Shown here piece by piece: positions 1 to 64,000 of a DNA stretch of 64,000 nt (position 1 is the stretch's first letter; every line of letters begins with the position of its first letter). The DNA comes from Candidatus Iainarchaeum sp. (lineage in GTDB: Archaea > Iainarchaeota > Iainarchaeia > Iainarchaeales > VGJJ01), in assembly GCA_043803765.1 (NCBI GenBank), contig JAZDJQ010000012.1:1165-65164 (forward strand), in the 5' to 3' direction. Under the pieces are notes generated by a model. It was not told the origin of the DNA. It saw only the letters and a program-made list of their open reading frames with translations, and ran no database searches. The translations under genes and the position numbers were made by a program.

Positions 1-1234
1 GGTAAATCGCTATATGATTTCGGATGTATTGAGTGAGATTTCCAATTTCAAACCGGATGTGGTGGGCGTGGCCGCCATCACCTCGTTGGCGCATGTCACG
101 AAGGAGATTTGTGATGTGATCAAGAATCAGTGGCCGACTATCACTATTATTCTCGGGGGCCCCCATCCCACGGTGATGCCGGAAAAATTGGCGGAGGAAA
201 CGCGAGCAGATATTGTGATTGCTGGCGAAGCGGATGGAATTATTAGTGATGTTCTGCGGGACTTGCCCGGATACAAGGAAAAACGCGTGGTGCAGGCGGA
301 AAAAGTCATGAAGTTAGACACGCTTCCTTTTCCTGCACGACACTTAGTAGATATGAAAAAGTACACTTCTCTCCCTAACACATACAAGAAGGATCCACAC
401 ACGTTTCAAGTGATGACTTCACGCGGATGCCCTTTCACTTGTACATTTTGTCATGATGCTCATGGAATATTTCGCCAGCGGAGCGTGGAAAATGTGATTG
501 GGGAGTTAAAAGAGTTGAAGGAAAAATACAGGATTAGGGAAGTGGCTTTTTGGGACGATATTTTCACGCTGAACAAACAGTGGGTTTTTCAATTCTGTGA
601 AGCATTGGAACGCGAAAAACTTGAATTGACATGGTCGTGCTATTCACGGTTAGACCTAGTGGATGAACCTATTCTTCGTGCGATGAAAAAAGCGGGGTGT
701 TGGAACATATTCTTTGGTATCGAGGCGGGTTCCCAAGACCTATTAGACAACATCAAGAAGAAGATGACCGTACCGCAGTTGGCCGAGAAAGTGAAGCTCG
801 TCAAGAAATGTGGAATTGAGATTCGTGGAAGTTTCATGATTGGATTGCCCGGGGAAACCCCTGAGAAGGCCCGCCAAACCATTCAGTTTGCGATTGATTT
901 GGATCCGGATTATGCGCAGTTCACGATTACGACTCCGTATCCCGGCACCGAACTTTGGCAGACCGCGGAGCAGTTCGGTACGCTGGATCGAAATCAGAAT
1001 TTCACAAAGTGGAACGAGTGGCAGCCCGTGTTTATTCCCACTGGATACAAGAATGGGCAGGAATTGTTAGATATGCACAAGGAGGCCTTCCGTCGATTCT
1101 ACACGCGCCCCTCATACATGCTCCGTCGCGCGTTAAAAGTGCGTTCCTTGGATGAAGTGAAGCGTAACCTCAAGGGATTGCGCGTTGTACTTGCCATGAC
1201 GTCCGGAAAGAAAGAAAAAAAAGTCTCCGCGTAA
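1..1234 (+). CDS. Cobalamin (B12)-binding radical SAM protein (class B), 5' partial
   Basis: B12-binding-like N-terminal region (VVGVAAITS...IILGGPHPT) is followed by a radical SAM CxxxCxxC motif (CPFTCTFC). The frame stays open back to position 2 and the protein lacks about 60 aa compared with paralogs at 3435-4964 and 24406-25863, so the gene starts upstream of the window. Confidence 0.7.
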   Translation, partial: VNRYMISDVLSEISNFKPDVVGVAAITSLAHVTKEICDVIKNQWPTITIILGGPHPTVMPEKLAEETRADIVIAGEADGIISDVLRDLPGYKEKRVVQAEKVMKLDTLPFPARHLVDMKKYTSLPNTYKKDPHTFQVMTSRGCPFTCTFCHDAHGIFRQRSVENVIGELKELKEKYRIREVAFWDDIFTLNKQWVFQFCEALEREKLELTWSCYSRLDLVDEPILRAMKKAGCWNIFFGIEAGSQDLLDNIKKKMTVPQLAEKVKLVKKCGIEIRGSFMIGLPGETPEKARQTIQFAIDLDPDYAQFTITTPYPGTELWQTAEQFGTLDRNQNFTKWNEWQPVFIPTGYKNGQELLDMHKEAFRRFYTRPSYMLRRALKVRSLDEVKRNLKGLRVVLAMTSGKKEKKVSA

Positions 1235-1248
1235 TTCCGGTTTTCACA

Positions 1249-2382
1249 TTATTTCTTTAAAATCGAGTGATACCATTCGAGTTGTTTCTTCACGATGACC
1301 TTCCATGCAAAGGTCTTGGCGAAAGCATGCGCATTTTTTCTCTGAATAGACAATTGTGTGGCGGTCATGGATTCGATTTCCTTCCATATACCTAATACTG
1401 CTTTCGTGTCGGAGTAATCGACAAGAAAACCCCTTCCTTGGGTGATGAACGAGGAGAAGCTCGGTATCGTGTTCAGGCAGAGAATTGCCCCATTGGCCAT
1501 GGCCTCGATGGCGCTGATGCCAAACCCTTCATATTCGGATGCGGAAACGAAGACATTAGATTCTTTCAAGAGGGACTTCCTCTGCGCTTCAGTTACATTT
1601 CCAAGAAAGATGATCTTTCCCATTCCTCCCTTCCGGAGCACGCGCTCTTCCAATTCTTTCTGAATGCCCTCCCAATCCTGTCCGGCAATCAACAGTTTGG
1701 CTTTTGGGTCGTGCGCGGAGTACTCGACGAATGCATCGATGAGCCGATCCACGCGCTTGTTTCGGGATAATCGTCCCAAGAAGAGGAATGTATGCCGTTT
1801 CTTCATCGGTATAGTAGAAGGGATTAATTCTTCCTCAATCCCGTTTGGAAGGATGATGGTCTTCTCTTGGGGCAATTCACAGAAGTGCATCTTGTCGTTC
1901 TCGCTCACGTATAGAATTCCATCTATTGATTTCCAAGAGGAGGGAAGGACAAATACGGAGTAAATCCACTTCAACCACCCCCTTTTTCGTGTGTGGAAAA
2001 ATCCTCCGTGCGTGGTAAGAATGAGCTTGGCGGAGAGTTTTTTCTTGCGCTGCGCCAATGCATCCATCCATGCACCCACTCCATGAATGTGAACAATATC
2101 CTTGTCCTGAGCGAACTTCATTAACTCATCCGCTGGAGGGGCTCGGTAGAACGAGAACCCTTTCGGGGGGACACGATGGATGATCACGCCGTCCTTCTCT
2201 TCGCGTGCCGGGAGGATGTTCCCTTTCGTGCACGTGTTGAATACAAGAATTTCCACATGATCCCCTTGTCTCGCTTGCTCTCTCGCACTCTGCCAAATAA
2301 CATTCTCTATTCCTCCAATGCATGGAATCGTATGATTTCCCACATGCAGAATGCGAAGCTTTTTTTCATTAGTCATTCCCAC
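1249..2382 (-). CDS. GT4-family (GT-B fold) glycosyltransferase
   Basis: C-terminal nucleotide-sugar binding signature EYEGFGISAIEAMANG. N-terminal domain is a GT4-like Rossmann fold (ILHVGNHTIPCIGGIENV). Confidence 0.75.
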   Translation of the reverse strand: MGMTNEKKLRILHVGNHTIPCIGGIENVIWQSAREQARQGDHVEILVFNTCTKGNILPAREEKDGVIIHRVPPKGFSFYRAPPADELMKFAQDKDIVHIHGVGAWMDALAQRKKKLSAKLILTTHGGFFHTRKRGWLKWIYSVFVLPSSWKSIDGILYVSENDKMHFCELPQEKTIILPNGIEEELIPSTIPMKKRHTFLFLGRLSRNKRVDRLIDAFVEYSAHDPKAKLLIAGQDWEGIQKELEERVLRKGGMGKIIFLGNVTEAQRKSLLKESNVFVSASEYEGFGISAIEAMANGAILCLNTIPSFSSFITQGRGFLVDYSDTKAVLGIWKEIESMTATQLSIQRKNAHAFAKTFAWKVIVKKQLEWYHSILKK

Positions 2383-3395
2383 GTCCTCCGGTCAATCAAG
2401 CCGATTCCTGCACCCAAAACAAAAACAAGGGAGCGAAGGAATACAAGGAAGATAGCTGCTGGAAGAAGGGCTCGGTGATGCATGAAAGTAAACGAAAAAA
2501 ATGAGGTGAAAATGGCATACATGAATGCAATAGTTGCGAGGATTGCCACTCCTAATAGGAATAAATCGGCTTTCAATGAATAAGCGTTGAGTAGAAAAAA
2601 TAATCCTAGCAAGAGTATCTCGAGTAGAAAAAAAGCGCCCATAAAAAATCCTGCTTTGAGTTCTTGGGGAGTATAACTATCATGAATGCTTTTCTCAGGG
2701 TGTTTAACGTACATTCGGGTCCGCCAATATGCACGAAAAAATTTAACTTTAAGATAATGTAGTAGTGTTGCCGGATGAGTATGATACACAATAGCAGTAG
2801 GAGAAAAAACGAGTTTCATTCCTTTCTCAGAAAGACGATAGGACAGTTCCGCGTCTTCTCCTGATGCTCTTGGAAATGTTTCATCGAATCCTTTTTCGGC
2901 GATGAATGTTTTTCGATGGTATGCAGCAGCATAGCTTCCTATCCAATCCATTTTCTTTGCTCTCTGCAGGTGAGTATAGCGATATTCAATATCTAATTGA
3001 TCGAACCGTGCCACCCATGATTGTTGACGGGTGCGATACGCTCCTTGTACTCCTACCACTTTCTCATCATGAAAGGGGAGAAGCATTTCGTGAATGAAGT
3101 TTTTTTCAGGAACACAATCACTATCCAAGAAAAAAATAATGTCTCCTTTCGCATGTTTTGCTCCATTGTTTCGTGCTTTCGCCGGACCTTGATTCGTTTG
3201 TTTGATTAGAATAATAGTAGAATAGGATTCCGCGATAATAGTAGTGTGGTCCGTGCTTCCATCATCCACGAGTATAATTTCGTCGGGTAGCACGGTTTGC
3301 TGGAGAAGCGCATCGACACAGGAAGGGAGTGTTTTTTCAGCATTGTATGCTGGAATAATGACGCTCACACTTGTTTTTTTTTTACGCGTTGTCAT
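2373..3395 (-). CDS. GT2-family glycosyltransferase with C-terminal transmembrane helices
   Basis: Carries VSVIIPAYNAEKTL...LVDDGSTD (GT2 DxD-type N-terminal domain). About four C-terminal hydrophobic helices resemble membrane-anchored polyprenol-phosphate sugar synthases. Overlaps the previous gene by 10 nt. Confidence 0.75.
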   Translation of the reverse strand: MTTRKKKTSVSVIIPAYNAEKTLPSCVDALLQQTVLPDEIILVDDGSTDHTTIIAESYSTIILIKQTNQGPAKARNNGAKHAKGDIIFFLDSDCVPEKNFIHEMLLPFHDEKVVGVQGAYRTRQQSWVARFDQLDIEYRYTHLQRAKKMDWIGSYAAAYHRKTFIAEKGFDETFPRASGEDAELSYRLSEKGMKLVFSPTAIVYHTHPATLLHYLKVKFFRAYWRTRMYVKHPEKSIHDSYTPQELKAGFFMGAFFLLEILLLGLFFLLNAYSLKADLFLLGVAILATIAFMYAIFTSFFSFTFMHHRALLPAAIFLVFLRSLVFVLGAGIGLIDRRTWE

Positions 3396-3434
3396 ATGAA
3401 AAATTCCTTTGATAATGAATGAAAAATAATCCCT

Positions 3435-4964
3435 TCATACCACGGGGGGAATACGTTGATTCGTCTCTCCTAATGAGGATTTTTCATTCGTGTTGAATAA
3501 ATATTTGAAGAATGTTCTTCCGCTCTTTACAAGACGGGGGAACTCGGATGGAGTAGTAATTCCTTCCCATATTTTGGCGGCAATAAAGCTTGGGCGCATG
3601 TAAAATTCTCTTCGTGCGTCATCACACGCCTGCACTAATTCACTAGATGACAGTTTGTCCGTAGATACGATCGTATTATGCGTTCCATCTTCGAGGAGCC
3701 AGTTTTCCCAGTTCTCCGATTTGATGGTAAGAAAATTGTTGGTTTTGGCCCACTCGTATGCTTCCGTTCCCGGGTACACCATTATAGGAAAAAATTGCAC
3801 CGTGTCGGGATTTACTTTTTTTGCAAATGCAACCGTTTCCCTAATCGTATCTTTTGTTTCTCCTCGGTTTCCCATCATGAAGCATGCATGCACTAATACG
3901 CCTGCTTTCTTCGTGTCTTTGAAAAACTGTTCAATCTTCTGAATATTCGTTCCTTTCTTGATGTTGTTTAGAATATCTTGTGATGCGCTTTCAACGCCGA
4001 CGCATACTAATCGGCAGCCTGCTTTTTTCATTATTTTCAGTGTTTCTAAATCAACATCGGCGCGCGAGTTGACCGTCCACGTCAACTTCAAGCCGCGGTC
4101 AATAACTTCTTGGCAAATTTCCTTCACTCGATTTCGATCAACCGTAAAAGTATCGTCCTCAATCATAATATCCTTTACGTAGGGTAAATGACGTGCAATC
4201 CATTCAAACTCATCTACGATATTTTTTACACTGCGTGAACGGAAATTATGCCCGGTGAATGTTTGGGGCCAATCGCAAAACGTGCAGCGGAAGGGGCATC
4301 CTCGGCCGGTGATAATAGTAACTTCCGGCCATAGAACAGAAGGATAGAAATAATCCTTAATATTCAAGTGCTTCTCCCATATTTGAGTAACGAAAGGAAG
4401 CTTATCTAAATATTCAACTGGAACATCAGGTGCGTCCTCGTTTTGAATAATTTCCTTTTTTTCATTTCGATAGGTTATTCCTTTCATGTTGTGATACGAT
4501 GTTCCTTTTTCCAAATGATTCGCAAGTTCAACACTGGTTAAATCGTACTCTTTACGTAATACTAAATCAACGGCGGGTGCAAGGGTGAGCGTGTTCTCCG
4601 ATACCGCGGAAACGTGCGGTCCGACCATTGCGAGTACAACGGAAGGAAGAACATTCTTGATCGATGCAGCAACGTTCGCATCATTCACCACAGAACTTGT
4701 CACAGTGTGCATGATGACAAGTTGAGGGTTGAATTCTTTTACTCGTTGAACCACTTCCTCAATGGTCATTATTTTTTTGGATGCGGTCGCATCTACTAAC
4801 TGAACCGTGTGTCCATTCATTTCAAGTGAACCTGCCGCATATCCTAACCAAATAGGATAGTAAACACACCCCCCCTTTGATACGGCAGGAGAGCGAGAGC
4901 TCTTGCTGAACTGAGCAAAATAGGGTGGATTGAGCAGAAGAACGTTGATACCCATTTGAATCAC
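3435..4964 (-). CDS. Cobalamin-binding radical SAM protein (class B)
   Basis: N-terminal B12-binding-like domain, CPFRCTFC radical SAM cluster motif, 509 aa. Paralogous to 1-1234 and 24406-25863. Confidence 0.75.
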   Translation of the reverse strand: MIQMGINVLLLNPPYFAQFSKSSRSPAVSKGGCVYYPIWLGYAAGSLEMNGHTVQLVDATASKKIMTIEEVVQRVKEFNPQLVIMHTVTSSVVNDANVAASIKNVLPSVVLAMVGPHVSAVSENTLTLAPAVDLVLRKEYDLTSVELANHLEKGTSYHNMKGITYRNEKKEIIQNEDAPDVPVEYLDKLPFVTQIWEKHLNIKDYFYPSVLWPEVTIITGRGCPFRCTFCDWPQTFTGHNFRSRSVKNIVDEFEWIARHLPYVKDIMIEDDTFTVDRNRVKEICQEVIDRGLKLTWTVNSRADVDLETLKIMKKAGCRLVCVGVESASQDILNNIKKGTNIQKIEQFFKDTKKAGVLVHACFMMGNRGETKDTIRETVAFAKKVNPDTVQFFPIMVYPGTEAYEWAKTNNFLTIKSENWENWLLEDGTHNTIVSTDKLSSSELVQACDDARREFYMRPSFIAAKIWEGITTPSEFPRLVKSGRTFFKYLFNTNEKSSLGETNQRIPPVV

Positions 4965-5178
4965 TAGGAATAAACATTTAGTATCCTATTCTTTATAAAA
5001 AAAAGCCCCCCTTCGAGCATTGTTCTATCAATGACTACTGCGCATAAAATAAATCATAGTAGAAGGCGGGCAAAGACGATGGATATTTCCATTAAAATTC
5101 TATCGTATAACAGGATACCTATGTCTTTTCGACAGATGATTATTCATCGTTTTTTTTTATGATCCTTTATTCCGACAT

Positions 5179-5646
5179 TTGCCTATTGACACCGTATTGG
5201 ATGTAGGAGCGGGGAATGGAAAAATGATTGATTATTTTACTGAAATCGGTAGAAAAATAACAGCCGTCGACCTTTACCCTACACGAAAAGATATACAGAA
5301 AATGGACATTCTTGACAATAAAATCCAAAGCAATAGTTATGATCTGGTCTATTCCGCCCATCTCATCGAACATCTTCACGACCCTGAAAAATTTGTATAT
5401 GAATTGATGCGCATATCAAAAAAATATATATGCGTAGTGGCACCACTTCCCGGAAAGAGATTTTGGGATCAGCCCGACCATGTGCGACCATACACCCAAG
5501 AGACGCTTAAGCGGGTGTTCCATCTGAACAAATGGATTAAGTGCTTTGAAATGAATCTCCCCGGTGCGGAACCCATCGCCGTCTTATTGTTTGATAAGGC
5601 GGATTCACGGATTTCGACTCTTCCTTCATATCTAAAAAAAAATTAA
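5179..5646 (+). CDS. Small class I SAM-dependent methyltransferase
   Basis: Motif I LDVGAGNGKMIDYF, then an acidic loop and motif-II-like LVYSAHLIEHL. Start uncertain. Confidence 0.5.
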   Translation: MPIDTVLDVGAGNGKMIDYFTEIGRKITAVDLYPTRKDIQKMDILDNKIQSNSYDLVYSAHLIEHLHDPEKFVYELMRISKKYICVVAPLPGKRFWDQPDHVRPYTQETLKRVFHLNKWIKCFEMNLPGAEPIAVLLFDKADSRISTLPSYLKKN

Positions 5647-6233
5647 TGACTGCATATATGGGGAATCTTGCGACATATAATAATCATATCTTCACGCAAC
5701 GAATCGGGAATAAGGGAGTGAACAATTTTTCTCAATGGAAAGAACCATTTGTTTCGGGCCCCATCCGAACTCTCTTCCGTGTAGGGAAAAAATTCCATCT
5801 TTTGGATGGAGAAACCCTCATTGTCCAACAATTTGCATAATGAGTCCGGGTCGAAGAGGGAAAGGTGCAGGGGCATCTCATATGAATGAGTGATGCGGTT
5901 GAGCCATGATTTCTTGTTCGGGGTTGAAAGCGCCAGCACGCCATTGTGGTCTAACACCCTCCAGCATTCCTGGATGAACGCGCGGGGGTTTTCCACGTGT
6001 TCAAGCACTTCCCCTGCAAGAATGCTGTTGAAGACGTGATCCTTGAAGGGCATCATCTGTCCGTCCCCGATGACTTGATTGGTTCGCGTGTGGATCAGTT
6101 CGATGTCGAGGGAGATAATGTATTCCGCAGGGATCTTTTTGAGCAAGTCCTCATGCAGGGTGCCCGCGCTCCCTCCCACGTCTAATACCGTTCCATAGAT
6201 GGAGGATAGTAAGGATTGGATACGCGTGGTCAT
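5643..6233 (-). CDS. Class I SAM-dependent methyltransferase (Methyltransf_11-like)
   Basis: VLDVGGSAGTL motif I, ...ISLDIE..., VLEHVENPRAFIQECWRVLDHNGVLALSTPN, typical of type-11 MTases. Confidence 0.6.
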   Translation of the reverse strand: MTTRIQSLLSSIYGTVLDVGGSAGTLHEDLLKKIPAEYIISLDIELIHTRTNQVIGDGQMMPFKDHVFNSILAGEVLEHVENPRAFIQECWRVLDHNGVLALSTPNKKSWLNRITHSYEMPLHLSLFDPDSLCKLLDNEGFSIQKMEFFPYTEESSDGARNKWFFPLRKIVHSLIPDSLREDMIIICRKIPHICSH

Positions 6234-6246
6234 ACGGTTTTTCTCC

Positions 6247-7011
6247 TTATTTATGGACGCCCTTCCATTCTTTTACGATTCGATTCGCGCGTGCAAGCTC
6301 ATCCACGCTTCCCGCATCCAGCCACTCTCCGCATATTTTGCTTGCCGCGAGGGTTCCGCGCAGGATATACGTGTTGTGAATATCCGTGATCTCCAATTCC
6401 CCTCGTGCGCTAGGTTTGAGGGTACGGATGATATCGAAAACGCTGGGTTTGAAGAAATATACGCCGATGGATGCCCATTGGGAAGGAGGGTTTTCTGGTT
6501 TCTCTATCAAATGCGTGACTTTTTCTCCATCCAGTACAGCGACCCCCATTTTTTTGGCCTCTTCCATAGTAGTCTCATACAATAGGATGCGTGCATCCTC
6601 AGTTCCGTTCTCGAATGCATCCGCGTAGGATTGAATAGAATCGGAGAGGATGTTATCCCCATTGATGGAAACGAATTTGCTATTTCCCACAAAGTCTTCG
6701 GCCAATGCGATGGCTTGAGGGAGTCCGCCAGCCTCGTCTTGTACGCGATACGTGAACTTAACGCCAAATTCTTTTCCGCTTCCCATGAGTTTGAAGATAT
6801 TTCCTGCGTGTTCCGTTCCTGTAATGATAAGAATGTCAGTGATGCCTGCTTCCTTGAGTGTTTGCAAGGGATAAAATATCATGGGTTTATCGTACACCGG
6901 AAGCAAGTGTTTGTTAGTGGAATTCGTGAGCGGGCGTAGGCGTGTTCCGTTTCCTCCCGCGAGAATGATTCCTTTCATTTTTTCACCTTTTGGAAATAAT
7001 CCTGATACCAT
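6247..7011 (-). CDS. Sugar-1-phosphate nucleotidyltransferase (RmlA / G1P-thymidylyltransferase-like, short form)
   Basis: N-terminal MKGIILAGGNGTRLRPLT signature of sugar nucleotidyltransferases, 254 aa. Confidence 0.75.
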   Translation of the reverse strand: MVSGLFPKGEKMKGIILAGGNGTRLRPLTNSTNKHLLPVYDKPMIFYPLQTLKEAGITDILIITGTEHAGNIFKLMGSGKEFGVKFTYRVQDEAGGLPQAIALAEDFVGNSKFVSINGDNILSDSIQSYADAFENGTEDARILLYETTMEEAKKMGVAVLDGEKVTHLIEKPENPPSQWASIGVYFFKPSVFDIIRTLKPSARGELEITDIHNTYILRGTLAASKICGEWLDAGSVDELARANRIVKEWKGVHK

Positions 7012-7967
7012 TTCTCCGTGTCATGCAGGCCTTCATGAATATCCATGCGTGCTTTCCAATTCAATACCTCTTCAGTCACTCGCGTATCGATGACGGGATG
7101 GTCTCGCTCATGCATGGAATGAGTTTCTTCCCATTCCACTGGAATATTCTTCCCCGATTCTTCTTGGATAATGTCTACCATCTCACGGATGGAGTAGGAT
7201 TTTCCTGTCGCGAGGGTGAGGGATTTTCCTTTGACTTGAGAAGAGGGGATTTTTTCATACATCGCGAGGAGTCCCGATACTGTGTCCGAGATGTGCATGA
7301 AGTCCCGCTTCAATTGTCCGTCTCCTCGCAGTTGGACTTTTTGATCGACGAATACTCCTTTCATGATTCTTGGGATGAGACGGGAGAAATTGTAGTCGTT
7401 GGATCCGTACACATTAGTGCTGCGCGCGATGGTTCCATTGATTCCATAGGTGTGGAAATAGCTCGCAGAGAGCACTTCCGCAGCCCACTTACTAGCATCA
7501 TAAGGGTGTAATTGGATGAGTTCTGGATTCCCGTGGTTGGAGGAGGGGGATTGGAACACGCGCACGGAACTCATGATCAATACCTGAGTATCCTTTTTTT
7601 GTTTGCGGAGGGTTTCCATAAGATTGAGGGTTCCATTCACGTTCACGTCCCATGTCTCGGTGGAATGTTGAGTCGACTTCCACGTGTCGGATTGGGAAGC
7701 TAGGTGGAATACCCCTTCAAATTCGTTCCCGGCGAACAGATCAGTTAGAAATCCAGCGTCGAGGATGTCTCCGGCATGGAGAGGAACGCGATCCAATCCG
7801 GGGATTCCTTTCAAATAGGGAGTTTGTCCGGGTGTGCGGGATATTCCATGGACTTCAAATCCTTTGTCCAACAATGTGCGTGCAAGGTGGGATCCGATGA
7901 ATCCATTGATTCCAGTCACCAATACATTGCGTGAATTTCCTTTGCTCATACGTTTTTCCCATCCCAA
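6975..7967 (-). CDS. NAD-dependent epimerase/dehydratase (SDR). N-terminus resembles GDP-mannose 4,6-dehydratase
   Basis: VLVTGINGFIGSHLARTLLDKGFEVHGI Rossmann motif, YDASK catalytic YxxxK. Overlaps the upstream nucleotidyltransferase by 37 nt. Confidence 0.65.
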   Translation of the reverse strand: MGWEKRMSKGNSRNVLVTGINGFIGSHLARTLLDKGFEVHGISRTPGQTPYLKGIPGLDRVPLHAGDILDAGFLTDLFAGNEFEGVFHLASQSDTWKSTQHSTETWDVNVNGTLNLMETLRKQKKDTQVLIMSSVRVFQSPSSNHGNPELIQLHPYDASKWAAEVLSASYFHTYGINGTIARSTNVYGSNDYNFSRLIPRIMKGVFVDQKVQLRGDGQLKRDFMHISDTVSGLLAMYEKIPSSQVKGKSLTLATGKSYSIREMVDIIQEESGKNIPVEWEETHSMHERDHPVIDTRVTEEVLNWKARMDIHEGLHDTEKWYQDYFQKVKK

Positions 7968-8105
7968 TTCTACTTAAACTGAGTTCCTATTTCACGAATC
8001 CATACCATACTTATTTTCCATGGTTAATAATGGATTTTGGTGCAAAACCCGATGGCTGACAGATATAGGCACTTTCTTTAAACTCGAATCGAACAGATCA
8101 TATTC

Positions 8106-9173
8106 ATGGCTTTGCGTATAGGGGTGGTGATTCCAGAGGAGAAAAATTGTGGAATCTACACGTACTCTCATTTTCTATTATCTGAACTGGAGAAAATCAA
8201 AGAGTTAGAAGTTGAATCCGTGTCTAACACGTGCAGTTCGGATAATGGAAAGTATGCGAGTCTGGCAAAACATTTGGGCAAATCATTTGACCTCGTGCAC
8301 ATCCAGTATGAGTTCGGCCGCTTCGGGAAATTTTTCGTGTCCGGAACGAGCACGCCTGCATTCTACAACGCATTTCCTTCCCACACGAAAGTGGTAACGA
8401 CATTACATGAACTTCCAAAGTCGAAGAATCCATTGGTTCGTTTCATGCATGAGCGGTTTCTTTCCACGATTCTCTCTCGTTCCAATGTCATCATCGTCCA
8501 CACGCAGGAGATGGCCCGCTTGAAAGAAAAGTACCCCTCTCACGCACACAAGATTCATGTGATCCCTCATGGGATGGTCACACCCAATGTTCTCAAAGAA
8601 AAGACGAATCTCCCCCCTTCATTGAAGGGAAAAAAAATCATTGGTTTTTTCGGTTTTGTAGTTCCGCACAAGCAAGTCGAGATGCTCATCGAAGCCTTGT
8701 CTGTTCTTCCTTCGGAGTACGTGCTGGTCGTCGCAGGCGGGACGCAGGGGCATGAGGACTACGTATCCTCACTCAAGCAGAATGCCGAATCGTTAGGAGT
8801 TTCTTCTCGCATTCACTGGACGGGTTTTGTTCCTGATTCCAAAATCGCCGAAACGCTTTCATGGATGGACGTGGTGGTGTTTCCCTATCGCCAAGTCACC
8901 GAGTCAGGAACACTGCACATTGCGTTAGGTCATCATCGGATCGTGCTGACGAGCACGTTGGAGGCATTCAAGGAGATCAAGGAAGCATATGGGTGTCTTC
9001 GCACATTCTCGCATAGAGAGGATATGATTTCTCTCATCCAATCACTCGTTATGGATATGAAAATTCGCAAAGCGATGGTCGCGAGCATGAAACGTTTCAC
9101 GCGGGATCGAAACTGGAAGACGGTTGCCCACCAACACGCGGAATTGTATGGTTGGCTCATGGAAAAAAAATAA
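8106..9173 (+). CDS. GT4-family glycosyltransferase
   Basis: GT-B two-domain architecture. The C-terminal domain has VVAGG...GFVPD...VVVFPY...ESGTLHIAL, typical of GT4. Confidence 0.7.
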   Translation: MALRIGVVIPEEKNCGIYTYSHFLLSELEKIKELEVESVSNTCSSDNGKYASLAKHLGKSFDLVHIQYEFGRFGKFFVSGTSTPAFYNAFPSHTKVVTTLHELPKSKNPLVRFMHERFLSTILSRSNVIIVHTQEMARLKEKYPSHAHKIHVIPHGMVTPNVLKEKTNLPPSLKGKKIIGFFGFVVPHKQVEMLIEALSVLPSEYVLVVAGGTQGHEDYVSSLKQNAESLGVSSRIHWTGFVPDSKIAETLSWMDVVVFPYRQVTESGTLHIALGHHRIVLTSTLEAFKEIKEAYGCLRTFSHREDMISLIQSLVMDMKIRKAMVASMKRFTRDRNWKTVAHQHAELYGWLMEKK

Positions 9174-9175
9174 TC

Positions 9176-10159
9176 CTATTTTATTGGGCGCTCTACCAAG
9201 GGCTTCCACCATTTTTCATTTTGTGCATACCATCGAATAGTCTCCCTGAGTCCTTGTTCGAATGGGACACGGGGTCTCCATCCGAGCTCATGTTCGATTT
9301 TCCTAGAGTCTAATGAGTATCGCCAGTCGTGTCCTTTTCGATCTTCCACGTACGTAATCATCTCGTCGCCCTTACCCATTTCCGCGAGAATGGATCGTGT
9401 AATTTCCATGTTGGTTCGTTCATTTCCCCCACCAATGTTGTAGACTTCTCCGCTTTTTCCTTTTTCTAGGACGCCCAATAGAGCAGCACAATTGTCTTTC
9501 ACGTGGAGCCAATCCCGAATGTTTTTCCCTTCTCCATACACGGGAACTTTTTTCTCTTGGATGAGATGAGTAATGAACAAGGGGATTAATTTTTCCGGAT
9601 ACTGATGGGTTCCATAATTGTTCGAGCTGCGGGTGATGCACACATCCATCCCATAGGTGGAATGGAAACTATACGCGAGACGATCGGCACCGGCCTTGCT
9701 GGCCGAATAGGGATTGCGGGGATTCAGGAGGCTTTCTTCCGTGAATGACCCGCTCATGATTTGACCATACACTTCATCGGTGGAAATCTGGACAAACTTT
9801 TTCACTTCATTTTTTCGTGCCGCATCCAGCAGGGTGAATGCTCCTTCCACATCCGTTCGAATGAATGCGCGCGCATCCTGAATGCTTCGATCCACATGAG
9901 ATTCGGCGGCGAAATTGATGACGGCATCGACACCCCGCATGGCTTTTTCCACAACCATCGGGTCGCAGATATCTCCTTTCATGAATGTATAGTGGGGATT
10001 ATTCTCTATCTCGACAAGATTTTCTTTTCTACCCGCATAGGTAAGCTTGTCGAGGTTGATGATTTCCCAATCCTCGTTTTGACGCAGGGTCTCTTTGATG
10101 AAATGGCTGCCAATGAATCCGCATCCACCCGTGACGAGAATCTTCATGCATGTACTCAC
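9176..10159 (-). CDS. rfbB: dTDP-glucose 4,6-dehydratase
   Basis: MKILVTGGCGFIGSHF, DKLTYAG, YSASKAGADRL (YxxxK), NYG...FIT motifs characteristic of RmlB. The likely true start is the MKILVTGG methionine near 10147. Confidence 0.8.
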   Translation of the reverse strand: MSTCMKILVTGGCGFIGSHFIKETLRQNEDWEIINLDKLTYAGRKENLVEIENNPHYTFMKGDICDPMVVEKAMRGVDAVINFAAESHVDRSIQDARAFIRTDVEGAFTLLDAARKNEVKKFVQISTDEVYGQIMSGSFTEESLLNPRNPYSASKAGADRLAYSFHSTYGMDVCITRSSNNYGTHQYPEKLIPLFITHLIQEKKVPVYGEGKNIRDWLHVKDNCAALLGVLEKGKSGEVYNIGGGNERTNMEITRSILAEMGKGDEMITYVEDRKGHDWRYSLDSRKIEHELGWRPRVPFEQGLRETIRWYAQNEKWWKPLVERPIK

Positions 10160-11247
10160 ATTCGAGATTGTTTATTAATTCACGGGCGACGCTAAAACTA
10201 TGGTTCATTCCTGAAATAATGGCCATTGTACGCGGAGTCATTAAAACCTTTGTCTGGCAGATGGGTATGCATCCCATGAAACTCGTTGTCATGATTCCGG
10301 CCTACAATGAGGCAGAGACTATTGGTCAAGTCATTGATGAGATTCCTTCCAAAATCAAGGGTATTGCTCAAATCCAAGTGCTCGTCATCGATGATGGGTG
10401 TACGGATCGCACGGCAGAAATCGCAAAATCGAAAGGGGCCATTGTCCTCTCTCATCCCACCAATAAAGGATTGGCGCGCACGTTTCAAGATGGATTGAAT
10501 CATGCCGTGATCGAGATGGGGGCAAACATCATCGTGAATACGGATGCGGACATGCAGTACAATCAGAAGCAAATCCCTCTCTTAGTCCAACCTATTCTTG
10601 ACGGAAAGGCCGACATGGTATTGGGTTCCCGGTTCAAGGGGTGGATTGAGGATATGCCCATCCAAAAAAAATGGGGGAACCGCTTAGCCACAAAAGCCGT
10701 TTCCCTTGTTTCTGGCCTTTCAATCTCGGACGGACAAACCGGGTTTCGTGCTTTTTCGCGTGAAGCAGCCTTGCGTCTCAATGTTCTCTCCGCATTCACG
10801 TATACGCAAGAAACAATTCTTCAGGCTGCCCATTACAAATTGCGAATTCTGGAAATTCCCGTGGATTTTCGCAAACGGGACGGGGACTCGCGCTTGTTTT
10901 CTAGTGTATGGAGGTACGCGCGTCGGTCTATCTTGACCTTAGTCATAGGTTACCTGAACTACAAACCTCTCCGAATTTTTGTTTCCATTGGGGGAACCAT
11001 TTTTCTTTTGGGTTTTTTGTTCGGACTTTTTGTCTTGCGTCATTTCCTCCTTACTGGATTGGTTTCTCCCCACCTTCCTTCTGCCATTCTTTCAATAGGG
11101 CTTATTCTTGTGGGGGCCCTCATCATCATTCTCGGTCTTATCGCAGAGATGATCAAACAAAACCGCCTATTGCAAGAGGAAATCCTTTACCTTCAGAAAA
11201 ATGCCCGCGCGGCGATCGTTGAAAAAAAGAGAGGAAAACATGAGTAA
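10150..11247 (+). CDS. GT2-family polyprenol-phosphate sugar synthase-like glycosyltransferase with C-terminal TM helices
   Basis: KLVVMIPAYNEAETI...VLVIDDGCTDRT (GT2) plus two C-terminal TM helices, a DPM1/AglD-like topology. The real start is probably one of the ATGs at 10261-10276 (MGMHPMKLVV...). Confidence 0.7.
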   Translation: MYSHSRLFINSRATLKLWFIPEIMAIVRGVIKTFVWQMGMHPMKLVVMIPAYNEAETIGQVIDEIPSKIKGIAQIQVLVIDDGCTDRTAEIAKSKGAIVLSHPTNKGLARTFQDGLNHAVIEMGANIIVNTDADMQYNQKQIPLLVQPILDGKADMVLGSRFKGWIEDMPIQKKWGNRLATKAVSLVSGLSISDGQTGFRAFSREAALRLNVLSAFTYTQETILQAAHYKLRILEIPVDFRKRDGDSRLFSSVWRYARRSILTLVIGYLNYKPLRIFVSIGGTIFLLGFLFGLFVLRHFLLTGLVSPHLPSAILSIGLILVGALIIILGLIAEMIKQNRLLQEEILYLQKNARAAIVEKKRGKHE

Positions 11248-12175
11248 TGGATTTTGGAATGGGAAAAAAGTCCTCGTGACGGGGGCTTCGGGCTTCCTGG
11301 GGGGATGGGTCTGCAAGGCACTCATTCGAGAAGGGGCCACTGTTTTTGGTATTACCACGCAGGAAAATCCGTTAACATGGAAGTATCACGGGATTTCTGA
11401 AAAAGTACAAAAGGTCACCATGGATATTACCTCTCCAGCTGAAGTAGAGAAATTTTTCAGAGAAAATAAGCCGGATTTCTGTTTTCACTTTGCGGGAAAA
11501 TCAAATCCTGCGCAGGTTGAGGCGGATCCAGTAGAGACCATTAAAGTGAATGTGGGGGGGACGATTGCACTTGCTTTGACATGCAGCCACACCAAAGTTC
11601 CAATGCTCTTTTCTTCCACCATCAATATTTTTGGTCCACGGGACCAGATTGATGATGCTACCCCCGCGTCTCCCAATGCTTTTTATGGTAAGACCAAACT
11701 CCTCGCCGAGGACATTTTACGCATACTTGCGGAAAAAAGAATATTGGATGTGATTATTGTGCGTATTGCTAACTTGTTTGGCCCCATTAATCCAAATGAG
11801 AAGGGGCAGTATATCAATAACAATCTCATCAATCTCCTTCAAAAAAAACCGTTAGAGAAAAAACCAAACTACTTCCGTGATTTCGTATATGTTGAGGATG
11901 CCGTGCAGGGAATCTTTTCGCTTGCTCCTTTCACGGCCTCTCATTCCGGCGGATCATTCATTCTCTCATTCGGAACATCCTATTCCGGAGAGGAGATTGT
12001 GGATGGGATGCAGTCAAAAATGCAGGGAAAAAGGGTCGTATTCACTCCTGTTCAAGGAATCCGAGTTAAAGGTCAAAAGATTAGGGAATTGACCGGGTGG
12101 AGTCCTTCCCACTCGTTAGAAGATGGGTTGGACAAGACCATTGAATGGTATAAGCAAAACGGCTCATTTCGTTGA
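11201..12175 (+). CDS. NAD-dependent epimerase/dehydratase (SDR)
   Basis: GKKVLVTGASGFLGGWVCKALIREGATVFGI Rossmann motif. Probable start at MSNGFWNGKK near 11240. Confidence 0.65.
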   Translation: MPARRSLKKREENMSNGFWNGKKVLVTGASGFLGGWVCKALIREGATVFGITTQENPLTWKYHGISEKVQKVTMDITSPAEVEKFFRENKPDFCFHFAGKSNPAQVEADPVETIKVNVGGTIALALTCSHTKVPMLFSSTINIFGPRDQIDDATPASPNAFYGKTKLLAEDILRILAEKRILDVIIVRIANLFGPINPNEKGQYINNNLINLLQKKPLEKKPNYFRDFVYVEDAVQGIFSLAPFTASHSGGSFILSFGTSYSGEEIVDGMQSKMQGKRVVFTPVQGIRVKGQKIRELTGWSPSHSLEDGLDKTIEWYKQNGSFR

Positions 12176-13165
12176 ATGGTTTTCCCCTATTTTCCTAATC
12201 GTGCGCCAAAGCATGATGTTGAGTAAAATAACGATAATATATCCCCCCACTAAGTGGACAAGGGCGACACTAGCTGCAATCGTGGCATCCACCCCTATAA
12301 GTGCAAGGAGAGTGACAATGAATGACTCTCTTATTCCTACCCCATTAAAGGTGAAGGGCACAAATATGCTGATGGAGGAAAGGGCCACTATTCCTGTTAC
12401 GCTCCCCACATCCACGGAGTTCCCAAAATAGCTCAAGAGGATGATGAAGCTAATACCAACTACTAAAAATCGGACAAACGTGAGGAATAGATTTCCCGCG
12501 ATTGGAATGCCATCCTGCCTGTGAAGTATACTGGATTCAGTCCATGCACGATATCCTTTCCCCATTTTTGGGAAGTATTTTTCAAAGAGGCGGGAGAGAG
12601 ATGATTTCCACTTTCCCCCAATAAGAAGGATAAGCAATGCCACGCTAACCATGCCGGTTACTCCACTCAGGAATGTGTTCCATTCGGGGGGGAGAATTTG
12701 TCTAAAAACAAGAACCCAACCCATGACAAGGATGGCAACGAGGGTAAGGACTTTGGTCAGGAAAACCCCCGCGACGATCCTTTTGCGGTCTACCTGTATT
12801 ACTTCCGAAAATAATGCCAGAGAAAAGTCTCCTAGGCGCCCGGGCAGGAGCGACCCCACCGTCCAACTGACCAAATAGAAGGGCAGATAAGAGAAAAATG
12901 AGATAGGGCCATGGGGGATAAGCAATATCCACAATGCCAATGCATCCAACAGGATGGCGAGGCCCCCCAATCCCAAAACAATGATCCATATCTCCAAAGG
13001 CACTTGGCTCAGGAGAGCGGTTATTGATTCCAATCCAATCATAGATAGGAGAAAGAGGATGATGACAATGGATATTCCCGCCCAAATGGTTTGCTTAGAT
13101 GGCATGGTTACTCCATGAAAAGATTCGCTTATAATACCCCTAATTTTGTGTACAACCAAAGGCAC
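12164..13165 (-). CDS. Polytopic membrane protein (flippase-like / UPF0104-type TM domain often partnered with GT2 enzymes)
   Basis: 333 aa, about eight hydrophobic helices, no soluble domain. Sits between sugar-modifying genes. Confidence 0.4.
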   Translation of the reverse strand: MPLVVHKIRGIISESFHGVTMPSKQTIWAGISIVIILFLLSMIGLESITALLSQVPLEIWIIVLGLGGLAILLDALALWILLIPHGPISFFSYLPFYLVSWTVGSLLPGRLGDFSLALFSEVIQVDRKRIVAGVFLTKVLTLVAILVMGWVLVFRQILPPEWNTFLSGVTGMVSVALLILLIGGKWKSSLSRLFEKYFPKMGKGYRAWTESSILHRQDGIPIAGNLFLTFVRFLVVGISFIILLSYFGNSVDVGSVTGIVALSSISIFVPFTFNGVGIRESFIVTLLALIGVDATIAASVALVHLVGGYIIVILLNIMLWRTIRKIGENHSTK

Positions 13166-13209
13166 GGGTTGAGTAATGTACCAGAAATTTTAATCAACCT
13201 TTATAATGT

Positions 13210-14196
13210 TTGTGCAAAGTTCTTGGTGTGATCAGTATGCGCGTATTGGTAACTGGAGCAGCCGGATTTTATGGTTGGAACATGGTTCAGCGTCTCGTGA
13301 AAAAGAAGAATGTGAACAAGGTAATTGGGGTGGATAATTTTTCCCGAACATTTTTTGAGCGCGTGAAGCCTGAGATTTTAGGAGACGACAATAGCAAATT
13401 TGAGTTGCATCGAATGGATTATGGAAAAATTGATACTCACATCCTCAATAATTTTGATGTTGATGCCATTATCCATTTTGCCGCATTTGTTTCCATCGAC
13501 GAATCTATGTTGATTCCGCAAGAATATTTCCTAAACAATGAAGTGGGAACTTTTAGCTTTACGCAGGCAATTCTGAAAAGCAAAAATCACCCATCCCTTA
13601 TCATGGCTTCTTCCCCCGAAGTGTATGGGGACCCTCTCTACACGCCCATGGATGAAAATCATCCCTTACGTCCTCGCAGTACCTATGCGGCAACTAAAGT
13701 AGCGTGCGAGAAGCACTGTATGACCATGCACGAGTGGTATGGGTATCCCGTTGTAGCCATGCGTAACTTCAATACGTATGGTCCAAATCAGAATATTTGG
13801 GGGCATGGGGCTGTGTTGCCTACTTTCATTAGCCGCTCCCTCAAAAATGAGACCTTGCGCATTGAGGGAGAAGGAAAGCAGACGCGGGACTTCATGTTTA
13901 TTGAGGATGCGATTGACGCGTATGAAAGGGTCTTGGATAACATTTCTCACGTCAAGGGGGAGATTTTCAACATCGGAACAGGGGTTCAAACTTCCATTAA
14001 AGATTTAGCATCCCTTGTTCTCTCTGCCACGGGCTCACAATCAACGGTACAACACGTTCCAGGCCGGTTGGGGGACTTACGCGCGCTCGCAGCGGATACC
14101 ACTAAAATAAACAAGGCCATTGGTTGGAAACCCAAAACACCTTTTGCGGATGGGTTAAAGACGACCGTGGAATGGTATCGTAAGTATCAGGGATGA
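13210..14196 (+). CDS. NAD-dependent epimerase/dehydratase (UDP-sugar 4-epimerase/dehydratase-like SDR)
   Basis: MRVLVTGAAGFYGWNMVQRL, YAATKVACE (YxxxK). Probable start near 13237. Confidence 0.7.
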   Translation: MCKVLGVISMRVLVTGAAGFYGWNMVQRLVKKKNVNKVIGVDNFSRTFFERVKPEILGDDNSKFELHRMDYGKIDTHILNNFDVDAIIHFAAFVSIDESMLIPQEYFLNNEVGTFSFTQAILKSKNHPSLIMASSPEVYGDPLYTPMDENHPLRPRSTYAATKVACEKHCMTMHEWYGYPVVAMRNFNTYGPNQNIWGHGAVLPTFISRSLKNETLRIEGEGKQTRDFMFIEDAIDAYERVLDNISHVKGEIFNIGTGVQTSIKDLASLVLSATGSQSTVQHVPGRLGDLRALAADTTKINKAIGWKPKTPFADGLKTTVEWYRKYQG

Positions 14197-15149
14197 AAAT
14201 GAAACATGCATTAGTCACAGGAGGCTCCGGTTTCATTGGAAGACACGTGGTCAAAAAGTTATTGGAAAATGAGGACTACACTGTCACGGTCTTAGACAAT
14301 TATTCCAATTCGACTCCCCAAAACTTGGATGAGTTCCGGGGGAATCCTCGGCTGGTTAATGTTATTGAGGGGAGCGTGGAGGATGGCGAGGTAGTCAAGC
14401 GTGCATTCCAAACCCACTTTGATATTGTTTTTCATTTGGCGGCGCAGGTAAACGTTCAATACTCCATTGATCATCCTGAAAGGGATTTTTCAGCCAATGT
14501 GGTTGGAACATTTAATGTGCTTGAGGAGTGTCGAAAGCAAAATGGAATATTCGTCTTAGTCAGCACATGCATGGTCTATGACATGGCAGATTCCAACAAG
14601 CCAATCTCTGAAATCCATCCAACGAGACAAAAATCACCTTATGCGGCAAGCAAATTAGCCGCTGAAATTCTGGTTGAGAATTATTACTACGCATACGGCC
14701 TACCCGTTGTTATTCTCCGCCCCTTCAACACCTATGGGCCGTTTCAAAAAACGAATAACGAGGGGGGAGTGGTCACTATTTTTGTCAATCGTTTTATTGA
14801 AGGTAAACCCATTCTCATATTTGGGGATGGAACGCAGACGCGTGACTTGCTATTTGTTGAGGACACTGCAGACTTTATTGTGAAGGCGGGATTTGATTCC
14901 CGTGCCCATGGTAAAATTTACAACGCAGGGTTAGGGAAAGATATTTCCATCAATAATTTAGCCCTTCTGATCACAAAAAATAAGGATTTGATTCAGCATG
15001 TTGAACACCACCACCCCCAATCCGAGATTATTCGACTGTGGTGTGATAATGGCAAGGCAGAAAGGGAATTGGGATGGAAGCCTAAACACACGCTTGAACA
15101 GGGAATAGAAAAGACCTTTGCTTGGTTGCAAAACGGAAAGAAAAAATAG
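14193..15149 (+). CDS. NAD-dependent epimerase/dehydratase (SDR)
   Basis: ALVTGGSGFIGRHVVKKLL, YAASKLAAE. Start overlaps the stop of the previous gene (ATGA). Confidence 0.7.
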   Translation: MKMKHALVTGGSGFIGRHVVKKLLENEDYTVTVLDNYSNSTPQNLDEFRGNPRLVNVIEGSVEDGEVVKRAFQTHFDIVFHLAAQVNVQYSIDHPERDFSANVVGTFNVLEECRKQNGIFVLVSTCMVYDMADSNKPISEIHPTRQKSPYAASKLAAEILVENYYYAYGLPVVILRPFNTYGPFQKTNNEGGVVTIFVNRFIEGKPILIFGDGTQTRDLLFVEDTADFIVKAGFDSRAHGKIYNAGLGKDISINNLALLITKNKDLIQHVEHHHPQSEIIRLWCDNGKAERELGWKPKHTLEQGIEKTFAWLQNGKKK

Positions 15150-15150
15150 T

Positions 15151-16281
15151 TTATCGGATTTCTTTCGCAAGTTCAATAATTCGCTCTCCTATTTTTTGGG
15201 GGGTGGCCTTAGCGAGAAAAATGGAGTGGGCATTTTTTCCTATTTCGACGGCTTTTTGAGGATTTTTGGCCAACCACGCGATCTTTTCGGCCAATCCTTT
15301 ATCATCATGGGGCTCCACCATCACCACGGACTTCCCATCCGTGAGTATTTCCTGCACGCCCTCGCTACGCGCGGTGATGCTGGGTTTGGCGAGGGCCATG
15401 GCCTCGTACATCTTTGTTGGTAGAATCCGGTTGGCCTTCTCGCCCGAACCAAATATTCCCAACGCAATATCCGCCTGATTCAATAGGGATGGAACTTCGG
15501 AATAAGGCTTTTTTCCCAAGAATTTTATGTTTTGTAACCCCAATTCTTCCGCCAGTTTTCGATTGGCGGCCCCCATTTGTCCATCCCCCACGATCCATAT
15601 TTCTACCTCCCTGTTTTTTTCCAGATGTTTGGCGGCGCGCAAGATGGTTTCCACCCCCGAAATAGGCAAGAATGTCCCGATGAATATTACGATAGTCTTG
15701 GATTGCTTCTTTTTCTTTTGGATAACGAAATTTTCCGTGTTGGCGCCAATCAATACCACAGCAGTCTTTTCCGCAGGGATTCCTAACTTATGCACGAAAT
15801 AGTTCCTTTCACCCTCCGAAGCCAAAATGGTCAGATCGGAGCACTTTGCCGCGAACCGGTCCAGCCACTTGAAAAACAAAGCCCCAATAGATTTTCCCCA
15901 TATGCTTTTTCGGGCATGAACCATTGTTTCATAGCTCGAAAGCCATGCATCAAACAATATTGGCTTTGGCGTAAAAATCCGCGCAAAGGGAACCAATGGG
16001 TGTCCAAAAAACCCCGCCCATACAAAATCGTGGGGCTTCCGTGTTGCCTTTATGAATTGGGGTAATGTTTTCAGGAAACGAATAACCATATTACGATTGG
16101 TGTCTGCGCAAATGGCTAATTCAACCCCATTTGCTCGCAGTCCCCTAATGATCACGTCATGTCGGATGTAGCTCGGTTCTCTCCCTAACCAGAGAATCGC
16201 GCGCATTATTTTCCCTCTCTTACTTCTTGAGCAATTCTCCACCCATCCAGGATTGATTCTTCGATGGAGGTGTACTTCCAT
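15151..16281 (-). CDS. GT4/GT-B glycosyltransferase
   Basis: C-terminal domain ...WIVGDGQMG...LGKKPYSEVPSLLNQADIALGIF...KMYEAMALAKPSITA is a typical GT4 donor-binding domain. Probable start at MRAILWLG near 16206, giving a 4-nt overlap with the upstream gene. Confidence 0.6.
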   Translation of the reverse strand: MEVHLHRRINPGWVENCSRSKRGKIMRAILWLGREPSYIRHDVIIRGLRANGVELAICADTNRNMVIRFLKTLPQFIKATRKPHDFVWAGFFGHPLVPFARIFTPKPILFDAWLSSYETMVHARKSIWGKSIGALFFKWLDRFAAKCSDLTILASEGERNYFVHKLGIPAEKTAVVLIGANTENFVIQKKKKQSKTIVIFIGTFLPISGVETILRAAKHLEKNREVEIWIVGDGQMGAANRKLAEELGLQNIKFLGKKPYSEVPSLLNQADIALGIFGSGEKANRILPTKMYEAMALAKPSITARSEGVQEILTDGKSVVMVEPHDDKGLAEKIAWLAKNPQKAVEIGKNAHSIFLAKATPQKIGERIIELAKEIR

Positions 16282-17513
16282 TCTCCGAACCGACCGGCAA
16301 TTTTCACCTTATGTTTTTTTAGATAGTTTAAGATAATCCTTATGTTTTTTTCATAGGCAAAATCGTATACGACATATGCAAATGGCATGTGAACGGGTTG
16401 ACACGCGAGTATATCCGTTTTACTTTTGACGAATCCTATTTCAATCAGCTCCTTAATGACCTTCTCTTTTAATGCATCAAAATCGGGCTTCTTTTCAGGA
16501 TTGAAGAATGTTTCCACCCACAGAGAATAACATCCCTCGGGCGCCATGTGGGGAGAGAACCGACTCCCCACACTAATGCGCGAAAAAGTGAATTTTTTTT
16601 CTGGAAAATAAGTCCATTGCCCAGGAGGGGGTTTTCCTTTAATCCCAAAGTTAAGGCTATACTCTGAAATATTTTTCAGCTCTCCTGCGGCACTTTTTAT
16701 TTTTTTGGGAGCATCTTGGATGGCTTGGATTAATTTAGGGAGGGGCATGGTTGAGACCAAAAAATCGAAGGAAATTTTCCTCCCGCTCCTTGTTTCGAGT
16801 ATCCTTTTTTTGAGACTAATCTGACTTACTTCTTCATTATAATAGATCTTTTCCGCTTCCACCGCCATTTTTTGGGATAAGGACTCAATGCCTCCTCGCA
16901 GGGGGTAGAAGAACCTAGGATTATACCCCACCACCACGTCTTCATGGAAGAATGTTCCTCGAATGAACTCGCTCAACGATGCTTTGGGAGTATACTTCGT
17001 GGTGCCGGCTGGCACGATTTCATCCAATGGGCGCCCCCATTGTTTTTCGTTGAATGGAAAAAAGAACAGCTCGCACAATCCTTCTCCGAATTTGGCGAGC
17101 AACCAGTCCTTGTAATTTTGTTTCTTTTTTGTTTCCTTTGATAAGTGTGCTTTGATAAGTCCTTCAAAGCATTTGAGCTGTACATCTTTTGGAAAGGCAT
17201 CAACATAGACCTGGATGGGGTATTTTCCCATTTTTCCATGCGTGTAGATGTATGCCTCTCGTTGAAAATAGGTACGGTTGTCTTTCAGGAGTCCTTCAAT
17301 GTAAGACCGCACATCTTCGTTTCTCCAATGGATGAGATGGATGACGTGGTCCAAAATGAATCCATCAATGATATCTGTCTTGCATAGCCCACCCGGGCGT
17401 TCCGTTTTTTCGAGGATTACGGCATCCTTCCCCAATTTTGCCGCACAACTCATGCCAGTTAATCCGGCGCCAATCACAAGGGTGGAAACCTTTTCGCTCA
17501 TATTCAAAGGCAA
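16206..17513 (-). CDS. FAD-dependent oxidoreductase, UDP-galactopyranose mutase-like
   Basis: N-terminal dinucleotide fold LVIGAGLTGMSCAAKL...ILEKTERPGGLCKT and an internal ...FNEKQWG... (UGM-family KQWG-type motif), 435 aa. Confidence 0.55.
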   Translation of the reverse strand: MPLNMSEKVSTLVIGAGLTGMSCAAKLGKDAVILEKTERPGGLCKTDIIDGFILDHVIHLIHWRNEDVRSYIEGLLKDNRTYFQREAYIYTHGKMGKYPIQVYVDAFPKDVQLKCFEGLIKAHLSKETKKKQNYKDWLLAKFGEGLCELFFFPFNEKQWGRPLDEIVPAGTTKYTPKASLSEFIRGTFFHEDVVVGYNPRFFYPLRGGIESLSQKMAVEAEKIYYNEEVSQISLKKRILETRSGRKISFDFLVSTMPLPKLIQAIQDAPKKIKSAAGELKNISEYSLNFGIKGKPPPGQWTYFPEKKFTFSRISVGSRFSPHMAPEGCYSLWVETFFNPEKKPDFDALKEKVIKELIEIGFVKSKTDILACQPVHMPFAYVVYDFAYEKNIRIILNYLKKHKVKIAGRFGEWKYTSIEESILDGWRIAQEVREGK

Positions 17514-17642
17514 TGACTAAGGCATTAAAAGCTTAGATTAAATGGGTGTTCGAATGTTGTTTAAATACGCTTTTGGTACAATCGTGGGCGGCTTTGGCGA
17601 GAATGCCATGACATAAAAAGTATTGGACATATTTTCTCTTCC

Positions 17643-19121
17643 ATGGACCGCGTTATTTCCTTTTTCTCGCAACACTCATTAAAGTTGGGCATTCTTTGTG
17701 TGGTCGTCCTTTTCCTCTTCTTCTTCCCCCCTTTTTTTGTGTCAATTGATGAACACCAATACATTAGTAACGCCCTCCTTCTCCAGGAAAATAATCTCAA
17801 GGACGCGAACCCCCTTTTGTATTGCGGTGGCATTGTTTCAGGGGAGGATTATCTCTCTTCCTACCACATCGGAAAGTCGTTCTCCATTATTCCATTCACG
17901 TGGTTTCCCTTTCCTTTTATTATGCTATCAGGGTTACTCATTCACTTACTTAATTCATTTTTCTTCTTTCTTATTTTGGGAAAGATAAAGATCGATAGAC
18001 GGTGGACGCTGTTATTTCTGTTCTATCCGGCCTTTTTGTGGGAGAGCCGCACACTCTTTTCGGAGACATTCGCCTTGTCGTTCCTCCTCGCGGGGGCGTA
18101 TTTCTATCTCGCGAGATCTCCTTCGCGGATGGTCGTGGCGGGTTTTCTTTTCGGTCTGGCCGCGTTGGTGCGGTATGAGACGGTGTTGATTTCTCTTGGT
18201 TTCGCCCTCGCTCTTTTTTGGAATACGCGAAAGGATCGGTTTCACTGGAAGCACCGCTTCGTTTTCTTTGCGGTTGGGGGTTGTGTGGCGGGCTTATTAT
18301 TGTTGGGTTGGAATGCATGGTATTATGGAAATCCATTCTCCACACAGTTTGGTTCTCCCGCCCGTCTCTTCACGTCGTTCCCTCAGCCGTTGTTCTTGAA
18401 TAACCTCATCTCATTTGTGGGAATACTCCTCATCGCGTATCCCCTCCTTCTCGTGTCCCCTTTCCGTTCACATGTCTTGCGGCTCGAGCTCATTCTTGCT
18501 TCTGTTTTCACACTTTTCCTTTTTTCCCAAACCACCAATATTAGCGTTTATCCCTTTCTTTCTCCTCTCACAATCACGGGACGAATGCGGTATTTCATTC
18601 CGCTTTCCGGCCTCTTGCTGATTGTGTATGCGGAGTCCCTTTCTCGTTTGATTCCAGCGGTAACAAAGAAGTTAGGTTCTGCGAATTTTTCCAGAATGGG
18701 AACAGGCATTCTCCTCCTCTTCGTGGCGGGTATTCTCGCGTTGAATGTTATGCACCAAGGGTTGCTCGAGAAGCGCGCCACGGTCTCGGATCAGATTCAG
18801 GGGGCTATTCCTTCCGATGCACTGGTCATTGGATCGAGTGATGATTGTATTTATTTTCTCCCTCTCCTCTCTGGAGATCGGAAGTATGTGAAAGTGGATG
18901 ATGCGATGAAAGATATTCCGCTTCTCATTGAAATGCATGAGGGACCTGTTTTCGTGATGCGTCTGCGATATTCCAATCTTTCAGAAAGTAGTATCCGCCA
19001 GGATGTCATTGATAAGGAGCGTGAGTCCATGGATGCGTTCATTCTCGCGAACGATTCGCATTTGTCTCCGGTGTTTGATTCTAACTCTCCTCATTCATTG
19101 ACCATTTATGCGTGGAAGTAA
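17643..19121 (+). CDS. Polytopic membrane protein, candidate GT-C fold glycosyltransferase (PMT/ArnT-like)
   Basis: About 12 TM helices. An acidic DEH motif follows TM1 directly (FFVSIDEHQY), as in GT-C enzymes. Confidence 0.4.
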   Translation: MDRVISFFSQHSLKLGILCVVVLFLFFFPPFFVSIDEHQYISNALLLQENNLKDANPLLYCGGIVSGEDYLSSYHIGKSFSIIPFTWFPFPFIMLSGLLIHLLNSFFFFLILGKIKIDRRWTLLFLFYPAFLWESRTLFSETFALSFLLAGAYFYLARSPSRMVVAGFLFGLAALVRYETVLISLGFALALFWNTRKDRFHWKHRFVFFAVGGCVAGLLLLGWNAWYYGNPFSTQFGSPARLFTSFPQPLFLNNLISFVGILLIAYPLLLVSPFRSHVLRLELILASVFTLFLFSQTTNISVYPFLSPLTITGRMRYFIPLSGLLLIVYAESLSRLIPAVTKKLGSANFSRMGTGILLLFVAGILALNVMHQGLLEKRATVSDQIQGAIPSDALVIGSSDDCIYFLPLLSGDRKYVKVDDAMKDIPLLIEMHEGPVFVMRLRYSNLSESSIRQDVIDKERESMDAFILANDSHLSPVFDSNSPHSLTIYAWK

Positions 19122-19125
19122 GTGC

Positions 19126-19875
19126 TCACTTCTTCACGGCCTTCAATACCAGGATCATTCCGCTCTCTAATTGCGGGTTCATTTGTTGGTCCACCCAGAG
19201 GATGGGATATAGGATGGGAAATGCGAGCAGGAACCATAACCCAAAATGCAAAACTCCTCCGACGCGCATAACGTAGGTTGAGAGGGGGCTTCCGAAAAGG
19301 TATTGGCTCGCTTCCACGTCGAATCCGGCTTTTCCGAGCATCTTCACCAGTTTTTCTCGCGTATAGTATTGGTTCACAAAATGTTGCATGGCGTGGATTT
19401 TTTTGTATGTCTCATCAAAATGAGGATTGTCCAACGCATCCACGCTCAACACGAATACGCCTTCTTTCTTGAGGACGCGAAAACATTCCTTCAATACTTT
19501 CTGGTCATCCTTCGTGTGTTCAAGTACGCACACGGATACGACTTTATCGAATTTTCCATTGGAAAACGGAAGTTCTTCTCCCATGCCCACGAGGAATGGG
19601 ATAGTTGGATCTTGGATGGTTTGGGCGAAGGCCACTTCTCGGGGGGTGGGTTCTATTCCGGTGGGATTGCACCCCGTTGCTTTCAGGAATCCGCAATAGA
19701 ATCCTTTTCCGCTTCCCACATCAAGAATAGTTTCCCCCGCGTGGGGTTCCAAGTATTTCGTAAGCACATTGAGTTCGAATATGCGCACACAATGGAGGAA
19801 TTGGAGCTTGGCGAGTACGAGTTTTCCAAAGGGCTTGATGAACAGGGTCATACGAGAACAATTTGCCCGCACCAA
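19126..19875 (-). CDS. Class I SAM-dependent methyltransferase with C-terminal hydrophobic helix
   Basis: ILDVGSGKGFYCGFL motif I, VVSVCVLEHTKD, LKKEGVFVLSV. C-terminal TM segment. Confidence 0.6.
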   Translation of the reverse strand: MVRANCSRMTLFIKPFGKLVLAKLQFLHCVRIFELNVLTKYLEPHAGETILDVGSGKGFYCGFLKATGCNPTGIEPTPREVAFAQTIQDPTIPFLVGMGEELPFSNGKFDKVVSVCVLEHTKDDQKVLKECFRVLKKEGVFVLSVDALDNPHFDETYKKIHAMQHFVNQYYTREKLVKMLGKAGFDVEASQYLFGSPLSTYVMRVGGVLHFGLWFLLAFPILYPILWVDQQMNPQLESGMILVLKAVKK

Positions 19876-19955
19876 CTATAAATGATGCTCTTTTCGTAGT
19901 GCAAAGAACGAATGCTCCATTAAGGTTATAACGATAAATTTGGGGGGGTTTACAT

Positions 19956-20972
19956 ATGACGACCGTCCTACTCTATGGTCAACCTTATTCTAAGAAAGTG
20001 GGGGGCGCGGAACAATTCACTCGTTTGCTGCAGAAGATTATTCCTGATTTGGTTCCACTGTATTCCGACTCGAGCCATTTTCCATTGTTGGCCGAACCCT
20101 TGAAGGCGAAAGAGGTCGCGGAGAAACTAGGGCGAGAACTCTTTCAATTGAATCCTCACACGGTGATTTACAGTGGAATGTATGGTTGGGCCCTTCCACG
20201 CACAACGAGTTATCGAAAGATTGCTATCTGTCATGGGACTTATTCGTCTTTCGCTCGTGCAGCGATGCCGTGGTCATTGGATCGTATTCGGACGGAATTC
20301 GTGTATAGCTATTTCGAAAAAAAATCGTTTGCCAACGCGGACATGGTCATTTCCAATTCGACGTTTACCCGGGATTGTCTGCGTGCCGATTATGGGATAG
20401 AATCGATTCCCATCTCTCTTGCCACCGATGATCAGGTATTCCGAAAGAAGAAATGGAAAGAAAAAAAAAAACTTGGACTGCCCGATATGCCTATCATTCT
20501 TTTCGTTGGACGGCCGGACCATTATAAGGGGTTTGATATCGTTGAAAAGTTGGCTCGTATGCACCCCGAGTGGCACTTTGTCTCTCTTACTTCTCCGCGT
20601 GCCCAATCCGAGGTGGTTGACGCACGCGATTCTGTTCCGTTTGAGGAGTTGGTCGAATACTATCACGCCTGCGACGCGGTATTATTCCCTAGCCGATTCG
20701 AGAGTTTCGGGTATGTCACGATTGAGGCATTGATGGCTCACAAGCCGATTGTGACAATTTCTTTTGGGATTGCGAGGGAGATTGTTCATCCTTATTGTAT
20801 TGTATCTCCTTCTCCCTCATTGGAGGATTATTCGTCTTCTCTAATCCGTGCGTTATCCCTCCCGAAGAAAGCCTCATTCTCTGAAATCGAAAAGCGTTTT
20901 TCGCTCACCCGCCTGCAGAAGGATCTGCAACGGGTATTTAGCATCGAGAAAAAAGGAGCGAAGTCTGAATGA
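19956..20972 (+). CDS. GT4-family glycosyltransferase
   Basis: C-terminal PSRFESFGYVTIEALMAHKPIV, an E-x7-E-like GT4 signature. Confidence 0.7.
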   Translation: MTTVLLYGQPYSKKVGGAEQFTRLLQKIIPDLVPLYSDSSHFPLLAEPLKAKEVAEKLGRELFQLNPHTVIYSGMYGWALPRTTSYRKIAICHGTYSSFARAAMPWSLDRIRTEFVYSYFEKKSFANADMVISNSTFTRDCLRADYGIESIPISLATDDQVFRKKKWKEKKKLGLPDMPIILFVGRPDHYKGFDIVEKLARMHPEWHFVSLTSPRAQSEVVDARDSVPFEELVEYYHACDAVLFPSRFESFGYVTIEALMAHKPIVTISFGIAREIVHPYCIVSPSPSLEDYSSSLIRALSLPKKASFSEIEKRFSLTRLQKDLQRVFSIEKKGAKSE

Positions 20973-22153
20973 ATCCTCCACGCATTGCATTGGTCGCCCC
21001 CTATATGATTCCCGAGCGTGGTGCCTGTCCCGCACGCGTGAGTTCGGTGGAAAAATTCCTTTGTGAGAAAGGATGGAGTGTGGATTGTTATGCTCCTGCC
21101 CGCAAAGGAGTGAACCCCATTTCAAATGTGGTGCGATATTCAGGCCCAATGGAATTGTTTCGATTACTATTGAGTAAAAAGTATGACGCAGTCTGGTCCA
21201 CGTCACCTCCGCTCACGCATTCGTTGTTCGCCGCACTTGCAACGAAACTTTCGGGCGGGAAGATAGCCGTGGATTTGCGCGATCCTTGGGTGGACGTGGC
21301 GTATCCCCGTTCCCCTTTTTTCAATCTCAAGCGCTGGGTGTTTCAAGTTGTAGAGTGGCTGACGTTCCTCTTGGCGGATAATATCTTCATCGTCTCGCCG
21401 GGAATCCAACAGTACATCATGGTCTATCCGTTCATGGATTCCTCCAAAATTATTCTCGCGCCGAATGGAACAATTCCCGAACGATTTGCGTTCAATCCCA
21501 AGACCCGCATCGAGGTTCGAAAGAAATTAGGTATTTCTCCAAAAGAAATAGTAGGATTGTATCCCGGAGCGCACTTCTACACGGATACGGACACGTTCAT
21601 TCAGCGTCTGAGCGAAGTTCCCTCTCTTTCGAAGATCACGATTATGATGGTGGTTCCCCTCACGAAAAAAGGGACAAAGACTCTCACTTTCCAGGCAGAT
21701 GAGATTCGTTCCCGGTTAGAGGAGAAGAGATTGGGAAAACGAATCATCTGGGTGGACGGAACATATGTAGAAGACTCAAGGTTGGGTGATTATTTTTCAG
21801 CAGCCGATTTTGGGTTTGTGACACTGGATACGCGATTGGATTATTGTATCCCCCTAAAAGTGTATGATTGCCTGGGCTCCGGATTGGACGTCTGGGCATT
21901 AGGTCCTCCATCTGGGGATTTGAAGGAGGTTCTCTCCAGAAACAATAATAATAGTAAGAGTAGTTCGGGAAGCATTTACTCCCATTCCTGGCCCGACCTT
22001 CTGGCAATGGGGCAAGAGTGGGTCAAAAAGCACCGTTTTGATGCTAAAGTGCGCAAGAAACAAAGCAAGGCTGCAGGTAAATTATATAGTCGAGTCATAG
22101 CCAATGAGACCATATTCCGTACTCTCAATGAGTGGTTTCAAAAAACCCGCTGA
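20969..22153 (+). CDS. Divergent GT-B fold glycosyltransferase
   Basis: N-terminal IALVAPYMIPERGACPARV...KGWSVDCYAP resembles GT4 N-domains. C-terminal ...PLKVYDCLGSGLDVWA donor-site-like region. Translationally coupled to the previous GT4. Confidence 0.4.
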   Translation: MNPPRIALVAPYMIPERGACPARVSSVEKFLCEKGWSVDCYAPARKGVNPISNVVRYSGPMELFRLLLSKKYDAVWSTSPPLTHSLFAALATKLSGGKIAVDLRDPWVDVAYPRSPFFNLKRWVFQVVEWLTFLLADNIFIVSPGIQQYIMVYPFMDSSKIILAPNGTIPERFAFNPKTRIEVRKKLGISPKEIVGLYPGAHFYTDTDTFIQRLSEVPSLSKITIMMVVPLTKKGTKTLTFQADEIRSRLEEKRLGKRIIWVDGTYVEDSRLGDYFSAADFGFVTLDTRLDYCIPLKVYDCLGSGLDVWALGPPSGDLKEVLSRNNNNSKSSSGSIYSHSWPDLLAMGQEWVKKHRFDAKVRKKQSKAAGKLYSRVIANETIFRTLNEWFQKTR

Positions 22154-22154
22154 C

Positions 22155-23579
22155 CTAGCGGAATCCTATTATCTTTCCTAGGAAACGTCCTATTTTCGTT
22201 AGGGGAGTTGGAGATCCGCGTGTCAAGGAGTAAGTCAACCGTTTGAGTCCAAGCAAATCTCCCCCAGCAAATGTATCGTTTTTTCCAAAATGAAAAGTTT
22301 TTTTTCCATGAATGTTCCACTCATTCCGTGTTTCCGTAAGGGTACCATCCTCACACGTGATGATAAATGCCGCGCTCGTGTTCGCACGGGGAATTTTTCC
22401 TTTCGTTTTTTTGGCGAGAAAACGCAATGCTTTATCGTTCCATCCAGCGACGGACAGATGGTCTTTCCAGCTCGCCACAAAAGGACTATTTTCATTCACG
22501 TCCAATCCAACGAAAGATGCAAATCCTCCAGTGGGTTGTTGGAGGGAAAGAAGGAATGTAGTTCCTTTTTTCACATTCGCTTGGAACCCTCCAATCTTTT
22601 TCAATGCACGGAGAACGTCTCCGGTTCCTGCTCCAAAGATGGGATACCGAATTTTTTTTCCATGATGATATCCAAAAGCAAATGACCCGTCCTCAAGTTG
22701 TTGGGAAATAATGAATCGGGCAGCCTTTTGGGCGGCATGTTGGAATCGTTTTTCTTTCGTGTGCGCGTATAGCAAAAACAAAGGAGAGACACAGCGAGCA
22801 GTGTAATAGGTGATAATTTGTTCCTTGTCATTGGCCTGGAAAATCCCCCCGGCAGTGGGTTTCTCATTGGATTGAAGGGAGAGAATCATCGCCCCTGCGT
22901 GAGTAGCATATTCAGCATATTTTTGATCACGAGTAGCATCGGTTAATAACAAGAGGGCTTCGCATGCGGTGGCAATCTTGTTCGGGACAAAAAGATTAGG
23001 GGCGTTATTACACTGCCCCTTCTCGTATTGTTGAAAGGTCTTCTTTTCATCATTCCAGAATCGGGCGATGAGCACACCGTCAATATTTTTTCTTGCGGCA
23101 TCGATGAAGGGCTGCCCTTTTCCTTTTTCCATTTTTTCAAGTCGCGTGCCCAATCGTAATAGCGCGATGTCCACTGCGCACTCGTGAATAATAGAAATGA
23201 ATCCCATGGAAGGGTTGGCTTCAAATGCCGAATCATTGAATGTCCCATTATCGCGTTGGTTTTTGAGGATGTATTCTCCACAAGAACGAGCATATTCGAG
23301 GTAATGAGAATTTTTCGTGTTTTTCTCCAACGAGAGAAGCCCCGTGATTAATCCTTCGTATCGCCAATCGGTTCCAGGTCCAATATAGGAGAGGGAATCA
23401 TCCCAATAATGTACGACCGGCCCACCAAATCCACGGGACTGTTCCACTGTCGTAAACCAATCAAGAAGATTCGATACCACTTGGTTCAATTCGATTTTTG
23501 TTTTAGTGCGCATCCGTTCAACCAATAATTCTCTCGCCCAACGCATTTTTATTCCATTGGATGCTGAGTCCATGAACAT
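22155..23579 (-). CDS. (alpha/alpha)6-toroid repeat protein (prenyltransferase/squalene-oxidase-like or N-acylglucosamine-2-epimerase-like fold)
   Basis: Repeated Q-x2-DG-[ST]-F motifs (QRDNGTF, QLEDGSFAF, QQPTGGFASF) typical of alpha-toroid repeat proteins. No clear signal peptide. Start uncertain. Confidence 0.35.
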   Translation of the reverse strand: MFMDSASNGIKMRWARELLVERMRTKTKIELNQVVSNLLDWFTTVEQSRGFGGPVVHYWDDSLSYIGPGTDWRYEGLITGLLSLEKNTKNSHYLEYARSCGEYILKNQRDNGTFNDSAFEANPSMGFISIIHECAVDIALLRLGTRLEKMEKGKGQPFIDAARKNIDGVLIARFWNDEKKTFQQYEKGQCNNAPNLFVPNKIATACEALLLLTDATRDQKYAEYATHAGAMILSLQSNEKPTAGGIFQANDKEQIITYYTARCVSPLFLLYAHTKEKRFQHAAQKAARFIISQQLEDGSFAFGYHHGKKIRYPIFGAGTGDVLRALKKIGGFQANVKKGTTFLLSLQQPTGGFASFVGLDVNENSPFVASWKDHLSVAGWNDKALRFLAKKTKGKIPRANTSAAFIITCEDGTLTETRNEWNIHGKKTFHFGKNDTFAGGDLLGLKRLTYSLTRGSPTPLTKIGRFLGKIIGFR

Positions 23580-24393
23580 GGTGTCTTTCGATTCTCACCG
23601 CGTAGATGAGCGGGGATACACCACCTCTTTGAAAGTGGGAAAACAAGAGATTCTCGCGAAGTGGGGTATTGAATTCTCGGATGGAAATGGTTTTTTCATC
23701 CATGGAAAAGAAGGAAATGCCCCAATGAGTCTCCTCTCTCTTTCAACGAATGAAAAGGAGACGCAGGGAGAAATGGTGGTACATCTCAAGACGACTGATT
23801 TGCGCATTTCCATGCACGAAAAATTTTTCCCGAAAAAAATTGTCCGCGAGTATGTATTTATTCCATCACACGACACGTTCATGCAGGACATCTCCATCAG
23901 TCAGGGATTCGTGAAGGGTATTTTTTCGTCCATGAAAATAGGAAGTGAAACTATTACCTTTACTGGAAAGGAACGCAATCACCAATTTAACGAGACAAAA
24001 GTAATATTGAATGGAAAAGAATTTGATCTTCGTATTGAGTATGAGAGTTCCCACTCCGGAACGGGGTTTTCTCCTATGATCTATGGGCGAACTTCCCCCA
24101 AGGATGGGTGGGTGGTGCATGCGCGTCTCTTCCCAAAAGTGGCTTCGAAAAAAGTCATTGTGTGGTGCAATCCCTTGTGGAACAAGAAAATTCCTTTCTC
24201 GGATATTCTTGTGCACATTAAACCATTAGTGGACTACTTGTGGAACATTGGGGAGCTCCCGGAGAGGGCGCACATTCGGATGGGTGGATTGACTGCCTAT
24301 GGTCTCGCGGAGGTGAAGAAAGACATTCCAATCTCTTTCACAGAGACGATAACTCTTATTCCAAAAAAGATTCAGGCGAAAAAGAAAAAATAA
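23506..24393 (+). CDS. Hypothetical protein
   Basis: 295-aa ORF with no recognisable motifs and a K-rich C-terminus. The 5' end overlaps the upstream minus-strand gene, so the real start is probably near 23572 (MNMVSF). Confidence 0.3.
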   Translation: MRIRSTNNSLAQRIFIPLDAESMNMVSFDSHRVDERGYTTSLKVGKQEILAKWGIEFSDGNGFFIHGKEGNAPMSLLSLSTNEKETQGEMVVHLKTTDLRISMHEKFFPKKIVREYVFIPSHDTFMQDISISQGFVKGIFSSMKIGSETITFTGKERNHQFNETKVILNGKEFDLRIEYESSHSGTGFSPMIYGRTSPKDGWVVHARLFPKVASKKVIVWCNPLWNKKIPFSDILVHIKPLVDYLWNIGELPERAHIRMGGLTAYGLAEVKKDIPISFTETITLIPKKIQAKKKK

Positions 24394-24405
24394 TCAGTAG
24401 ATTCT

Positions 24406-25863
24406 TTATGCGTTCTTGTTCTTGACCTTGATAGCATAGTCGATGATGGAGTAGGGCATAATGTTGTGAGCCAATAATGTGCCGATGACTCTTCCGGGAA
24501 ATCCATAGTCGCGCATCAATCGCCGCACATGGTATTTCTTCCGTATTTCCCTCTGGACTTTGGGGATCTTCTTCTCAATATATCGTCTCTGCTCCGTGGA
24601 AATACAAGGAGTGGAAATAATGATGTGATCGGCCTTCTGGTTCACATCGTTCAGGTAATCCGCGGGCTCGATGAGGAACAATCCTCTCTTCTTTGCCTGT
24701 TCGAATCCTTCCGTTCCGAAATAAGGCACAAAATTGTTGAAGGAGGCCCATCGAATAGGATACTTAAGAGCAAAGTTGAAAGTATCCTCAACATCTTGGA
24801 GTGTTTGGTCAGGGAATCCAACCATCATGTTGAGGTGGACATCGAATCCAACATCAATGGCATCCAGGATTGCCTTCTCAATCTGCTGGAGGGTTTCTCC
24901 CTTATGCAACAATTGGAGCATCTTCTCGTTTCCTACTTCGACTCCATAAATAATCGCTTCGAACTTGGCGTCCTTCATGGCCTGCAACACTTCTCTGTTC
25001 ACTCGATCCGCGCGCACGCCTTGAGGAACGTTAAGGATAAGTCCCTTGAAGTCTTCTTTCTGAATAAGATGGCAGAATTTGATAACTCTATTCATGTCTA
25101 GGGTAAAATTATCATCCAAATATTCAATGCGACGATATCCTTTCTCGTACCAATACTTAACCTCTTCGAGCATGTCTTCCGCGGAGCGGAATCGCCACCA
25201 GTTCCCGCTTACGACGGGAGCCGCACAAAAAATGCATTTTTCAGGGCAGCCGCGAGAAGAAAGGACGACCATTCCTGGGTACCAATACTTGGACAATTCG
25301 AACTTCTCATATTTGGGCCAAGGCAAGGATTGAATGTCTCTTCGAAAGAGTCGTTCGCCTGTGAACACAATGTTGCCTCCTTCCCGATAAATAAGTCCTT
25401 TGATCTCACTAATGGGTTTGTCTTGGCATAATTCAAGAAGAGTCTCTTCTCCCTCTTTGATGATTCCATAATCAATGGCTAAACACTCATTCAATACTTT
25501 TTCTTTCGCCGTAGAAATATGGGCGGCTCCAACTGCAATAGGAATGTGAGGAAGGGCGTCCTTAATTTGGGTGATAAGTGTATAGCTATCCTTGTACCGA
25601 TAGCTCTTCATTGCGATTCCAATGAGATTGGGTTTGAACGCTTCGACTTTCTTCAGAATGTCCTCGAATCCGTATCCGAGATTCATGTCCAATACATCGT
25701 ATTCCACTCCATTCATCTGGAGGAATTCCCCAATGTATCCCAATGCCAAATCGGGTACATCGCCGGGACGATACGATGATTTATGGTAGGCAACCGGAAT
25801 CAATAGTACTCGAGTATATCGCATAGAGATTTTGTCCTCTTTCGGTCCTTTTAATTTGTCCAC
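24406..25863 (-). CDS. Cobalamin-binding radical SAM protein (class B)
   Basis: B12-binding-like N-domain (LIGIAMKS...IPIAVGAAHIS) followed by CPEKCIFC. Third paralog in the cluster. Confidence 0.75.
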   Translation of the reverse strand: MDKLKGPKEDKISMRYTRVLLIPVAYHKSSYRPGDVPDLALGYIGEFLQMNGVEYDVLDMNLGYGFEDILKKVEAFKPNLIGIAMKSYRYKDSYTLITQIKDALPHIPIAVGAAHISTAKEKVLNECLAIDYGIIKEGEETLLELCQDKPISEIKGLIYREGGNIVFTGERLFRRDIQSLPWPKYEKFELSKYWYPGMVVLSSRGCPEKCIFCAAPVVSGNWWRFRSAEDMLEEVKYWYEKGYRRIEYLDDNFTLDMNRVIKFCHLIQKEDFKGLILNVPQGVRADRVNREVLQAMKDAKFEAIIYGVEVGNEKMLQLLHKGETLQQIEKAILDAIDVGFDVHLNMMVGFPDQTLQDVEDTFNFALKYPIRWASFNNFVPYFGTEGFEQAKKRGLFLIEPADYLNDVNQKADHIIISTPCISTEQRRYIEKKIPKVQREIRKKYHVRRLMRDYGFPGRVIGTLLAHNIMPYSIIDYAIKVKNKNA

Positions 25864-25869
25864 GCGACA

Positions 25870-26817
25870 TCAGTCCAATCCCATCTTATCTATGATTCCG
25901 GCGACCAAGGACTTAGGAGTATGGTTGATGTAGGTTCCTAGTTTCACTCCAGAGGAACAACCGATACATTGTTTGAGGGTCCGTTGGGTCATGGCAATTT
26001 GTTTTTGTTTATGGTCTTCAGATTCCCAAATCTTCTTGAATCCTTCCTCAAACACATTTCCAAACTTGGTATGCCCAAGTAGGTCAAAACAACAACTAGC
26101 CAATTCCCCATTCCAGTACACGACTGAATTATTATTGACCCATGAACAAGTGCCCAATTTGGTGTAATCGAATCGTCGCACAAACTCCTTGTTGGTAGAC
26201 TCCCATTGCTTGGCCACCCCACTCACGTCTCCCGCGACCCACGCGAAGTGCATGGCTTTGAGGAGGAGAGTATTGACGCCTATTTCCTTTGACCATTTTT
26301 TCATTTGTCCTATTTCATGCTCATTGTATTTATTCACCATGAATGAAACAATAATGTTGGGGTTGTTCTTTTCTAATCGCTTTTTCTCCGCACAAAGAGT
26401 TTCAATCCCTTTTTTGGCGAGCGAAAAATTATCCACTCCAATCACGGCAGGCTTCCGGTACTCTTCATAGGTTTCCCGGGTGAACCCATCAAAGGATAAT
26501 ACTGCATTGTCCAATCCTGCCTTGATGATGGAAGCTGCCTTTCCTTCCATGAGGGTCGCATTGCTCGTGATGCTTGTCCGTTTTCCTTTGCTCTTGGCAT
26601 AGGCGATGAATTCTTCTATTTTAGGATGAAGAAGTGGTTCAGCCGTGACCCCGAAATTGAGACTTTTCACGTAGGAGTCTGTCTCATCGATGAGTTTTTT
26701 GAATTTTTCTAAATCCATGAATCCCTTAGGTCGTTCGATGAATGGATTGTCGCATAGTGCACACTTTAGATTGCAGATGTTCGTGAGTTCGATGGATAAT
26801 TCGCTCGGATAGATCAT
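25870..26817 (-). CDS. Radical SAM protein with C-terminal SPASM/twitch-like Cys-rich domain
   Basis: LTNICNLKCALCDNP (CxxxCxxC) at the N-terminus. C-terminal cluster of Cys (CSWV...ASCCFDL...CIGCSSG). Confidence 0.65.
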   Translation of the reverse strand: MIYPSELSIELTNICNLKCALCDNPFIERPKGFMDLEKFKKLIDETDSYVKSLNFGVTAEPLLHPKIEEFIAYAKSKGKRTSITSNATLMEGKAASIIKAGLDNAVLSFDGFTRETYEEYRKPAVIGVDNFSLAKKGIETLCAEKKRLEKNNPNIIVSFMVNKYNEHEIGQMKKWSKEIGVNTLLLKAMHFAWVAGDVSGVAKQWESTNKEFVRRFDYTKLGTCSWVNNNSVVYWNGELASCCFDLLGHTKFGNVFEEGFKKIWESEDHKQKQIAMTQRTLKQCIGCSSGVKLGTYINHTPKSLVAGIIDKMGLD

Positions 26818-27530
26818 TTAATTACCCTCATAGCCAGATAGTTTCGGGAATCTAGTTCCTTAACAGTATATCCGAGACCCTTTAATGTCTTTTCGCACTC
26901 CAACTTCCGCTCTTCGGTGAGGGCTTCAAAGATAACATCCGGGCAATCTTTTTGGAGGGTGTGTAGGGCGCCCAGCAGGACGCGATTTTCGCTTCCTTCG
27001 CAGTCAATCTTGATGAGGGACACCTTCCCTAGAAGTTTTACTTCATCGAGTCGTTTTACATGAGCCGTGTCTTTTTGACGGAGGTCCAATCCAAGCATTC
27101 CTTTCGCGACATCCACTTGCGCGGGATCAATAGTCGTGGCTCCACTATATTGGGTATCCCGGTAGAGCGGAAAGAATCCTTCCCGATCCGAAAGGCCATA
27201 TTCATGAAGCGTGAATTGGTTCGCATATTTGGAATGTGTGAGATTCTTTCGTAGTAAGGCCAGAATGCGCGGGTTCACGTCGAAACCATGCGCGTGTCCA
27301 CCGGTTTGGTGAATAAAATAAATGCTAACTAATCCGTAGTGGCACCCAACATCCACGAGCAATCCTCCTTGGTATTTGGAAAAATCCACATCTTTTACCC
27401 ACATGGGCACGTGAAGATGCAAGGTCTCCCATTTTATTGGAAGTGTTATTTCTTCGCGGATATCCTTGATAGGTTGGAGAATCCGATCCCAGAGATTCAT
27501 TTCGATCCTCCTGTGGTGGATGGACGCCAA
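26814..27530 (-). CDS. FkbM-family SAM-dependent methyltransferase
   Basis: VDVGCHYGLVS motif I and IKIDCEGSE (the FkbM-type I-K-I-D-x-E-G-x-E signature). Confidence 0.6.
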   Translation of the reverse strand: MASIHHRRIEMNLWDRILQPIKDIREEITLPIKWETLHLHVPMWVKDVDFSKYQGGLLVDVGCHYGLVSIYFIHQTGGHAHGFDVNPRILALLRKNLTHSKYANQFTLHEYGLSDREGFFPLYRDTQYSGATTIDPAQVDVAKGMLGLDLRQKDTAHVKRLDEVKLLGKVSLIKIDCEGSENRVLLGALHTLQKDCPDVIFEALTEERKLECEKTLKGLGYTVKELDSRNYLAMRVIK

Positions 27531-28222
27531 AAATAATAGTGCTTGTAGTCTACTCCTTCGTGGGAGTATCCTTCTCGCGTGAATCGGTCGATGGTTTCTC
27601 TCTTCTCATCTTCTCCATATATCTCAGGATGGAGCTCTAAGAGGAATCGCGGATTGTGTTTGGTCCATTTAGAATCGGTAAATACTTGTTCCGCAAGTAT
27701 CTTTTCAGCTCCTTCAATATCAACAAAATAGAAAGAGGGAATCATCTTGGACTGTGCATGAATCCAATGCAAATCGTTTTTTTCCGAAAGAGGAGCGTGA
27801 ATCACTTGAAATCTTTCGAGAAGAATGGGGTTGAATTCCCGGAGCATGTGGAGAATAGTCACATAGTGCAGGTCCATTTCCACTCCCACAACTCTCCCAT
27901 CTTTCCCTGCAAGGTCAGCCATCTGGAGGGCAAATTCTCCATAGTTGGATCCCAAGTCCAATATCATTTCACCTGGGCGAATAACGGCATCCAATTTCGC
28001 AATGATAGCGGGCTCCCATGCATCGCGGGATCGTAGAAATGCGCGCCACCCTTCGCGGGGCTCAATGAATAATTGGCCATGTTTCACAGGAAAAAAACCC
28101 GCACTTTTTCGGGTCCACCACGGGGATTGGATGAGGAAAGAGTACCAGAGAGCCTTCCCATGAATCTTTTTCCACAAGGAAATAGCGGGAGAATGATTCA
28201 CCACCGGATGATCGTGATCCAT
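27497..28222 (-). CDS. FkbM-family SAM-dependent methyltransferase
   Basis: ILDLGSNYGEFALQ motif I and YFVDIEGAE (FkbM-like). Overlaps the neighbouring gene by 34 nt. Confidence 0.55.
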   Translation of the reverse strand: MDHDHPVVNHSPAISLWKKIHGKALWYSFLIQSPWWTRKSAGFFPVKHGQLFIEPREGWRAFLRSRDAWEPAIIAKLDAVIRPGEMILDLGSNYGEFALQMADLAGKDGRVVGVEMDLHYVTILHMLREFNPILLERFQVIHAPLSEKNDLHWIHAQSKMIPSFYFVDIEGAEKILAEQVFTDSKWTKHNPRFLLELHPEIYGEDEKRETIDRFTREGYSHEGVDYKHYYFWRPSTTGGSK

Positions 28223-28226
28223 ATTG

Positions 28227-29552
28227 TCATGCCCCCTTTGTCATACGAGAAAAGGAGTGGAGAATCTTTTTTAACAACTCTCGCTCGGATGGGGTGACCC
28301 ATTCAAAGTGGAATCGGTATCCGATTCGCCGAATAGCATAGATGATGAGCAAAATGGACAATGTCGCATACACGAACACATTGGAAGCCGCGGCTACCTG
28401 AACACCCTGCGTAGCTGCCCATGCATACATGACCAGTGCGATTCCCGCTGAGGGAAGGAACACTTCGAGAAATAATTGTTTGAGGTTTCCTCTCGAATAC
28501 GCATAGCCATGAAGGGGTCTCACGGCATTGAAGAGGGATACTCCCCCCACGAGGAGGAGGCCCAATCCATACACTTCAGCATGATTGGTGGGAGCGACGA
28601 AGGAAAGGACGTAGTCCCCCACCAAATAGTATCCTATAAGCTGCACGGTACTCACAAGGATGGAATATTTGATGATAGCATTCACGATGAAAAGATCATT
28701 CTCCTTTCCAGTAGTTCGCGCCAAGGCCACGATGCACATTTTTTGTAGGATTTGTGGAATGAAAATGAATACCCCTGCAAGGGTGAGAGCAATAGTATAG
28801 TTCCCCACCGCAAACGCGGTGGCGAAAAATCCGAGGAAGAAAATGTCCGCGCGATAAATCAATTGGGCCACCGATCCGATAAAGTGGTTCCAGAGGATAG
28901 AGGTGTTGAACACGGATTTGAAATCCTGCTTCAATACACTGGGAGAAAGCAGCAAAGGAAAGGGGAATGTTTTCAGGAAGCGATACACCCATGCCATGGA
29001 GAACAGTCCCGTGAGGACGGCGAGCAGGAGGAGATAAACTCCCAATTCCCGCTCGACGTATACGATTCCAAGTCCGCCAAGGAAGAGGAGTTGATAGGCG
29101 AGGTTCATCTTCAATATGTCTTTCTGCTTGAATTCTACGAAAAAGAATTCTTGGATGGATGCTTGAAGCGTGTTGAGATGATACACGAGTGCAGTGCCAA
29201 TGAGATAGATAAGCAGAAAATCCCCGCGAGAGGAATACAGCAGCCATCCCCCAACGAGCATGAGAGAAAAAACCAACATCGTGCGGACTGCCCAGAACGA
29301 TAGAAAACTTTCAGCGAATTTTTTTGGGTTTTTTTTGAATGAAACATAGTCTCGAAAGAGCAGCACTTCCGGGGTAATCATGAGAAAGGCAAACATGGCG
29401 ATAAATCCCCCGGTGATTCCAATGATGGCAATATCCTCACGTGGAAGAATACGACTTAGGAGAAAAAAGGAAAAGAGCCCCATAATCATAGACAATGTTT
29501 GGTTTGCCGTGCTCATGAGAGCTTGCTTGAATAGTTGTTCCTTGAGGACCAT
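28227..29552 (-). CDS. Wzx-like oligosaccharide flippase (MOP superfamily polysaccharide biosynthesis protein)
   Basis: 441 aa and about 12-14 TM helices through its whole length. Sits inside a glycan cluster next to the core-building GTs. Confidence 0.6.
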   Translation of the reverse strand: MVLKEQLFKQALMSTANQTLSMIMGLFSFFLLSRILPREDIAIIGITGGFIAMFAFLMITPEVLLFRDYVSFKKNPKKFAESFLSFWAVRTMLVFSLMLVGGWLLYSSRGDFLLIYLIGTALVYHLNTLQASIQEFFFVEFKQKDILKMNLAYQLLFLGGLGIVYVERELGVYLLLLAVLTGLFSMAWVYRFLKTFPFPLLLSPSVLKQDFKSVFNTSILWNHFIGSVAQLIYRADIFFLGFFATAFAVGNYTIALTLAGVFIFIPQILQKMCIVALARTTGKENDLFIVNAIIKYSILVSTVQLIGYYLVGDYVLSFVAPTNHAEVYGLGLLLVGGVSLFNAVRPLHGYAYSRGNLKQLFLEVFLPSAGIALVMYAWAATQGVQVAAASNVFVYATLSILLIIYAIRRIGYRFHFEWVTPSERELLKKILHSFSRMTKGA

Positions 29553-29561
29553 ACCATTACC

Positions 29562-31088
29562 TCACATCAACCAATGGCCATGTTTGAAGCTTCCGGCCAT
29601 GCGGGCAATCTTGACAGCGAAGGCATATCCCAATCCGACGAACACGAGAAAAGGAAAATAAATGAAGGATTTGCTCTCGAAAAACTTGAGACCGCGAGGA
29701 GAGGATAGTTCGAGCTCTCTTTCGGAATCCTTCCACAACCCCGTGACAACCTTGAAGTCTTCAACCGGATCTACAAAAAACTTCCATCTTACGTGGAGGA
29801 ATTCATCGCACAATTTAGTGGGGTGTTTCTTGTGCAATAGAACATCATTCATATGATACTTGAGTCGCTGGTGCGTGTATTTCAATATCGCCCGGACGCC
29901 CTTCGGGGATACCAGCGTGCGATCCTCCGTATACATTTTTGATGCGGTAGGTATTCGGACATATTCAAATCCTAATTCCATGATTCGAAAGGAAAGATCA
30001 GTATCCTCTCGGTAATAAAAAAAATCTTCATCGTATCCGCCAAGGTGATCCAATATCGTCTTTCGGAATCCCGTGCTGGTTCCACCATAATGTCCATATG
30101 CCGAAACCGCTCCTACGCATGGGGAATCAAATCCATTCACCAGTGTTTGCAACCAGTTTTTTTGGGGAACGCAGTCATGATCCATATTGATGACTACCTC
30201 ATGCTTCGCGGCATTGATCCCTGCGTTCCTCGCCTTGCATACGCCGGAGCGGGGTAAAAAAATGAGGGAGATGCGGGGATTTTTTTGGAAGTTTTTTTTC
30301 AACAAGAATGGAGTTTTCCCATCATAGCTTCCATCATCCACCACGATTATTTCGTATTTCCCCTTGAAGTCCTGACGGAGCATTCCATTCACGGCCTTGA
30401 TGAGAGGCTCTCCTCCATTAAGGGTGGCCACGACAATACTGGCCGTTTGAGGGGGCCAAGTCTTTTTCGTTTCGTTTTTTTTCAATCCCACTCCATGTTC
30501 CAAGGCAAGTCGGGTCAGAATATGGGAGATGTATCCATCTTCAACGTCTCCGCGCGCGGCGACCTTTATTTGAGCCTCATGGAGGGTGGTTTTCCATTCC
30601 TTGAGAGACTCTACTACCACCCCATCGCCGCGCGAGGCAATGGTATGGGCGAGTTCAAGCTGATGGTCATCCGTATGTTCTCCGTTCTCCCTGTGTCGGG
30701 GCATGATGATAAGGGGTTTCCCCATTTGCAGTGCGGTGCCAATGTTTCCCTCTCCAGCATGCGTGACAAATAGGCGGCACTCGGAGAGGTTTTTTTCAAA
30801 CGTGGGAATGCTCATGAATGAGGTGACTTTCATTTTGGGGTGAGTGAATGGTGTGTTCCCAGACTGCACCACGACTTCTTCCTGGATGATTTTTTGATCG
30901 ACAAGCATCGCGATTTCATTCAACAATCGGTAGAAGGGTTGAGGATGGGTTCCCACGGAGACAAAAATCATGATTGGTTCCTCGCAAAGATGGATCCGGC
31001 ATACACGCCGGAGGGGTAATATTTTTTGAGGCTTGGCCACTGGTATAGTACGCGATCGGCAAACAGGGAAATGATTCTCCCGCTCCAA
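29562..31088 (-). CDS. Bifunctional Alg13-like (GT28 C-terminal domain) :: GT2 glycosyltransferase fusion
   Basis: Alg13/MurG-C-like MIFVSVGT...THAGEGNIGTALQMGKPLIIMPR, followed after a linker by GT2 IVVATLN...IIVVDDGSYDG...DHDCVP. The probable start is the MIFVSVGT methionine near 30974; the first 38 codons of the ORF would otherwise overlap the Alg14-like gene. Confidence 0.65.
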   Translation of the reverse strand: MERENHFPVCRSRTIPVAKPQKILPLRRVCRIHLCEEPIMIFVSVGTHPQPFYRLLNEIAMLVDQKIIQEEVVVQSGNTPFTHPKMKVTSFMSIPTFEKNLSECRLFVTHAGEGNIGTALQMGKPLIIMPRHRENGEHTDDHQLELAHTIASRGDGVVVESLKEWKTTLHEAQIKVAARGDVEDGYISHILTRLALEHGVGLKKNETKKTWPPQTASIVVATLNGGEPLIKAVNGMLRQDFKGKYEIIVVDDGSYDGKTPFLLKKNFQKNPRISLIFLPRSGVCKARNAGINAAKHEVVINMDHDCVPQKNWLQTLVNGFDSPCVGAVSAYGHYGGTSTGFRKTILDHLGGYDEDFFYYREDTDLSFRIMELGFEYVRIPTASKMYTEDRTLVSPKGVRAILKYTHQRLKYHMNDVLLHKKHPTKLCDEFLHVRWKFFVDPVEDFKVVTGLWKDSERELELSSPRGLKFFESKSFIYFPFLVFVGLGYAFAVKIARMAGSFKHGHWLM

Positions 31089-31426
31089 CTCGGAGTGTAG
31101 GGTCGGCAGTAGCTCTCAATGAATATGACAGGAACTCCCCGCAGCTTGGCGGCAAGGCATACGGGGACCGTCACATCGGCTCCGGTAGACACTACCATGC
31201 GAGGCTTGACCTCATCCACAATGGAAAGGGCACGGATGAATGCACGAATGGTAGTGATGGGATTCCGCGCAGGGCGAGTGATGAAATACACGGTTTCTTT
31301 TTCAGCCAATGAGATGGTGTCCGGTCGTTCGAACGTGATGAAGCAGTGGGGTGCTTTTTCATAGAAGGATTTCAATTGCCTCATCTCAGTGAGGTGCCCC
31401 CCGGCGGAGCAGGTAAGCATAATCAT
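30968..31426 (-). CDS. Alg14-like glycosyltransferase membrane-anchor/acceptor subunit
   Basis: MIMLTCSAGGHLTEM...VVSTGADVTVPVCLAAKLRGVPVIFIESYCRP matches the Alg14 family pattern. 152 aa, immediately upstream of the Alg13-like fusion. Confidence 0.65.
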   Translation of the reverse strand: MIMLTCSAGGHLTEMRQLKSFYEKAPHCFITFERPDTISLAEKETVYFITRPARNPITTIRAFIRALSIVDEVKPRMVVSTGADVTVPVCLAAKLRGVPVIFIESYCRPYTPSWSGRIISLFADRVLYQWPSLKKYYPSGVYAGSIFARNQS

Positions 31427-31429
31427 GCG

Positions 31430-32542
31430 TCATGTACCCCCATACAATGCAATGGCTTGCGTATGGTTGAGCCAAAAAAGAAGGAGGGTTATAACGATGA
31501 CCACGACTTGCATCCCAAGGATAATCAACACCACCTGCTTCTCGGTGAATCGTCCCATGCGCATGACGACATGAGTCAGACTGCCTATTTTCTCAGGGCT
31601 CTTGAGGATGCCATCCGATTGGATAATGCCAAAGCTCTGAGCCTGCATTTTCGTGCGACCCTTGAGGATAAGCTCGACGAAATAGAGGCCAAAAATCATG
31701 ATTCCTATTTTTTCCATGTTCCCAATCACGCACGCGGAGGCAATAGCGGCGCCCATCATGAGGGTGAATGAGTCTCCGGGAAATATTTTAGCCGGGGTCC
31801 AATTGTAGACCAAGAATGCGAGAACGGCTCCAATGAGCCCGACCATGATAATGGCGACCTCAATGCGACCCAATACCAATGCGACAATTAGCACGGCGAA
31901 GGCATTAAGCAGTCCCATCCCTCCTTCCAATCCATTCAATCCAGCCAGCATATTGGTGGCGTTGCTTGCTCCCGTGACCGCAATAGGAACCAACATGAGT
32001 GCGTATATAATTCCAAAGTTCATGAATCCCAAAAAGGGAATATCCACTCCCGTGTTCCCAATCGTTTGCGGTAATACCATTAGGGGAAATGCGGCAAAAA
32101 TGGGGAACAGGGCGTGCTGGTATTGCCGTATCCCTTTCGTCCACCCAATCACATCATCCACCATTCCAATGAGCCCAACCATAATGATGGTGAGCAAGGC
32201 TGCGAGCACAGACAACAAGTCGATATCCTGGAAAAGGTCAAAGTATGAATGAAATGCGAGCGCAATCATAATGGAGAAGACGAAAGAAAGAAGAACGATA
32301 ACCCCGCCCATCCCTGCTACGACATGACTTCCTTCCATTTTGTTGAAGTCATTCCACACGATTTTCTGCAGGTGCATCCTCCTGATAAAAAAGGGAAAAG
32401 TAGAATGAGCCACAATGAAGGAAATTGCGGCAATCGAGAGAAAATTGAATGGATAGATGTTCATCCATGCGAATGACAATGCGAGAAAAAAGAAAACGAG
32501 AATGGGAATTTTTTTCATCATGGGAATCATCCACTCATACAA
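31430..32542 (-). CDS. aglH: UDP-GlcNAc:polyprenol-phosphate GlcNAc-1-phosphate transferase (MraY/WecA/GPT family, archaeal AglH-like)
   Basis: Ten or more TM helices, VDDV (DDxxD-like) motif and ATNMLAGLNGLEGGMG (NxxNxxDGxDGL-type) motif. Confidence 0.75.
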   Translation of the reverse strand: MYEWMIPMMKKIPILVFFFLALSFAWMNIYPFNFLSIAAISFIVAHSTFPFFIRRMHLQKIVWNDFNKMEGSHVVAGMGGVIVLLSFVFSIMIALAFHSYFDLFQDIDLLSVLAALLTIIMVGLIGMVDDVIGWTKGIRQYQHALFPIFAAFPLMVLPQTIGNTGVDIPFLGFMNFGIIYALMLVPIAVTGASNATNMLAGLNGLEGGMGLLNAFAVLIVALVLGRIEVAIIMVGLIGAVLAFLVYNWTPAKIFPGDSFTLMMGAAIASACVIGNMEKIGIMIFGLYFVELILKGRTKMQAQSFGIIQSDGILKSPEKIGSLTHVVMRMGRFTEKQVVLIILGMQVVVIVITLLLFWLNHTQAIALYGGT

Positions 32543-32605
32543 GAGGAAGAATATTCAAAAACGATTCTCGGTGGCTATTAAAGCGCACGTGGTGCAACTC
32601 TCGAA

Positions 32606-34921
32606 TCACTCGGTGTTGGTGTCCAAGATGTTGGCATCGGCAACACCTGCGTTCGCATCCACAATAATCGTATCACCTTCCACACTCCCCCCGTCCCGTA
32701 GAAGAATAGCTTTCGGATTAAACCCCCAGATGCGAACCCCCCCAGTATTCGAGTAGAGAGCAGGGAACGTCTCTTCTAAAGTTGGATCATCGAACCATAA
32801 TCGCACGAGCATGGTAGAATTGGATTTCGTCGTGAACACATACAAGCGGCTCATGGCCTTGTCCCGATATAAGTGAAGCGGGGAACCTCCTTGAAGCAGG
32901 GTGGGTTGTCCATTCCAGACGGTAGAAAATGCTTCCATCTGGGCAGGAGTAAAAGTGTTGTCGCCACACTTGTACGAGACTTCCTTCGTGAGGGTTGTCT
33001 CTTCTCTCGAACAGAAAAGCATGGATCCTCCGAATTCCATAATTCGAGGATCATTAGCCATGATCACATTATATGCATAGAATCCAAGATTGGTCTGCTT
33101 GGTCAAAAGGTCATCCCCAAAAATGAGATGGGTCGATCCATACTTTGTCAACAACCCCACAGCCTCATCCATGTTATCCGTAATAAGAAATAGAGCCACG
33201 TCAGCGGATGCTTTCAAATCAGTATTCCGATTGTCGACAATCACTCCCCGCTGAGCCAGAAATGTAATCCAATGCCCCTCATCCCACCAGTTGAAGAATT
33301 TAGCATCCGGGGGGAGATGTTCATCGGACCAAAATAGGGCAGTCTTCCATCCCCAGGAGGACTCGATGTTGGGAGTATTCTCTTCCACAAAAAAGATTCC
33401 GGCCGCCAATCCGAAGAGCAATGAAAAACCAATTGCCGCAATGATAATCTTCTGAGTCCCAACGCTCCGTTTCTCCATGGAACGGTGGGTTAGATGCAAT
33501 ACGACTGCTCCCATGAGAGCGAGAGGCAATCCCCAATAAAACGTGAATTTAAGTTTTCCCCACGCGAGAATGAACGCAATGACAATCCACACGAGCGGGA
33601 TGACCAACTGGTGGTGGGATTGGGGCCGCTTCCATAACAGATAGACGCAGGAGGGAATCCCCAACAAAGCAAAAACGACGAGCATACTATACTTGTTCCC
33701 GAAATAATTGCTCCCCTGACTCTCTTCACCAATAGTGGCTCCCAGCACTCCTCCTCCTGTGAGAGTATAGTTGAATAGTACAACAAAAATAGGGATGAAC
33801 AGCAATAGCAGGATTGACAATACATAGAGTCCATTCACTGCTTTCTGCCACCTATCATCCTTGCGTGAGAACCGCTCGCAAACGGCGAAGAAACCCACGG
33901 CTGCAAGTATTAAGATGATAGTGAAATGCCACGAGAGTTCAATCCCAATGAGGCGCAGTCCCAGATTGGATGCGATTTGGTCCATCCAGAAAGTTCCCGT
34001 TTGTATGGTAGAGATGATCACGAACGGAATGAATGCGGCCAGCCATACGAGACCGAAATGCCTCGCTTCTGCGTGTTCATTGCGTGCGAGGAAAGAGAGA
34101 AACCCCACTGCTCCAATCCCCATGAGAATCGGAACTAATTGATTCGAACCGGGCCAGGACAATACCATCCCCCCAAAACATATTCCTGCGGCCACGCCGA
34201 ATCCGATACGACGCTTCAATTTCGTTTCATTATACGCGGCTTTGACGAAGAAGAACAATCCAAAGACCATCCATAGGAAGCCGAACGAGTCGTCCTCGAA
34301 GAATCCCCCCATCGTGCGATAAACAAAAGCGGGAACAACCGCGGCAAGAATCCCTGCGAATAGTCCCGTCGACCGTTCATATTTTCCATGAAACAATTCC
34401 TTTCCAAGAAAATACATCCCTACACACGCCAATGCTCCATATAATGCAGGGAGAATTTTTACCCACAGAATCCAATTCTCGAGTACATATTTTCCATTGA
34501 GTGTAAAAATCTTGTAAATCGCCGCAGAGACATACCAGAAGAAGGAAGGAGTATTGGTGAGCGTGGCCGCAGCCGCATTCTGGTAATAGGCGAGCGGATC
34601 AAATGCAGGCGCGGGCAACCCTTGGAGGATGTAGGACACCATGCGCGCATGCCAGTATGAGTCAAACTCAAAAAAGAGTTCAAACCGCATCAAGTGGGCG
34701 CGGACAATGAATCCTAAAACGAAAACAAGTCCAACAAACAAACTTTCCTTGGAAAGAATAATGCGTTTCAGACGCTCAACAATTGTATTAGGAGAATGAT
34801 GCGCAGAAGAAGCCGTTTTTTCTTCCATTAGAGGAATTCCCTCAGACGCGTGAGCAGTGAGAGTAGCATGCGCAGCGTGTTCTGCTTCCTGCACGTTTTC
34901 AAGCGAGGGTTCCATAATCAA
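32606..34921 (-). CDS. aglB: Oligosaccharyltransferase AglB/STT3
   Basis: 771 aa. N-terminal 13-TM region, then a soluble C-terminal domain with the WWDxG catalytic motif (WWDEGHW). Confidence 0.75.
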   Translation of the reverse strand: MIMEPSLENVQEAEHAAHATLTAHASEGIPLMEEKTASSAHHSPNTIVERLKRIILSKESLFVGLVFVLGFIVRAHLMRFELFFEFDSYWHARMVSYILQGLPAPAFDPLAYYQNAAAATLTNTPSFFWYVSAAIYKIFTLNGKYVLENWILWVKILPALYGALACVGMYFLGKELFHGKYERSTGLFAGILAAVVPAFVYRTMGGFFEDDSFGFLWMVFGLFFFVKAAYNETKLKRRIGFGVAAGICFGGMVLSWPGSNQLVPILMGIGAVGFLSFLARNEHAEARHFGLVWLAAFIPFVIISTIQTGTFWMDQIASNLGLRLIGIELSWHFTIILILAAVGFFAVCERFSRKDDRWQKAVNGLYVLSILLLLFIPIFVVLFNYTLTGGGVLGATIGEESQGSNYFGNKYSMLVVFALLGIPSCVYLLWKRPQSHHQLVIPLVWIVIAFILAWGKLKFTFYWGLPLALMGAVVLHLTHRSMEKRSVGTQKIIIAAIGFSLLFGLAAGIFFVEENTPNIESSWGWKTALFWSDEHLPPDAKFFNWWDEGHWITFLAQRGVIVDNRNTDLKASADVALFLITDNMDEAVGLLTKYGSTHLIFGDDLLTKQTNLGFYAYNVIMANDPRIMEFGGSMLFCSREETTLTKEVSYKCGDNTFTPAQMEAFSTVWNGQPTLLQGGSPLHLYRDKAMSRLYVFTTKSNSTMLVRLWFDDPTLEETFPALYSNTGGVRIWGFNPKAILLRDGGSVEGDTIIVDANAGVADANILDTNTE

Positions 34922-34954
34922 TAAGAAACATCAAATCGTTATAAAGACATCTGC

Positions 34955-35200
34955 GGGCGGAAAAAAAGTAAAAGAATGAGTGTTGACAGCGCTGCCGCGG
35001 GCCGTTTTCGCCCGGCCGCACCGAAAAACGGGTACCATTGTATGGTACCCCTATCGAGGAAAAAAAGTAAAAGAATGAGTGTTGACAGCGTTGGTGCGGC
35101 TCCGAGGAAAACCCCAGCGCCACGAGCCACGGGTTCTCGTTTCACTTCCGGGTTCGAAATGGGTCCGGGTGGGGCCAAGTCCCTATGACTGTCAACAAGA
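34955..35200. repeat. Intergenic structured element: 31-bp perfect direct repeat x2 with nested hairpins and a distal inverted partner. Candidate ncRNA or recombination site
   Basis: aaaaaaagtaaaagaatgagtgttgacagcg occurs at about 34961-34991 and 35060-35090. Hairpins cgggc-N7-gcccg and gggtacc-N7-ggtaccc lie between the copies. gccgcacc (copy-1 unit) and ggtgcggc (copy-2 unit) are complementary. tgttgacag pairs with ctgtcaaca at about 35188-35196. A GGTTCGAAAT T-loop-like motif sits at about 35150 without a full cloverleaf. Confidence 0.3.
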
Positions 35201-35248
35201 ATAAACTGCCTAGAAAAGGGTTAAAAAGGTTGGGCTGGGCAAACCCTC

Positions 35249-35614
35249 TCATTCGTCGCCGATGGACATAATCTGAAAGCCGTATTTTTCTACCTCTTCC
35301 TTAGACCAAAAATTCTGTTGTTTGGTTTTACTAACCCATGTTATTTTTTTCCTGATAGAGCGGCCAGTGTATTGTTTTGTTTGAGGATTCCATTCTTCTA
35401 AAATAAGAACATCCCCCGGGTTGCACTCAAAATCGGCCAATCGAAGCTCAAACTTTTTTTGACCCAATGTAATCGCATCAAAAAATTGCGGCCAAGTTTT
35501 CTTATGAATTTCTTTGCGTAGCATTTTTTCACCAAGTATTTTTACAAAACAAAAAGGCGATGTGAAACAACTTTTCCCCAGGATTTTTGCAATAAAGCAA
35601 AAAGGCCGAATCAC
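35249..35614 (-). CDS. DUF3850/ASCH-like PUA-fold small protein
   Basis: KTWPQFFDAITLGQKKFELRLADFECNPGDVLILEEWNP...YTGR resembles DUF3850/ASCH domains. The ORF-track start is GTG; the probable real start is the ATG at about 35524 (MLRKEIHKK), giving about 91 aa. Confidence 0.5.
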   Translation of the reverse strand: MIRPFCFIAKILGKSCFTSPFCFVKILGEKMLRKEIHKKTWPQFFDAITLGQKKFELRLADFECNPGDVLILEEWNPQTKQYTGRSIRKKITWVSKTKQQNFWSKEEVEKYGFQIMSIGDE

Positions 35615-36561
35615 AGCAACTCGTCTTCCTCTTCTTTCGCATCGTCTTCTTCATCCTCGTCATCGTCTTCGCCTTTCACTTTCTTTTTTTTCGGCGGGAT
35701 TTTGACGGGGGCTTTGCGGTTTTTTCCTTTGATGGGAGAAAGGTCGATCTCATCTTCCTCTTCTTCGTCTTCATCAGGCAGGGGAAGTTCCTCTTCATTC
35801 TCGTTTTCTTCTGCTTCGTGTACCCGCCCGTGTGTTGGAATATTTTGTTTGACGTGCGTCGGTTTCACCGGCACGACAGGAATTTCTTCTTCATCCTCTT
35901 CGTCTTCTAAATCCTCATCATCTTCTACAACCATGGGAGTGGTTTTCTTTTTTGTTGCACTTCCGCTCGTAAGTCCGCGTACCAAATCATCGGCTGTTTC
36001 AAGTCCGCGAATCATTTCTTTTTCATTTTTTGCTCCAGCGCAAATGACTTTTCCGTTTTTGAAAAGCAACATGGTGAGTTTAGGGTCATCCAATCGTAAG
36101 ATTGCACCCGGAAATTGTTCGGGTTCGTATTCCACATTGTCTAATTGCATGGCGGTGGCAAACAAATCCAAGTTTTGGTGCAAATTTCCTGTTGCCACCA
36201 GATTCACAACATCGTATTCAATCTTTTTCAGAATTTTGACAGTGGGTTGTATTTCATTAATCATTTTGTTTACTTTTTTTATTGCCACATCAATCTGGCT
36301 TTGGGCGCTGGCTCCCGAGCAGATGATTTTTCCGTTTTTGAATAACAGCATGGACACTTTGGGCTCTTTCATTTTGAGAATGGCCCCTGGAAACTGTTCG
36401 GGCTCATACTCAATGTTGGGGATGGACATGGCTAAATTGTACAAGTCTAAGTTGGCGTTCAGTCCACCACTCGCAACCAAGTTCACGATGGCATAGTCAA
36501 TCGTTCTTCCCTTGTGGTCAAAGGAATGTTGTTCAAATACTTGTCCGGAACCCTCACTCAT
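35611..36561 (-). CDS. tbp: TATA-box binding protein with about 110-aa charged C-terminal extension
   Basis: Two TBP repeats (VNLVASGGLNANLDLYNLAM...EYEPEQFPGAILKM / VNLVATGNLHQNLDLFATAM...EYEPEQFPGAILRL) followed by a D/E-rich and K-rich tail (DDEDLEDEEDEEE...KKKKVKGEDDDEDEEDDAKEEEDELL). Confidence 0.85.
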   Translation of the reverse strand: MSEGSGQVFEQHSFDHKGRTIDYAIVNLVASGGLNANLDLYNLAMSIPNIEYEPEQFPGAILKMKEPKVSMLLFKNGKIICSGASAQSQIDVAIKKVNKMINEIQPTVKILKKIEYDVVNLVATGNLHQNLDLFATAMQLDNVEYEPEQFPGAILRLDDPKLTMLLFKNGKVICAGAKNEKEMIRGLETADDLVRGLTSGSATKKKTTPMVVEDDEDLEDEEDEEEIPVVPVKPTHVKQNIPTHGRVHEAEENENEEELPLPDEDEEEEDEIDLSPIKGKNRKAPVKIPPKKKKVKGEDDDEDEEDDAKEEEDELL

Positions 36562-36596
36562 GCATCATCATCTCCCAACCCTTTTTTCCCAACGTA

Positions 36597-36612
36597 GGCG
36601 CTTTTTAAAGCC
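36597..36612 (-). promoter_or_regulatory. Candidate TATA/BRE for tbp
   Basis: tttaaaaa (minus strand) about 40-50 nt upstream of the tbp ATG. Confidence 0.3.
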
Positions 36613-36705
36613 CTTTTATACTCCCTCTCTCTCCCAAAAACCATTTAAATAGAAGACTAACTTCCTCCCCTATTCTAAAGGAGGAAAAAGCCCCTCCGGC
36701 ACGGG

Positions 36706-36720
36706 TTTCTTTATAAAAGA
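36706..36720 (+). promoter_or_regulatory. Candidate TATA box for the rpl21e-rpoF-DUF655-ksgA operon
   Basis: tttctttataaaag about 50 nt upstream of the rpl21e ATG. Confidence 0.35.
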
Positions 36721-36766
36721 TTCCCATTCCCTTGTTGTAGTTGGGAAAGCAGGTTGGGATGACAAT

Positions 36767-37114
36767 ATGGCAGGTAAGAAAGCACGAGGGTGGCGGGCAA
36801 AATCTCGAGCCAAGATAACATCGCGGGGCAACCCTACGGTTACCACACGCTTGCGCACCTATAAGGAAGGGGAAACGGTTCAGATCGTGATTAATGGGAG
36901 AATTCATTCGGGTATGCCTTTTCGTCGTTTTCATGGGTTAACGGGCAACGTGGTGCGGATGCAGGGAAAATCCGTTATTGTAAATGTACAGCAGGGCAGT
37001 CAGTGGTGTGAACTCGTAGTGAATCCCGTACACTTGAAAAGTATTGAACAGCGTGCAATGGACAACGTTGAGAGTGCGGTCGTGGGCGCATTGGAAGGAG
37101 GAAAAGAAGCATGA
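36767..37114 (+). CDS. rpl21e: 50S ribosomal protein L21e
   Basis: MAGKKARGWRAKSR...GETVQIVINGRIHSGMPFRRFHGLTGNVV is characteristic of L21e. Confidence 0.9.
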   Translation: MAGKKARGWRAKSRAKITSRGNPTVTTRLRTYKEGETVQIVINGRIHSGMPFRRFHGLTGNVVRMQGKSVIVNVQQGSQWCELVVNPVHLKSIEQRAMDNVESAVVGALEGGKEA

Positions 37115-37452
37115 TTGGAAAAGAAATCCTTGAACGAAAACCCGTTTCCTTATCCCATATTCGTGATTTTCTTGAAAATAGGGATATGGGGGGAAAGGAG
37201 CCTTCCTATGAGCAAACGCAAACATTGGATTATGTTGTCAAGTTTGCTAAATTACCAAAAGATAAGGCGGAGAGTCTTTTTAACAATTTATTGAATATTG
37301 AAAATATGTCCGAGGATGTTGCGGTGAAAATAGTCGATTTTCTCCCAGAGGATGAGGAAAGCATCAAGATTCTCCTTCCTAAAGGAAACGAACTAACGGA
37401 TGCCCAAATTGGGGAAGTGCTTGCCCTGGTAAAAAAGCACTCGGGTTCCTGA
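37111..37452 (+). CDS. rpoF: DNA-directed RNA polymerase subunit Rpo4/F
   Basis: 113 aa, MIGKEILERK...YEQTQTLDYVVKFAKL...VKIVDFLPEDEE pattern. Sits in the conserved archaeal rpl21e-rpoF-DUF655-ksgA arrangement. Confidence 0.65.
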   Translation: MIGKEILERKPVSLSHIRDFLENRDMGGKEPSYEQTQTLDYVVKFAKLPKDKAESLFNNLLNIENMSEDVAVKIVDFLPEDEESIKILLPKGNELTDAQIGEVLALVKKHSGS

Positions 37453-37557
37453 AAACAGCTTTCCAGCAAAAAAAAGGAAAAGCGGTTTGTTTCAGGTTGA
37501 GAGTGGAAGACACTCATAAATAGACCAATGCATCCCTTTCTTTTGGAGTGAATAAGA

Positions 37558-38142
37558 ATGAACGAGGAAAAAGCACTCATATTGGATTATCTCCCCCAAG
37601 GAAAAAGCTCCGGCTTCAAGAGTGAGCCTGCGGCATTCGTGTTAGGTATGAACTTTTTCACTATTCTTGAAGTCGTTCCAAAACCCGGCGTAGAATTGAA
37701 GCCATTGGAAGAGGTGTACATTGGAAAGGAATCCCGTGACAAGATTGACCATATTAAGCAGCGCATTCCATTTGAGCAATTAACCAATGTCGCACGAGGA
37801 GAGTTAGAGAAAGCAGTGGAAATAGTAATCCGTGCGAATGAAAAAAGATTTCTCACTTTTTTCAATACAAGCGGGAGTATTTCCCTTAAGCGTCATCAAT
37901 TAGAATTGCTTCCCGGAATTGGCAAACACCATTTAGGTGATATTCTCCGTGCACGGCAGGAAAAACCATTCGAGTCATTTGATGATATTGAAAAAAGAAT
38001 CAAGTTTCTCACTTCGCCTGTTTCGATTCTGCGGAGACGTATTATTTCAGAGTTAGAAGGAGATGAGAAGCATTACCTTTTCGCCCGTCCTCCGCAAGTA
38101 GAGGATGGATTACGTAGGCCGGCAGGACGATTTACTCGGTGA
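37558..38142 (+). CDS. DUF655-family RNA-binding protein
   Basis: EEKALILDYLPQGKS... is the N-terminal hallmark of DUF655. Conserved position between rpoF and ksgA. Confidence 0.7.
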   Translation: MNEEKALILDYLPQGKSSGFKSEPAAFVLGMNFFTILEVVPKPGVELKPLEEVYIGKESRDKIDHIKQRIPFEQLTNVARGELEKAVEIVIRANEKRFLTFFNTSGSISLKRHQLELLPGIGKHHLGDILRARQEKPFESFDDIEKRIKFLTSPVSILRRRIISELEGDEKHYLFARPPQVEDGLRRPAGRFTR

Positions 38143-38975
38143 ACCAATTTGTGAGTCTCGAATTACTTCAACGGAGCATGGTCGAAGCGGGTTTTTTTCC
38201 CGAAAAAAGGTATTCGCAGAATTTTTTGATTGATGAACGGGTTGTGCGTAAACTCGTTGATTCGGCATCTCTCACGATGGGGGATTGCGTGATTGAAATT
38301 GGGGGAGGAACCGGTCTTGTAACGGAAATAATGGCGCAAACCCCTGCGCGGATAACCACAATAGAACTGCATGCGGGGTTAGCCGCTTATTTGAAAAAAA
38401 AGTTTTCAGGAATGAAAAATGTTACTGTGATTGAGAAGGATTTTTTGCAAGTAGACTTGAATCGTGTTCCATTCAACAAAGTAGTAGCCTCGCCCCCTTA
38501 TGCAATCTCAGACGATATTATGTACAAACTATTTCAGCATGGATTTGAACGGGGGAGTTTTATTTGGCAGATGGAATTTGCTGAAAAAATGCTTTCTCCT
38601 CCCGGGAGCGGGGAATACCATCCCTTGTCGGTTATTGCACAGCATTTTTATGATGGAATGATTTTGAGCAGGATTTCTCCAACATCGTTCTATCCTGTCC
38701 CCAATCATTTCTCCGGACTATTAGTATTGAAACGCCGCAAAAAAATTCCTCGATTGGAATCATTTCCAGTATTTGTTTCATTACTCAAAACGCTTTTTCG
38801 TTTTCGCAACAAAACGATGGAGAATGCCCTTAAACAATTACGCAAACATCCGGTAAAAGGACTTAATCACGAATTATTAGAAAATGCAGTTCGTGAACGT
38901 AAACTTGGCGGTGAAAAAGTTTTCCTTGTTGAGCCGGAAGATTTTGTACGAATTTTTCACGATGCGATAAAATAA
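38139..38975 (+). CDS. ksgA: 16S/18S rRNA adenine dimethyltransferase KsgA/Dim1
   Basis: SQNFLIDERVV...VIEIGGGTGLVTE...VVASPPYAISDDIM motifs. Confidence 0.85.
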   Translation: MNQFVSLELLQRSMVEAGFFPEKRYSQNFLIDERVVRKLVDSASLTMGDCVIEIGGGTGLVTEIMAQTPARITTIELHAGLAAYLKKKFSGMKNVTVIEKDFLQVDLNRVPFNKVVASPPYAISDDIMYKLFQHGFERGSFIWQMEFAEKMLSPPGSGEYHPLSVIAQHFYDGMILSRISPTSFYPVPNHFSGLLVLKRRKKIPRLESFPVFVSLLKTLFRFRNKTMENALKQLRKHPVKGLNHELLENAVRERKLGGEKVFLVEPEDFVRIFHDAIK

Positions 38976-39008
38976 AAAAAAATAAAAATATAAAAAAAAT
39001 TAGAAGGA
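38976..39008. terminator. Bidirectional oligo-A/T terminator region
   Basis: taaaaaaaaataaaaatataaaaaaaatt lies between the convergent ksgA (+) and 39023-39832 (-). Archaeal termination occurs at oligo-T runs. Confidence 0.4.
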
Positions 39009-39022
39009 ATGAATGCTTTTAT

Positions 39023-39832
39023 TTATTTTGGACTCGCTCCCAATTCGCAAAAGTATTTGGCGGTGGAATCCGTAATCATATTACAGAGTGCCACGTTGTG
39101 TGTTACTCCTGCCACGCTTCCAATACAGCTGTTGATTCCTCCTTGTGATGCAATACGATTACATATATCAACCGATTTTAGTGATACGGCGACTTCTTGA
39201 TAACAGGTTTCTTTTGCTTTGACTGCAAAAACATTTTGACAAATGACAGGGTTTCCTTCCGATATCGCGGCTTGAATATAACACGAATCCTTTTTGTTTC
39301 CAAATAATCCGTCTAATAATGTTTGCGTGGCGAACAATCCTTCGCATTCGGATTCTTTTACGAGCTTAATATTTTGTCCGGGGGATTGCCGATAATACAG
39401 CCCGGTGAAAACGGTTGGATCATCCGCATTGAGAATAGTGAATCCGGATACGGCAAGGCGGGCCGCATCCTCGGTGCGTACATAGAGAGCAAAAACGAAT
39501 GGTTCTAAACACCCGCATTGCGTACAGGTTGAGTCGGTTGCCTGATAGGTTAATTGCACTTCCTCAATGGGTACGCCTCGAACGGTATAGTAGGAAGTAA
39601 GAATAATAATCTCCTCCTGGACAGGAAAAGTACTATAGGATGCTTGGTGCTGTTGTGCCCACTCGCTTCTCCATGGGATTTCAACGCATTTTTGGGGTTG
39701 CATGAGCACCCACTCTTTTGATTCGGAAGAGGGGTTTCCTTCTACGGGCAATTCCCATTGGGACACCATATAAATAACCACTCCTGAAATAAGAATGATC
39801 CCCAACGTCAAACCTACTGCCCATGGATTCAT
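39023..39832 (-). CDS. Membrane-anchored extracytoplasmic Cys-rich hypothetical protein
   Basis: N-terminal TM helix (AVGLTLGIILISGVVIYMV), then a 240-aa domain with about 14 Cys. No family recognised. Confidence 0.35.
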   Translation of the reverse strand: MNPWAVGLTLGIILISGVVIYMVSQWELPVEGNPSSESKEWVLMQPQKCVEIPWRSEWAQQHQASYSTFPVQEEIIILTSYYTVRGVPIEEVQLTYQATDSTCTQCGCLEPFVFALYVRTEDAARLAVSGFTILNADDPTVFTGLYYRQSPGQNIKLVKESECEGLFATQTLLDGLFGNKKDSCYIQAAISEGNPVICQNVFAVKAKETCYQEVAVSLKSVDICNRIASQGGINSCIGSVAGVTHNVALCNMITDSTAKYFCELGASPK

Positions 39833-39929
39833 CGTGCAACGTGGAGGCGCGCAGGGTTAATAATTCCCCCCGTGTTAATGGGAGTGTTTTTAAGGTTAGA
39901 AATGTTAATGAGTAGAGTAACCGTTTTGA

Positions 39930-41141
39930 GTGAATGTGAGGGGGATGATTTTCATGAGCTCTTTTTTTGACCGGGTGAATCGATTGCAGGATAAGGGGGA
40001 AAGCATAGGATATACGACCACGGGGTCGGTGAATTATCATCCGTATGACGCTCAACCTGTTCGTTTTCATCCTGCAGAGAAAACAGAACAACAGCTCAAA
40101 GATGAGGAAGCCCTTCAGCAAATGATTCAGGAAACCCATGCCAAGATTCGCGTGATTGGAGTAGGAGGGGGAGGAACAAATACCGTACAGCGTTTAAGTG
40201 AAGTAGGATTGGAAGGAGGTGAAATGTTTGCCGTTAACACGGATGCACAAGCATTGTTGCATATTCATGCTCATCGGAAGATTTTGATTGGAAAGCAACT
40301 CACTCGAGGGTTAGGTGCAGGATCGGACCCTTCTATTGGAGAGGCGGCTGCTCGTGAGAGTGAGGAAGATTTGAAAGACTTGTTGAGTGGTTCGGATTTG
40401 GTTTTTATTACATGCGGAATGGGCGGTGGAACGGGAACGGGTGCTGCTCCTGTTATTGCGAATATTGCAAAAGCACAGAATGCACTTACGGTTGGAGTGG
40501 TTACGCTTCCTTTTACGGTAGAAGGAAGAACACGAATTGAGAATGCATTAGAAGGATTAAACCGTTTGCGTAAGGAAGCGGACACGGTTATTATTATTCC
40601 GAATGATAAAATTTTGGAGATTGCTCCTGATTTGCCGGTTAATGCTGCATTCAAAGTGGCGGATGAAGTATTGGTGAATGCGGTAAAAGGAATAACGGAA
40701 ATGATAACACGTCCCGGGTTGATTAATTTGGATTTTGCTGATTTGCGCACCATTCTTTCCAAAGGAGGAGCTGCCCTTATTGGATTAGGTGAAAGTAAAG
40801 CCGATAAAGCGAGTGATGCTCGTGCCCTTGAAGCAGTAGAGAACGCACTCACTTCTCCATTATTGGATGTTGATATTTCAGGTGCGAATCGTGCATTGAT
40901 TAATGTGGTGGGTGGGAGCGATATGACGTTGCGGGAAGCGGAAATGATTGTAGAAGTAGTGGGTTCACGCATTGATGCGAATGCCCATATCATTTGGGGG
41001 GCCATGATTGATGAGAATATGCCCCGTTCGCATATTCAGGCGATGGTGGTGATTGCCGGAGGAAAGATTCCTTTCCTTGATTCTCCTGTAGCGGCAGGGG
41101 AAAGTAATAAATTAGATTTGGATATTGAATTCACTGAGTGA
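39930..41141 (+). CDS. ftsZ: Cell division GTPase FtsZ
   Basis: IRVIGVGGGGTNTV, GMGGGTGTGAAPVIANIAK (tubulin signature), NVDFADL. Probable start at MSSFFDR near 39954. Confidence 0.9.
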   Translation: MNVRGMIFMSSFFDRVNRLQDKGESIGYTTTGSVNYHPYDAQPVRFHPAEKTEQQLKDEEALQQMIQETHAKIRVIGVGGGGTNTVQRLSEVGLEGGEMFAVNTDAQALLHIHAHRKILIGKQLTRGLGAGSDPSIGEAAARESEEDLKDLLSGSDLVFITCGMGGGTGTGAAPVIANIAKAQNALTVGVVTLPFTVEGRTRIENALEGLNRLRKEADTVIIIPNDKILEIAPDLPVNAAFKVADEVLVNAVKGITEMITRPGLINLDFADLRTILSKGGAALIGLGESKADKASDARALEAVENALTSPLLDVDISGANRALINVVGGSDMTLREAEMIVEVVGSRIDANAHIIWGAMIDENMPRSHIQAMVVIAGGKIPFLDSPVAAGESNKLDLDIEFTE

Positions 41142-41164
41142 TACGGAGCACAGGATAGATTGTT

Positions 41165-41356
41165 ATGGCATTCAACATTGGGGAATGGTTTTCTTCTTTC
41201 ATTTCGTCCACCCAGAGGATTCTGATTGTGAGCAAAAAACCAGATACCGCCAAATTTATGAATATGGCAAGAATTACCGCCATTGGGTTAGTAATATTAG
41301 GCGCCCTTGGGTATGCGATTGAGCTTATTACTTTCTTTATTCGGAATGCGGTATAG
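41165..41356 (+). CDS. secE: Preprotein translocase subunit SecE/Sec61-gamma
   Basis: 63 aa, a single C-terminal TM (ITAIGLVILGALGYAIELI) preceded by KKPD...F. Conserved position upstream of spt5. Confidence 0.75.
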   Translation: MAFNIGEWFSSFISSTQRILIVSKKPDTAKFMNMARITAIGLVILGALGYAIELITFFIRNAV

Positions 41357-41385
41357 TCGTGCGTCCAGGGGGGCGTTTTTAAGCA

Positions 41386-41865
41386 TTGTGGGGGTTCTTT
41401 TTCCCTACAAATAGGGTTTTTTTTATGATTTATACCATTCGCACGACGGTTGGACAGGAATCAATGGCAATAGACATTCTAACGGCGCGGGCCAAGAAAG
41501 AGGGGCTGGAGATTTACAGTATGGCATTGATGCCCGGACTGAAAGGATACGTTTTAGTTGAAGCCGACCACGAAAACACCGTACAGCGTGCCATTGCGGG
41601 AATTTCCATCATCAAAAGCCGTGGTGTTGTGGCAGGTCATGTAAAGATTGAGGAAATGGGCACAATTCTATCAAGCAAGCCCTTAATGGAAAGCATTAAG
41701 CCTGACCAGAAAGTAGAATTGATTGCCGGCCCCTTCAAGGGGGAAAAAGCACGCGTGATTAGAGTGAATGAGACAAAGGAAGAAGTCACGGTGGAATTGC
41801 TCGAAGCCACCGTTAAGATACCCGTTACGATTAAAGCGGAACAAATACGCGTAATAAAAGAGTGA
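41386..41865 (+). CDS. spt5: Transcription elongation factor Spt5 (NusG homolog)
   Basis: NGN domain (IYTIRTTVGQE...GYVLVEA) plus KOW (IAGPFKGEKARVIRV). Probable start at 41425 (MIYTIRT). Confidence 0.8.
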   Translation: MWGFFFPTNRVFFMIYTIRTTVGQESMAIDILTARAKKEGLEIYSMALMPGLKGYVLVEADHENTVQRAIAGISIIKSRGVVAGHVKIEEMGTILSSKPLMESIKPDQKVELIAGPFKGEKARVIRVNETKEEVTVELLEATVKIPVTIKAEQIRVIKE

Positions 41866-41956
41866 ATTTTTCTTTTTTTCAAATAGTCCTTTTTTAAGCC
41901 TTTTCAAGTGTTTCAATCGTACTGTTACGCAAGTTTGCTTCTGGGAGAAAAAAGGT

Positions 41957-42436
41957 ATGCCTGAAATAAAGTTGATGATTGATGGGGGAAAAGCCACAGC
42001 AGCCCCTCCTATTGGGCCTGCACTTGCACCGTTGGGGTTGAACGTGGGGAAAATCGTTCAAGAGATTAATGATAAAACAAAGAGCTTTGCAGGGATGAAA
42101 GTTCCCGTGGTACTGGACATTGACAAGAATAAGAATTACACAATTACAGTAGGAAGCCCTCCCACGAGTGCATTGATACGAAAAGAAGCCGGTGCGGATA
42201 AAGGAGCAGGAAATCCCAAAACGGAAGTGAAGGGCAATCTTACTTTTGACCAGGTAAAGAAAATTGCCGAAATGAAGATGGGAAAGTTGAATTCGTACAA
42301 ACTGCGTTCCGCATGCAGGGAAATCATTGGAACGTGCAACACCATGGGAATAACCATTGATGGGAAGCATGCCAAAGCGGTTCAATTAGAATTTACCGAC
42401 GGAAAATTCGACGACCAGTTTGCATCGTCTCGATAA
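41957..42436 (+). CDS. rpl11: 50S ribosomal protein L11
   Basis: KLMIDGGKATAAPPIGPALAPLGLNVGKIVQEIN is a canonical L11. Confidence 0.9.
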   Translation: MPEIKLMIDGGKATAAPPIGPALAPLGLNVGKIVQEINDKTKSFAGMKVPVVLDIDKNKNYTITVGSPPTSALIRKEAGADKGAGNPKTEVKGNLTFDQVKKIAEMKMGKLNSYKLRSACREIIGTCNTMGITIDGKHAKAVQLEFTDGKFDDQFASSR

Positions 42437-42504
42437 GCATTCCCATGTTTGTACCTTCATGTTTTTGAATAGGAAAAGCACGTTTCTTAGTTGAGTGAGA
42501 CATT

Positions 42505-43584
42505 ATGAAGGCAGTATTAGTTTGTGCTGGCACTCTCCGTAAAAATATGGCAGGGGTTGAGCAGTCTGTTTATTATCTTGCTAAATTCCTTCAGAAGAAA
42601 AAAGTGGATGTGGAAGTATATTGTGTTACAGATAATCCAATCGGAAAAACAACATATGATACCATTCCCATCACGGAATTCCCTGGAATCATTTTCAATA
42701 AAGCGTTTTATTTTTCACTTCCATTATATTTTGCACTTGCGAAGGAAAATCATGATGTAATTCATGCATATGGAACGAATTCTCTCACTACTCTTGCCGC
42801 TCTTGCGGCAAAGAAAAAAGGACAGTGCATGGTGATTACCGGGGCAAGCTCTATTTCTTCTTCTCCCTTGAGGAAAAAACTGCACCCGTTAATGTATGCA
42901 ATGTATCGCTTCTTGGCAAAAAAAATAGATTCCCTTATTTGCGTGTCAGCGTATGAGTATGAATTGTTTAAGCAGAATATTCCATTGCCCGAAGAGAAAT
43001 ACGCTCGCATTCCAAATGGTATTGATGTGGAAAAGTTTGCTTCTATTAAAAAAAAGGTGCAAAAACATTCTATTTTAACCGTTGCACGTCTGGTGAAGCA
43101 GAAAGGAGTGCATCGCCTTGTGCGTGCTCTCCCATTGATAATGAAAAAATTCCCAGATGCACACTTATTCATTGTGGGGGATGGAATTGAAATGAAAAAT
43201 TTGCGTGCACAAGTGGAAGAAGAAAAGATGTCTTCCCACGTAACATTTGAAGGATATATTCAGTTTGAAAACTTAGATCGGTTAGCTCAATTGTATTCAA
43301 CATCTCATGTTTTTTCATTGATGGCCGACTCGGAAAGTCAAGGTTTGGTGTATACGATGGCCATTGCCTCACGAACGATTATTGTAGCCACTCAATCAAG
43401 TGCGATGATGGACTTTATTCAAGCAAAAGTGGCATTAGGAGTGAAAAACCCGGATGATTCAAAGGAAGTAGCAGAGAAAATAATGATGGCATTTACGCAT
43501 CCTTTTCCAAAGGGAGAAAATAAGGAACTCGTTTGGTCGTGGGACCGGATTGGGGGGGAAATACTTAAATTATATGGGAAATAA
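42505..43584 (+). CDS. GT4-family glycosyltransferase inserted between rpl11 and rpl1
   Basis: GT-B fold. N-domain MKAVLVCAGTLRKNMAGVEQSVYYLAKFL. C-domain ...FIVGDGIEM...SLMADSESQGLVYTMAIASRTIIVATQ. Confidence 0.7.
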   Translation: MKAVLVCAGTLRKNMAGVEQSVYYLAKFLQKKKVDVEVYCVTDNPIGKTTYDTIPITEFPGIIFNKAFYFSLPLYFALAKENHDVIHAYGTNSLTTLAALAAKKKGQCMVITGASSISSSPLRKKLHPLMYAMYRFLAKKIDSLICVSAYEYELFKQNIPLPEEKYARIPNGIDVEKFASIKKKVQKHSILTVARLVKQKGVHRLVRALPLIMKKFPDAHLFIVGDGIEMKNLRAQVEEEKMSSHVTFEGYIQFENLDRLAQLYSTSHVFSLMADSESQGLVYTMAIASRTIIVATQSSAMMDFIQAKVALGVKNPDDSKEVAEKIMMAFTHPFPKGENKELVWSWDRIGGEILKLYGK

Positions 43585-43704
43585 AGGACGATTGTCCAAG
43601 ATTGTGCGTATTTTAAGCGTGTTTTATTCTCACTCCCTCTCCATTTATGGCCATTCTTTTTAAGCATTCCCCCGCGGAATTACATTACTTTCTCATTCTA
43701 TTCC

Positions 43705-44424
43705 ATGAAGAGGAAGCCGTCCAACCACTTGAGAGTGGGAGGTTTTTCGATGGAAAAAAAACAAGTCTTGAATGCGTTGCAGCAGTTGCGCCAGTCGGCA
43801 AAACCGAGGAAGTTCAAGCAGACGATTGATTTTACGATTAATTTCAAAAATATTGATTTTAAGAAAGTGGAAAACCAAGTCGATGTGGATGTAGCATTAC
43901 CCAATCCTATTGGAAAGGGCGATGGTAAAGTTCTGTTGTTTGTTCGCGATAAAGAATTTGCTTCTCAAGCAAAGGACATCGTAGACCATGTCATGATGGA
44001 AGATGAAATTAGCAAGCTTAACAAGAAACAGATTGCCGAAATAACCAATCAGTATATTGGATTCCTCTCCGAGGGACCCGTCATGTTGACGGTTGGAAAG
44101 TACTTAGGGCAGACGCTTGCACCAAAGAATAGAATGCCCAAGCCCGTAACAATGGATATTAAACAATTGCAAACGATTGTTGCGCGTTTAAAATCGGTAG
44201 TGAAGATTTCCAACCGTAAAGGAAAATTCATGCCCCTTGTTCACGTTTCGATTGGTAAAGAAGAAATGCAGGATGAGGCGATTGCTGAAAATGCGGTTGC
44301 CGTGTATCAAGCAGTTCTCCCTGCAATTGGTAACAAGCCCGGAAACGTAAAATCGGTATTAGTCAAAATGACCATGTCTCCTCCTATTGTGATTGGTGGA
44401 AAGCAAGGGGGCGCATTGGCATGA
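43705..44424 (+). CDS. rpl1: 50S ribosomal protein L1
   Basis: ...RKFKQTIDFTINFKNIDFKK...LPNPIGKGD... Probable start at MEKKQV (43750). Confidence 0.9.
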   Translation: MKRKPSNHLRVGGFSMEKKQVLNALQQLRQSAKPRKFKQTIDFTINFKNIDFKKVENQVDVDVALPNPIGKGDGKVLLFVRDKEFASQAKDIVDHVMMEDEISKLNKKQIAEITNQYIGFLSEGPVMLTVGKYLGQTLAPKNRMPKPVTMDIKQLQTIVARLKSVVKISNRKGKFMPLVHVSIGKEEMQDEAIAENAVAVYQAVLPAIGNKPGNVKSVLVKMTMSPPIVIGGKQGGALA

Positions 44425-45269
44425 CAACGCACACGCGTAAATGGAAAGAATCCGAAGTCGCTCGCCTCACCCAGTTGGCAAAAGAATATCCTGTTATTGG
44501 AGTAGCAGACTTGAAAGGTTTCCCTGCTAGTTTGCACGGTTCACTAAAAGTAAAGCTCGCAGGAAAAGCCGTGTTGACTGTTTCAAAACGCAAAGTGATT
44601 CAGCATGCTTTCAGGAACGCAGGAATTGATTCTTCATTAGTTGACAATGTGAAAGGGTCAAGTGCTGTTCTTTTCACCAAGACGAATCCATTTGAATTAT
44701 TTTCATTAGTTAAACAATCATCCGGAAAGGTTTCAGCGAAAGAAGGACAATTAGCCCCTGAAGACATTGTGATTCCCGCCGGAGATACGGGGTTGCCTCC
44801 CGGTCCTGCATTATCCGACTTGAAGGGTGCCGGTCTTAATGTACGAGTACAGGGCGCCACGATTGCAGTGGTGGAAGACAAGGTTGTAACGAAGAAAGGG
44901 GAGCCTGTCACCAAGCCGGTGATTAGTGTGCTTGGAAAGTTTGGAATAAAACCAATCAAGTTACGGTTATCTCTTACGAATGTGCTTGAAAATGGAACAA
45001 TCTATCCTGCCTCTGTTCTTGACATTGATGAAGAAGCCGTGTTCAACCAGTTTGTTAGAGCGGAACAACAGGCATTCAATCTTTCAGTAAACGCTGGAAT
45101 TTACACGGATAAATCCATTCCTGTTATTCTGGGGAAGGCATTCCGCGAGGCAAAAGCAGTAGCAATAGAAGCCAATGTTATTACATCCGAAACCGCGGTC
45201 GAAGTGTTAGGAAAGGCGCAGCGTGCTGCGGTTGAAATCAATTCCCAGCTTAAGGAGGACACCCTGTAG
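44421..45269 (+). CDS. rplP0: 50S ribosomal protein L10 / acidic ribosomal protein P0
   Basis: KWKESEVARLTQLAKEYPVIGVADLKGFPASL... P0 family. Start overlaps the rpl1 stop. Confidence 0.85.
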   Translation: MTTHTRKWKESEVARLTQLAKEYPVIGVADLKGFPASLHGSLKVKLAGKAVLTVSKRKVIQHAFRNAGIDSSLVDNVKGSSAVLFTKTNPFELFSLVKQSSGKVSAKEGQLAPEDIVIPAGDTGLPPGPALSDLKGAGLNVRVQGATIAVVEDKVVTKKGEPVTKPVISVLGKFGIKPIKLRLSLTNVLENGTIYPASVLDIDEEAVFNQFVRAEQQAFNLSVNAGIYTDKSIPVILGKAFREAKAVAIEANVITSETAVEVLGKAQRAAVEINSQLKEDTL

Positions 45270-45326
45270 GGGTGCTTTTACCGTCATTACATAAATGACA
45301 AAAAAGGAGAAATGAGGTGACACGCC

Positions 45327-45629
45327 ATGGAATATGTGTATAGTGCGATGCTCTTGCATTCCGCAAAGAAAGAAGTCAGCGAGGCGCATGTCACGAAGGT
45401 GTTGGAAGCCGCGGGAATCACGCCGGATTCCGCCCGCGTGAAGGCACTCGTTGCATCTTTAAAGAACGTCAACATTGACGATGCAATTGCGAAAGCAGCC
45501 GTTTCGGCCGCGCCGGTTGCCGCTGCACCCGCAGCTGCAGGAGTAGCCAAAGCCGAAGCCAAGCCAGTAAAGGATGAGAAAAAGTCCGAAGAAGAAGCAG
45601 CCGCCGGGTTAGCCAGCTTGTTTGGATAA
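45327..45629 (+). CDS. rpl12: 50S ribosomal protein L12 / P1 stalk protein
   Basis: [19 protein letters not shown]... with an Ala/Pro hinge and acidic C-terminus ...[13 protein letters not shown]. Confidence 0.85.
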
Positions 45630-45690
45630 ATTTGCTCGTATAGAAAAAAGGGGGATGGGGCGCTGTGCTCCATCTTTCTTCTTTTTCTAT
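45630..45690 (+). terminator. Oligo-T terminator after rpl12
   Basis: tttcttctttttctatatcttgttttttttacctttttt directly follows the rpl12 stop. Confidence 0.4.
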
Positions 45691-48095
45691 ATCTTGTTTT
45701 TTTTACCTTTTTTCTTTCCTTTTTTCGCAGGCCATTTTTTAGTTGGTTCGTTTTCTTTTATCGTCTTTTTGGTCAGGAGGGTTTCATTTTTGGGTCTCTT
45801 TTCGTTTCCTCTCAATTCGGCGGATGCTTTCCTCAATTTTTTTCCTGTTTCCCTCATCTGTTGGGAATAATTCCCTGATATTTCTTCAAATGCTTCTTTT
45901 GAAAGCAGTCCGTTTGCATGTTGATAGGCTGCATGGCGTAATCCTTGTTTAGCTGCAAATAGTCGTGCTTCAAGTTCGTCTACCTGCTGTAAGATGCGTG
46001 AGTTAATGGCAGGAAGTGTTACATCCAATTCATTTGGTGCATCCGCACGTTTACCCCAATCCATTTTTTGGATGCGCCCGCTATAGGATACGATTAGCAC
46101 GACTGCCAGGAAGAGAACGATTATTCCTAATATCCATTCTAATGGTATGGGATTGCCATTCGATGTCTGGATGAGGACGCTTCCTTTTCCTTCGCCATTA
46201 ATCGAAATGGGTATTGTTCCTCCATTTCCATTGCCAACGGGGGAGGCAATTCCATTAAGTAAAGTAAATCGTGATTCGGGTAGCGTGGCGTAGTACTCTT
46301 GCACGTCTTTTGTTACCTCGTATGTGTTTTCAGCCAACAATATGAGGGATAGACCGCTGCTCAAACTGCTCGCAGCGACTGCTCCTTGATTTTTTTCCAT
46401 GTAATAATTTGCCGAGTTAAGGTAATACTTGGCATGATCCAAATAGAGGTTGGCCCACCCGTATTGCGTTGGTTTGTCTTTTAATTTAGTCTCCAATTGG
46501 GTTATTTTAGTTTCGAGTGTTTCTCGAACGTCTTTTTCTCCATCGGATTCGATAAGGATGGCATTAACGAGTGCTAGTGCGGATGCCGCGTTCATGGCAG
46601 CACTGAGGTGGTGCTCATTCAACTTGTCCATTTTTGCCGCGTTTAGTCTTCTTTCGGCATCAGCTCCTGTTCCATCTTGTATAAGGGTGAGTCCGTTCTC
46701 AGCATTCGTTAGAAAATCAGTATAATAATCCGCAAAAGGTGTCTGTGTCTTTAGTCCCTTCGTGGATTTTTCTACTCCTACGTTATAGAATTCGGAGCTT
46801 GATTCGTACCATGCGCGGGCAAACTCATAATCTTGTACGCGTGAAACCGCTTGAGCGTGCTCCGCGTCCTGTGTTGCCGCTTCAATGATTGAGATTTCCT
46901 TTAACTCTTCTAATTGTGTTTTTGCCCATGTTAATCTCTGTTGTGCGGCGATGTACCATTCTACTCCTTCGATAGGAACCGTCTTGTCGAATATTTTTTG
47001 CTGTTCCTCAATCTTGTCCAATAACGTATCCACCCATTCTTCTAATAGCCCATTCTCCATGTTGATTAGTTCAGAATTGTTTGATACATCTTCCACAAAG
47101 TAGGCATTCACTCTCGCGAGAAAAGCAAAGTTTCCTGCCGAATAGTGATACCCGTTCTGGGTGAGTAATTCTGCCTCATTGGCTGTTTTTTCGGAGTCGC
47201 TCACGCTGCGGGATAATACCTCGATTAATCCCGCGTCATCTAACAGGGTGTGATTCAGGGCATTCTGTGCTCGTTGGGTGGCATCTCGTGTTTGCTGGAT
47301 AAACAATGTATTGAGTTTTCCTAGTGCTTCGGCGGATGGGGAAGGAACTATCTTTTCTGGAATGTATACGGATTCTTCCGCCTCGGCTGTTTGTGAAATA
47401 TCAATACTTCCAATATCGGAATACGCGTATTTTAACACGTCATCCAGATTGCGTGTTTCAACTATTTTCATCCCCCACTCTTCCAATGCGTAATCGGGTA
47501 GAAAAATATTTTTTACTCCGTCGCTCATTTTTACGACCTGTCTTGATTCTCCTTCCGGAATTAGAAATAGTTTGACATTGCCTTTTGCTGCTTCTTTTGA
47601 TTTTTCGAAAATGCCTCCTACGGGTCCTACTTCTCCGGTGTGGGTGATGGTTCCAGTCAATCCCACGTTGGAGGGAATTTTTTTGTCTTGGAGTGAACTC
47701 ACAACAAGTAATGCCATTGCGCTTCCCGCGCTGGGTCCATCCACTACGCTTGCTTCTGAATCAATGGAGAAAAAATAATCATACTTGTCTACGTCGGGCG
47801 AGTAATTCTTGGCTAGTTTCACGGCTATTTTTTCCGTGCTTTGAGTGGCCGTTCCAACTAATGGACCGGATACGCTTGACCATACGGTTCCATTTCCGGG
47901 GACTAATTTCAGCATTAACTCTGCATCTAATGCCGTTCCGTCGGGTGCTACGGCAAAAACAGTAAGGGATTGATTGGGAATAATGGCATGTGCCGGTACG
48001 CTGAACGCAAGGACTCCCAGCAATGCCATCGCAAAAAGCAGGTATTTTCTCATTCTAAAAAGAGCGTTTTTCCCGTATATATAGTTTCTTCCCAA
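45687..48095 (-). CDS. Extracytoplasmic Lon-protease (S16) domain protein with signal peptide, long helical region, C-terminal TM anchor and K-rich tail. No AAA+ module
   Basis: Signal peptide MRKYLLFAMALLGVLAFSVPAHA. Lon proteolytic domain VDGPSAGSAMALLVVSSL...LTGTITHTGEVGPVGGIFEKSKEAAKGNVKLFLIP, with the catalytic Ser in DGPSAG and a downstream Lys. C-terminal TM (LEWILGIIVLFLAVVLIV), then KKWPAKKGKKKGKKNKI. The track start is TTG; the probable real start is ATG at about 48053. Candidate TATA tatatata lies about 25 nt upstream of it. Confidence 0.65.
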   Translation of the reverse strand: MGRNYIYGKNALFRMRKYLLFAMALLGVLAFSVPAHAIIPNQSLTVFAVAPDGTALDAELMLKLVPGNGTVWSSVSGPLVGTATQSTEKIAVKLAKNYSPDVDKYDYFFSIDSEASVVDGPSAGSAMALLVVSSLQDKKIPSNVGLTGTITHTGEVGPVGGIFEKSKEAAKGNVKLFLIPEGESRQVVKMSDGVKNIFLPDYALEEWGMKIVETRNLDDVLKYAYSDIGSIDISQTAEAEESVYIPEKIVPSPSAEALGKLNTLFIQQTRDATQRAQNALNHTLLDDAGLIEVLSRSVSDSEKTANEAELLTQNGYHYSAGNFAFLARVNAYFVEDVSNNSELINMENGLLEEWVDTLLDKIEEQQKIFDKTVPIEGVEWYIAAQQRLTWAKTQLEELKEISIIEAATQDAEHAQAVSRVQDYEFARAWYESSSEFYNVGVEKSTKGLKTQTPFADYYTDFLTNAENGLTLIQDGTGADAERRLNAAKMDKLNEHHLSAAMNAASALALVNAILIESDGEKDVRETLETKITQLETKLKDKPTQYGWANLYLDHAKYYLNSANYYMEKNQGAVAASSLSSGLSLILLAENTYEVTKDVQEYYATLPESRFTLLNGIASPVGNGNGGTIPISINGEGKGSVLIQTSNGNPIPLEWILGIIVLFLAVVLIVSYSGRIQKMDWGKRADAPNELDVTLPAINSRILQQVDELEARLFAAKQGLRHAAYQHANGLLSKEAFEEISGNYSQQMRETGKKLRKASAELRGNEKRPKNETLLTKKTIKENEPTKKWPAKKGKKKGKKNKI

Positions 48096-48147
48096 ATTCC
48101 GCCAAAAAGCGTTCGTGTGAATGAAATGAATCCCGTTCCTTTCATGT

Positions 48148-49107
48148 TCACTCTTTTAATCCGTGTCCGCACAACAAGGCGATCGTGTTTCCCTTCCAAT
48201 CATAATCTTCCACAACCGCTTGCACGGCGGCTCCTGAATATTCTGCGTATAATCCTTCCGTTTTAGCTAGGCTTATTTTGCTTTCTTTCATTCTTTTTTC
48301 ACTCACTGCTAGTATTTCTCCTTGTGTTTCATGCACGGCGGCGAGTGCTTCGCTTCCATAAATGGGGTTTCCGCATTCGATGGCGCCTGCTACCGTGTGC
48401 GGGTTGTGCAGGGGTTTGAGCGCATACGTGCTTTTTTCCCATGCCGAAACCAATGGTGCACAATTTTCTGCTTGCACGCCTACTAGTCGTGGAAACGATT
48501 TTATTTTTTTTAGTTTTTTGAGTTGAAATAATCCTGCGTGCAGCGCGGTAATAAGTGTTCCGTTTCCAATGGGGCAAATAATCTGGTCTATTTTTTTTCC
48601 TTTCATTTGTTCGACTAATTCTAATGCTATTGTTTTCTGTCCTTCCATTCGCAATGGATAATCTCCCGTGAGCATGTATCCTTTTTTTGTTGAGGCAATC
48701 TCCCATGTTTTTTTGAGTGCTTCATTATAATCTCCTTGTACGCGTACGAGTTTTGCCCCATATGCTTTGATTTGAGTAATTTTGTTTTCAGGCACATGAT
48801 GCGGAACGCAGATCGTAGCATGTATTCCTGCTCGTGCAGCGTATGCTGAAATGCTTGCTCCCATGTTTCCCGTGCTGGCGCAGACCACTTTCCTGAATCC
48901 GTTTGAAATGGCGTGAGAAATCTCCACCGTGCTTCCTCGGTCTTTGAAACTGCCGGTAGGATTGGCATACTCTATTTTGTAGGAAACGCCCTTCCATTTC
49001 GTGCTTGCAACAAGGGGGGTGTTTCCCTCGTTCATTGAGATGATTTTCCTAGGGGTAGGTAAAAAGTAGGAAAATCGCCATATGGAGGAAGGGGGAAACG
49101 GGGGCAT
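48148..49107 (-). CDS. thrC: Threonine synthase (PLP-dependent, short form)
   Basis: GNTPLV...NPTGSFKDRGSTVEISHA...VCASTGNMGASISAYAARAGI is a ThrC-type PLP fold. Probable start at MNEGNTPLV (about 49035). Confidence 0.6.
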   Translation of the reverse strand: MPPFPPSSIWRFSYFLPTPRKIISMNEGNTPLVASTKWKGVSYKIEYANPTGSFKDRGSTVEISHAISNGFRKVVCASTGNMGASISAYAARAGIHATICVPHHVPENKITQIKAYGAKLVRVQGDYNEALKKTWEIASTKKGYMLTGDYPLRMEGQKTIALELVEQMKGKKIDQIICPIGNGTLITALHAGLFQLKKLKKIKSFPRLVGVQAENCAPLVSAWEKSTYALKPLHNPHTVAGAIECGNPIYGSEALAAVHETQGEILAVSEKRMKESKISLAKTEGLYAEYSGAAVQAVVEDYDWKGNTIALLCGHGLKE

Positions 49108-49626
49108 ATGCCCCTTTCAACCAAGCAGGGGTTAATGAGCTTGTCGCCAACCCTGTCCTTTTTTATTGGTGAAAAACGTCCCCCTTGCTCTATGTCTGGA
49201 AGAATACCTCCTCGGGAGCAAATAACATCCGCTCGGCGAAATAAAATGATTAATGCTCTTCAATCGCGTAAAGAGGAAACATTCAGGAAGAGAGAAGAAG
49301 CAACCCTGCGTGATAGGGGAATTACGATTGCTTTATTGGCGGCTCATGAAGGGTATCGTTGGTTGAAACGGGATGATCCTCGTTATAATGTTCAATCCAA
49401 GCGCATTTATGACCTTTTCAAAAAGCGTGAGGCGGTGGCGTATTTTCGAAATCCTGATTCGATAGCGGGGAGAAACTTTTTGACCGTGTTGAAAAGTACG
49501 TTGAGGCAGAATGGTGAAAGTCCAAGAGCTGCTAATGACCGTTTGATAAAATTTCTTTTTCATGTTAACCGTTTTCGTAAAGAAATTCTTCTTGGGTGGA
49601 GAAGAAAACTCGTTACTCGTGCGTGA
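49108..49626 (+). CDS. Hypothetical basic protein
   Basis: 172-aa ORF between convergent/divergent neighbours with no motif. Coding status uncertain. Confidence 0.2.
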   Translation: MPLSTKQGLMSLSPTLSFFIGEKRPPCSMSGRIPPREQITSARRNKMINALQSRKEETFRKREEATLRDRGITIALLAAHEGYRWLKRDDPRYNVQSKRIYDLFKKREAVAYFRNPDSIAGRNFLTVLKSTLRQNGESPRAANDRLIKFLFHVNRFRKEILLGWRRKLVTRA

Positions 49627-51271
49627 ACCATAATTTGGTTTCATTTTCTTTTTTCTCATCAATGCGGCAATACCCATAGTTTGAAAATTGAATTTCCGTA
49701 CCTACTCCTAATTCATTTATTTTTTCTCCCGCCATTCCATAGTCAATACTGCTGTCAGGTTGGGTAATGGCCACACTCACTCCATGTGTTAGCCAGTTAG
49801 TTTGAGTTGTGTTCTCCAATCGTGCAATGCTTACGAATTGGGCGTTTATTTTCCATTCGTCCATACTATTAATTTTCACAATGTAGGCGTTGCGCAGGCG
49901 CAGGGTGCTTCCTATTCTCCATTTTTTTGTATCTTCTTTGCTTACATAAAATGCTTGTGTTCCTGATTTCAATTCTTTTTTTTCTCCATCCATTTCTATC
50001 ATTAATTCGGGAACAAAGTCCACGTCTAATTGAATAGGGTTTAGGATAAATGGAATCATAGGGCTGTTTTCAACATATTTTCGGTTGTAGTTCGCCAAAA
50101 TATCAATACTTAATCGCGTGTCACTCGTTTTTACTCCTAAGTCTACCATCATGTCCACAAATGCATGGGGATTGAATCCTTTTCGTCCGAGCGATTGTAC
50201 CGTAAAAAGCCGGGGGTCATCCCATCCTGAATATTTTCCACTTGCTATTCCTTCAATCATTTTGCTTTTGCTTAATTCGGCTCCTTCCAGTGATAGTTTT
50301 CCGTGGTGAAACGTGTGCGGGTAGGTCCATCCGAAGTGCCGATATAGCCATTTCTGCTTTTTTACATTGGATGTGTGCTGTTGTCCTCGTATGATGAGGG
50401 TTACTCCCATCAAGTGGTCATCAATCGCGGCAGCAAAATTGTATCCGGGCCATACGAATTTGTCCTTTATCTTGTAGTGCTGGGGTTTATCCACTATTTT
50501 GGCTGCCCACCAGTCTCTTTCTGCCGGGTCTTCCGCGTTCATGTCTGTTTTGATGCGCAAAACAGCTTTCCCTTCTTTGTATTCGTGTTGGAACATTTTT
50601 TCGAGTCTTTTTTTTTGTTCGGTTGGTTCTAATGAACGGCAGGGGCATGGTTTCTTGTTGAGCGTGTTTTTTTTCCATTTTTCCCTTTCGCACGTGCACA
50701 CGTAGGCGTTTCCCATTTCGATGAGTTGGTGCATGTAATCATAGTAAATTTCCAGTCGGTCGGATTGTCGTACGATTTTGTCAGGGGGGCAATGTACCCA
50801 TTCTAAGTCATGCAGGAATAATTCTTCTACTCCTTGCATGGGTTTTTTTATTTTGGGGTCCGTGTCTTCAAATCGGAGGATGAATTCTCCATTGTATTTT
50901 TTTGCATACAAATAACTCAGAATGGCCGGTCTCATATTTCCGAGGTGGGCGGGGGCATTGGGGTTGGGTGCCCATCGTGTGATGACAGGTTCATTCGTTG
51001 TCCATTCCAAATCCAATAATCCCACTTTTTTGTCGGGTATTTTGAGTTCGAATCCTTCTGCTTCGAATTTTTGGTATTCTTCCCTAATCTCGGTTAATCC
51101 CATCCTGTTTACTTTTTCTACTGTTTTTTTTGCAATGGGAACCATTTCTTTTACGTTTTCATCAGGATAGAGTGCTTTTATTTTTCCTATTACTGCTGCG
51201 ATATCCGCTTTTCCGTGGTGGTCATAGGCATTCCGGATAGCATAACGATAGGCATCGTGTTCCATAGTCAT
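49613..51271 (-). CDS. gltX: Glutamyl-tRNA synthetase, archaeal type
   Basis: Class I HIGH motif (APNPNAPAHLGNMRPAILSY...FILRFEDTDPK), KMSKS-like LSKSK, 552 aa with an archaeal-type C-terminal anticodon-binding domain. Confidence 0.85.
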   Translation of the reverse strand: MTMEHDAYRYAIRNAYDHHGKADIAAVIGKIKALYPDENVKEMVPIAKKTVEKVNRMGLTEIREEYQKFEAEGFELKIPDKKVGLLDLEWTTNEPVITRWAPNPNAPAHLGNMRPAILSYLYAKKYNGEFILRFEDTDPKIKKPMQGVEELFLHDLEWVHCPPDKIVRQSDRLEIYYDYMHQLIEMGNAYVCTCEREKWKKNTLNKKPCPCRSLEPTEQKKRLEKMFQHEYKEGKAVLRIKTDMNAEDPAERDWWAAKIVDKPQHYKIKDKFVWPGYNFAAAIDDHLMGVTLIIRGQQHTSNVKKQKWLYRHFGWTYPHTFHHGKLSLEGAELSKSKMIEGIASGKYSGWDDPRLFTVQSLGRKGFNPHAFVDMMVDLGVKTSDTRLSIDILANYNRKYVENSPMIPFILNPIQLDVDFVPELMIEMDGEKKELKSGTQAFYVSKEDTKKWRIGSTLRLRNAYIVKINSMDEWKINAQFVSIARLENTTQTNWLTHGVSVAITQPDSSIDYGMAGEKINELGVGTEIQFSNYGYCRIDEKKENETKLWFTHE

Positions 51272-51311
51272 AGTTTCAATTCAATTCCTTTTTCCTTAAT
51301 AGGAATTTCCC

Positions 51312-52055
51312 TCATTTTTCCCAGTTGGTATCAAATGTTTGTTCCAACGCACGGGCAAGAGGAGTATTTTCTGGCCATATTGCAAAATGATATTCGGGTT
51401 TCTCCTGTTTCATATCCGATAACAGCATCACTACTTTTTTTCCATCCATCACATAGGCGTGCAATCCGTGTTTTGCGTCTTGTAATTCAATGTTGTCTAC
51501 TTTCTGCATTTTTTCCTTGAATTCTTCGGGGTGTTCTCCTGCCAGCCGTATTTTAACATTTCGTGTTGCTGCTTTTTGTAATGCGTGATGAAGCAAGTGA
51601 TGATGCATATCCAGTCGTGTTAGTCCGGTGATGCGCTCGTTTGTTGAATCTATTTCTTGGGCTAGTATTTTGTAAAAGTCGGTTCGTGATTTGACTTTGA
51701 GTATTTTTTCTTCGATGGACGCAGCCTGATTTTCAGGCTGTTTCAATTGGGTTATCCATTCTTTTGCTTCCGTCTGAAGAGTGTCTAATTGGTTTTGCCT
51801 CTCCCCTACCAGTTTGTTGAATGATTCTTGGGGGGACATGGCGCGGTATTTCTTTGGGCGCGTGGCGACTTCAACGGCGAGCCCCTTCTGTATGAGTCCG
51901 CCTAATACATCATACACGCGTGTTTTAGGTACACCTGACTCACTTGCAACGAGCGGAGAGTCTGCTTCTTTTAATCGAAACAATGTACCCATGACTTTGG
52001 CTTCATACTCGGTAAGGCCCATTTTGGTCAAAAAAGATTCTACACGTTGGTTCAT
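51312..52055 (-). CDS. TrmB-family transcriptional regulator
   Basis: N-terminal wHTH ...LGLTEYEAKVMGTLFRLKEADSPLVASESGVPKTRVYDVLGGLIQKGL..., 247 aa. Confidence 0.8.
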   Translation of the reverse strand: MNQRVESFLTKMGLTEYEAKVMGTLFRLKEADSPLVASESGVPKTRVYDVLGGLIQKGLAVEVATRPKKYRAMSPQESFNKLVGERQNQLDTLQTEAKEWITQLKQPENQAASIEEKILKVKSRTDFYKILAQEIDSTNERITGLTRLDMHHHLLHHALQKAATRNVKIRLAGEHPEEFKEKMQKVDNIELQDAKHGLHAYVMDGKKVVMLLSDMKQEKPEYHFAIWPENTPLARALEQTFDTNWEK

Positions 52056-52133
52056 TTTATTACCCGAAGCAGTGAGTTAAGGATGATTTGTTCACTGGGG
52101 TATTTAAACCTGTTTTCACGCTCAACGGAAACC

Positions 52134-52508
52134 CTAATGCGGAGGGTGATGCGTCTCCCCATGCCCCCCTTCCTCTTGTCCAAATCCTAGGAAGTCCCTC
52201 GCACTTGTCACAATAAGTGTTCCCCCTACGAGGGTGAATACGGTTGCTACAAACCATAAGGATGCGAATAAGTCCCCATATTTGAACACCATAAAGTAGA
52301 CTAATATGCCAGTAATGAGTAATGTTAGCGTCCCGTTTCCTTGCATCATTTGGGTTACGAATGAGTAGATGGAAAATATCAATACGACTTTTAACACTAA
52401 ATCCGCTCCTGGAATAAAGGACGTAATAAGGAATGGAATGAGAAGCAAGATGAGGATGACGACTAATACTCCTATAATGAGGTTTCCTTTCTGATTGAGT
52501 ATCGTCAT
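52134..52508 (-). CDS. Small membrane protein with His-rich C-terminal tail (paralog of 52505-53107)
   Basis: Three to four TM helices then ...GQEEGGHGETHHPPH. The segment LVLKVVLIFSIYSFV aligns with LIMKVVGLLFIISFV of the neighbouring gene. The alternative 152-aa ORF in another frame (52060-52518) was rejected. Confidence 0.4.
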   Translation of the reverse strand: MTILNQKGNLIIGVLVVILILLLIPFLITSFIPGADLVLKVVLIFSIYSFVTQMMQGNGTLTLLITGILVYFMVFKYGDLFASLWFVATVFTLVGGTLIVTSARDFLGFGQEEGGHGETHHPPH

Positions 52509-53107
52509 TTTTGATCACCCCTTTTTCCTGCTGTTCTCCTTTGATGGGCTAGTCGTAATGCTCGCTCATATGCGGTGCGTTGTCCCTGCATTTCACGCGG
52601 GGATGGCGTTGAATGTCCTCGTTCATATCCTTGTTCATGTTCATTTCCATACTCGTGTTCTCGCCCTCTTCCATACTCTTGTTCCATTTCTTCATGCGGC
52701 TGCCTTTCTTCGTACTCTTGTTCTCTCCCTTGTTCACGATGTTGTTCATGCTGAGAAGGCATTTCCCTTTTTGCGCTTTTTCGATAGAGCACTCCCCCTA
52801 GGTTAAGAATAGGAGATCGAAATCCTCCGAGGAAGCTGAGATCTACAAGAATGTGAATAATTCCAAACATGGTGAGTAAGTACAAAAACAATGCTCCTCC
52901 AAATATTTTCCAGAAGTCGAATAGCAGGAATGAGGATAATCCGATAATGAGTCCTACCGACAAAATAGGGTGTTGAATGTGGGACCGGACAAAACTGATG
53001 ATGAAAAGCAGTCCTACTACTTTCATGATGAGTTCCAAGTCTCCCAAAATTCCCCCTATTTGGAGGAGCATCATTCCAAACAATAGGCTCATACTCTTTC
53101 TCCCCAA
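52505..53107 (-). CDS. Membrane protein with His/Glu/Gln-rich repetitive C-terminal tail
   Basis: Four TM helices then HEQHREQGREQEYEERQPHEEMEQEYGRGREHEYGNEHEQGYERGH, a quasi-repeat of E-H/Q-E-Y-G/E units. Confidence 0.45.
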   Translation of the reverse strand: MGRKSMSLLFGMMLLQIGGILGDLELIMKVVGLLFIISFVRSHIQHPILSVGLIIGLSSFLLFDFWKIFGGALFLYLLTMFGIIHILVDLSFLGGFRSPILNLGGVLYRKSAKREMPSQHEQHREQGREQEYEERQPHEEMEQEYGRGREHEYGNEHEQGYERGHSTPSPREMQGQRTAYERALRLAHQRRTAGKRGDQK

Positions 53108-53149
53108 CCGTTTAGGGAATTAAAGACCTTCCCTTTTTTTCAACAGATT

Positions 53150-56100
53150 TCATATGCACGTCTGGTTTGGAGTGAGTTTACTCATTATTTGGTCCATGCT
53201 GTTTGCCCCCATTGCCTGATAGAGCGCGTCGTCATTCCAATAAAATAGGGCTTCTACTCCATTATCATATACGCATACATCTCCTTTTGCTACCAAATCA
53301 AACACATCTTGGATGGAATCGACTACCTGACTGGGATTGTTATGTTCAACGGAAGATACTCCGTCTAAGAATTGGGTGGTAGTGAATGTAGGATAGTTGC
53401 TCGTGGCGAATTGGATTCCTTGTTTTTCCGCGCTTAGTGTGAAACTTCCATCTGTAGGAGTGTAAAACAATGTGTGAAGGTACGCGTTTCCACCCGTTGA
53501 GGCATACCCCCAGTCCTGCGCATACACGTATTGCCAATTAGTTAATTGTTCTTCGTTGTTAGCCCTTCTATCTGGTTTTTGATTGAATGCTATTGCACTA
53601 TCCATTCCTTCATAGTCCATGCACCCTTGAACTCCATCCCAATAATTGAGGGTTTCTCCTGTAATGACGGGTTCGCCTCCATCGGACAACGAATAATAAA
53701 CTGAAAATGGTTGGTTGGTTTGGGCGTGGGATACTTTGGCGATTAATGGAGTGGCAATGGATGGGGAAAATGCCATCGTGTAATCCCCCATTCCGGTAGG
53801 GGCGTTCACGTATAGCAGTCTTCCTCTTGTTTCAGGACGAGTATTGAGTTGGGTGATGCCCCTTTCAACCAGCGTGTGCAAAACGAATGAACCGTCTTTT
53901 TGCATATCATCATGCGTCTCCACGAAGCTGTCATTAATCTTAATGAACCCATTTTCGTGCGCATATTCCATCCCGTATCCTTCCCGTTGCATCACTCCAT
54001 TAACCAGTCCTACTTCCCCATCAATAGGAATGCGGTAGAATGGGCTGTTGATGATAGGCGTATCAAGTAAATAGAACTGGATTTTTATCTTGGCTTTTGG
54101 TTTTCCTCCCAAATCAAAGAACTGCCAATCATCCCCTTCTATTTCTACATCCATATCAATCGAATATTTTCCCGGAGTGTGAATATAGGTCTGTTCCCCA
54201 TACTTGTATACAAATTCGAGCGCGTTTTTCTTCTCATAGAACCTCCTATATCCCTTGTGTTCATTCGACCCTACAAACCACGGGGGCGCATCCGCGAATG
54301 ATATTTTGTTGTAATAATTCGCAAAGTCGTCCTTGAAGTCATCCGAGTACCCATCTGCCATAAGGTTGGCCGTGAAGTGAGTAAGCTTGTTGAGCGTTTC
54401 CACGTTTGGAACCGAGGGAGTGAAGATGACGTTCTTTTCGTTCACATATTGTCCGAATTCCTCATCATCTCCATCAATCCATTGATTTAGTGCAGGCTTC
54501 CCTCCTAATAGTTTGGTCGACTTGGGATACTCAGGGCAGTGCCCTATCGTCTTATTGACGTAATTATTCACGTTGACACTAAGGAATTGGACGACAGGGG
54601 ATTGCGTTCCATCGTCGGGTAATCCGAACACATACATGATATCGTATTTTTCGGCTGCAAGATTGGGGATACTGCATACGTATTCAGCCGTTTTCCCTGT
54701 ATCGATTGTTCCCACGGAAGTGCAGGAGAGGTCAATCGGCTTGGGTGCATTCTCATAATCGGTGGATAGGCTCTCCGCGAAAAGGTATATGATCATGTTC
54801 CCGTCGACGGGCATGAGAGTCCTGTTTTCGATGCTCGCAGTAAAAGTAATTTCGTTTGTTTTAGTGATGGAATAACCAATCCCTTTCACTCCTACTTTCT
54901 CATCCTTGATTATTTTGTTTACTTGTTTGAATACGGATTGGGGTTGAGAATTAGGGTTTGTGGGGCAATCAAACGTGTAATTGTTCGCTTCAAGGAATTC
55001 TTCTAATGCACGTAATCTTTTCATCAAGTCGATGTTGAATTGGGTGGCATCGCAGTATATTCCATTGGCGTTTTCTGCATCACAGGCTCCCATCGGAACG
55101 CCGTATTCCTCATCCCATCTCCAATTGTATGCTATTTTGGGTAGTATTTCTTCCCCAGTATTCCCTTGTATCGTTCCAGCGTTGCATGCTTCGGCATTGA
55201 CGTAAGGGAATGGCAGTGTTTGAGTGTGCTCGGCCGTTTTGAATTTGACATGGAATTTTTCTTCTCGTATGGTATCTTCCGTTCCATCACAACTCCCATG
55301 GTCTTCTTCCGGTCCAATCTTGTAGTTCTGGAATTCCCCGTTTACACAACTTACTTTCCCTTCTCCTTTGTGTTCCGCGTCCCCATGAATGTGTTCAGTG
55401 GCGCGCAGTGTAACAACCCCGAAAAGGGGAGTAGTGTTGGCATACCCTTCGATGTTAGTGAATCGCGCCCCTACGCTCTGTATTTCCTTCCCTTCGCCTT
55501 CTTCATCATCTCCATCTTCTTCTGTATCATTGAATATTTCTTGTTCATTGAGAACCCATTTTCCTTTGAAATGGGTGGAAATGTTAGAGGATAATTGGAC
55601 ATTGATCGCATCGGGTGGAAGAACGACTTCTTCTCCTTCCGTGATTCCCTTTAGATGAATAATATAATCATCCATATCCGTCACGGTGAAGAACATCTCG
55701 CACAGGTCCACGTCTTCCGCCATCATCATCGACACCAGTATTGCAACAATGATTCCAATGATGATGCATACCGGGCACCCCAGCATGAATGATAGTATCT
55801 TCGTGAGGATAGGTCCTGCTCCTGTCATCCCTCCAATCGTGCTGCCGAGTGAGGAGAAGGCATACGCTCCAACATTGGCAGCAGTCTGTGTAGCGGCGGT
55901 GGCAGTGGGTGCCAACGCGGCGCTTGCCAATTGGGGAACAATATAGCTGCTGGCTAATTGGGTCGCGGCCGTGGATACGGCGGTTCCGGCGGCCTGTCCC
56001 ACCCAGAATCCTTCATCCGTTTGTTGCGAGGATGTCATCCAGTGGCATACTGCGGCAGTGACGGATACTTTTTCTTTGTATAATCGGTTCAGCACGATCG

Positions 56101-59100
56101 TGGTGTCTTCCGAGTCTTTTCCAAAAAGGACGAATGCGGTCTTGGTCATGTCAAATGCCCTATCTTGAGTTGCTCTCATCTTGACATCCAGTCTTGCAAT
56201 TCGCTCGAATGCGTTCCCCTGAATTCGGGCATGAACCGTTACATCGTATGATCCTGGAAGAGTTGCTTGCGTTCTCTTGATTGTGAATGTATTCGTTTTC
56301 GTGATAACTTGTTTCAGTGGTTGGACTTCGATTGCTCCTTTGGGTGCTCCTCCCGAGCATCCTTCGTTTCCCTGTTCGATGCAGAAAGCGACTTCTACGG
56401 GTGTCTTACATGCGGTTACATCAATGAGGAATGTTGCTTTATTTTCTCCCGAGCGGATGGTGACTCCTTTTCCTGGTTCGGGTGCGATTTTCACGCATGA
56501 TTCAAGCGTATTGACTCCTACTTGTATTGGAATGGTTTTGCTAACGAGGATGGGGGCTTCCGGGTTTCCTATTTCTCCTCCAACCGATAGAGTGAATCCC
56601 CCCGTTTTCCCTGAAAGCGGCTTGTAGGGGATAAACGTAAGCGAAGCATCGTATTCTCCTTTTTCTATTGATAGGAATTGCGAAGCGAGGGGAGTGTATG
56701 CTCCTTTCTGTAGTACTTGGGAATAGGTTTCTTGTGTTTCAGGGTCCTTTATGCTCAATACGAGTTGTCCAAGCGCATTTCCACTCCAATCCACTTTGGC
56801 TTGGATGTGACGCATCTCAACACTATCTCCTCCAACGATACAATCGTGTGAAAGAGTAAATGGAATTGTTCCTTCGTGTTCGAATGGTCTGATTTCGAAT
56901 CTTTCTCCTTCTATTCCATTAAGCACGATTCCCCCATTCTGGCAATCGGACAACGGAGCAAGGTGGATGGTGAGAGGGATATTCGCTAAATATTTTTGAT
57001 TCGTGTAGCTGTTCACCCCTTCCACGAGAATGCTTCCGCTGACTAATTGTGTTTGGTTGATTTTTACCACGGGTTTGGTTTGGGCAAGAATGAAAAACGA
57101 TTCTTTCTTTCCCGGTGCTATTTCCATCCCTTCTTGTTGCTGGATGTTTTCTTTCATTTCTTTTTCATCGAGCCATGCATGGGGTGAAAGTTGGAGTGAC
57201 ATTCCTGAAATAGTGAATGGGCTTCCGGCAATGTTTTGAATGGATAATTCTTTCACTTCCCTTGCATTCCCTACAAGGGGTAAATTAAATATTATTTCAG
57301 CAGGAGTCAACTGAAAAGGAGAAATGATGACGGGCAATACAATACTGGCGTCCGCGTAGTCTTTCTTTTGAAGAATGATAATGTAGTTTTCCCCGGGCCA
57401 TCCTCCCGTGATCGTAGCAGACGCACTTCCGTCGTTAATCGTATTCGTTTGTCCCCATAAAATGGTAGTGCCATCCGTTCCTTTCTGATAGAGGTTGACG
57501 AGCACTCCTTCGATTGGTTTTTCCATTGCATCGTTGACGTAAATCGTGATCGTGGTGGGGGTGAAAGGAAAGATTCCTGTTACACTACTATTCACTTTCA
57601 TTTCTTGCAGGGATTCCACTCCAAGTGCAATGGATGATTCGGCTACTATTTCCTCTTCATCGTACACGCGTAATACAAAATCGGCTATCCCATTCTGTGC
57701 GGCATGGAATGTAACATTTCCAATTATCCATTCCCCCGTGGAAAGGCTTCCTAATGAAATCGTATTGGGTGAAATGGGAATGGTAATTGTATCCATTCCT
57801 TTTTCTTCTATTATTTCTCCATTCGGGGTCTGGAAAAAATAGTTCGTTATCTTAATAGGAAACTCGTCTCCAATTATGTTCCCTGTTAATCGGATGTTTC
57901 CATTGGTTCCTTTTTTTCCCGCTTGAATAATGAATGAATAGGTGTATTCTCTCCCCGCTATTAGAGTGGAATGAGGACCCAATACGACTCCTTCATCCTG
58001 ATCCAATAGTGTTTCTCCTGCGATGCACACAATATCCCCGCAATTCCATTTTTCTCCAAAAAATAGTGTTTGCACATGCGAGTCGGCATAGAATTTGTTT
58101 TTTTCCGATGTGTTTTCGGCTAGTTCAAGCGTTGCATCGGCAGGACTCCGAATAAACAATCCGTCTTCCGTTTCCCCCCATGCACGATAATAGAGAGGAG
58201 TGTTTCCTCCTAAAGAAGCTGAATCATTTACATATAGTTGAACGTCAATCCAATAATCCCCACTCGTATCGCTATTCCACGTCCACTCTCCCCATTTTCC
58301 ATCTCCATTCGTCACATGCGCGGAATCATATTCCCATCCGTTCACTTGGGAATAGGTTGTTCCTTTTTCGGTTTGACCCGTGCTTCCGATTAAATCGTGA
58401 ATGGCAATAGTGTCCGTATCCAATAGTCCATCGTATCCTTCTCGTACGTGGATTCCTATTTTTTTCCATTTTCCTTGTGGAATCGTCACGCGGAATTTCC
58501 CCGTATAGTGTCCTCCCGGTTTCAGCATGGACACGCTTTTTCCCGTTAGGGTATCTCTCCACCCTTCCAATTGTACCTGAACATCACTCCCAATCTCTTC
58601 TTTTCTCAAAAAGGGTTTAATCATTATTTTTTTACCCGGAATTAATGAATAGTTTGTTGTGGTGAGGGAAACATACCCCGGAGCGGACGCTTGGATATAT
58701 ACGTATCGGTCTGCTTTGAACACGTGCGTAGCAATCCCCTTTTCGTCTGCTTGAACGAGGCATGTTTCATCCGGACAATCCACATCAAAAAGAGTGTGAA
58801 ATAACACCGTAGCAAAAGGGATTATTTTTCCAAGGGAATCCACTACTTCTACTTGAACAGTGGATTCTCCTAGCGTGAGCACCACATCCACTTGGGTGGG
58901 TTCTCCTTTTTCTAAGAAAAAGGGCGGTGTTTCCACGTAGCTATAATTTCCCTTCATAACACTTACTGCGTAATTTCCTGTTGGAATTCCTTTCACGCTT
59001 GTTCTTCCCTGCGCGTCCGTTGGAGTAATCGTGATTCCAATGGGTGTTCCCGTTCCGGTAATATCAATGAGTTGAACGATTGCCCCCAAAACGGGCATTC

Positions 59101-60382
59101 CTTTTTCGTCTCGCACCGTAACATTGACTATTCCTGAATTCTCTGAATTGGCTAAAGACAATGAGAAAACGGTTTCAGTTTCTCCTTGTATTGTTGAAAA
59201 AACCTTTTTACTATACACATAGTCGGGGTGCTTCACCACGATGGTTATTCCTTCTCCTGTTGTCAATCCAATAGTAGAAATGATTCCTTCCGAGTTGGTT
59301 TGTTTTTCAGCAATAACAGTATTCGTTTTGGTACTCAACACGATGACGTTGGCTCCTTGAATAGGTTGGTTGGAAAAAGCATCTACTGCTCTAACAACTA
59401 ATGTTCCCTTTATGCTCTTGGACAACACCCATCTTTCCTCATGCACGGTATGCGGGGCTATTTCAATAATAGGACTCGTTCCAACTCCATAATTTCCCGA
59501 TTCATCAAGGAATGAAAAATAATAATCTCCTCCTTCCAAATCAAAAGATACGTATCCTAGCAGATTCGTCTTTTTTTCTCCTGCCAAAACGTGGGTTGAC
59601 GTGAATGCTTGCACGTTCACTCCTGAAAGAGGAGTATTTCCCTCATCTTTTTGTATAATCCATTCTGCTCTTCCGGTTGGAATGCTCTTTTTTTCAAGCG
59701 AAATAACCGTATTCTCTGGAGAAAGCGCTATTTGGGATAGGGGAACATACCCCTCTAATTGAATATTTGCTTTTGGTTTCTCGCATCCAAGTGGTGGAGT
59801 AATGGAAAAAAATCCGTCCGTGATGGACTCGGTTGTAGGAATGAAAGACATTCCATTTTCACACGCGAGATGAATTTCCCCATTTTTTCCCTGAATAATT
59901 TGATGTGATGCATCTACCAAATGAAATGTCCATTCAGGGGGGGCTAATGAAATAGGCATCAATACTATTTTCACCGGCTCATGCGTCCTATTAACTATAA
60001 TTTCTTTTTGCAGTGTTTCCCATTCCTCTCCGCTCAACGTTACAAAAAGATGGGTTCCCGCAGGAACAGACTCAAACAGTACTCTTCCCGTTCCGTCAGT
60101 GGTTAGGGAAAATTCTTCTTTGTTAAACACTCCTTCTACTGTGATTCCGGATATGGGAAACCCGTCGGATGAAACCGCATAGAGTGAAACATTCCCAACA
60201 CTTGAATTGAATAAATAAAAAAAGAGTCCGCCAACAAAAAATAAGAGCAATAATCCAAACACGTACATGCTTGGAACAATCTTATCGATAGGGTCCACTA
60301 TTCGATAAACCGGAATGACGGAGTCAACCGCATCAAGGAAACGATAATACGCGTCCTCTACCCGGTGAAGCCAATTAGGCAT
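53150..60382 (-). CDS. Giant (2410 aa) membrane-anchored surface protein. Layout: N-terminal TM, many CarbopepD_reg/Ig-like beta-sandwich repeats, internal hydrophobic A/G/T-rich segment plus TM, acidic linker, C-terminal module of about 625 aa shared with the downstream paralog
   Basis: N-terminal TM (YVFGLLLLFFVGGLFFYLF). Repeats of the type GTHLFVTLSG..., GANVIVLSTKTN...SEGIIS, GAIVQLIDITG...DAQGRTSVKGIPTGNYAV. Internal segment ...GTAVSTAATQLASSYIVPQLASAALAPTATAATQTAANVGAYAF...ILSFMLGCPVCIIIGIIVAILV. Acidic stretch EEDGDDEEGEGKE. C-terminal module rich in N-x-S/T sequons, ending ...SIQDVFDLVAKGDVCVYDNGVEALFYWNDDA.... Confidence 0.8.
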   Translation of the reverse strand: MPNWLHRVEDAYYRFLDAVDSVIPVYRIVDPIDKIVPSMYVFGLLLLFFVGGLFFYLFNSSVGNVSLYAVSSDGFPISGITVEGVFNKEEFSLTTDGTGRVLFESVPAGTHLFVTLSGEEWETLQKEIIVNRTHEPVKIVLMPISLAPPEWTFHLVDASHQIIQGKNGEIHLACENGMSFIPTTESITDGFFSITPPLGCEKPKANIQLEGYVPLSQIALSPENTVISLEKKSIPTGRAEWIIQKDEGNTPLSGVNVQAFTSTHVLAGEKKTNLLGYVSFDLEGGDYYFSFLDESGNYGVGTSPIIEIAPHTVHEERWVLSKSIKGTLVVRAVDAFSNQPIQGANVIVLSTKTNTVIAEKQTNSEGIISTIGLTTGEGITIVVKHPDYVYSKKVFSTIQGETETVFSLSLANSENSGIVNVTVRDEKGMPVLGAIVQLIDITGTGTPIGITITPTDAQGRTSVKGIPTGNYAVSVMKGNYSYVETPPFFLEKGEPTQVDVVLTLGESTVQVEVVDSLGKIIPFATVLFHTLFDVDCPDETCLVQADEKGIATHVFKADRYVYIQASAPGYVSLTTTNYSLIPGKKIMIKPFLRKEEIGSDVQVQLEGWRDTLTGKSVSMLKPGGHYTGKFRVTIPQGKWKKIGIHVREGYDGLLDTDTIAIHDLIGSTGQTEKGTTYSQVNGWEYDSAHVTNGDGKWGEWTWNSDTSGDYWIDVQLYVNDSASLGGNTPLYYRAWGETEDGLFIRSPADATLELAENTSEKNKFYADSHVQTLFFGEKWNCGDIVCIAGETLLDQDEGVVLGPHSTLIAGREYTYSFIIQAGKKGTNGNIRLTGNIIGDEFPIKITNYFFQTPNGEIIEEKGMDTITIPISPNTISLGSLSTGEWIIGNVTFHAAQNGIADFVLRVYDEEEIVAESSIALGVESLQEMKVNSSVTGIFPFTPTTITIYVNDAMEKPIEGVLVNLYQKGTDGTTILWGQTNTINDGSASATITGGWPGENYIIILQKKDYADASIVLPVIISPFQLTPAEIIFNLPLVGNAREVKELSIQNIAGSPFTISGMSLQLSPHAWLDEKEMKENIQQQEGMEIAPGKKESFFILAQTKPVVKINQTQLVSGSILVEGVNSYTNQKYLANIPLTIHLAPLSDCQNGGIVLNGIEGERFEIRPFEHEGTIPFTLSHDCIVGGDSVEMRHIQAKVDWSGNALGQLVLSIKDPETQETYSQVLQKGAYTPLASQFLSIEKGEYDASLTFIPYKPLSGKTGGFTLSVGGEIGNPEAPILVSKTIPIQVGVNTLESCVKIAPEPGKGVTIRSGENKATFLIDVTACKTPVEVAFCIEQGNEGCSGGAPKGAIEVQPLKQVITKTNTFTIKRTQATLPGSYDVTVHARIQGNAFERIARLDVKMRATQDRAFDMTKTAFVLFGKDSEDTTIVLNRLYKEKVSVTAAVCHWMTSSQQTDEGFWVGQAAGTAVSTAATQLASSYIVPQLASAALAPTATAATQTAANVGAYAFSSLGSTIGGMTGAGPILTKILSFMLGCPVCIIIGIIVAILVSMMMAEDVDLCEMFFTVTDMDDYIIHLKGITEGEEVVLPPDAINVQLSSNISTHFKGKWVLNEQEIFNDTEEDGDDEEGEGKEIQSVGARFTNIEGYANTTPLFGVVTLRATEHIHGDAEHKGEGKVSCVNGEFQNYKIGPEEDHGSCDGTEDTIREEKFHVKFKTAEHTQTLPFPYVNAEACNAGTIQGNTGEEILPKIAYNWRWDEEYGVPMGACDAENANGIYCDATQFNIDLMKRLRALEEFLEANNYTFDCPTNPNSQPQSVFKQVNKIIKDEKVGVKGIGYSITKTNEITFTASIENRTLMPVDGNMIIYLFAESLSTDYENAPKPIDLSCTSVGTIDTGKTAEYVCSIPNLAAEKYDIMYVFGLPDDGTQSPVVQFLSVNVNNYVNKTIGHCPEYPKSTKLLGGKPALNQWIDGDDEEFGQYVNEKNVIFTPSVPNVETLNKLTHFTANLMADGYSDDFKDDFANYYNKISFADAPPWFVGSNEHKGYRRFYEKKNALEFVYKYGEQTYIHTPGKYSIDMDVEIEGDDWQFFDLGGKPKAKIKIQFYLLDTPIINSPFYRIPIDGEVGLVNGVMQREGYGMEYAHENGFIKINDSFVETHDDMQKDGSFVLHTLVERGITQLNTRPETRGRLLYVNAPTGMGDYTMAFSPSIATPLIAKVSHAQTNQPFSVYYSLSDGGEPVITGETLNYWDGVQGCMDYEGMDSAIAFNQKPDRRANNEEQLTNWQYVYAQDWGYASTGGNAYLHTLFYTPTDGSFTLSAEKQGIQFATSNYPTFTTTQFLDGVSSVEHNNPSQVVDSIQDVFDLVAKGDVCVYDNGVEALFYWNDDALYQAMGANSMDQIMSKLTPNQTCI

Positions 60383-60556
60383 TTTCCACTCCCTTCATGG
60401 TTCATCTCGGGGACTTTTCCTTTAAATGAGTCCTCTTAAGAGCAGACATTATGCCCGGTTGGGCGGGCCCAAAATAATCCCATGATAAATACCAGAACGA
60501 CCGCTTCGCTCTCTCAGATTCTTGGAACGAATGGTCTGTGAGGCGCGTGCTGGACC

Positions 60557-61219
60557 TCAATTGCCAGATAATTTACTAATAATATTCCACACATCGTCGC
60601 CCGATGGAAGGGTTACGCCACCACCGGATCCCCCAGAATAGCGGGGACCAGGGTCAGAATAGCTAAACGTACAATGGTCCCTCATAAAAACACTTCCCGT
60701 TATGCTGCAACTCCACATGCCATCATTCCCACTACTCACCGGTTTCGAATCACACAAACTCCAATCAGAGACGCCGTCCTCATCCCCAGGGTCAGAAGAC
60801 ATAGCTGAAGAAGGACACTCATACTCCACTAGACCCTCCTCTTCTTCAACGACAACACTACATGTTCCAGAACAAGAGGGAGTATGGACGAGTCCTATCT
60901 GGTGCCAACAATTAGGAACCCTTTCGCAGATTTCCTCATTTTGCGCCGTTTCGGCATTTTGGGAGACAACACATGCATTGTACTGCGCAGTACAGATAGC
61001 CATGGCAGACGTAAAGGTTGTATGAGCATCGTAACCGGATAAATTTCCTCCCGCGTTACAGGTGGTGTTCGTGGCTTTCGGACAAACACCCGCCGATCCT
61101 CCCCCAGCCAATCCCGATGGCGGAATGGTAGAAGACGTCTGCGCCCATGCAAGGAACAATGCAGCTAAAATAATCATCAATGCAACTGGAAAAAGAGAAC
61201 GGGGATTACGAGAAGGCAT
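60557..61219 (-). CDS. Cys-rich small secreted/membrane-anchored protein (paralog A)
   Basis: N-terminal anchor RSLFPVALMIILAALFLAWA, about 15 Cys, G/S-rich C-terminus with a DDVWN motif, several N-x-S/T sequons. Confidence 0.55.
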   Translation of the reverse strand: MPSRNPRSLFPVALMIILAALFLAWAQTSSTIPPSGLAGGGSAGVCPKATNTTCNAGGNLSGYDAHTTFTSAMAICTAQYNACVVSQNAETAQNEEICERVPNCWHQIGLVHTPSCSGTCSVVVEEEEGLVEYECPSSAMSSDPGDEDGVSDWSLCDSKPVSSGNDGMWSCSITGSVFMRDHCTFSYSDPGPRYSGGSGGGVTLPSGDDVWNIISKLSGN

Positions 61220-61255
61220 ACAATGAAAATCCGGTTCCTTCTATTTAAACACCAC

Positions 61256-62038
61256 CTATTTCCCTTCTTGTTTCTTTTTCTCCTCTTCATTCCACACACT
61301 TATTTCCTCGTCGCCCCAAGGCCCCGCCCCTCCTCCTCCGGGCAACGGACCTTGAGTTGTAGGAGTAGGGGTCGTGGCGCCTGTTACTGGACCTCCCCCT
61401 GTTGAAGGACCGACTCCTCCCCCACTGTCAGACGATGAAATACCGATGCACGTTGGGGGGCCCCAAACTTTAAACCCTTTGACACTGCATCGATAAAAAT
61501 TCATAAAAGCGGGATCCGGAATACCCCCCTGCCAATCTTCATACGTACAGGGTTCGGCACTAGCTTCACCATCCCTAACCGTGAATTCACAATGCTCAAC
61601 AGAGTAGGTGCCGTCATCATTTCTTTTTATCCTGCCACACTCACCAGCACCACCGGGCATATCATTCTTCCCACAATCATACCCAGCAGTTCTTCCTTTG
61701 GTATATTCACAATATGAAACCTTTTCGCAATCCGACTCTTTGCTACTTGGATCTCTTTTGCATTGGTCCATCTTTGATTGGCAATCACTCTTTGCTTTGT
61801 TATAGGCTTCAAGTAGTCCACCATCACTAGCGCTCACCCCTTTTGCAAAACACCACCCTCCTCCTTTCATTTCAGGACATTCAGCCACGGCACCCCCTAC
61901 TGGGAGTCCAGTGGATTGAGTATTTTCAGTACTGTTAACCCAAACGATGAATAGTGCTGCCAGCGCGATCATTATAATGACGGGAAAAAAGGAGCGCTGA
62001 TTGGGGGAAGGCATGAAGGTACGTATTTTTCTCGACAT
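61256..62038 (-). CDS. Cys-rich small secreted/membrane-anchored protein (paralog B)
   Basis: N-terminal anchor RSFFPVIIMIALAALFIVWV, about 16 Cys, G/P/T-rich linker, C-terminal ISVWNEEEKKK. Shares the anchor and the VWN motif with paralog A. Confidence 0.55.
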   Translation of the reverse strand: MSRKIRTFMPSPNQRSFFPVIIMIALAALFIVWVNSTENTQSTGLPVGGAVAECPEMKGGGWCFAKGVSASDGGLLEAYNKAKSDCQSKMDQCKRDPSSKESDCEKVSYCEYTKGRTAGYDCGKNDMPGGAGECGRIKRNDDGTYSVEHCEFTVRDGEASAEPCTYEDWQGGIPDPAFMNFYRCSVKGFKVWGPPTCIGISSSDSGGGVGPSTGGGPVTGATTPTPTTQGPLPGGGGAGPWGDEEISVWNEEEKKKQEGK

Positions 62039-62047
62039 ATTTAATTG

Positions 62048-64000
62048 TTATCCTCCGGGCGGGCCTAAACATGTTTTTCCTGCTTTTAGTTTGTTGGTTT
62101 CAGCGCTGATGCTTGTTTGTCCTGTTTGTTTGTATATTGTTTCAGGGTTCCAGAAGAATCGTGCTTTTGCTCCCGAGTCGCTTATGCAAATCTTTCCATC
62201 CGCTACAAGGTCGAACACGTCTTGGATGGAATCAATAACGGATGAACCATTGTTGTAGGGCATGGTGGTGATTCCGTCCAGTATTTGGGTGGTGGAATAG
62301 GTTGGATCGTTTGCCGTGATGAATTTGGCAGTGGTTGCCTCGGAACTCAATGAGTAGGCTCCATCGGTTGAAGTATACAATATGGTGCGCAAGTAGGCTT
62401 TTCCTCCAACTAATGCTTTCTCCCAATCTACTGCATACAAGTATGGCCAGCTTGTGTATTTGTCCGTGGGTGTTCCTGCTCTGTCCGGGGAATAATTAAA
62501 CTTTTCATAGATGGGCGTTCCCGTGAAATCGTAGCAGTTTCCTGCTCCTTCCCAGAATGTGAGGGTGTTTCCCGTGTCTTGGGGAACTCCATTCTGATTA
62601 ATTTGGTAGTAGGCCGCGAATGGATTGGGTGTTATTTTGTGGTTTACTTGCATCATGATCGGTGTTGCAAGGGATGGAGTGAACACGATAGTCTGGTCAC
62701 CGGCTCCGGATGGTGCGGTTACTTCGAGGATATTTCCTCTCGTGCTGGGGAGACTATTTAGTTTTCGCAGATCGGATGACTTGTCTACGGTAACACTGGC
62801 GAGTGCAGAGCTCCCCATTCCTGAATAGGTTTGGACAAGCGAATCGTTTATTTTCACCAATTCTTGGCTCGTGTTGATGTATTCCACTCCATAACCTACC
62901 CTATCAAATACCGTGTTCTCTACTCCAACGAGTCCATCGAGTGGCATCCGGTAGAACGGAGAATTGGGTGATGGTTCTTCGAGGTGATAGAATTCTGCGA
63001 TGATGGCAGCCGATGGTTTTCCTTCTGCATCGAAGAATTTCCAATCGTCCTTAAATAGGATGGAAAGGTCGATACGATACTTTCCTGCGGCTGGAAGCAG
63101 TGGGTCATTAAAATATTTGTTGGTGAACGCCAAGTAATCCGTTCCATAATATTGGGCGAATCCAACATTCCCAACGGATCCCTTGAACCATACGGGGGCA
63201 TCCGCAAAACTCGTGTTGGAATAATACTCCCTGAAGTCATTCTCGAAGTCCGCCGAGTACCCATCCCGAATGAGGTAGGCATCGAAGTGCATGAGGTTGG
63301 TTAATGCTTGTACGCTGGGAACCTGCGGGGTGAATACTACACTGGTGTCATTTACGTTGCTCCCGTAATTGGGGTCGGATGTGTCGATCCAATAATTGAT
63401 GGCAGGAGTGCCGAAAACCAATATAGTTCCCTTGGGAATATTCTTGCATGTTCCGTTGTTCTGTTCTTCCATGCTGTCCGTGTCGATGGGGACGATGGAT
63501 TGGCTGTAGGTGATGTTAGAAGTGGTGGTGCTGGATAATGCGAATCCTGCCCAATACGTGCTGCTTATTCCGAATCCGGTTACCGGGCACTCTAATCGTT
63601 TACCACTGTTGGCAGGAATGGTGCTGCTGACTACGCAATCATGTGGAATAACATCTCCTTCATTGTTGCTTCCAAATGAAATAGTAATAGTGGCATTCTG
63701 GGAGTTGGTATCGGTATTATTCACGTCCGCGATGAATATAATATTGGTAGAACTGTTCTCTGCGAACCGGTATCCTATTTGAGTGATTCCAATGAATCCT
63801 GGAGGGATACTTCCATTACCCGGGAAGTATAATTCTTTTTCTTGTTTTGCCGGGTCTTCCGGGCAGTCGAATTGGTAATTGTTTGCTTTCAGGAACTCGT
63901 CCAGTGCGTGGAGTCGCTTATTCATCATGATGTTGAATTGGGTAGCATCGCAATAAACATGGTTTGAGTTGCTCGCGTCACACGCATCAATAGGTATTCC
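62048..64000 (-). CDS. Second giant surface protein paralog, 3' (C-terminal) portion only. The gene continues beyond the window end
   Basis: The C-terminal module of about 625 aa is collinear with that of 53150-60382 (FDCP...DGYS[AD]DF[EK][ND]DF..Y[YS]N.SFADAP.WF...SIQDVFDLVA.G..C). The frame stays open upstream of the track's Met through position 64000 (GIPIDACDASNSNHVYCDATQFNI-MMNKRL...), matching GVPMGACDAENANGIYCDATQFNI-DLMKRL in the first paralog. Confidence 0.75.
   Translation of the reverse strand, partial: GIPIDACDASNSNHVYCDATQFNIMMNKRLHALDEFLKANNYQFDCPEDPAKQEKELYFPGNGSIPPGFIGITQIGYRFAENSSTNIIFIADVNNTDTNSQNATITISFGSNNEGDVIPHDCVVSSTIPANSGKRLECPVTGFGISSTYWAGFALSSTTTSNITYSQSIVPIDTDSMEEQNNGTCKNIPKGTILVFGTPAINYWIDTSDPNYGSNVNDTSVVFTPQVPSVQALTNLMHFDAYLIRDGYSADFENDFREYYSNTSFADAPVWFKGSVGNVGFAQYYGTDYLAFTNKYFNDPLLPAAGKYRIDLSILFKDDWKFFDAEGKPSAAIIAEFYHLEEPSPNSPFYRMPLDGLVGVENTVFDRVGYGVEYINTSQELVKINDSLVQTYSGMGSSALASVTVDKSSDLRKLNSLPSTRGNILEVTAPSGAGDQTIVFTPSLATPIMMQVNHKITPNPFAAYYQINQNGVPQDTGNTLTFWEGAGNCYDFTGTPIYEKFNYSPDRAGTPTDKYTSWPYLYAVDWEKALVGGKAYLRTILYTSTDGAYSLSSEATTAKFITANDPTYSTTQILDGITTMPYNNGSSVIDSIQDVFDLVADGKICISDSGAKARFFWNPETIYKQTGQTSISAETNKLKAGKTCLGPPGG

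Follow-up and report, generated by a model that had tools for sequence, protein, structure and literature searches.

Small secreted Cys-rich proteins are known as lineage-specific families in which a signal or anchor sequence precedes an even number of cysteines in conserved spacing, and which diverge rapidly, duplicate locally in tandem and are patchily distributed. For archaea, the six paralogous pilins PilA1-PilA6 of Haloferax volcanii combine a nearly invariant hydrophobic domain (H-domain) with differing remainders, this domain being directly preceded by a short charged leader with R-[A/S] at its end (PMC4371748). Cleavage before the H-domain is the defining feature of such class III signal peptides, R-A|V-S sites being among those listed; G, A or S is required at position -1 of prepilin sites, while a charged residue at -2 is critical for some prepilin peptidases only (PMC4371748). 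Another described system is the LPP20-type lipoprotein fold of H. pylori HP1454 and Lpp20 (HP1456) and of the phage proteins named 'LPP20 lipoprotein'. In archaeal C-terminal sorting signals of the PGF-CTERM/archaeosortase A type, a signature motif has to be followed by a transmembrane helix at the C-terminus and by a basic tail. A host-attached way of life is assumed for DPANN archaea, whose surface proteins are, to our knowledge, almost entirely uncharacterised.

Here, we analyzed two neighbouring genes, termed A and B, of a Candidatus Diapherotrites MAG (Iainarchaeia, DPANN) within a window of 64 kb, that is, the whole stretch of DNA under study. Their products share the general features of the small secreted Cys-rich proteins named above, from which they differ by their occurrence in a DPANN archaeon, by an unusually conserved N-terminal domain and by the lack of a sequence or confident fold relationship to described families. 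With PilA1-PilA6 they have in common that they are small, apparently exported paralogues in which the N-terminal hydrophobic domain is conserved to a far greater extent than the rest, and with the substrates of archaeosortase A an S/T/P/G-rich linker near the C-terminus and an N-glycosylating archaeon as the source. The pair adds a small and very rare family of probably exported and disulfide-rich proteins in which the N-terminal hydrophobic domain is unusually constrained; this domain could inform how DPANN cells tether or sort surface proteins.

The gene pair and its relatives

The two genes and the elements preceding them are as follows:

60557-61219, minus strand: gene A (220 aa, NCBI V1776_02920), layout as in B with a shorter tail
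61256-62014, minus strand: gene B (252 aa, NCBI V1776_02925), based on the ORF list and the identical NCBI protein
61242-61249, minus strand: TATA-like box of A, TTTAAATA, which begins 30 nt before the start codon of A
62037-62044, minus strand: TATA-like box of B, TTAAATAT, which begins 30 nt before the ATG of B and partly overlaps the ATG at 62038

Both genes are annotated at NCBI as hypothetical protein only. The original prediction correctly placed two ORFs on the same strand, with B starting at the ATG at position 62038 (260 aa). This start has to be revised: the ATG at 62014 is most likely the start codon of B, since the NCBI protein comprises 252 aa, the alignment with A begins at the Met encoded there and the TATA-like box lies 30 nt upstream of it. 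In archaeal promoters the TATA box is centred at about -26/-27. The TATA-like boxes of A and B, found by reading the sequence and by an upstream scan, are consensus matches only; their identical spacing of 30 nt would imply leaderless or near-leaderless mRNAs, and we infer that each gene has its own promoter. The B protein consists of the leader MPSPNQRS, an 18-aa hydrophobic domain, an S/T/G linker, a domain with 12 Cys, a long G/S/P/T tail, the VWN motif and an acidic/basic end. In a BLASTP comparison, A and B are 28% identical across the first ~140 residues (E 8e-16). They are tandem paralogues, as had been proposed.

The earlier impression that the proteins belong to no known family was confirmed, as neither A nor B has a family match in Pfam, NCBIfam, PHROGs, PADLOC or PDB. 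When 1.84 billion representatives were searched exhaustively with HMMER, one further locus was returned (match P0004); the A+B profile was the only query in this search, and therefore more divergent members may exist. The additional locus is located in the Hainich groundwater MAG GCA_964363635.1 and encodes three clustered members of 146-171 aa (H1-H3), each of which was found independently by the A+B-only profile (E 9.5e-15, 5e-5 and 2e-4). Word-indexed homologue searches with 2-, 3- and 5-sequence profiles detected only the proteins of the window and of the Hainich locus. Pattern scans of JGI metagenome contigs with the N-terminal motifs and the core C-x3-YN-x-C motifs gave zero relatives, and none were found in a scan of viral contigs. 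The family alignment does not contain any conserved stretch of 7-10 columns. One candidate member, P0003 (4447 aa), was rejected as spurious: it is an adhesin of the gliding-bacterium type with Ig-like repeats, and its match is inflated by these repeats (13 stretches, all to query residues 111-166 only). Among the genes of the Hainich contig are those for MsrA, a type 2 IPP isomerase and a TIM of the bacterial type. It has no tRNA and could not be matched informatively to the Iainarchaeal loci; the TATA-like boxes upstream of H1-H3 suggest that it is archaeal. The A/B family is very small and unnamed and has so far been found only in ultra-small groundwater organisms. With five known sequences from two organisms, it offers little power for conservation arguments.

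The Cys-rich domain and its fold

Behind the linker, both proteins contain a domain delimited by the positions and spacings of its cysteines:

61448-61879, minus strand: Cys-rich domain of B, residues 46-189, 12 Cys
60671-61084, minus strand: Cys-rich domain of A, residues 46-183, 12 Cys, the first eight spaced as in H1 and H3

Thus, each protein has 12 cysteines and not 15-16 as previously counted. The framework C-x7/8-C-x20-22-C-x6-C-x10-14-C-x5-C-x10/11-C is common to A, B and the homologues from the second genome. The prediction of an exported, Cys-rich domain is supported, and the cysteines are probably disulfide-bonded. Glycosylation of the two proteins is plausible because N-glycosylation sequons are present in A (N51, N59) as well as in B and the 64-kb window encodes AglB/STT3 together with a large glycan-synthesis island.

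With a pLDDT of 36, the AlphaFold model of A could not be used. For the Hainich homologue P0004, one of five models was confident, and it shows a beta-alpha-beta-beta-beta core. Its top Foldseek matches in two libraries are LPP20-type proteins, namely PDB 4kzs (E 0.013, probability 0.99) and BFVD A0A6J5L6X5 (E 5.7e-4, probability 1.0), with TM-scores of only 0.30-0.36. Sequence searches of the PDB with the family and with the giant proteins encoded next to A and B returned nothing, and Pfam scans of all five family members gave no match to LPP20. In contrast to LPP20 proteins, A and B have no lipobox Cys after the hydrophobic domain, and their disulfide framework has no LPP20 counterpart. The modelled likeness is weak and is taken here as a lead, not as a classification.

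The N-terminal hydrophobic domain and the proposed mode of surface attachment

The hydrophobic domains of the two proteins lie at corresponding positions:

61937-61990, minus strand: hydrophobic domain of B, FFPVIIMIALAALFIVWV, residues 9-26, 18 aa following R7-S8, mean Kyte-Doolittle value 2.86
61142-61195, minus strand: hydrophobic domain of A, LFPVALMIILAALFLAWA, residues 9-26, mean Kyte-Doolittle value 2.57

A and B both carry the two motifs described for their N-termini, namely R-S-[LF]-F-P-V-x2-M-I-x-L-A-A-L-F-x2-W and [ST]-G-L-[AP]-x-G-G. The N-terminal block is identical at 17/27 positions (63%), compared with 22-26% identity for the linker and for the Cys domain. Identical residues with degenerate codons are encoded by different codons at 9/14 positions in this block and at 28/47 in the rest of the gene. 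The synonymous codons have therefore diverged equally in both parts, and this comparison of codons demonstrates purifying selection on the N-terminal peptide as opposed to recent gene conversion. Conservation beyond the needs of a generic signal peptide, as originally noticed, is thereby borne out for the two paralogues. It does not extend in this form to the other genome: RS[LF]FPV is absent from H1-H3, and H3 alone retains part of the hydrophobic pattern, in register (F-x4-M-x2-L-x2-L-F-x2-W-A). Regular-expression scans for RSxFPV-like, LAALF..W and VWN sequences in all ORFs of the window and of 75 loci matched A and B as the only real ORFs, the remaining matches being short shadow ORFs or lying in unrelated contexts within giants.

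We consider it moderately probable that A and B are exported, disulfide-stabilised surface proteins which are tethered by their retained N-terminal hydrophobic domain and were inserted between the neighbouring giant genes. Transcription of each gene would start from a TATA-box promoter of its own and yield a leaderless or near-leaderless mRNA, and the product would be exported by the Sec pathway through its positively charged leader and 18-residue hydrophobic domain. A flexible S/T/P/G stalk would then carry a domain of ~140 residues with up to six disulfides outside the cell. The hydrophobic domain would most likely be kept as a membrane tether (signal-anchor) and not discarded, and its proposed retention would account for the finding that no other part of A and B is as well conserved. 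The G/S/P/T tail may serve as a low-complexity spacer, possibly glycosylated and specific to the source genome. On the genomic level, the pair would have been inserted between conserved tandem giant genes and duplicated then or previously, and would not be ancestral to the giant cluster.

Signal peptidase I sites follow the (-3,-1) rule, which calls for small residues at these positions. A possible site of this kind exists in A (A24-W-A26 before Q), and AxA-like sites follow the hydrophobic stretch in H1 (VSA|F), H2 (SVA|M) and H3 (SWA|G). With such sites, simple removal of the hydrophobic domain by cleavage is conceivable. The anchor is favoured over a cleaved signal by three features: the uninterrupted hydrophobic stretch of 18 aa in A and B, which is a long h-region for a cleaved signal, the residues V-W-V before N in B, which make a poor signal peptidase I site, and the long S/T/P/G linker that leads from the hydrophobic domain to the first Cys (~17-20 aa in A, B and H3, ~8-10 aa in H1 and H2).

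If cleavage occurred, A and B might be small, free, disulfide-rich effectors processed by signal peptidase I, for example a toxin, antimicrobial, inhibitor or adhesin directed against a host or competitor, with the N-terminal conservation being incidental to efficient export. Besides the potential cleavage sites in A and H1-H3, this unlikely alternative would accommodate the shorter Hainich homologues, which consist only of a signal peptide and a 10-Cys domain, and the patchy, rapidly diverging and locally duplicated family typical of effector-like genes. However, signal peptides that are cleaved usually evolve faster than any other region of a protein, whereas the N-terminus is the slowest-evolving part of A and B. 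The poor site of B and the lack of any match to a toxin, inhibitor or defence family likewise argue against free effectors.

The selection on the N-terminal block, which is stronger than anywhere else in A and B, would also fit type IV pilin-like proteins with a class III signal peptide, in which a prepilin peptidase of the PibD/FlaK type would cut after R7-S8 and the hydrophobic domain would serve as the N-terminal core helix in a filament or in a membrane-associated pilin-like assembly. In both proteins a short leader with the charged R7 at -2 and Ser at -1 is directly followed by the hydrophobic domain (L9/F9), but this arrangement fits an ordinary Sec signal as well and hence does not discriminate. 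Several results make pilins doubtful, and we regard them as distinctly unlikely. Neither the full proteins nor the isolated 48-aa N-termini, the latter at E<=10, matched an archaeal pilin N-terminal family in Pfam, and NCBIfam gave no match either. The Pro/Gly/Ser-rich linker after the hydrophobic domain would probably break the continuous alpha-1 helix of a pilin, and the Cys-rich globular part differs from PilA1-PilA6. A [KR][GAS] site is missing in H1 and H2, in which the N-terminal motif of A and B is not conserved either, and is shifted in H3. No pilus ATPase, platform protein or prepilin peptidase was found by the Pfam scan of ~50 genes in the 64-kb window, which is part of a 173-kb contig; the scan covered the window except for four ORFs between 20969 and 24393. 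Furthermore, no pilins are among the top 50 PDB matches by Foldseek of the single confident P0004 model with its beta-alpha-beta-beta-beta core.

The giant genes and the C-terminal tails

The genes flanking the pair, and the tail motifs for which a connection to them had been proposed, are the following:

62048-64000, minus strand: 3' part of giant1, ending in KAGKTCLGPPGG before the stop codon, frame open to the window end
53150-60382, minus strand: giant2, 2410 aa, with CarboxypepD_reg and Big_1 domains and hydrophobic segments at ~35-60 and 1524-1555
61289-61297, minus strand: VWN of B, V240-W241-N242, from the motif scan
60584-60592, minus strand: VWN of A, V210-W211-N212, from the motif scan

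All four genes share one strand in the order giant1-B-A-giant2, and the successive gaps measure 33, 36 and 174 nt. The 3' part of giant1 and the region of giant2 encoding its C-terminal 650 aa are paralogous, with 42% identity. Iainarchaeal loci were gathered with the giant C-terminal domain as the query. Apart from the Hainich copies, no family members are present in 75 loci with a total of 13,088 ORFs; 70 of these loci surround giant homologues. In the closest relatives, giant2 follows directly after giant1 with gaps of 18-43 nt; this direct succession is seen in loci L007, L008, L010, L011, L016 and L020. In the 23 loci inspected, giant1 is directly followed either by giant2 or by the two small membrane proteins, which in the window are encoded at 52134-53107. 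Conversely, H1-H3 have no giant gene within 9-10 kb. The homologues thus do not accompany giant genes, and a conserved linkage of A and B to the giants is absent. As the 70 giant loci are devoid of the family and giant1 directly adjoins giant2 in the closest relatives, the pair looks like a lineage-specific and recent insertion between two giant surface-protein genes. The adjacency could nevertheless reflect a newly acquired functional link.

As had been noted, the C-terminal tails are rich in G, S, P and T, which account for 0.47 and 0.51 of the last 45 aa in the two proteins. Of the proposed shared motif [DE]-x-[VS]-V-W-N, B has a matching sequence (E-I-S-V-W-N) and A does not (G-D-D-V-W-N); both tails contain G-D-[DE]-(0-3 aa)-V-W-N. 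The tail similarity between A and B exceeds that expected from composition only marginally, its score being reached by 22/1000 shuffles. The VWN tail is absent from H1-H3, so that this motif, like RS[LF]FPV, is not conserved in the homologues from the other genome. The ends of A and B are hydrophilic (VWNIISKLSGN and VWNEEEKKKQEGK), and their last 45 residues contain no hydrophobic segment, which excludes an anchor of the PGF-CTERM/archaeosortase type.

It had been suggested that the termini act as sorting or docking signals tied to the giants. A and B would then be dedicated accessory subunits whose N-terminal helix and/or VWN motif binds, decorates or caps the giant structure. Their position exactly between giant1 and giant2 would agree with such a role, as would the conserved F-[FY]-W-N near the C-termini of the giants, with which the B tail aligns as W-N-x-E-x3-K-Q-x-G. 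This alignment is not significant, since its score is reached by 31/1000 shuffles in four comparisons and nothing is seen in A. The missing co-occurrence in both directions, the direct succession of giant1 and giant2 in the closest relatives, the promoter-like element of each gene and the absence of both terminal motifs from the homologues further argue against docking, which we consider improbable. More improbable still, A, B and H3 might represent a new archaeal surface module in which a retained helix, whether processed class-III-style or left uncleaved, serves assembly or partner recognition while the new VWN tail plugs into the C-terminal domain of the giants, which would make A and B freshly recruited adaptor subunits of a DPANN surface apparatus for host contact.

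As a lineage-specific insertion that shows neither a conserved link to the giants nor a recognisable mechanism, the pair is of limited practical value. What was gained is a corrected record with regard to the 12 cysteines, the start codon and the lack of evidence for docking; the adjoining giant-protein cluster, which is much more conserved, is a better target than A and B.

For the tethered surface proteins preferred here, the junction between A and giant2 contains a possible trace of the insertion:

60449-60473, minus strand: possible insertion scar, TTTGGGCCCGCCC, recognised from direct repeat D1, its sequence and the alignment with relatives

This element repeats the last codons of giant1 (TTTAGGCCCGCCC, 62057-62069), resulting in a 13-nt direct repeat at both junctions. 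The repeat may be an insertion scar, with moderate statistical support (p ~0.01 by a rough estimate). Its last 12 nt open the in-frame reading TTG GGC CCG CCC AAC CGG GCA TAA (LGPPNRA*), and the ATG of giant2 follows 66 nt later, similar to the giant1-giant2 junction of the relatives.

The A/B gene pair between the giants

The two neighbouring cysteine-rich genes, A and B, lie between the tandem giant surface-protein genes giant1 and giant2, and the order along the direction of transcription is giant1, B, A, giant2.

Genes referred to in the text
60557-61219, minus strand: gene A (ORF list, 220 aa)
61256-62038 as listed, minus strand: gene B (ORF list, 260 aa)
stop at 62048, frame open to the window end, minus strand: giant1
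53150-60382, minus strand: giant2, 2410 aa
32606-34921: AglB/STT3, within the glycan-biosynthesis island

A and B were identified by word-indexed search as V1776_02920 and V1776_02925, hypothetical proteins on a 173-kb contig of a Candidatus Diapherotrites MAG. Their surroundings in the window are archaeal (archaeal GluRS, TrmB, TBP, FtsZ, L11/L1/L10, AglB/STT3 and the glycan-biosynthesis island of about 35 kb). At NCBI, B comprises 252 aa and starts at the ATG at 62014; with this start the gaps are 33 nt between giant1 and B, 36 nt between B and A and 174 nt between A and giant2. TATA-like octamers, TTTAAATA for A and TTAAATAT for B, each begin exactly 30 nt upstream of an ATG, and the ATGs with this spacing are those opening the MPS..N.RS sequence common to A and B. 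In archaea, TATA boxes have their centre at about -26/-27 relative to the transcription start. Taken together, spacing and geometry suggest, from consensus matches only, that A and B are on two separate transcripts that would be leaderless or near-leaderless; likewise, the position of the box supports ATG 62014 as the start of B.

The proposed paralogy of A and B is borne out by BLASTP (E 8e-16, 28% identity across about 140 residues). Instead of the 15-16 cysteines per protein originally counted, each has 12, in identical order and with similar spacings (A: 7, 21, 6, 14, 5, 11, 3, 14, 20, 14, 11; B: 8, 22, 6, 10, 5, 11, 11, 15, 13, 19, 12). Identity is 63% (17 of 27 residues) in the N-terminal block, against 26% for the Cys core, 22% for both the linker and residues 136-195, and 52% (11/21) for the low-complexity tail. 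Where identical residues have degenerate codons, the codons differ in 9 of 14 cases in the N-terminal block and in 28 of 47 in the remaining gene. This equal synonymous divergence rules out recent gene conversion as the source of the N-terminal identity and indicates that the block is conserved by selection on the peptide. The tails resemble each other in G-D-[DE]-(0-3)-V-W-N, a real but weak similarity whose score is reached by 22 of 1000 composition-preserving shuffles, and the motif as first written matches B but not A.

A sparse family with members in Hainich groundwater

Pfam, NCBIfam, PHROGs and PADLOC were all blank for A, B and their homologues, in agreement with the original inspection by eye, which had recognised no known family, and a profile search of PDB sequences gave zero matches. 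An exhaustive HMMER search of 1.84 billion cluster representatives (E<=1e-3), in which the A+B profile was the only query so that more divergent members may be missed, returned four proteins: A, B and two further matches, P0003 and P0004. The match of P0003 is spurious and driven by repeats. P0004 (E 2.6e-6) comes from 0.1-um-filtered Hainich groundwater assemblies and the MAG GCA_964363635.1. At the Hainich locus three family members, H1 (146 aa), H2 (171 aa) and H3 (150 aa, with the upstream ATG), stand side by side. All three are picked up by the A+B-only profile among 832 ORFs (E 9.5e-15, 5e-5 and 2e-4) and by pairwise BLASTP against A (7.5e-14, 2.8e-8 and 8.6e-7). They have 10 cysteines apiece, and the framework common to the family is C-P-x6/7-C-x20-22-C-x6-C-x10-14-C-x5-C-x10/11-C. 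No extra members emerged when JGI metagenomes and viral contigs were scanned for patterns, nor from further word-indexed searches. With high confidence, A and B are paralogues in a rare family; A, B and H1-H3 form a very sparse sequence family that is new, though its architecture is commonplace.

Other genes on the Hainich contig (L076/L001/L002) encode a bacterial-type triosephosphate isomerase, MsrA and a type 2 IPP isomerase, along with many ORFs that belong to no family; H1-H3 have TATA-like boxes about 30-45 nt upstream.

AlphaFold prediction of A from a four-sequence alignment reached a mean pLDDT of 36. Of the five models of P0004, four stayed at about 40 and one was confident (mean 74; 70-96 over core residues 33-125), with a strand at 41-49, a helix at 52-85 and then three strands. 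Foldseek of this model against the PDB returned nothing significant; the best match was HP1454 (E 0.013, TM 0.30), Lpp20 ranked below it and zero pilins were among the top 50. Against viral models the best match was an 'LPP20 lipoprotein' (E 5.7e-4, TM 0.36). An LPP20-like alpha/beta fold is a weak, if seemingly consistent, lead and nothing more.

The N-terminal hydrophobic domain

The terminal motifs are for the most part not retained in the homologues. In regular-expression scans of every ORF of the window and of 75 comparison loci, the three motifs were confined to A and B. H1-H3 all lack both the G/S/P/T tail and VWN; the signal peptides of H1 and H2 are short and ordinary, with AxA-like sites, and only H3 retains, in register, part of the pattern of the hydrophobic domain (F-x4-M-x2-L-x2-L-F-x2-W-A), followed by a Gly/Pro/Thr linker of about 17 aa preceding the first Cys.

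Three readings of the A/B N-terminus fit the sequence. We favour a retained signal-anchor, albeit with low confidence, on account of the 18-residue hydrophobic run, its stronger constraint relative to the ectodomain and the stalk-like linker that follows it in A, B and H3. A cleaved Sec signal is a live rival: A offers A-W-A|Q, with sites like it in H1-H3, whereas the site in B is poor (V-W-V|N) and a cleaved signal would not be expected to form the best-conserved segment. Also live is a class III (prepilin-type) signal, as R7-S8 immediately precedes the hydrophobic domain, in agreement with the -1 criterion and the usual charged residue at -2 (summarised in PMC4371748), and six Haloferax pilin paralogues have a near-identical H-domain (PMC4371748); it is opposed by the helix-breaking linker after the hydrophobic domain, the loss of the R-S site in H1 and H2, a window without pilus genes, and the lack of pilin profile matches and of pilin-like folds in the top 50 PDB matches.

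Insertion into a conserved giant cluster

Giant1 and giant2 share 42% identity over their C-terminal ~650 aa. An alignment search of GTDB species representatives found 171 stretches related to this domain, from which 70 giant loci, nearly all from Iainarchaeia/Diapherotrites, were retained. Across 13,088 ORFs of the 75 loci, the family HMM detected no member except the Hainich copies. In the closest relatives, L006 and L007 (70% identity), giant1 ends in ...CLGPPGGN* and giant2 starts about 50 nt on (53 nt between coding sequences, 43 by ORF-boundary scan). In 23 loci a giant is followed either by another giant, 18-43 nt away in the directly adjacent cases, or by a polytopic membrane protein of ~195 aa, a membrane protein of ~120 aa and then TrmB; a small Cys-rich gene was never found between the cluster genes of these 23 loci. 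Downstream of giant2 the window has the identical order (52505-53107, 52134-52508, 51312-52055). Conversely, the Hainich trio, far from always neighbouring giant genes, has no gene >356 aa to either side within 9-10 kb. This mutual absence argues, with high confidence, that A/B entered the conserved cluster as a lineage-specific insertion, and the suggested docking of A and B on the giants fails the comparative test.

A 13-nt direct repeat (12/13 identical) is present at both cassette junctions, as TTTAGGCCCGCCC at the giant1 end (62057-62069) and as TTTGGGCCCGCCC 83 nt downstream of A (60461-60473); we roughly estimate the chance of such a junction-specific repeat at about 0.01. In frame, the downstream copy reads LGPPNRA*, resembling the giant1 C-terminus LGPPGG*, and the giant2 ATG follows 66 nt later. 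This copy looks like a remnant of the original giant1 end, or it may be a scar left by the insertion; the repeat is suggestive only.

Overall, A and B would each be transcribed independently and, with moderate confidence, exported via Sec as small disulfide-stabilised surface proteins. The hydrophobic domain would be retained as a tether, and the ectodomain would sit on a flexible stalk, followed by the low-complexity, possibly glycosylated tail. Sequons are present at N51 and N59 in A and at N27 in B, and AglB is encoded in the window. The pair would have been gained or duplicated locally between the giants and is not their conserved partner. We give this composite mechanism slightly better than even chances; the evidence holds no pointer to a new mechanism.

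The adjacent giant cluster has a wider distribution and is arguably the better subject for follow-up. It occurs across Iainarchaeia (window 51312-64000; L007 4790-17943; 23 loci) and comprises one or two giants of ~2000-2700 aa, in tandem when two, two membrane proteins and TrmB. The giant C-terminal domain contains 8 Cys invariant between giant1 and giant2 and is unannotated, with neither a Pfam nor a PDB match. Giant2 has two strong hydrophobic segments, one at the N-terminus (residues ~35-60) and one ~1525 residues in (~1524-1555), the second with an Ala/Thr-rich stretch in front; the membrane would then separate the Ig-like/CarboxypepD_reg-rich part from the conserved C-terminal domain, unless there is a further pass. 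Downstream, two minus-strand ORFs overlap in different frames (52060-52518 and 52134-52508). The 124-aa ATG ORF (MTILNQKGNLIIGVL..., 52134-52508) is the version conserved downstream of giants in other Iainarchaeal loci, so the longer 152-aa GTG ORF is probably spurious.

The glycan island (1-35000) encodes numerous GT1/GT2/GT4 glycosyltransferases, five NDP-sugar epimerase/dehydratase paralogues, methyltransferases, three B12-binding radical SAM enzymes and one SPASM radical SAM enzyme; Pfam was blank for several of its ORFs (17643-19121, 27497-28222, 28227-29552). The 802-aa product of 45687-48095 matches only the Lon_C proteolytic domain, near its N-terminus (residues 104-224), with no AAA+ domain detected, and is an atypical Lon-like protein. 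Archaeal TBP usually has about 180-200 aa; that of the window (35611-36561) is longer, with 316 aa, two TBP repeats and a long acidic stretch encoded at the 3' end.
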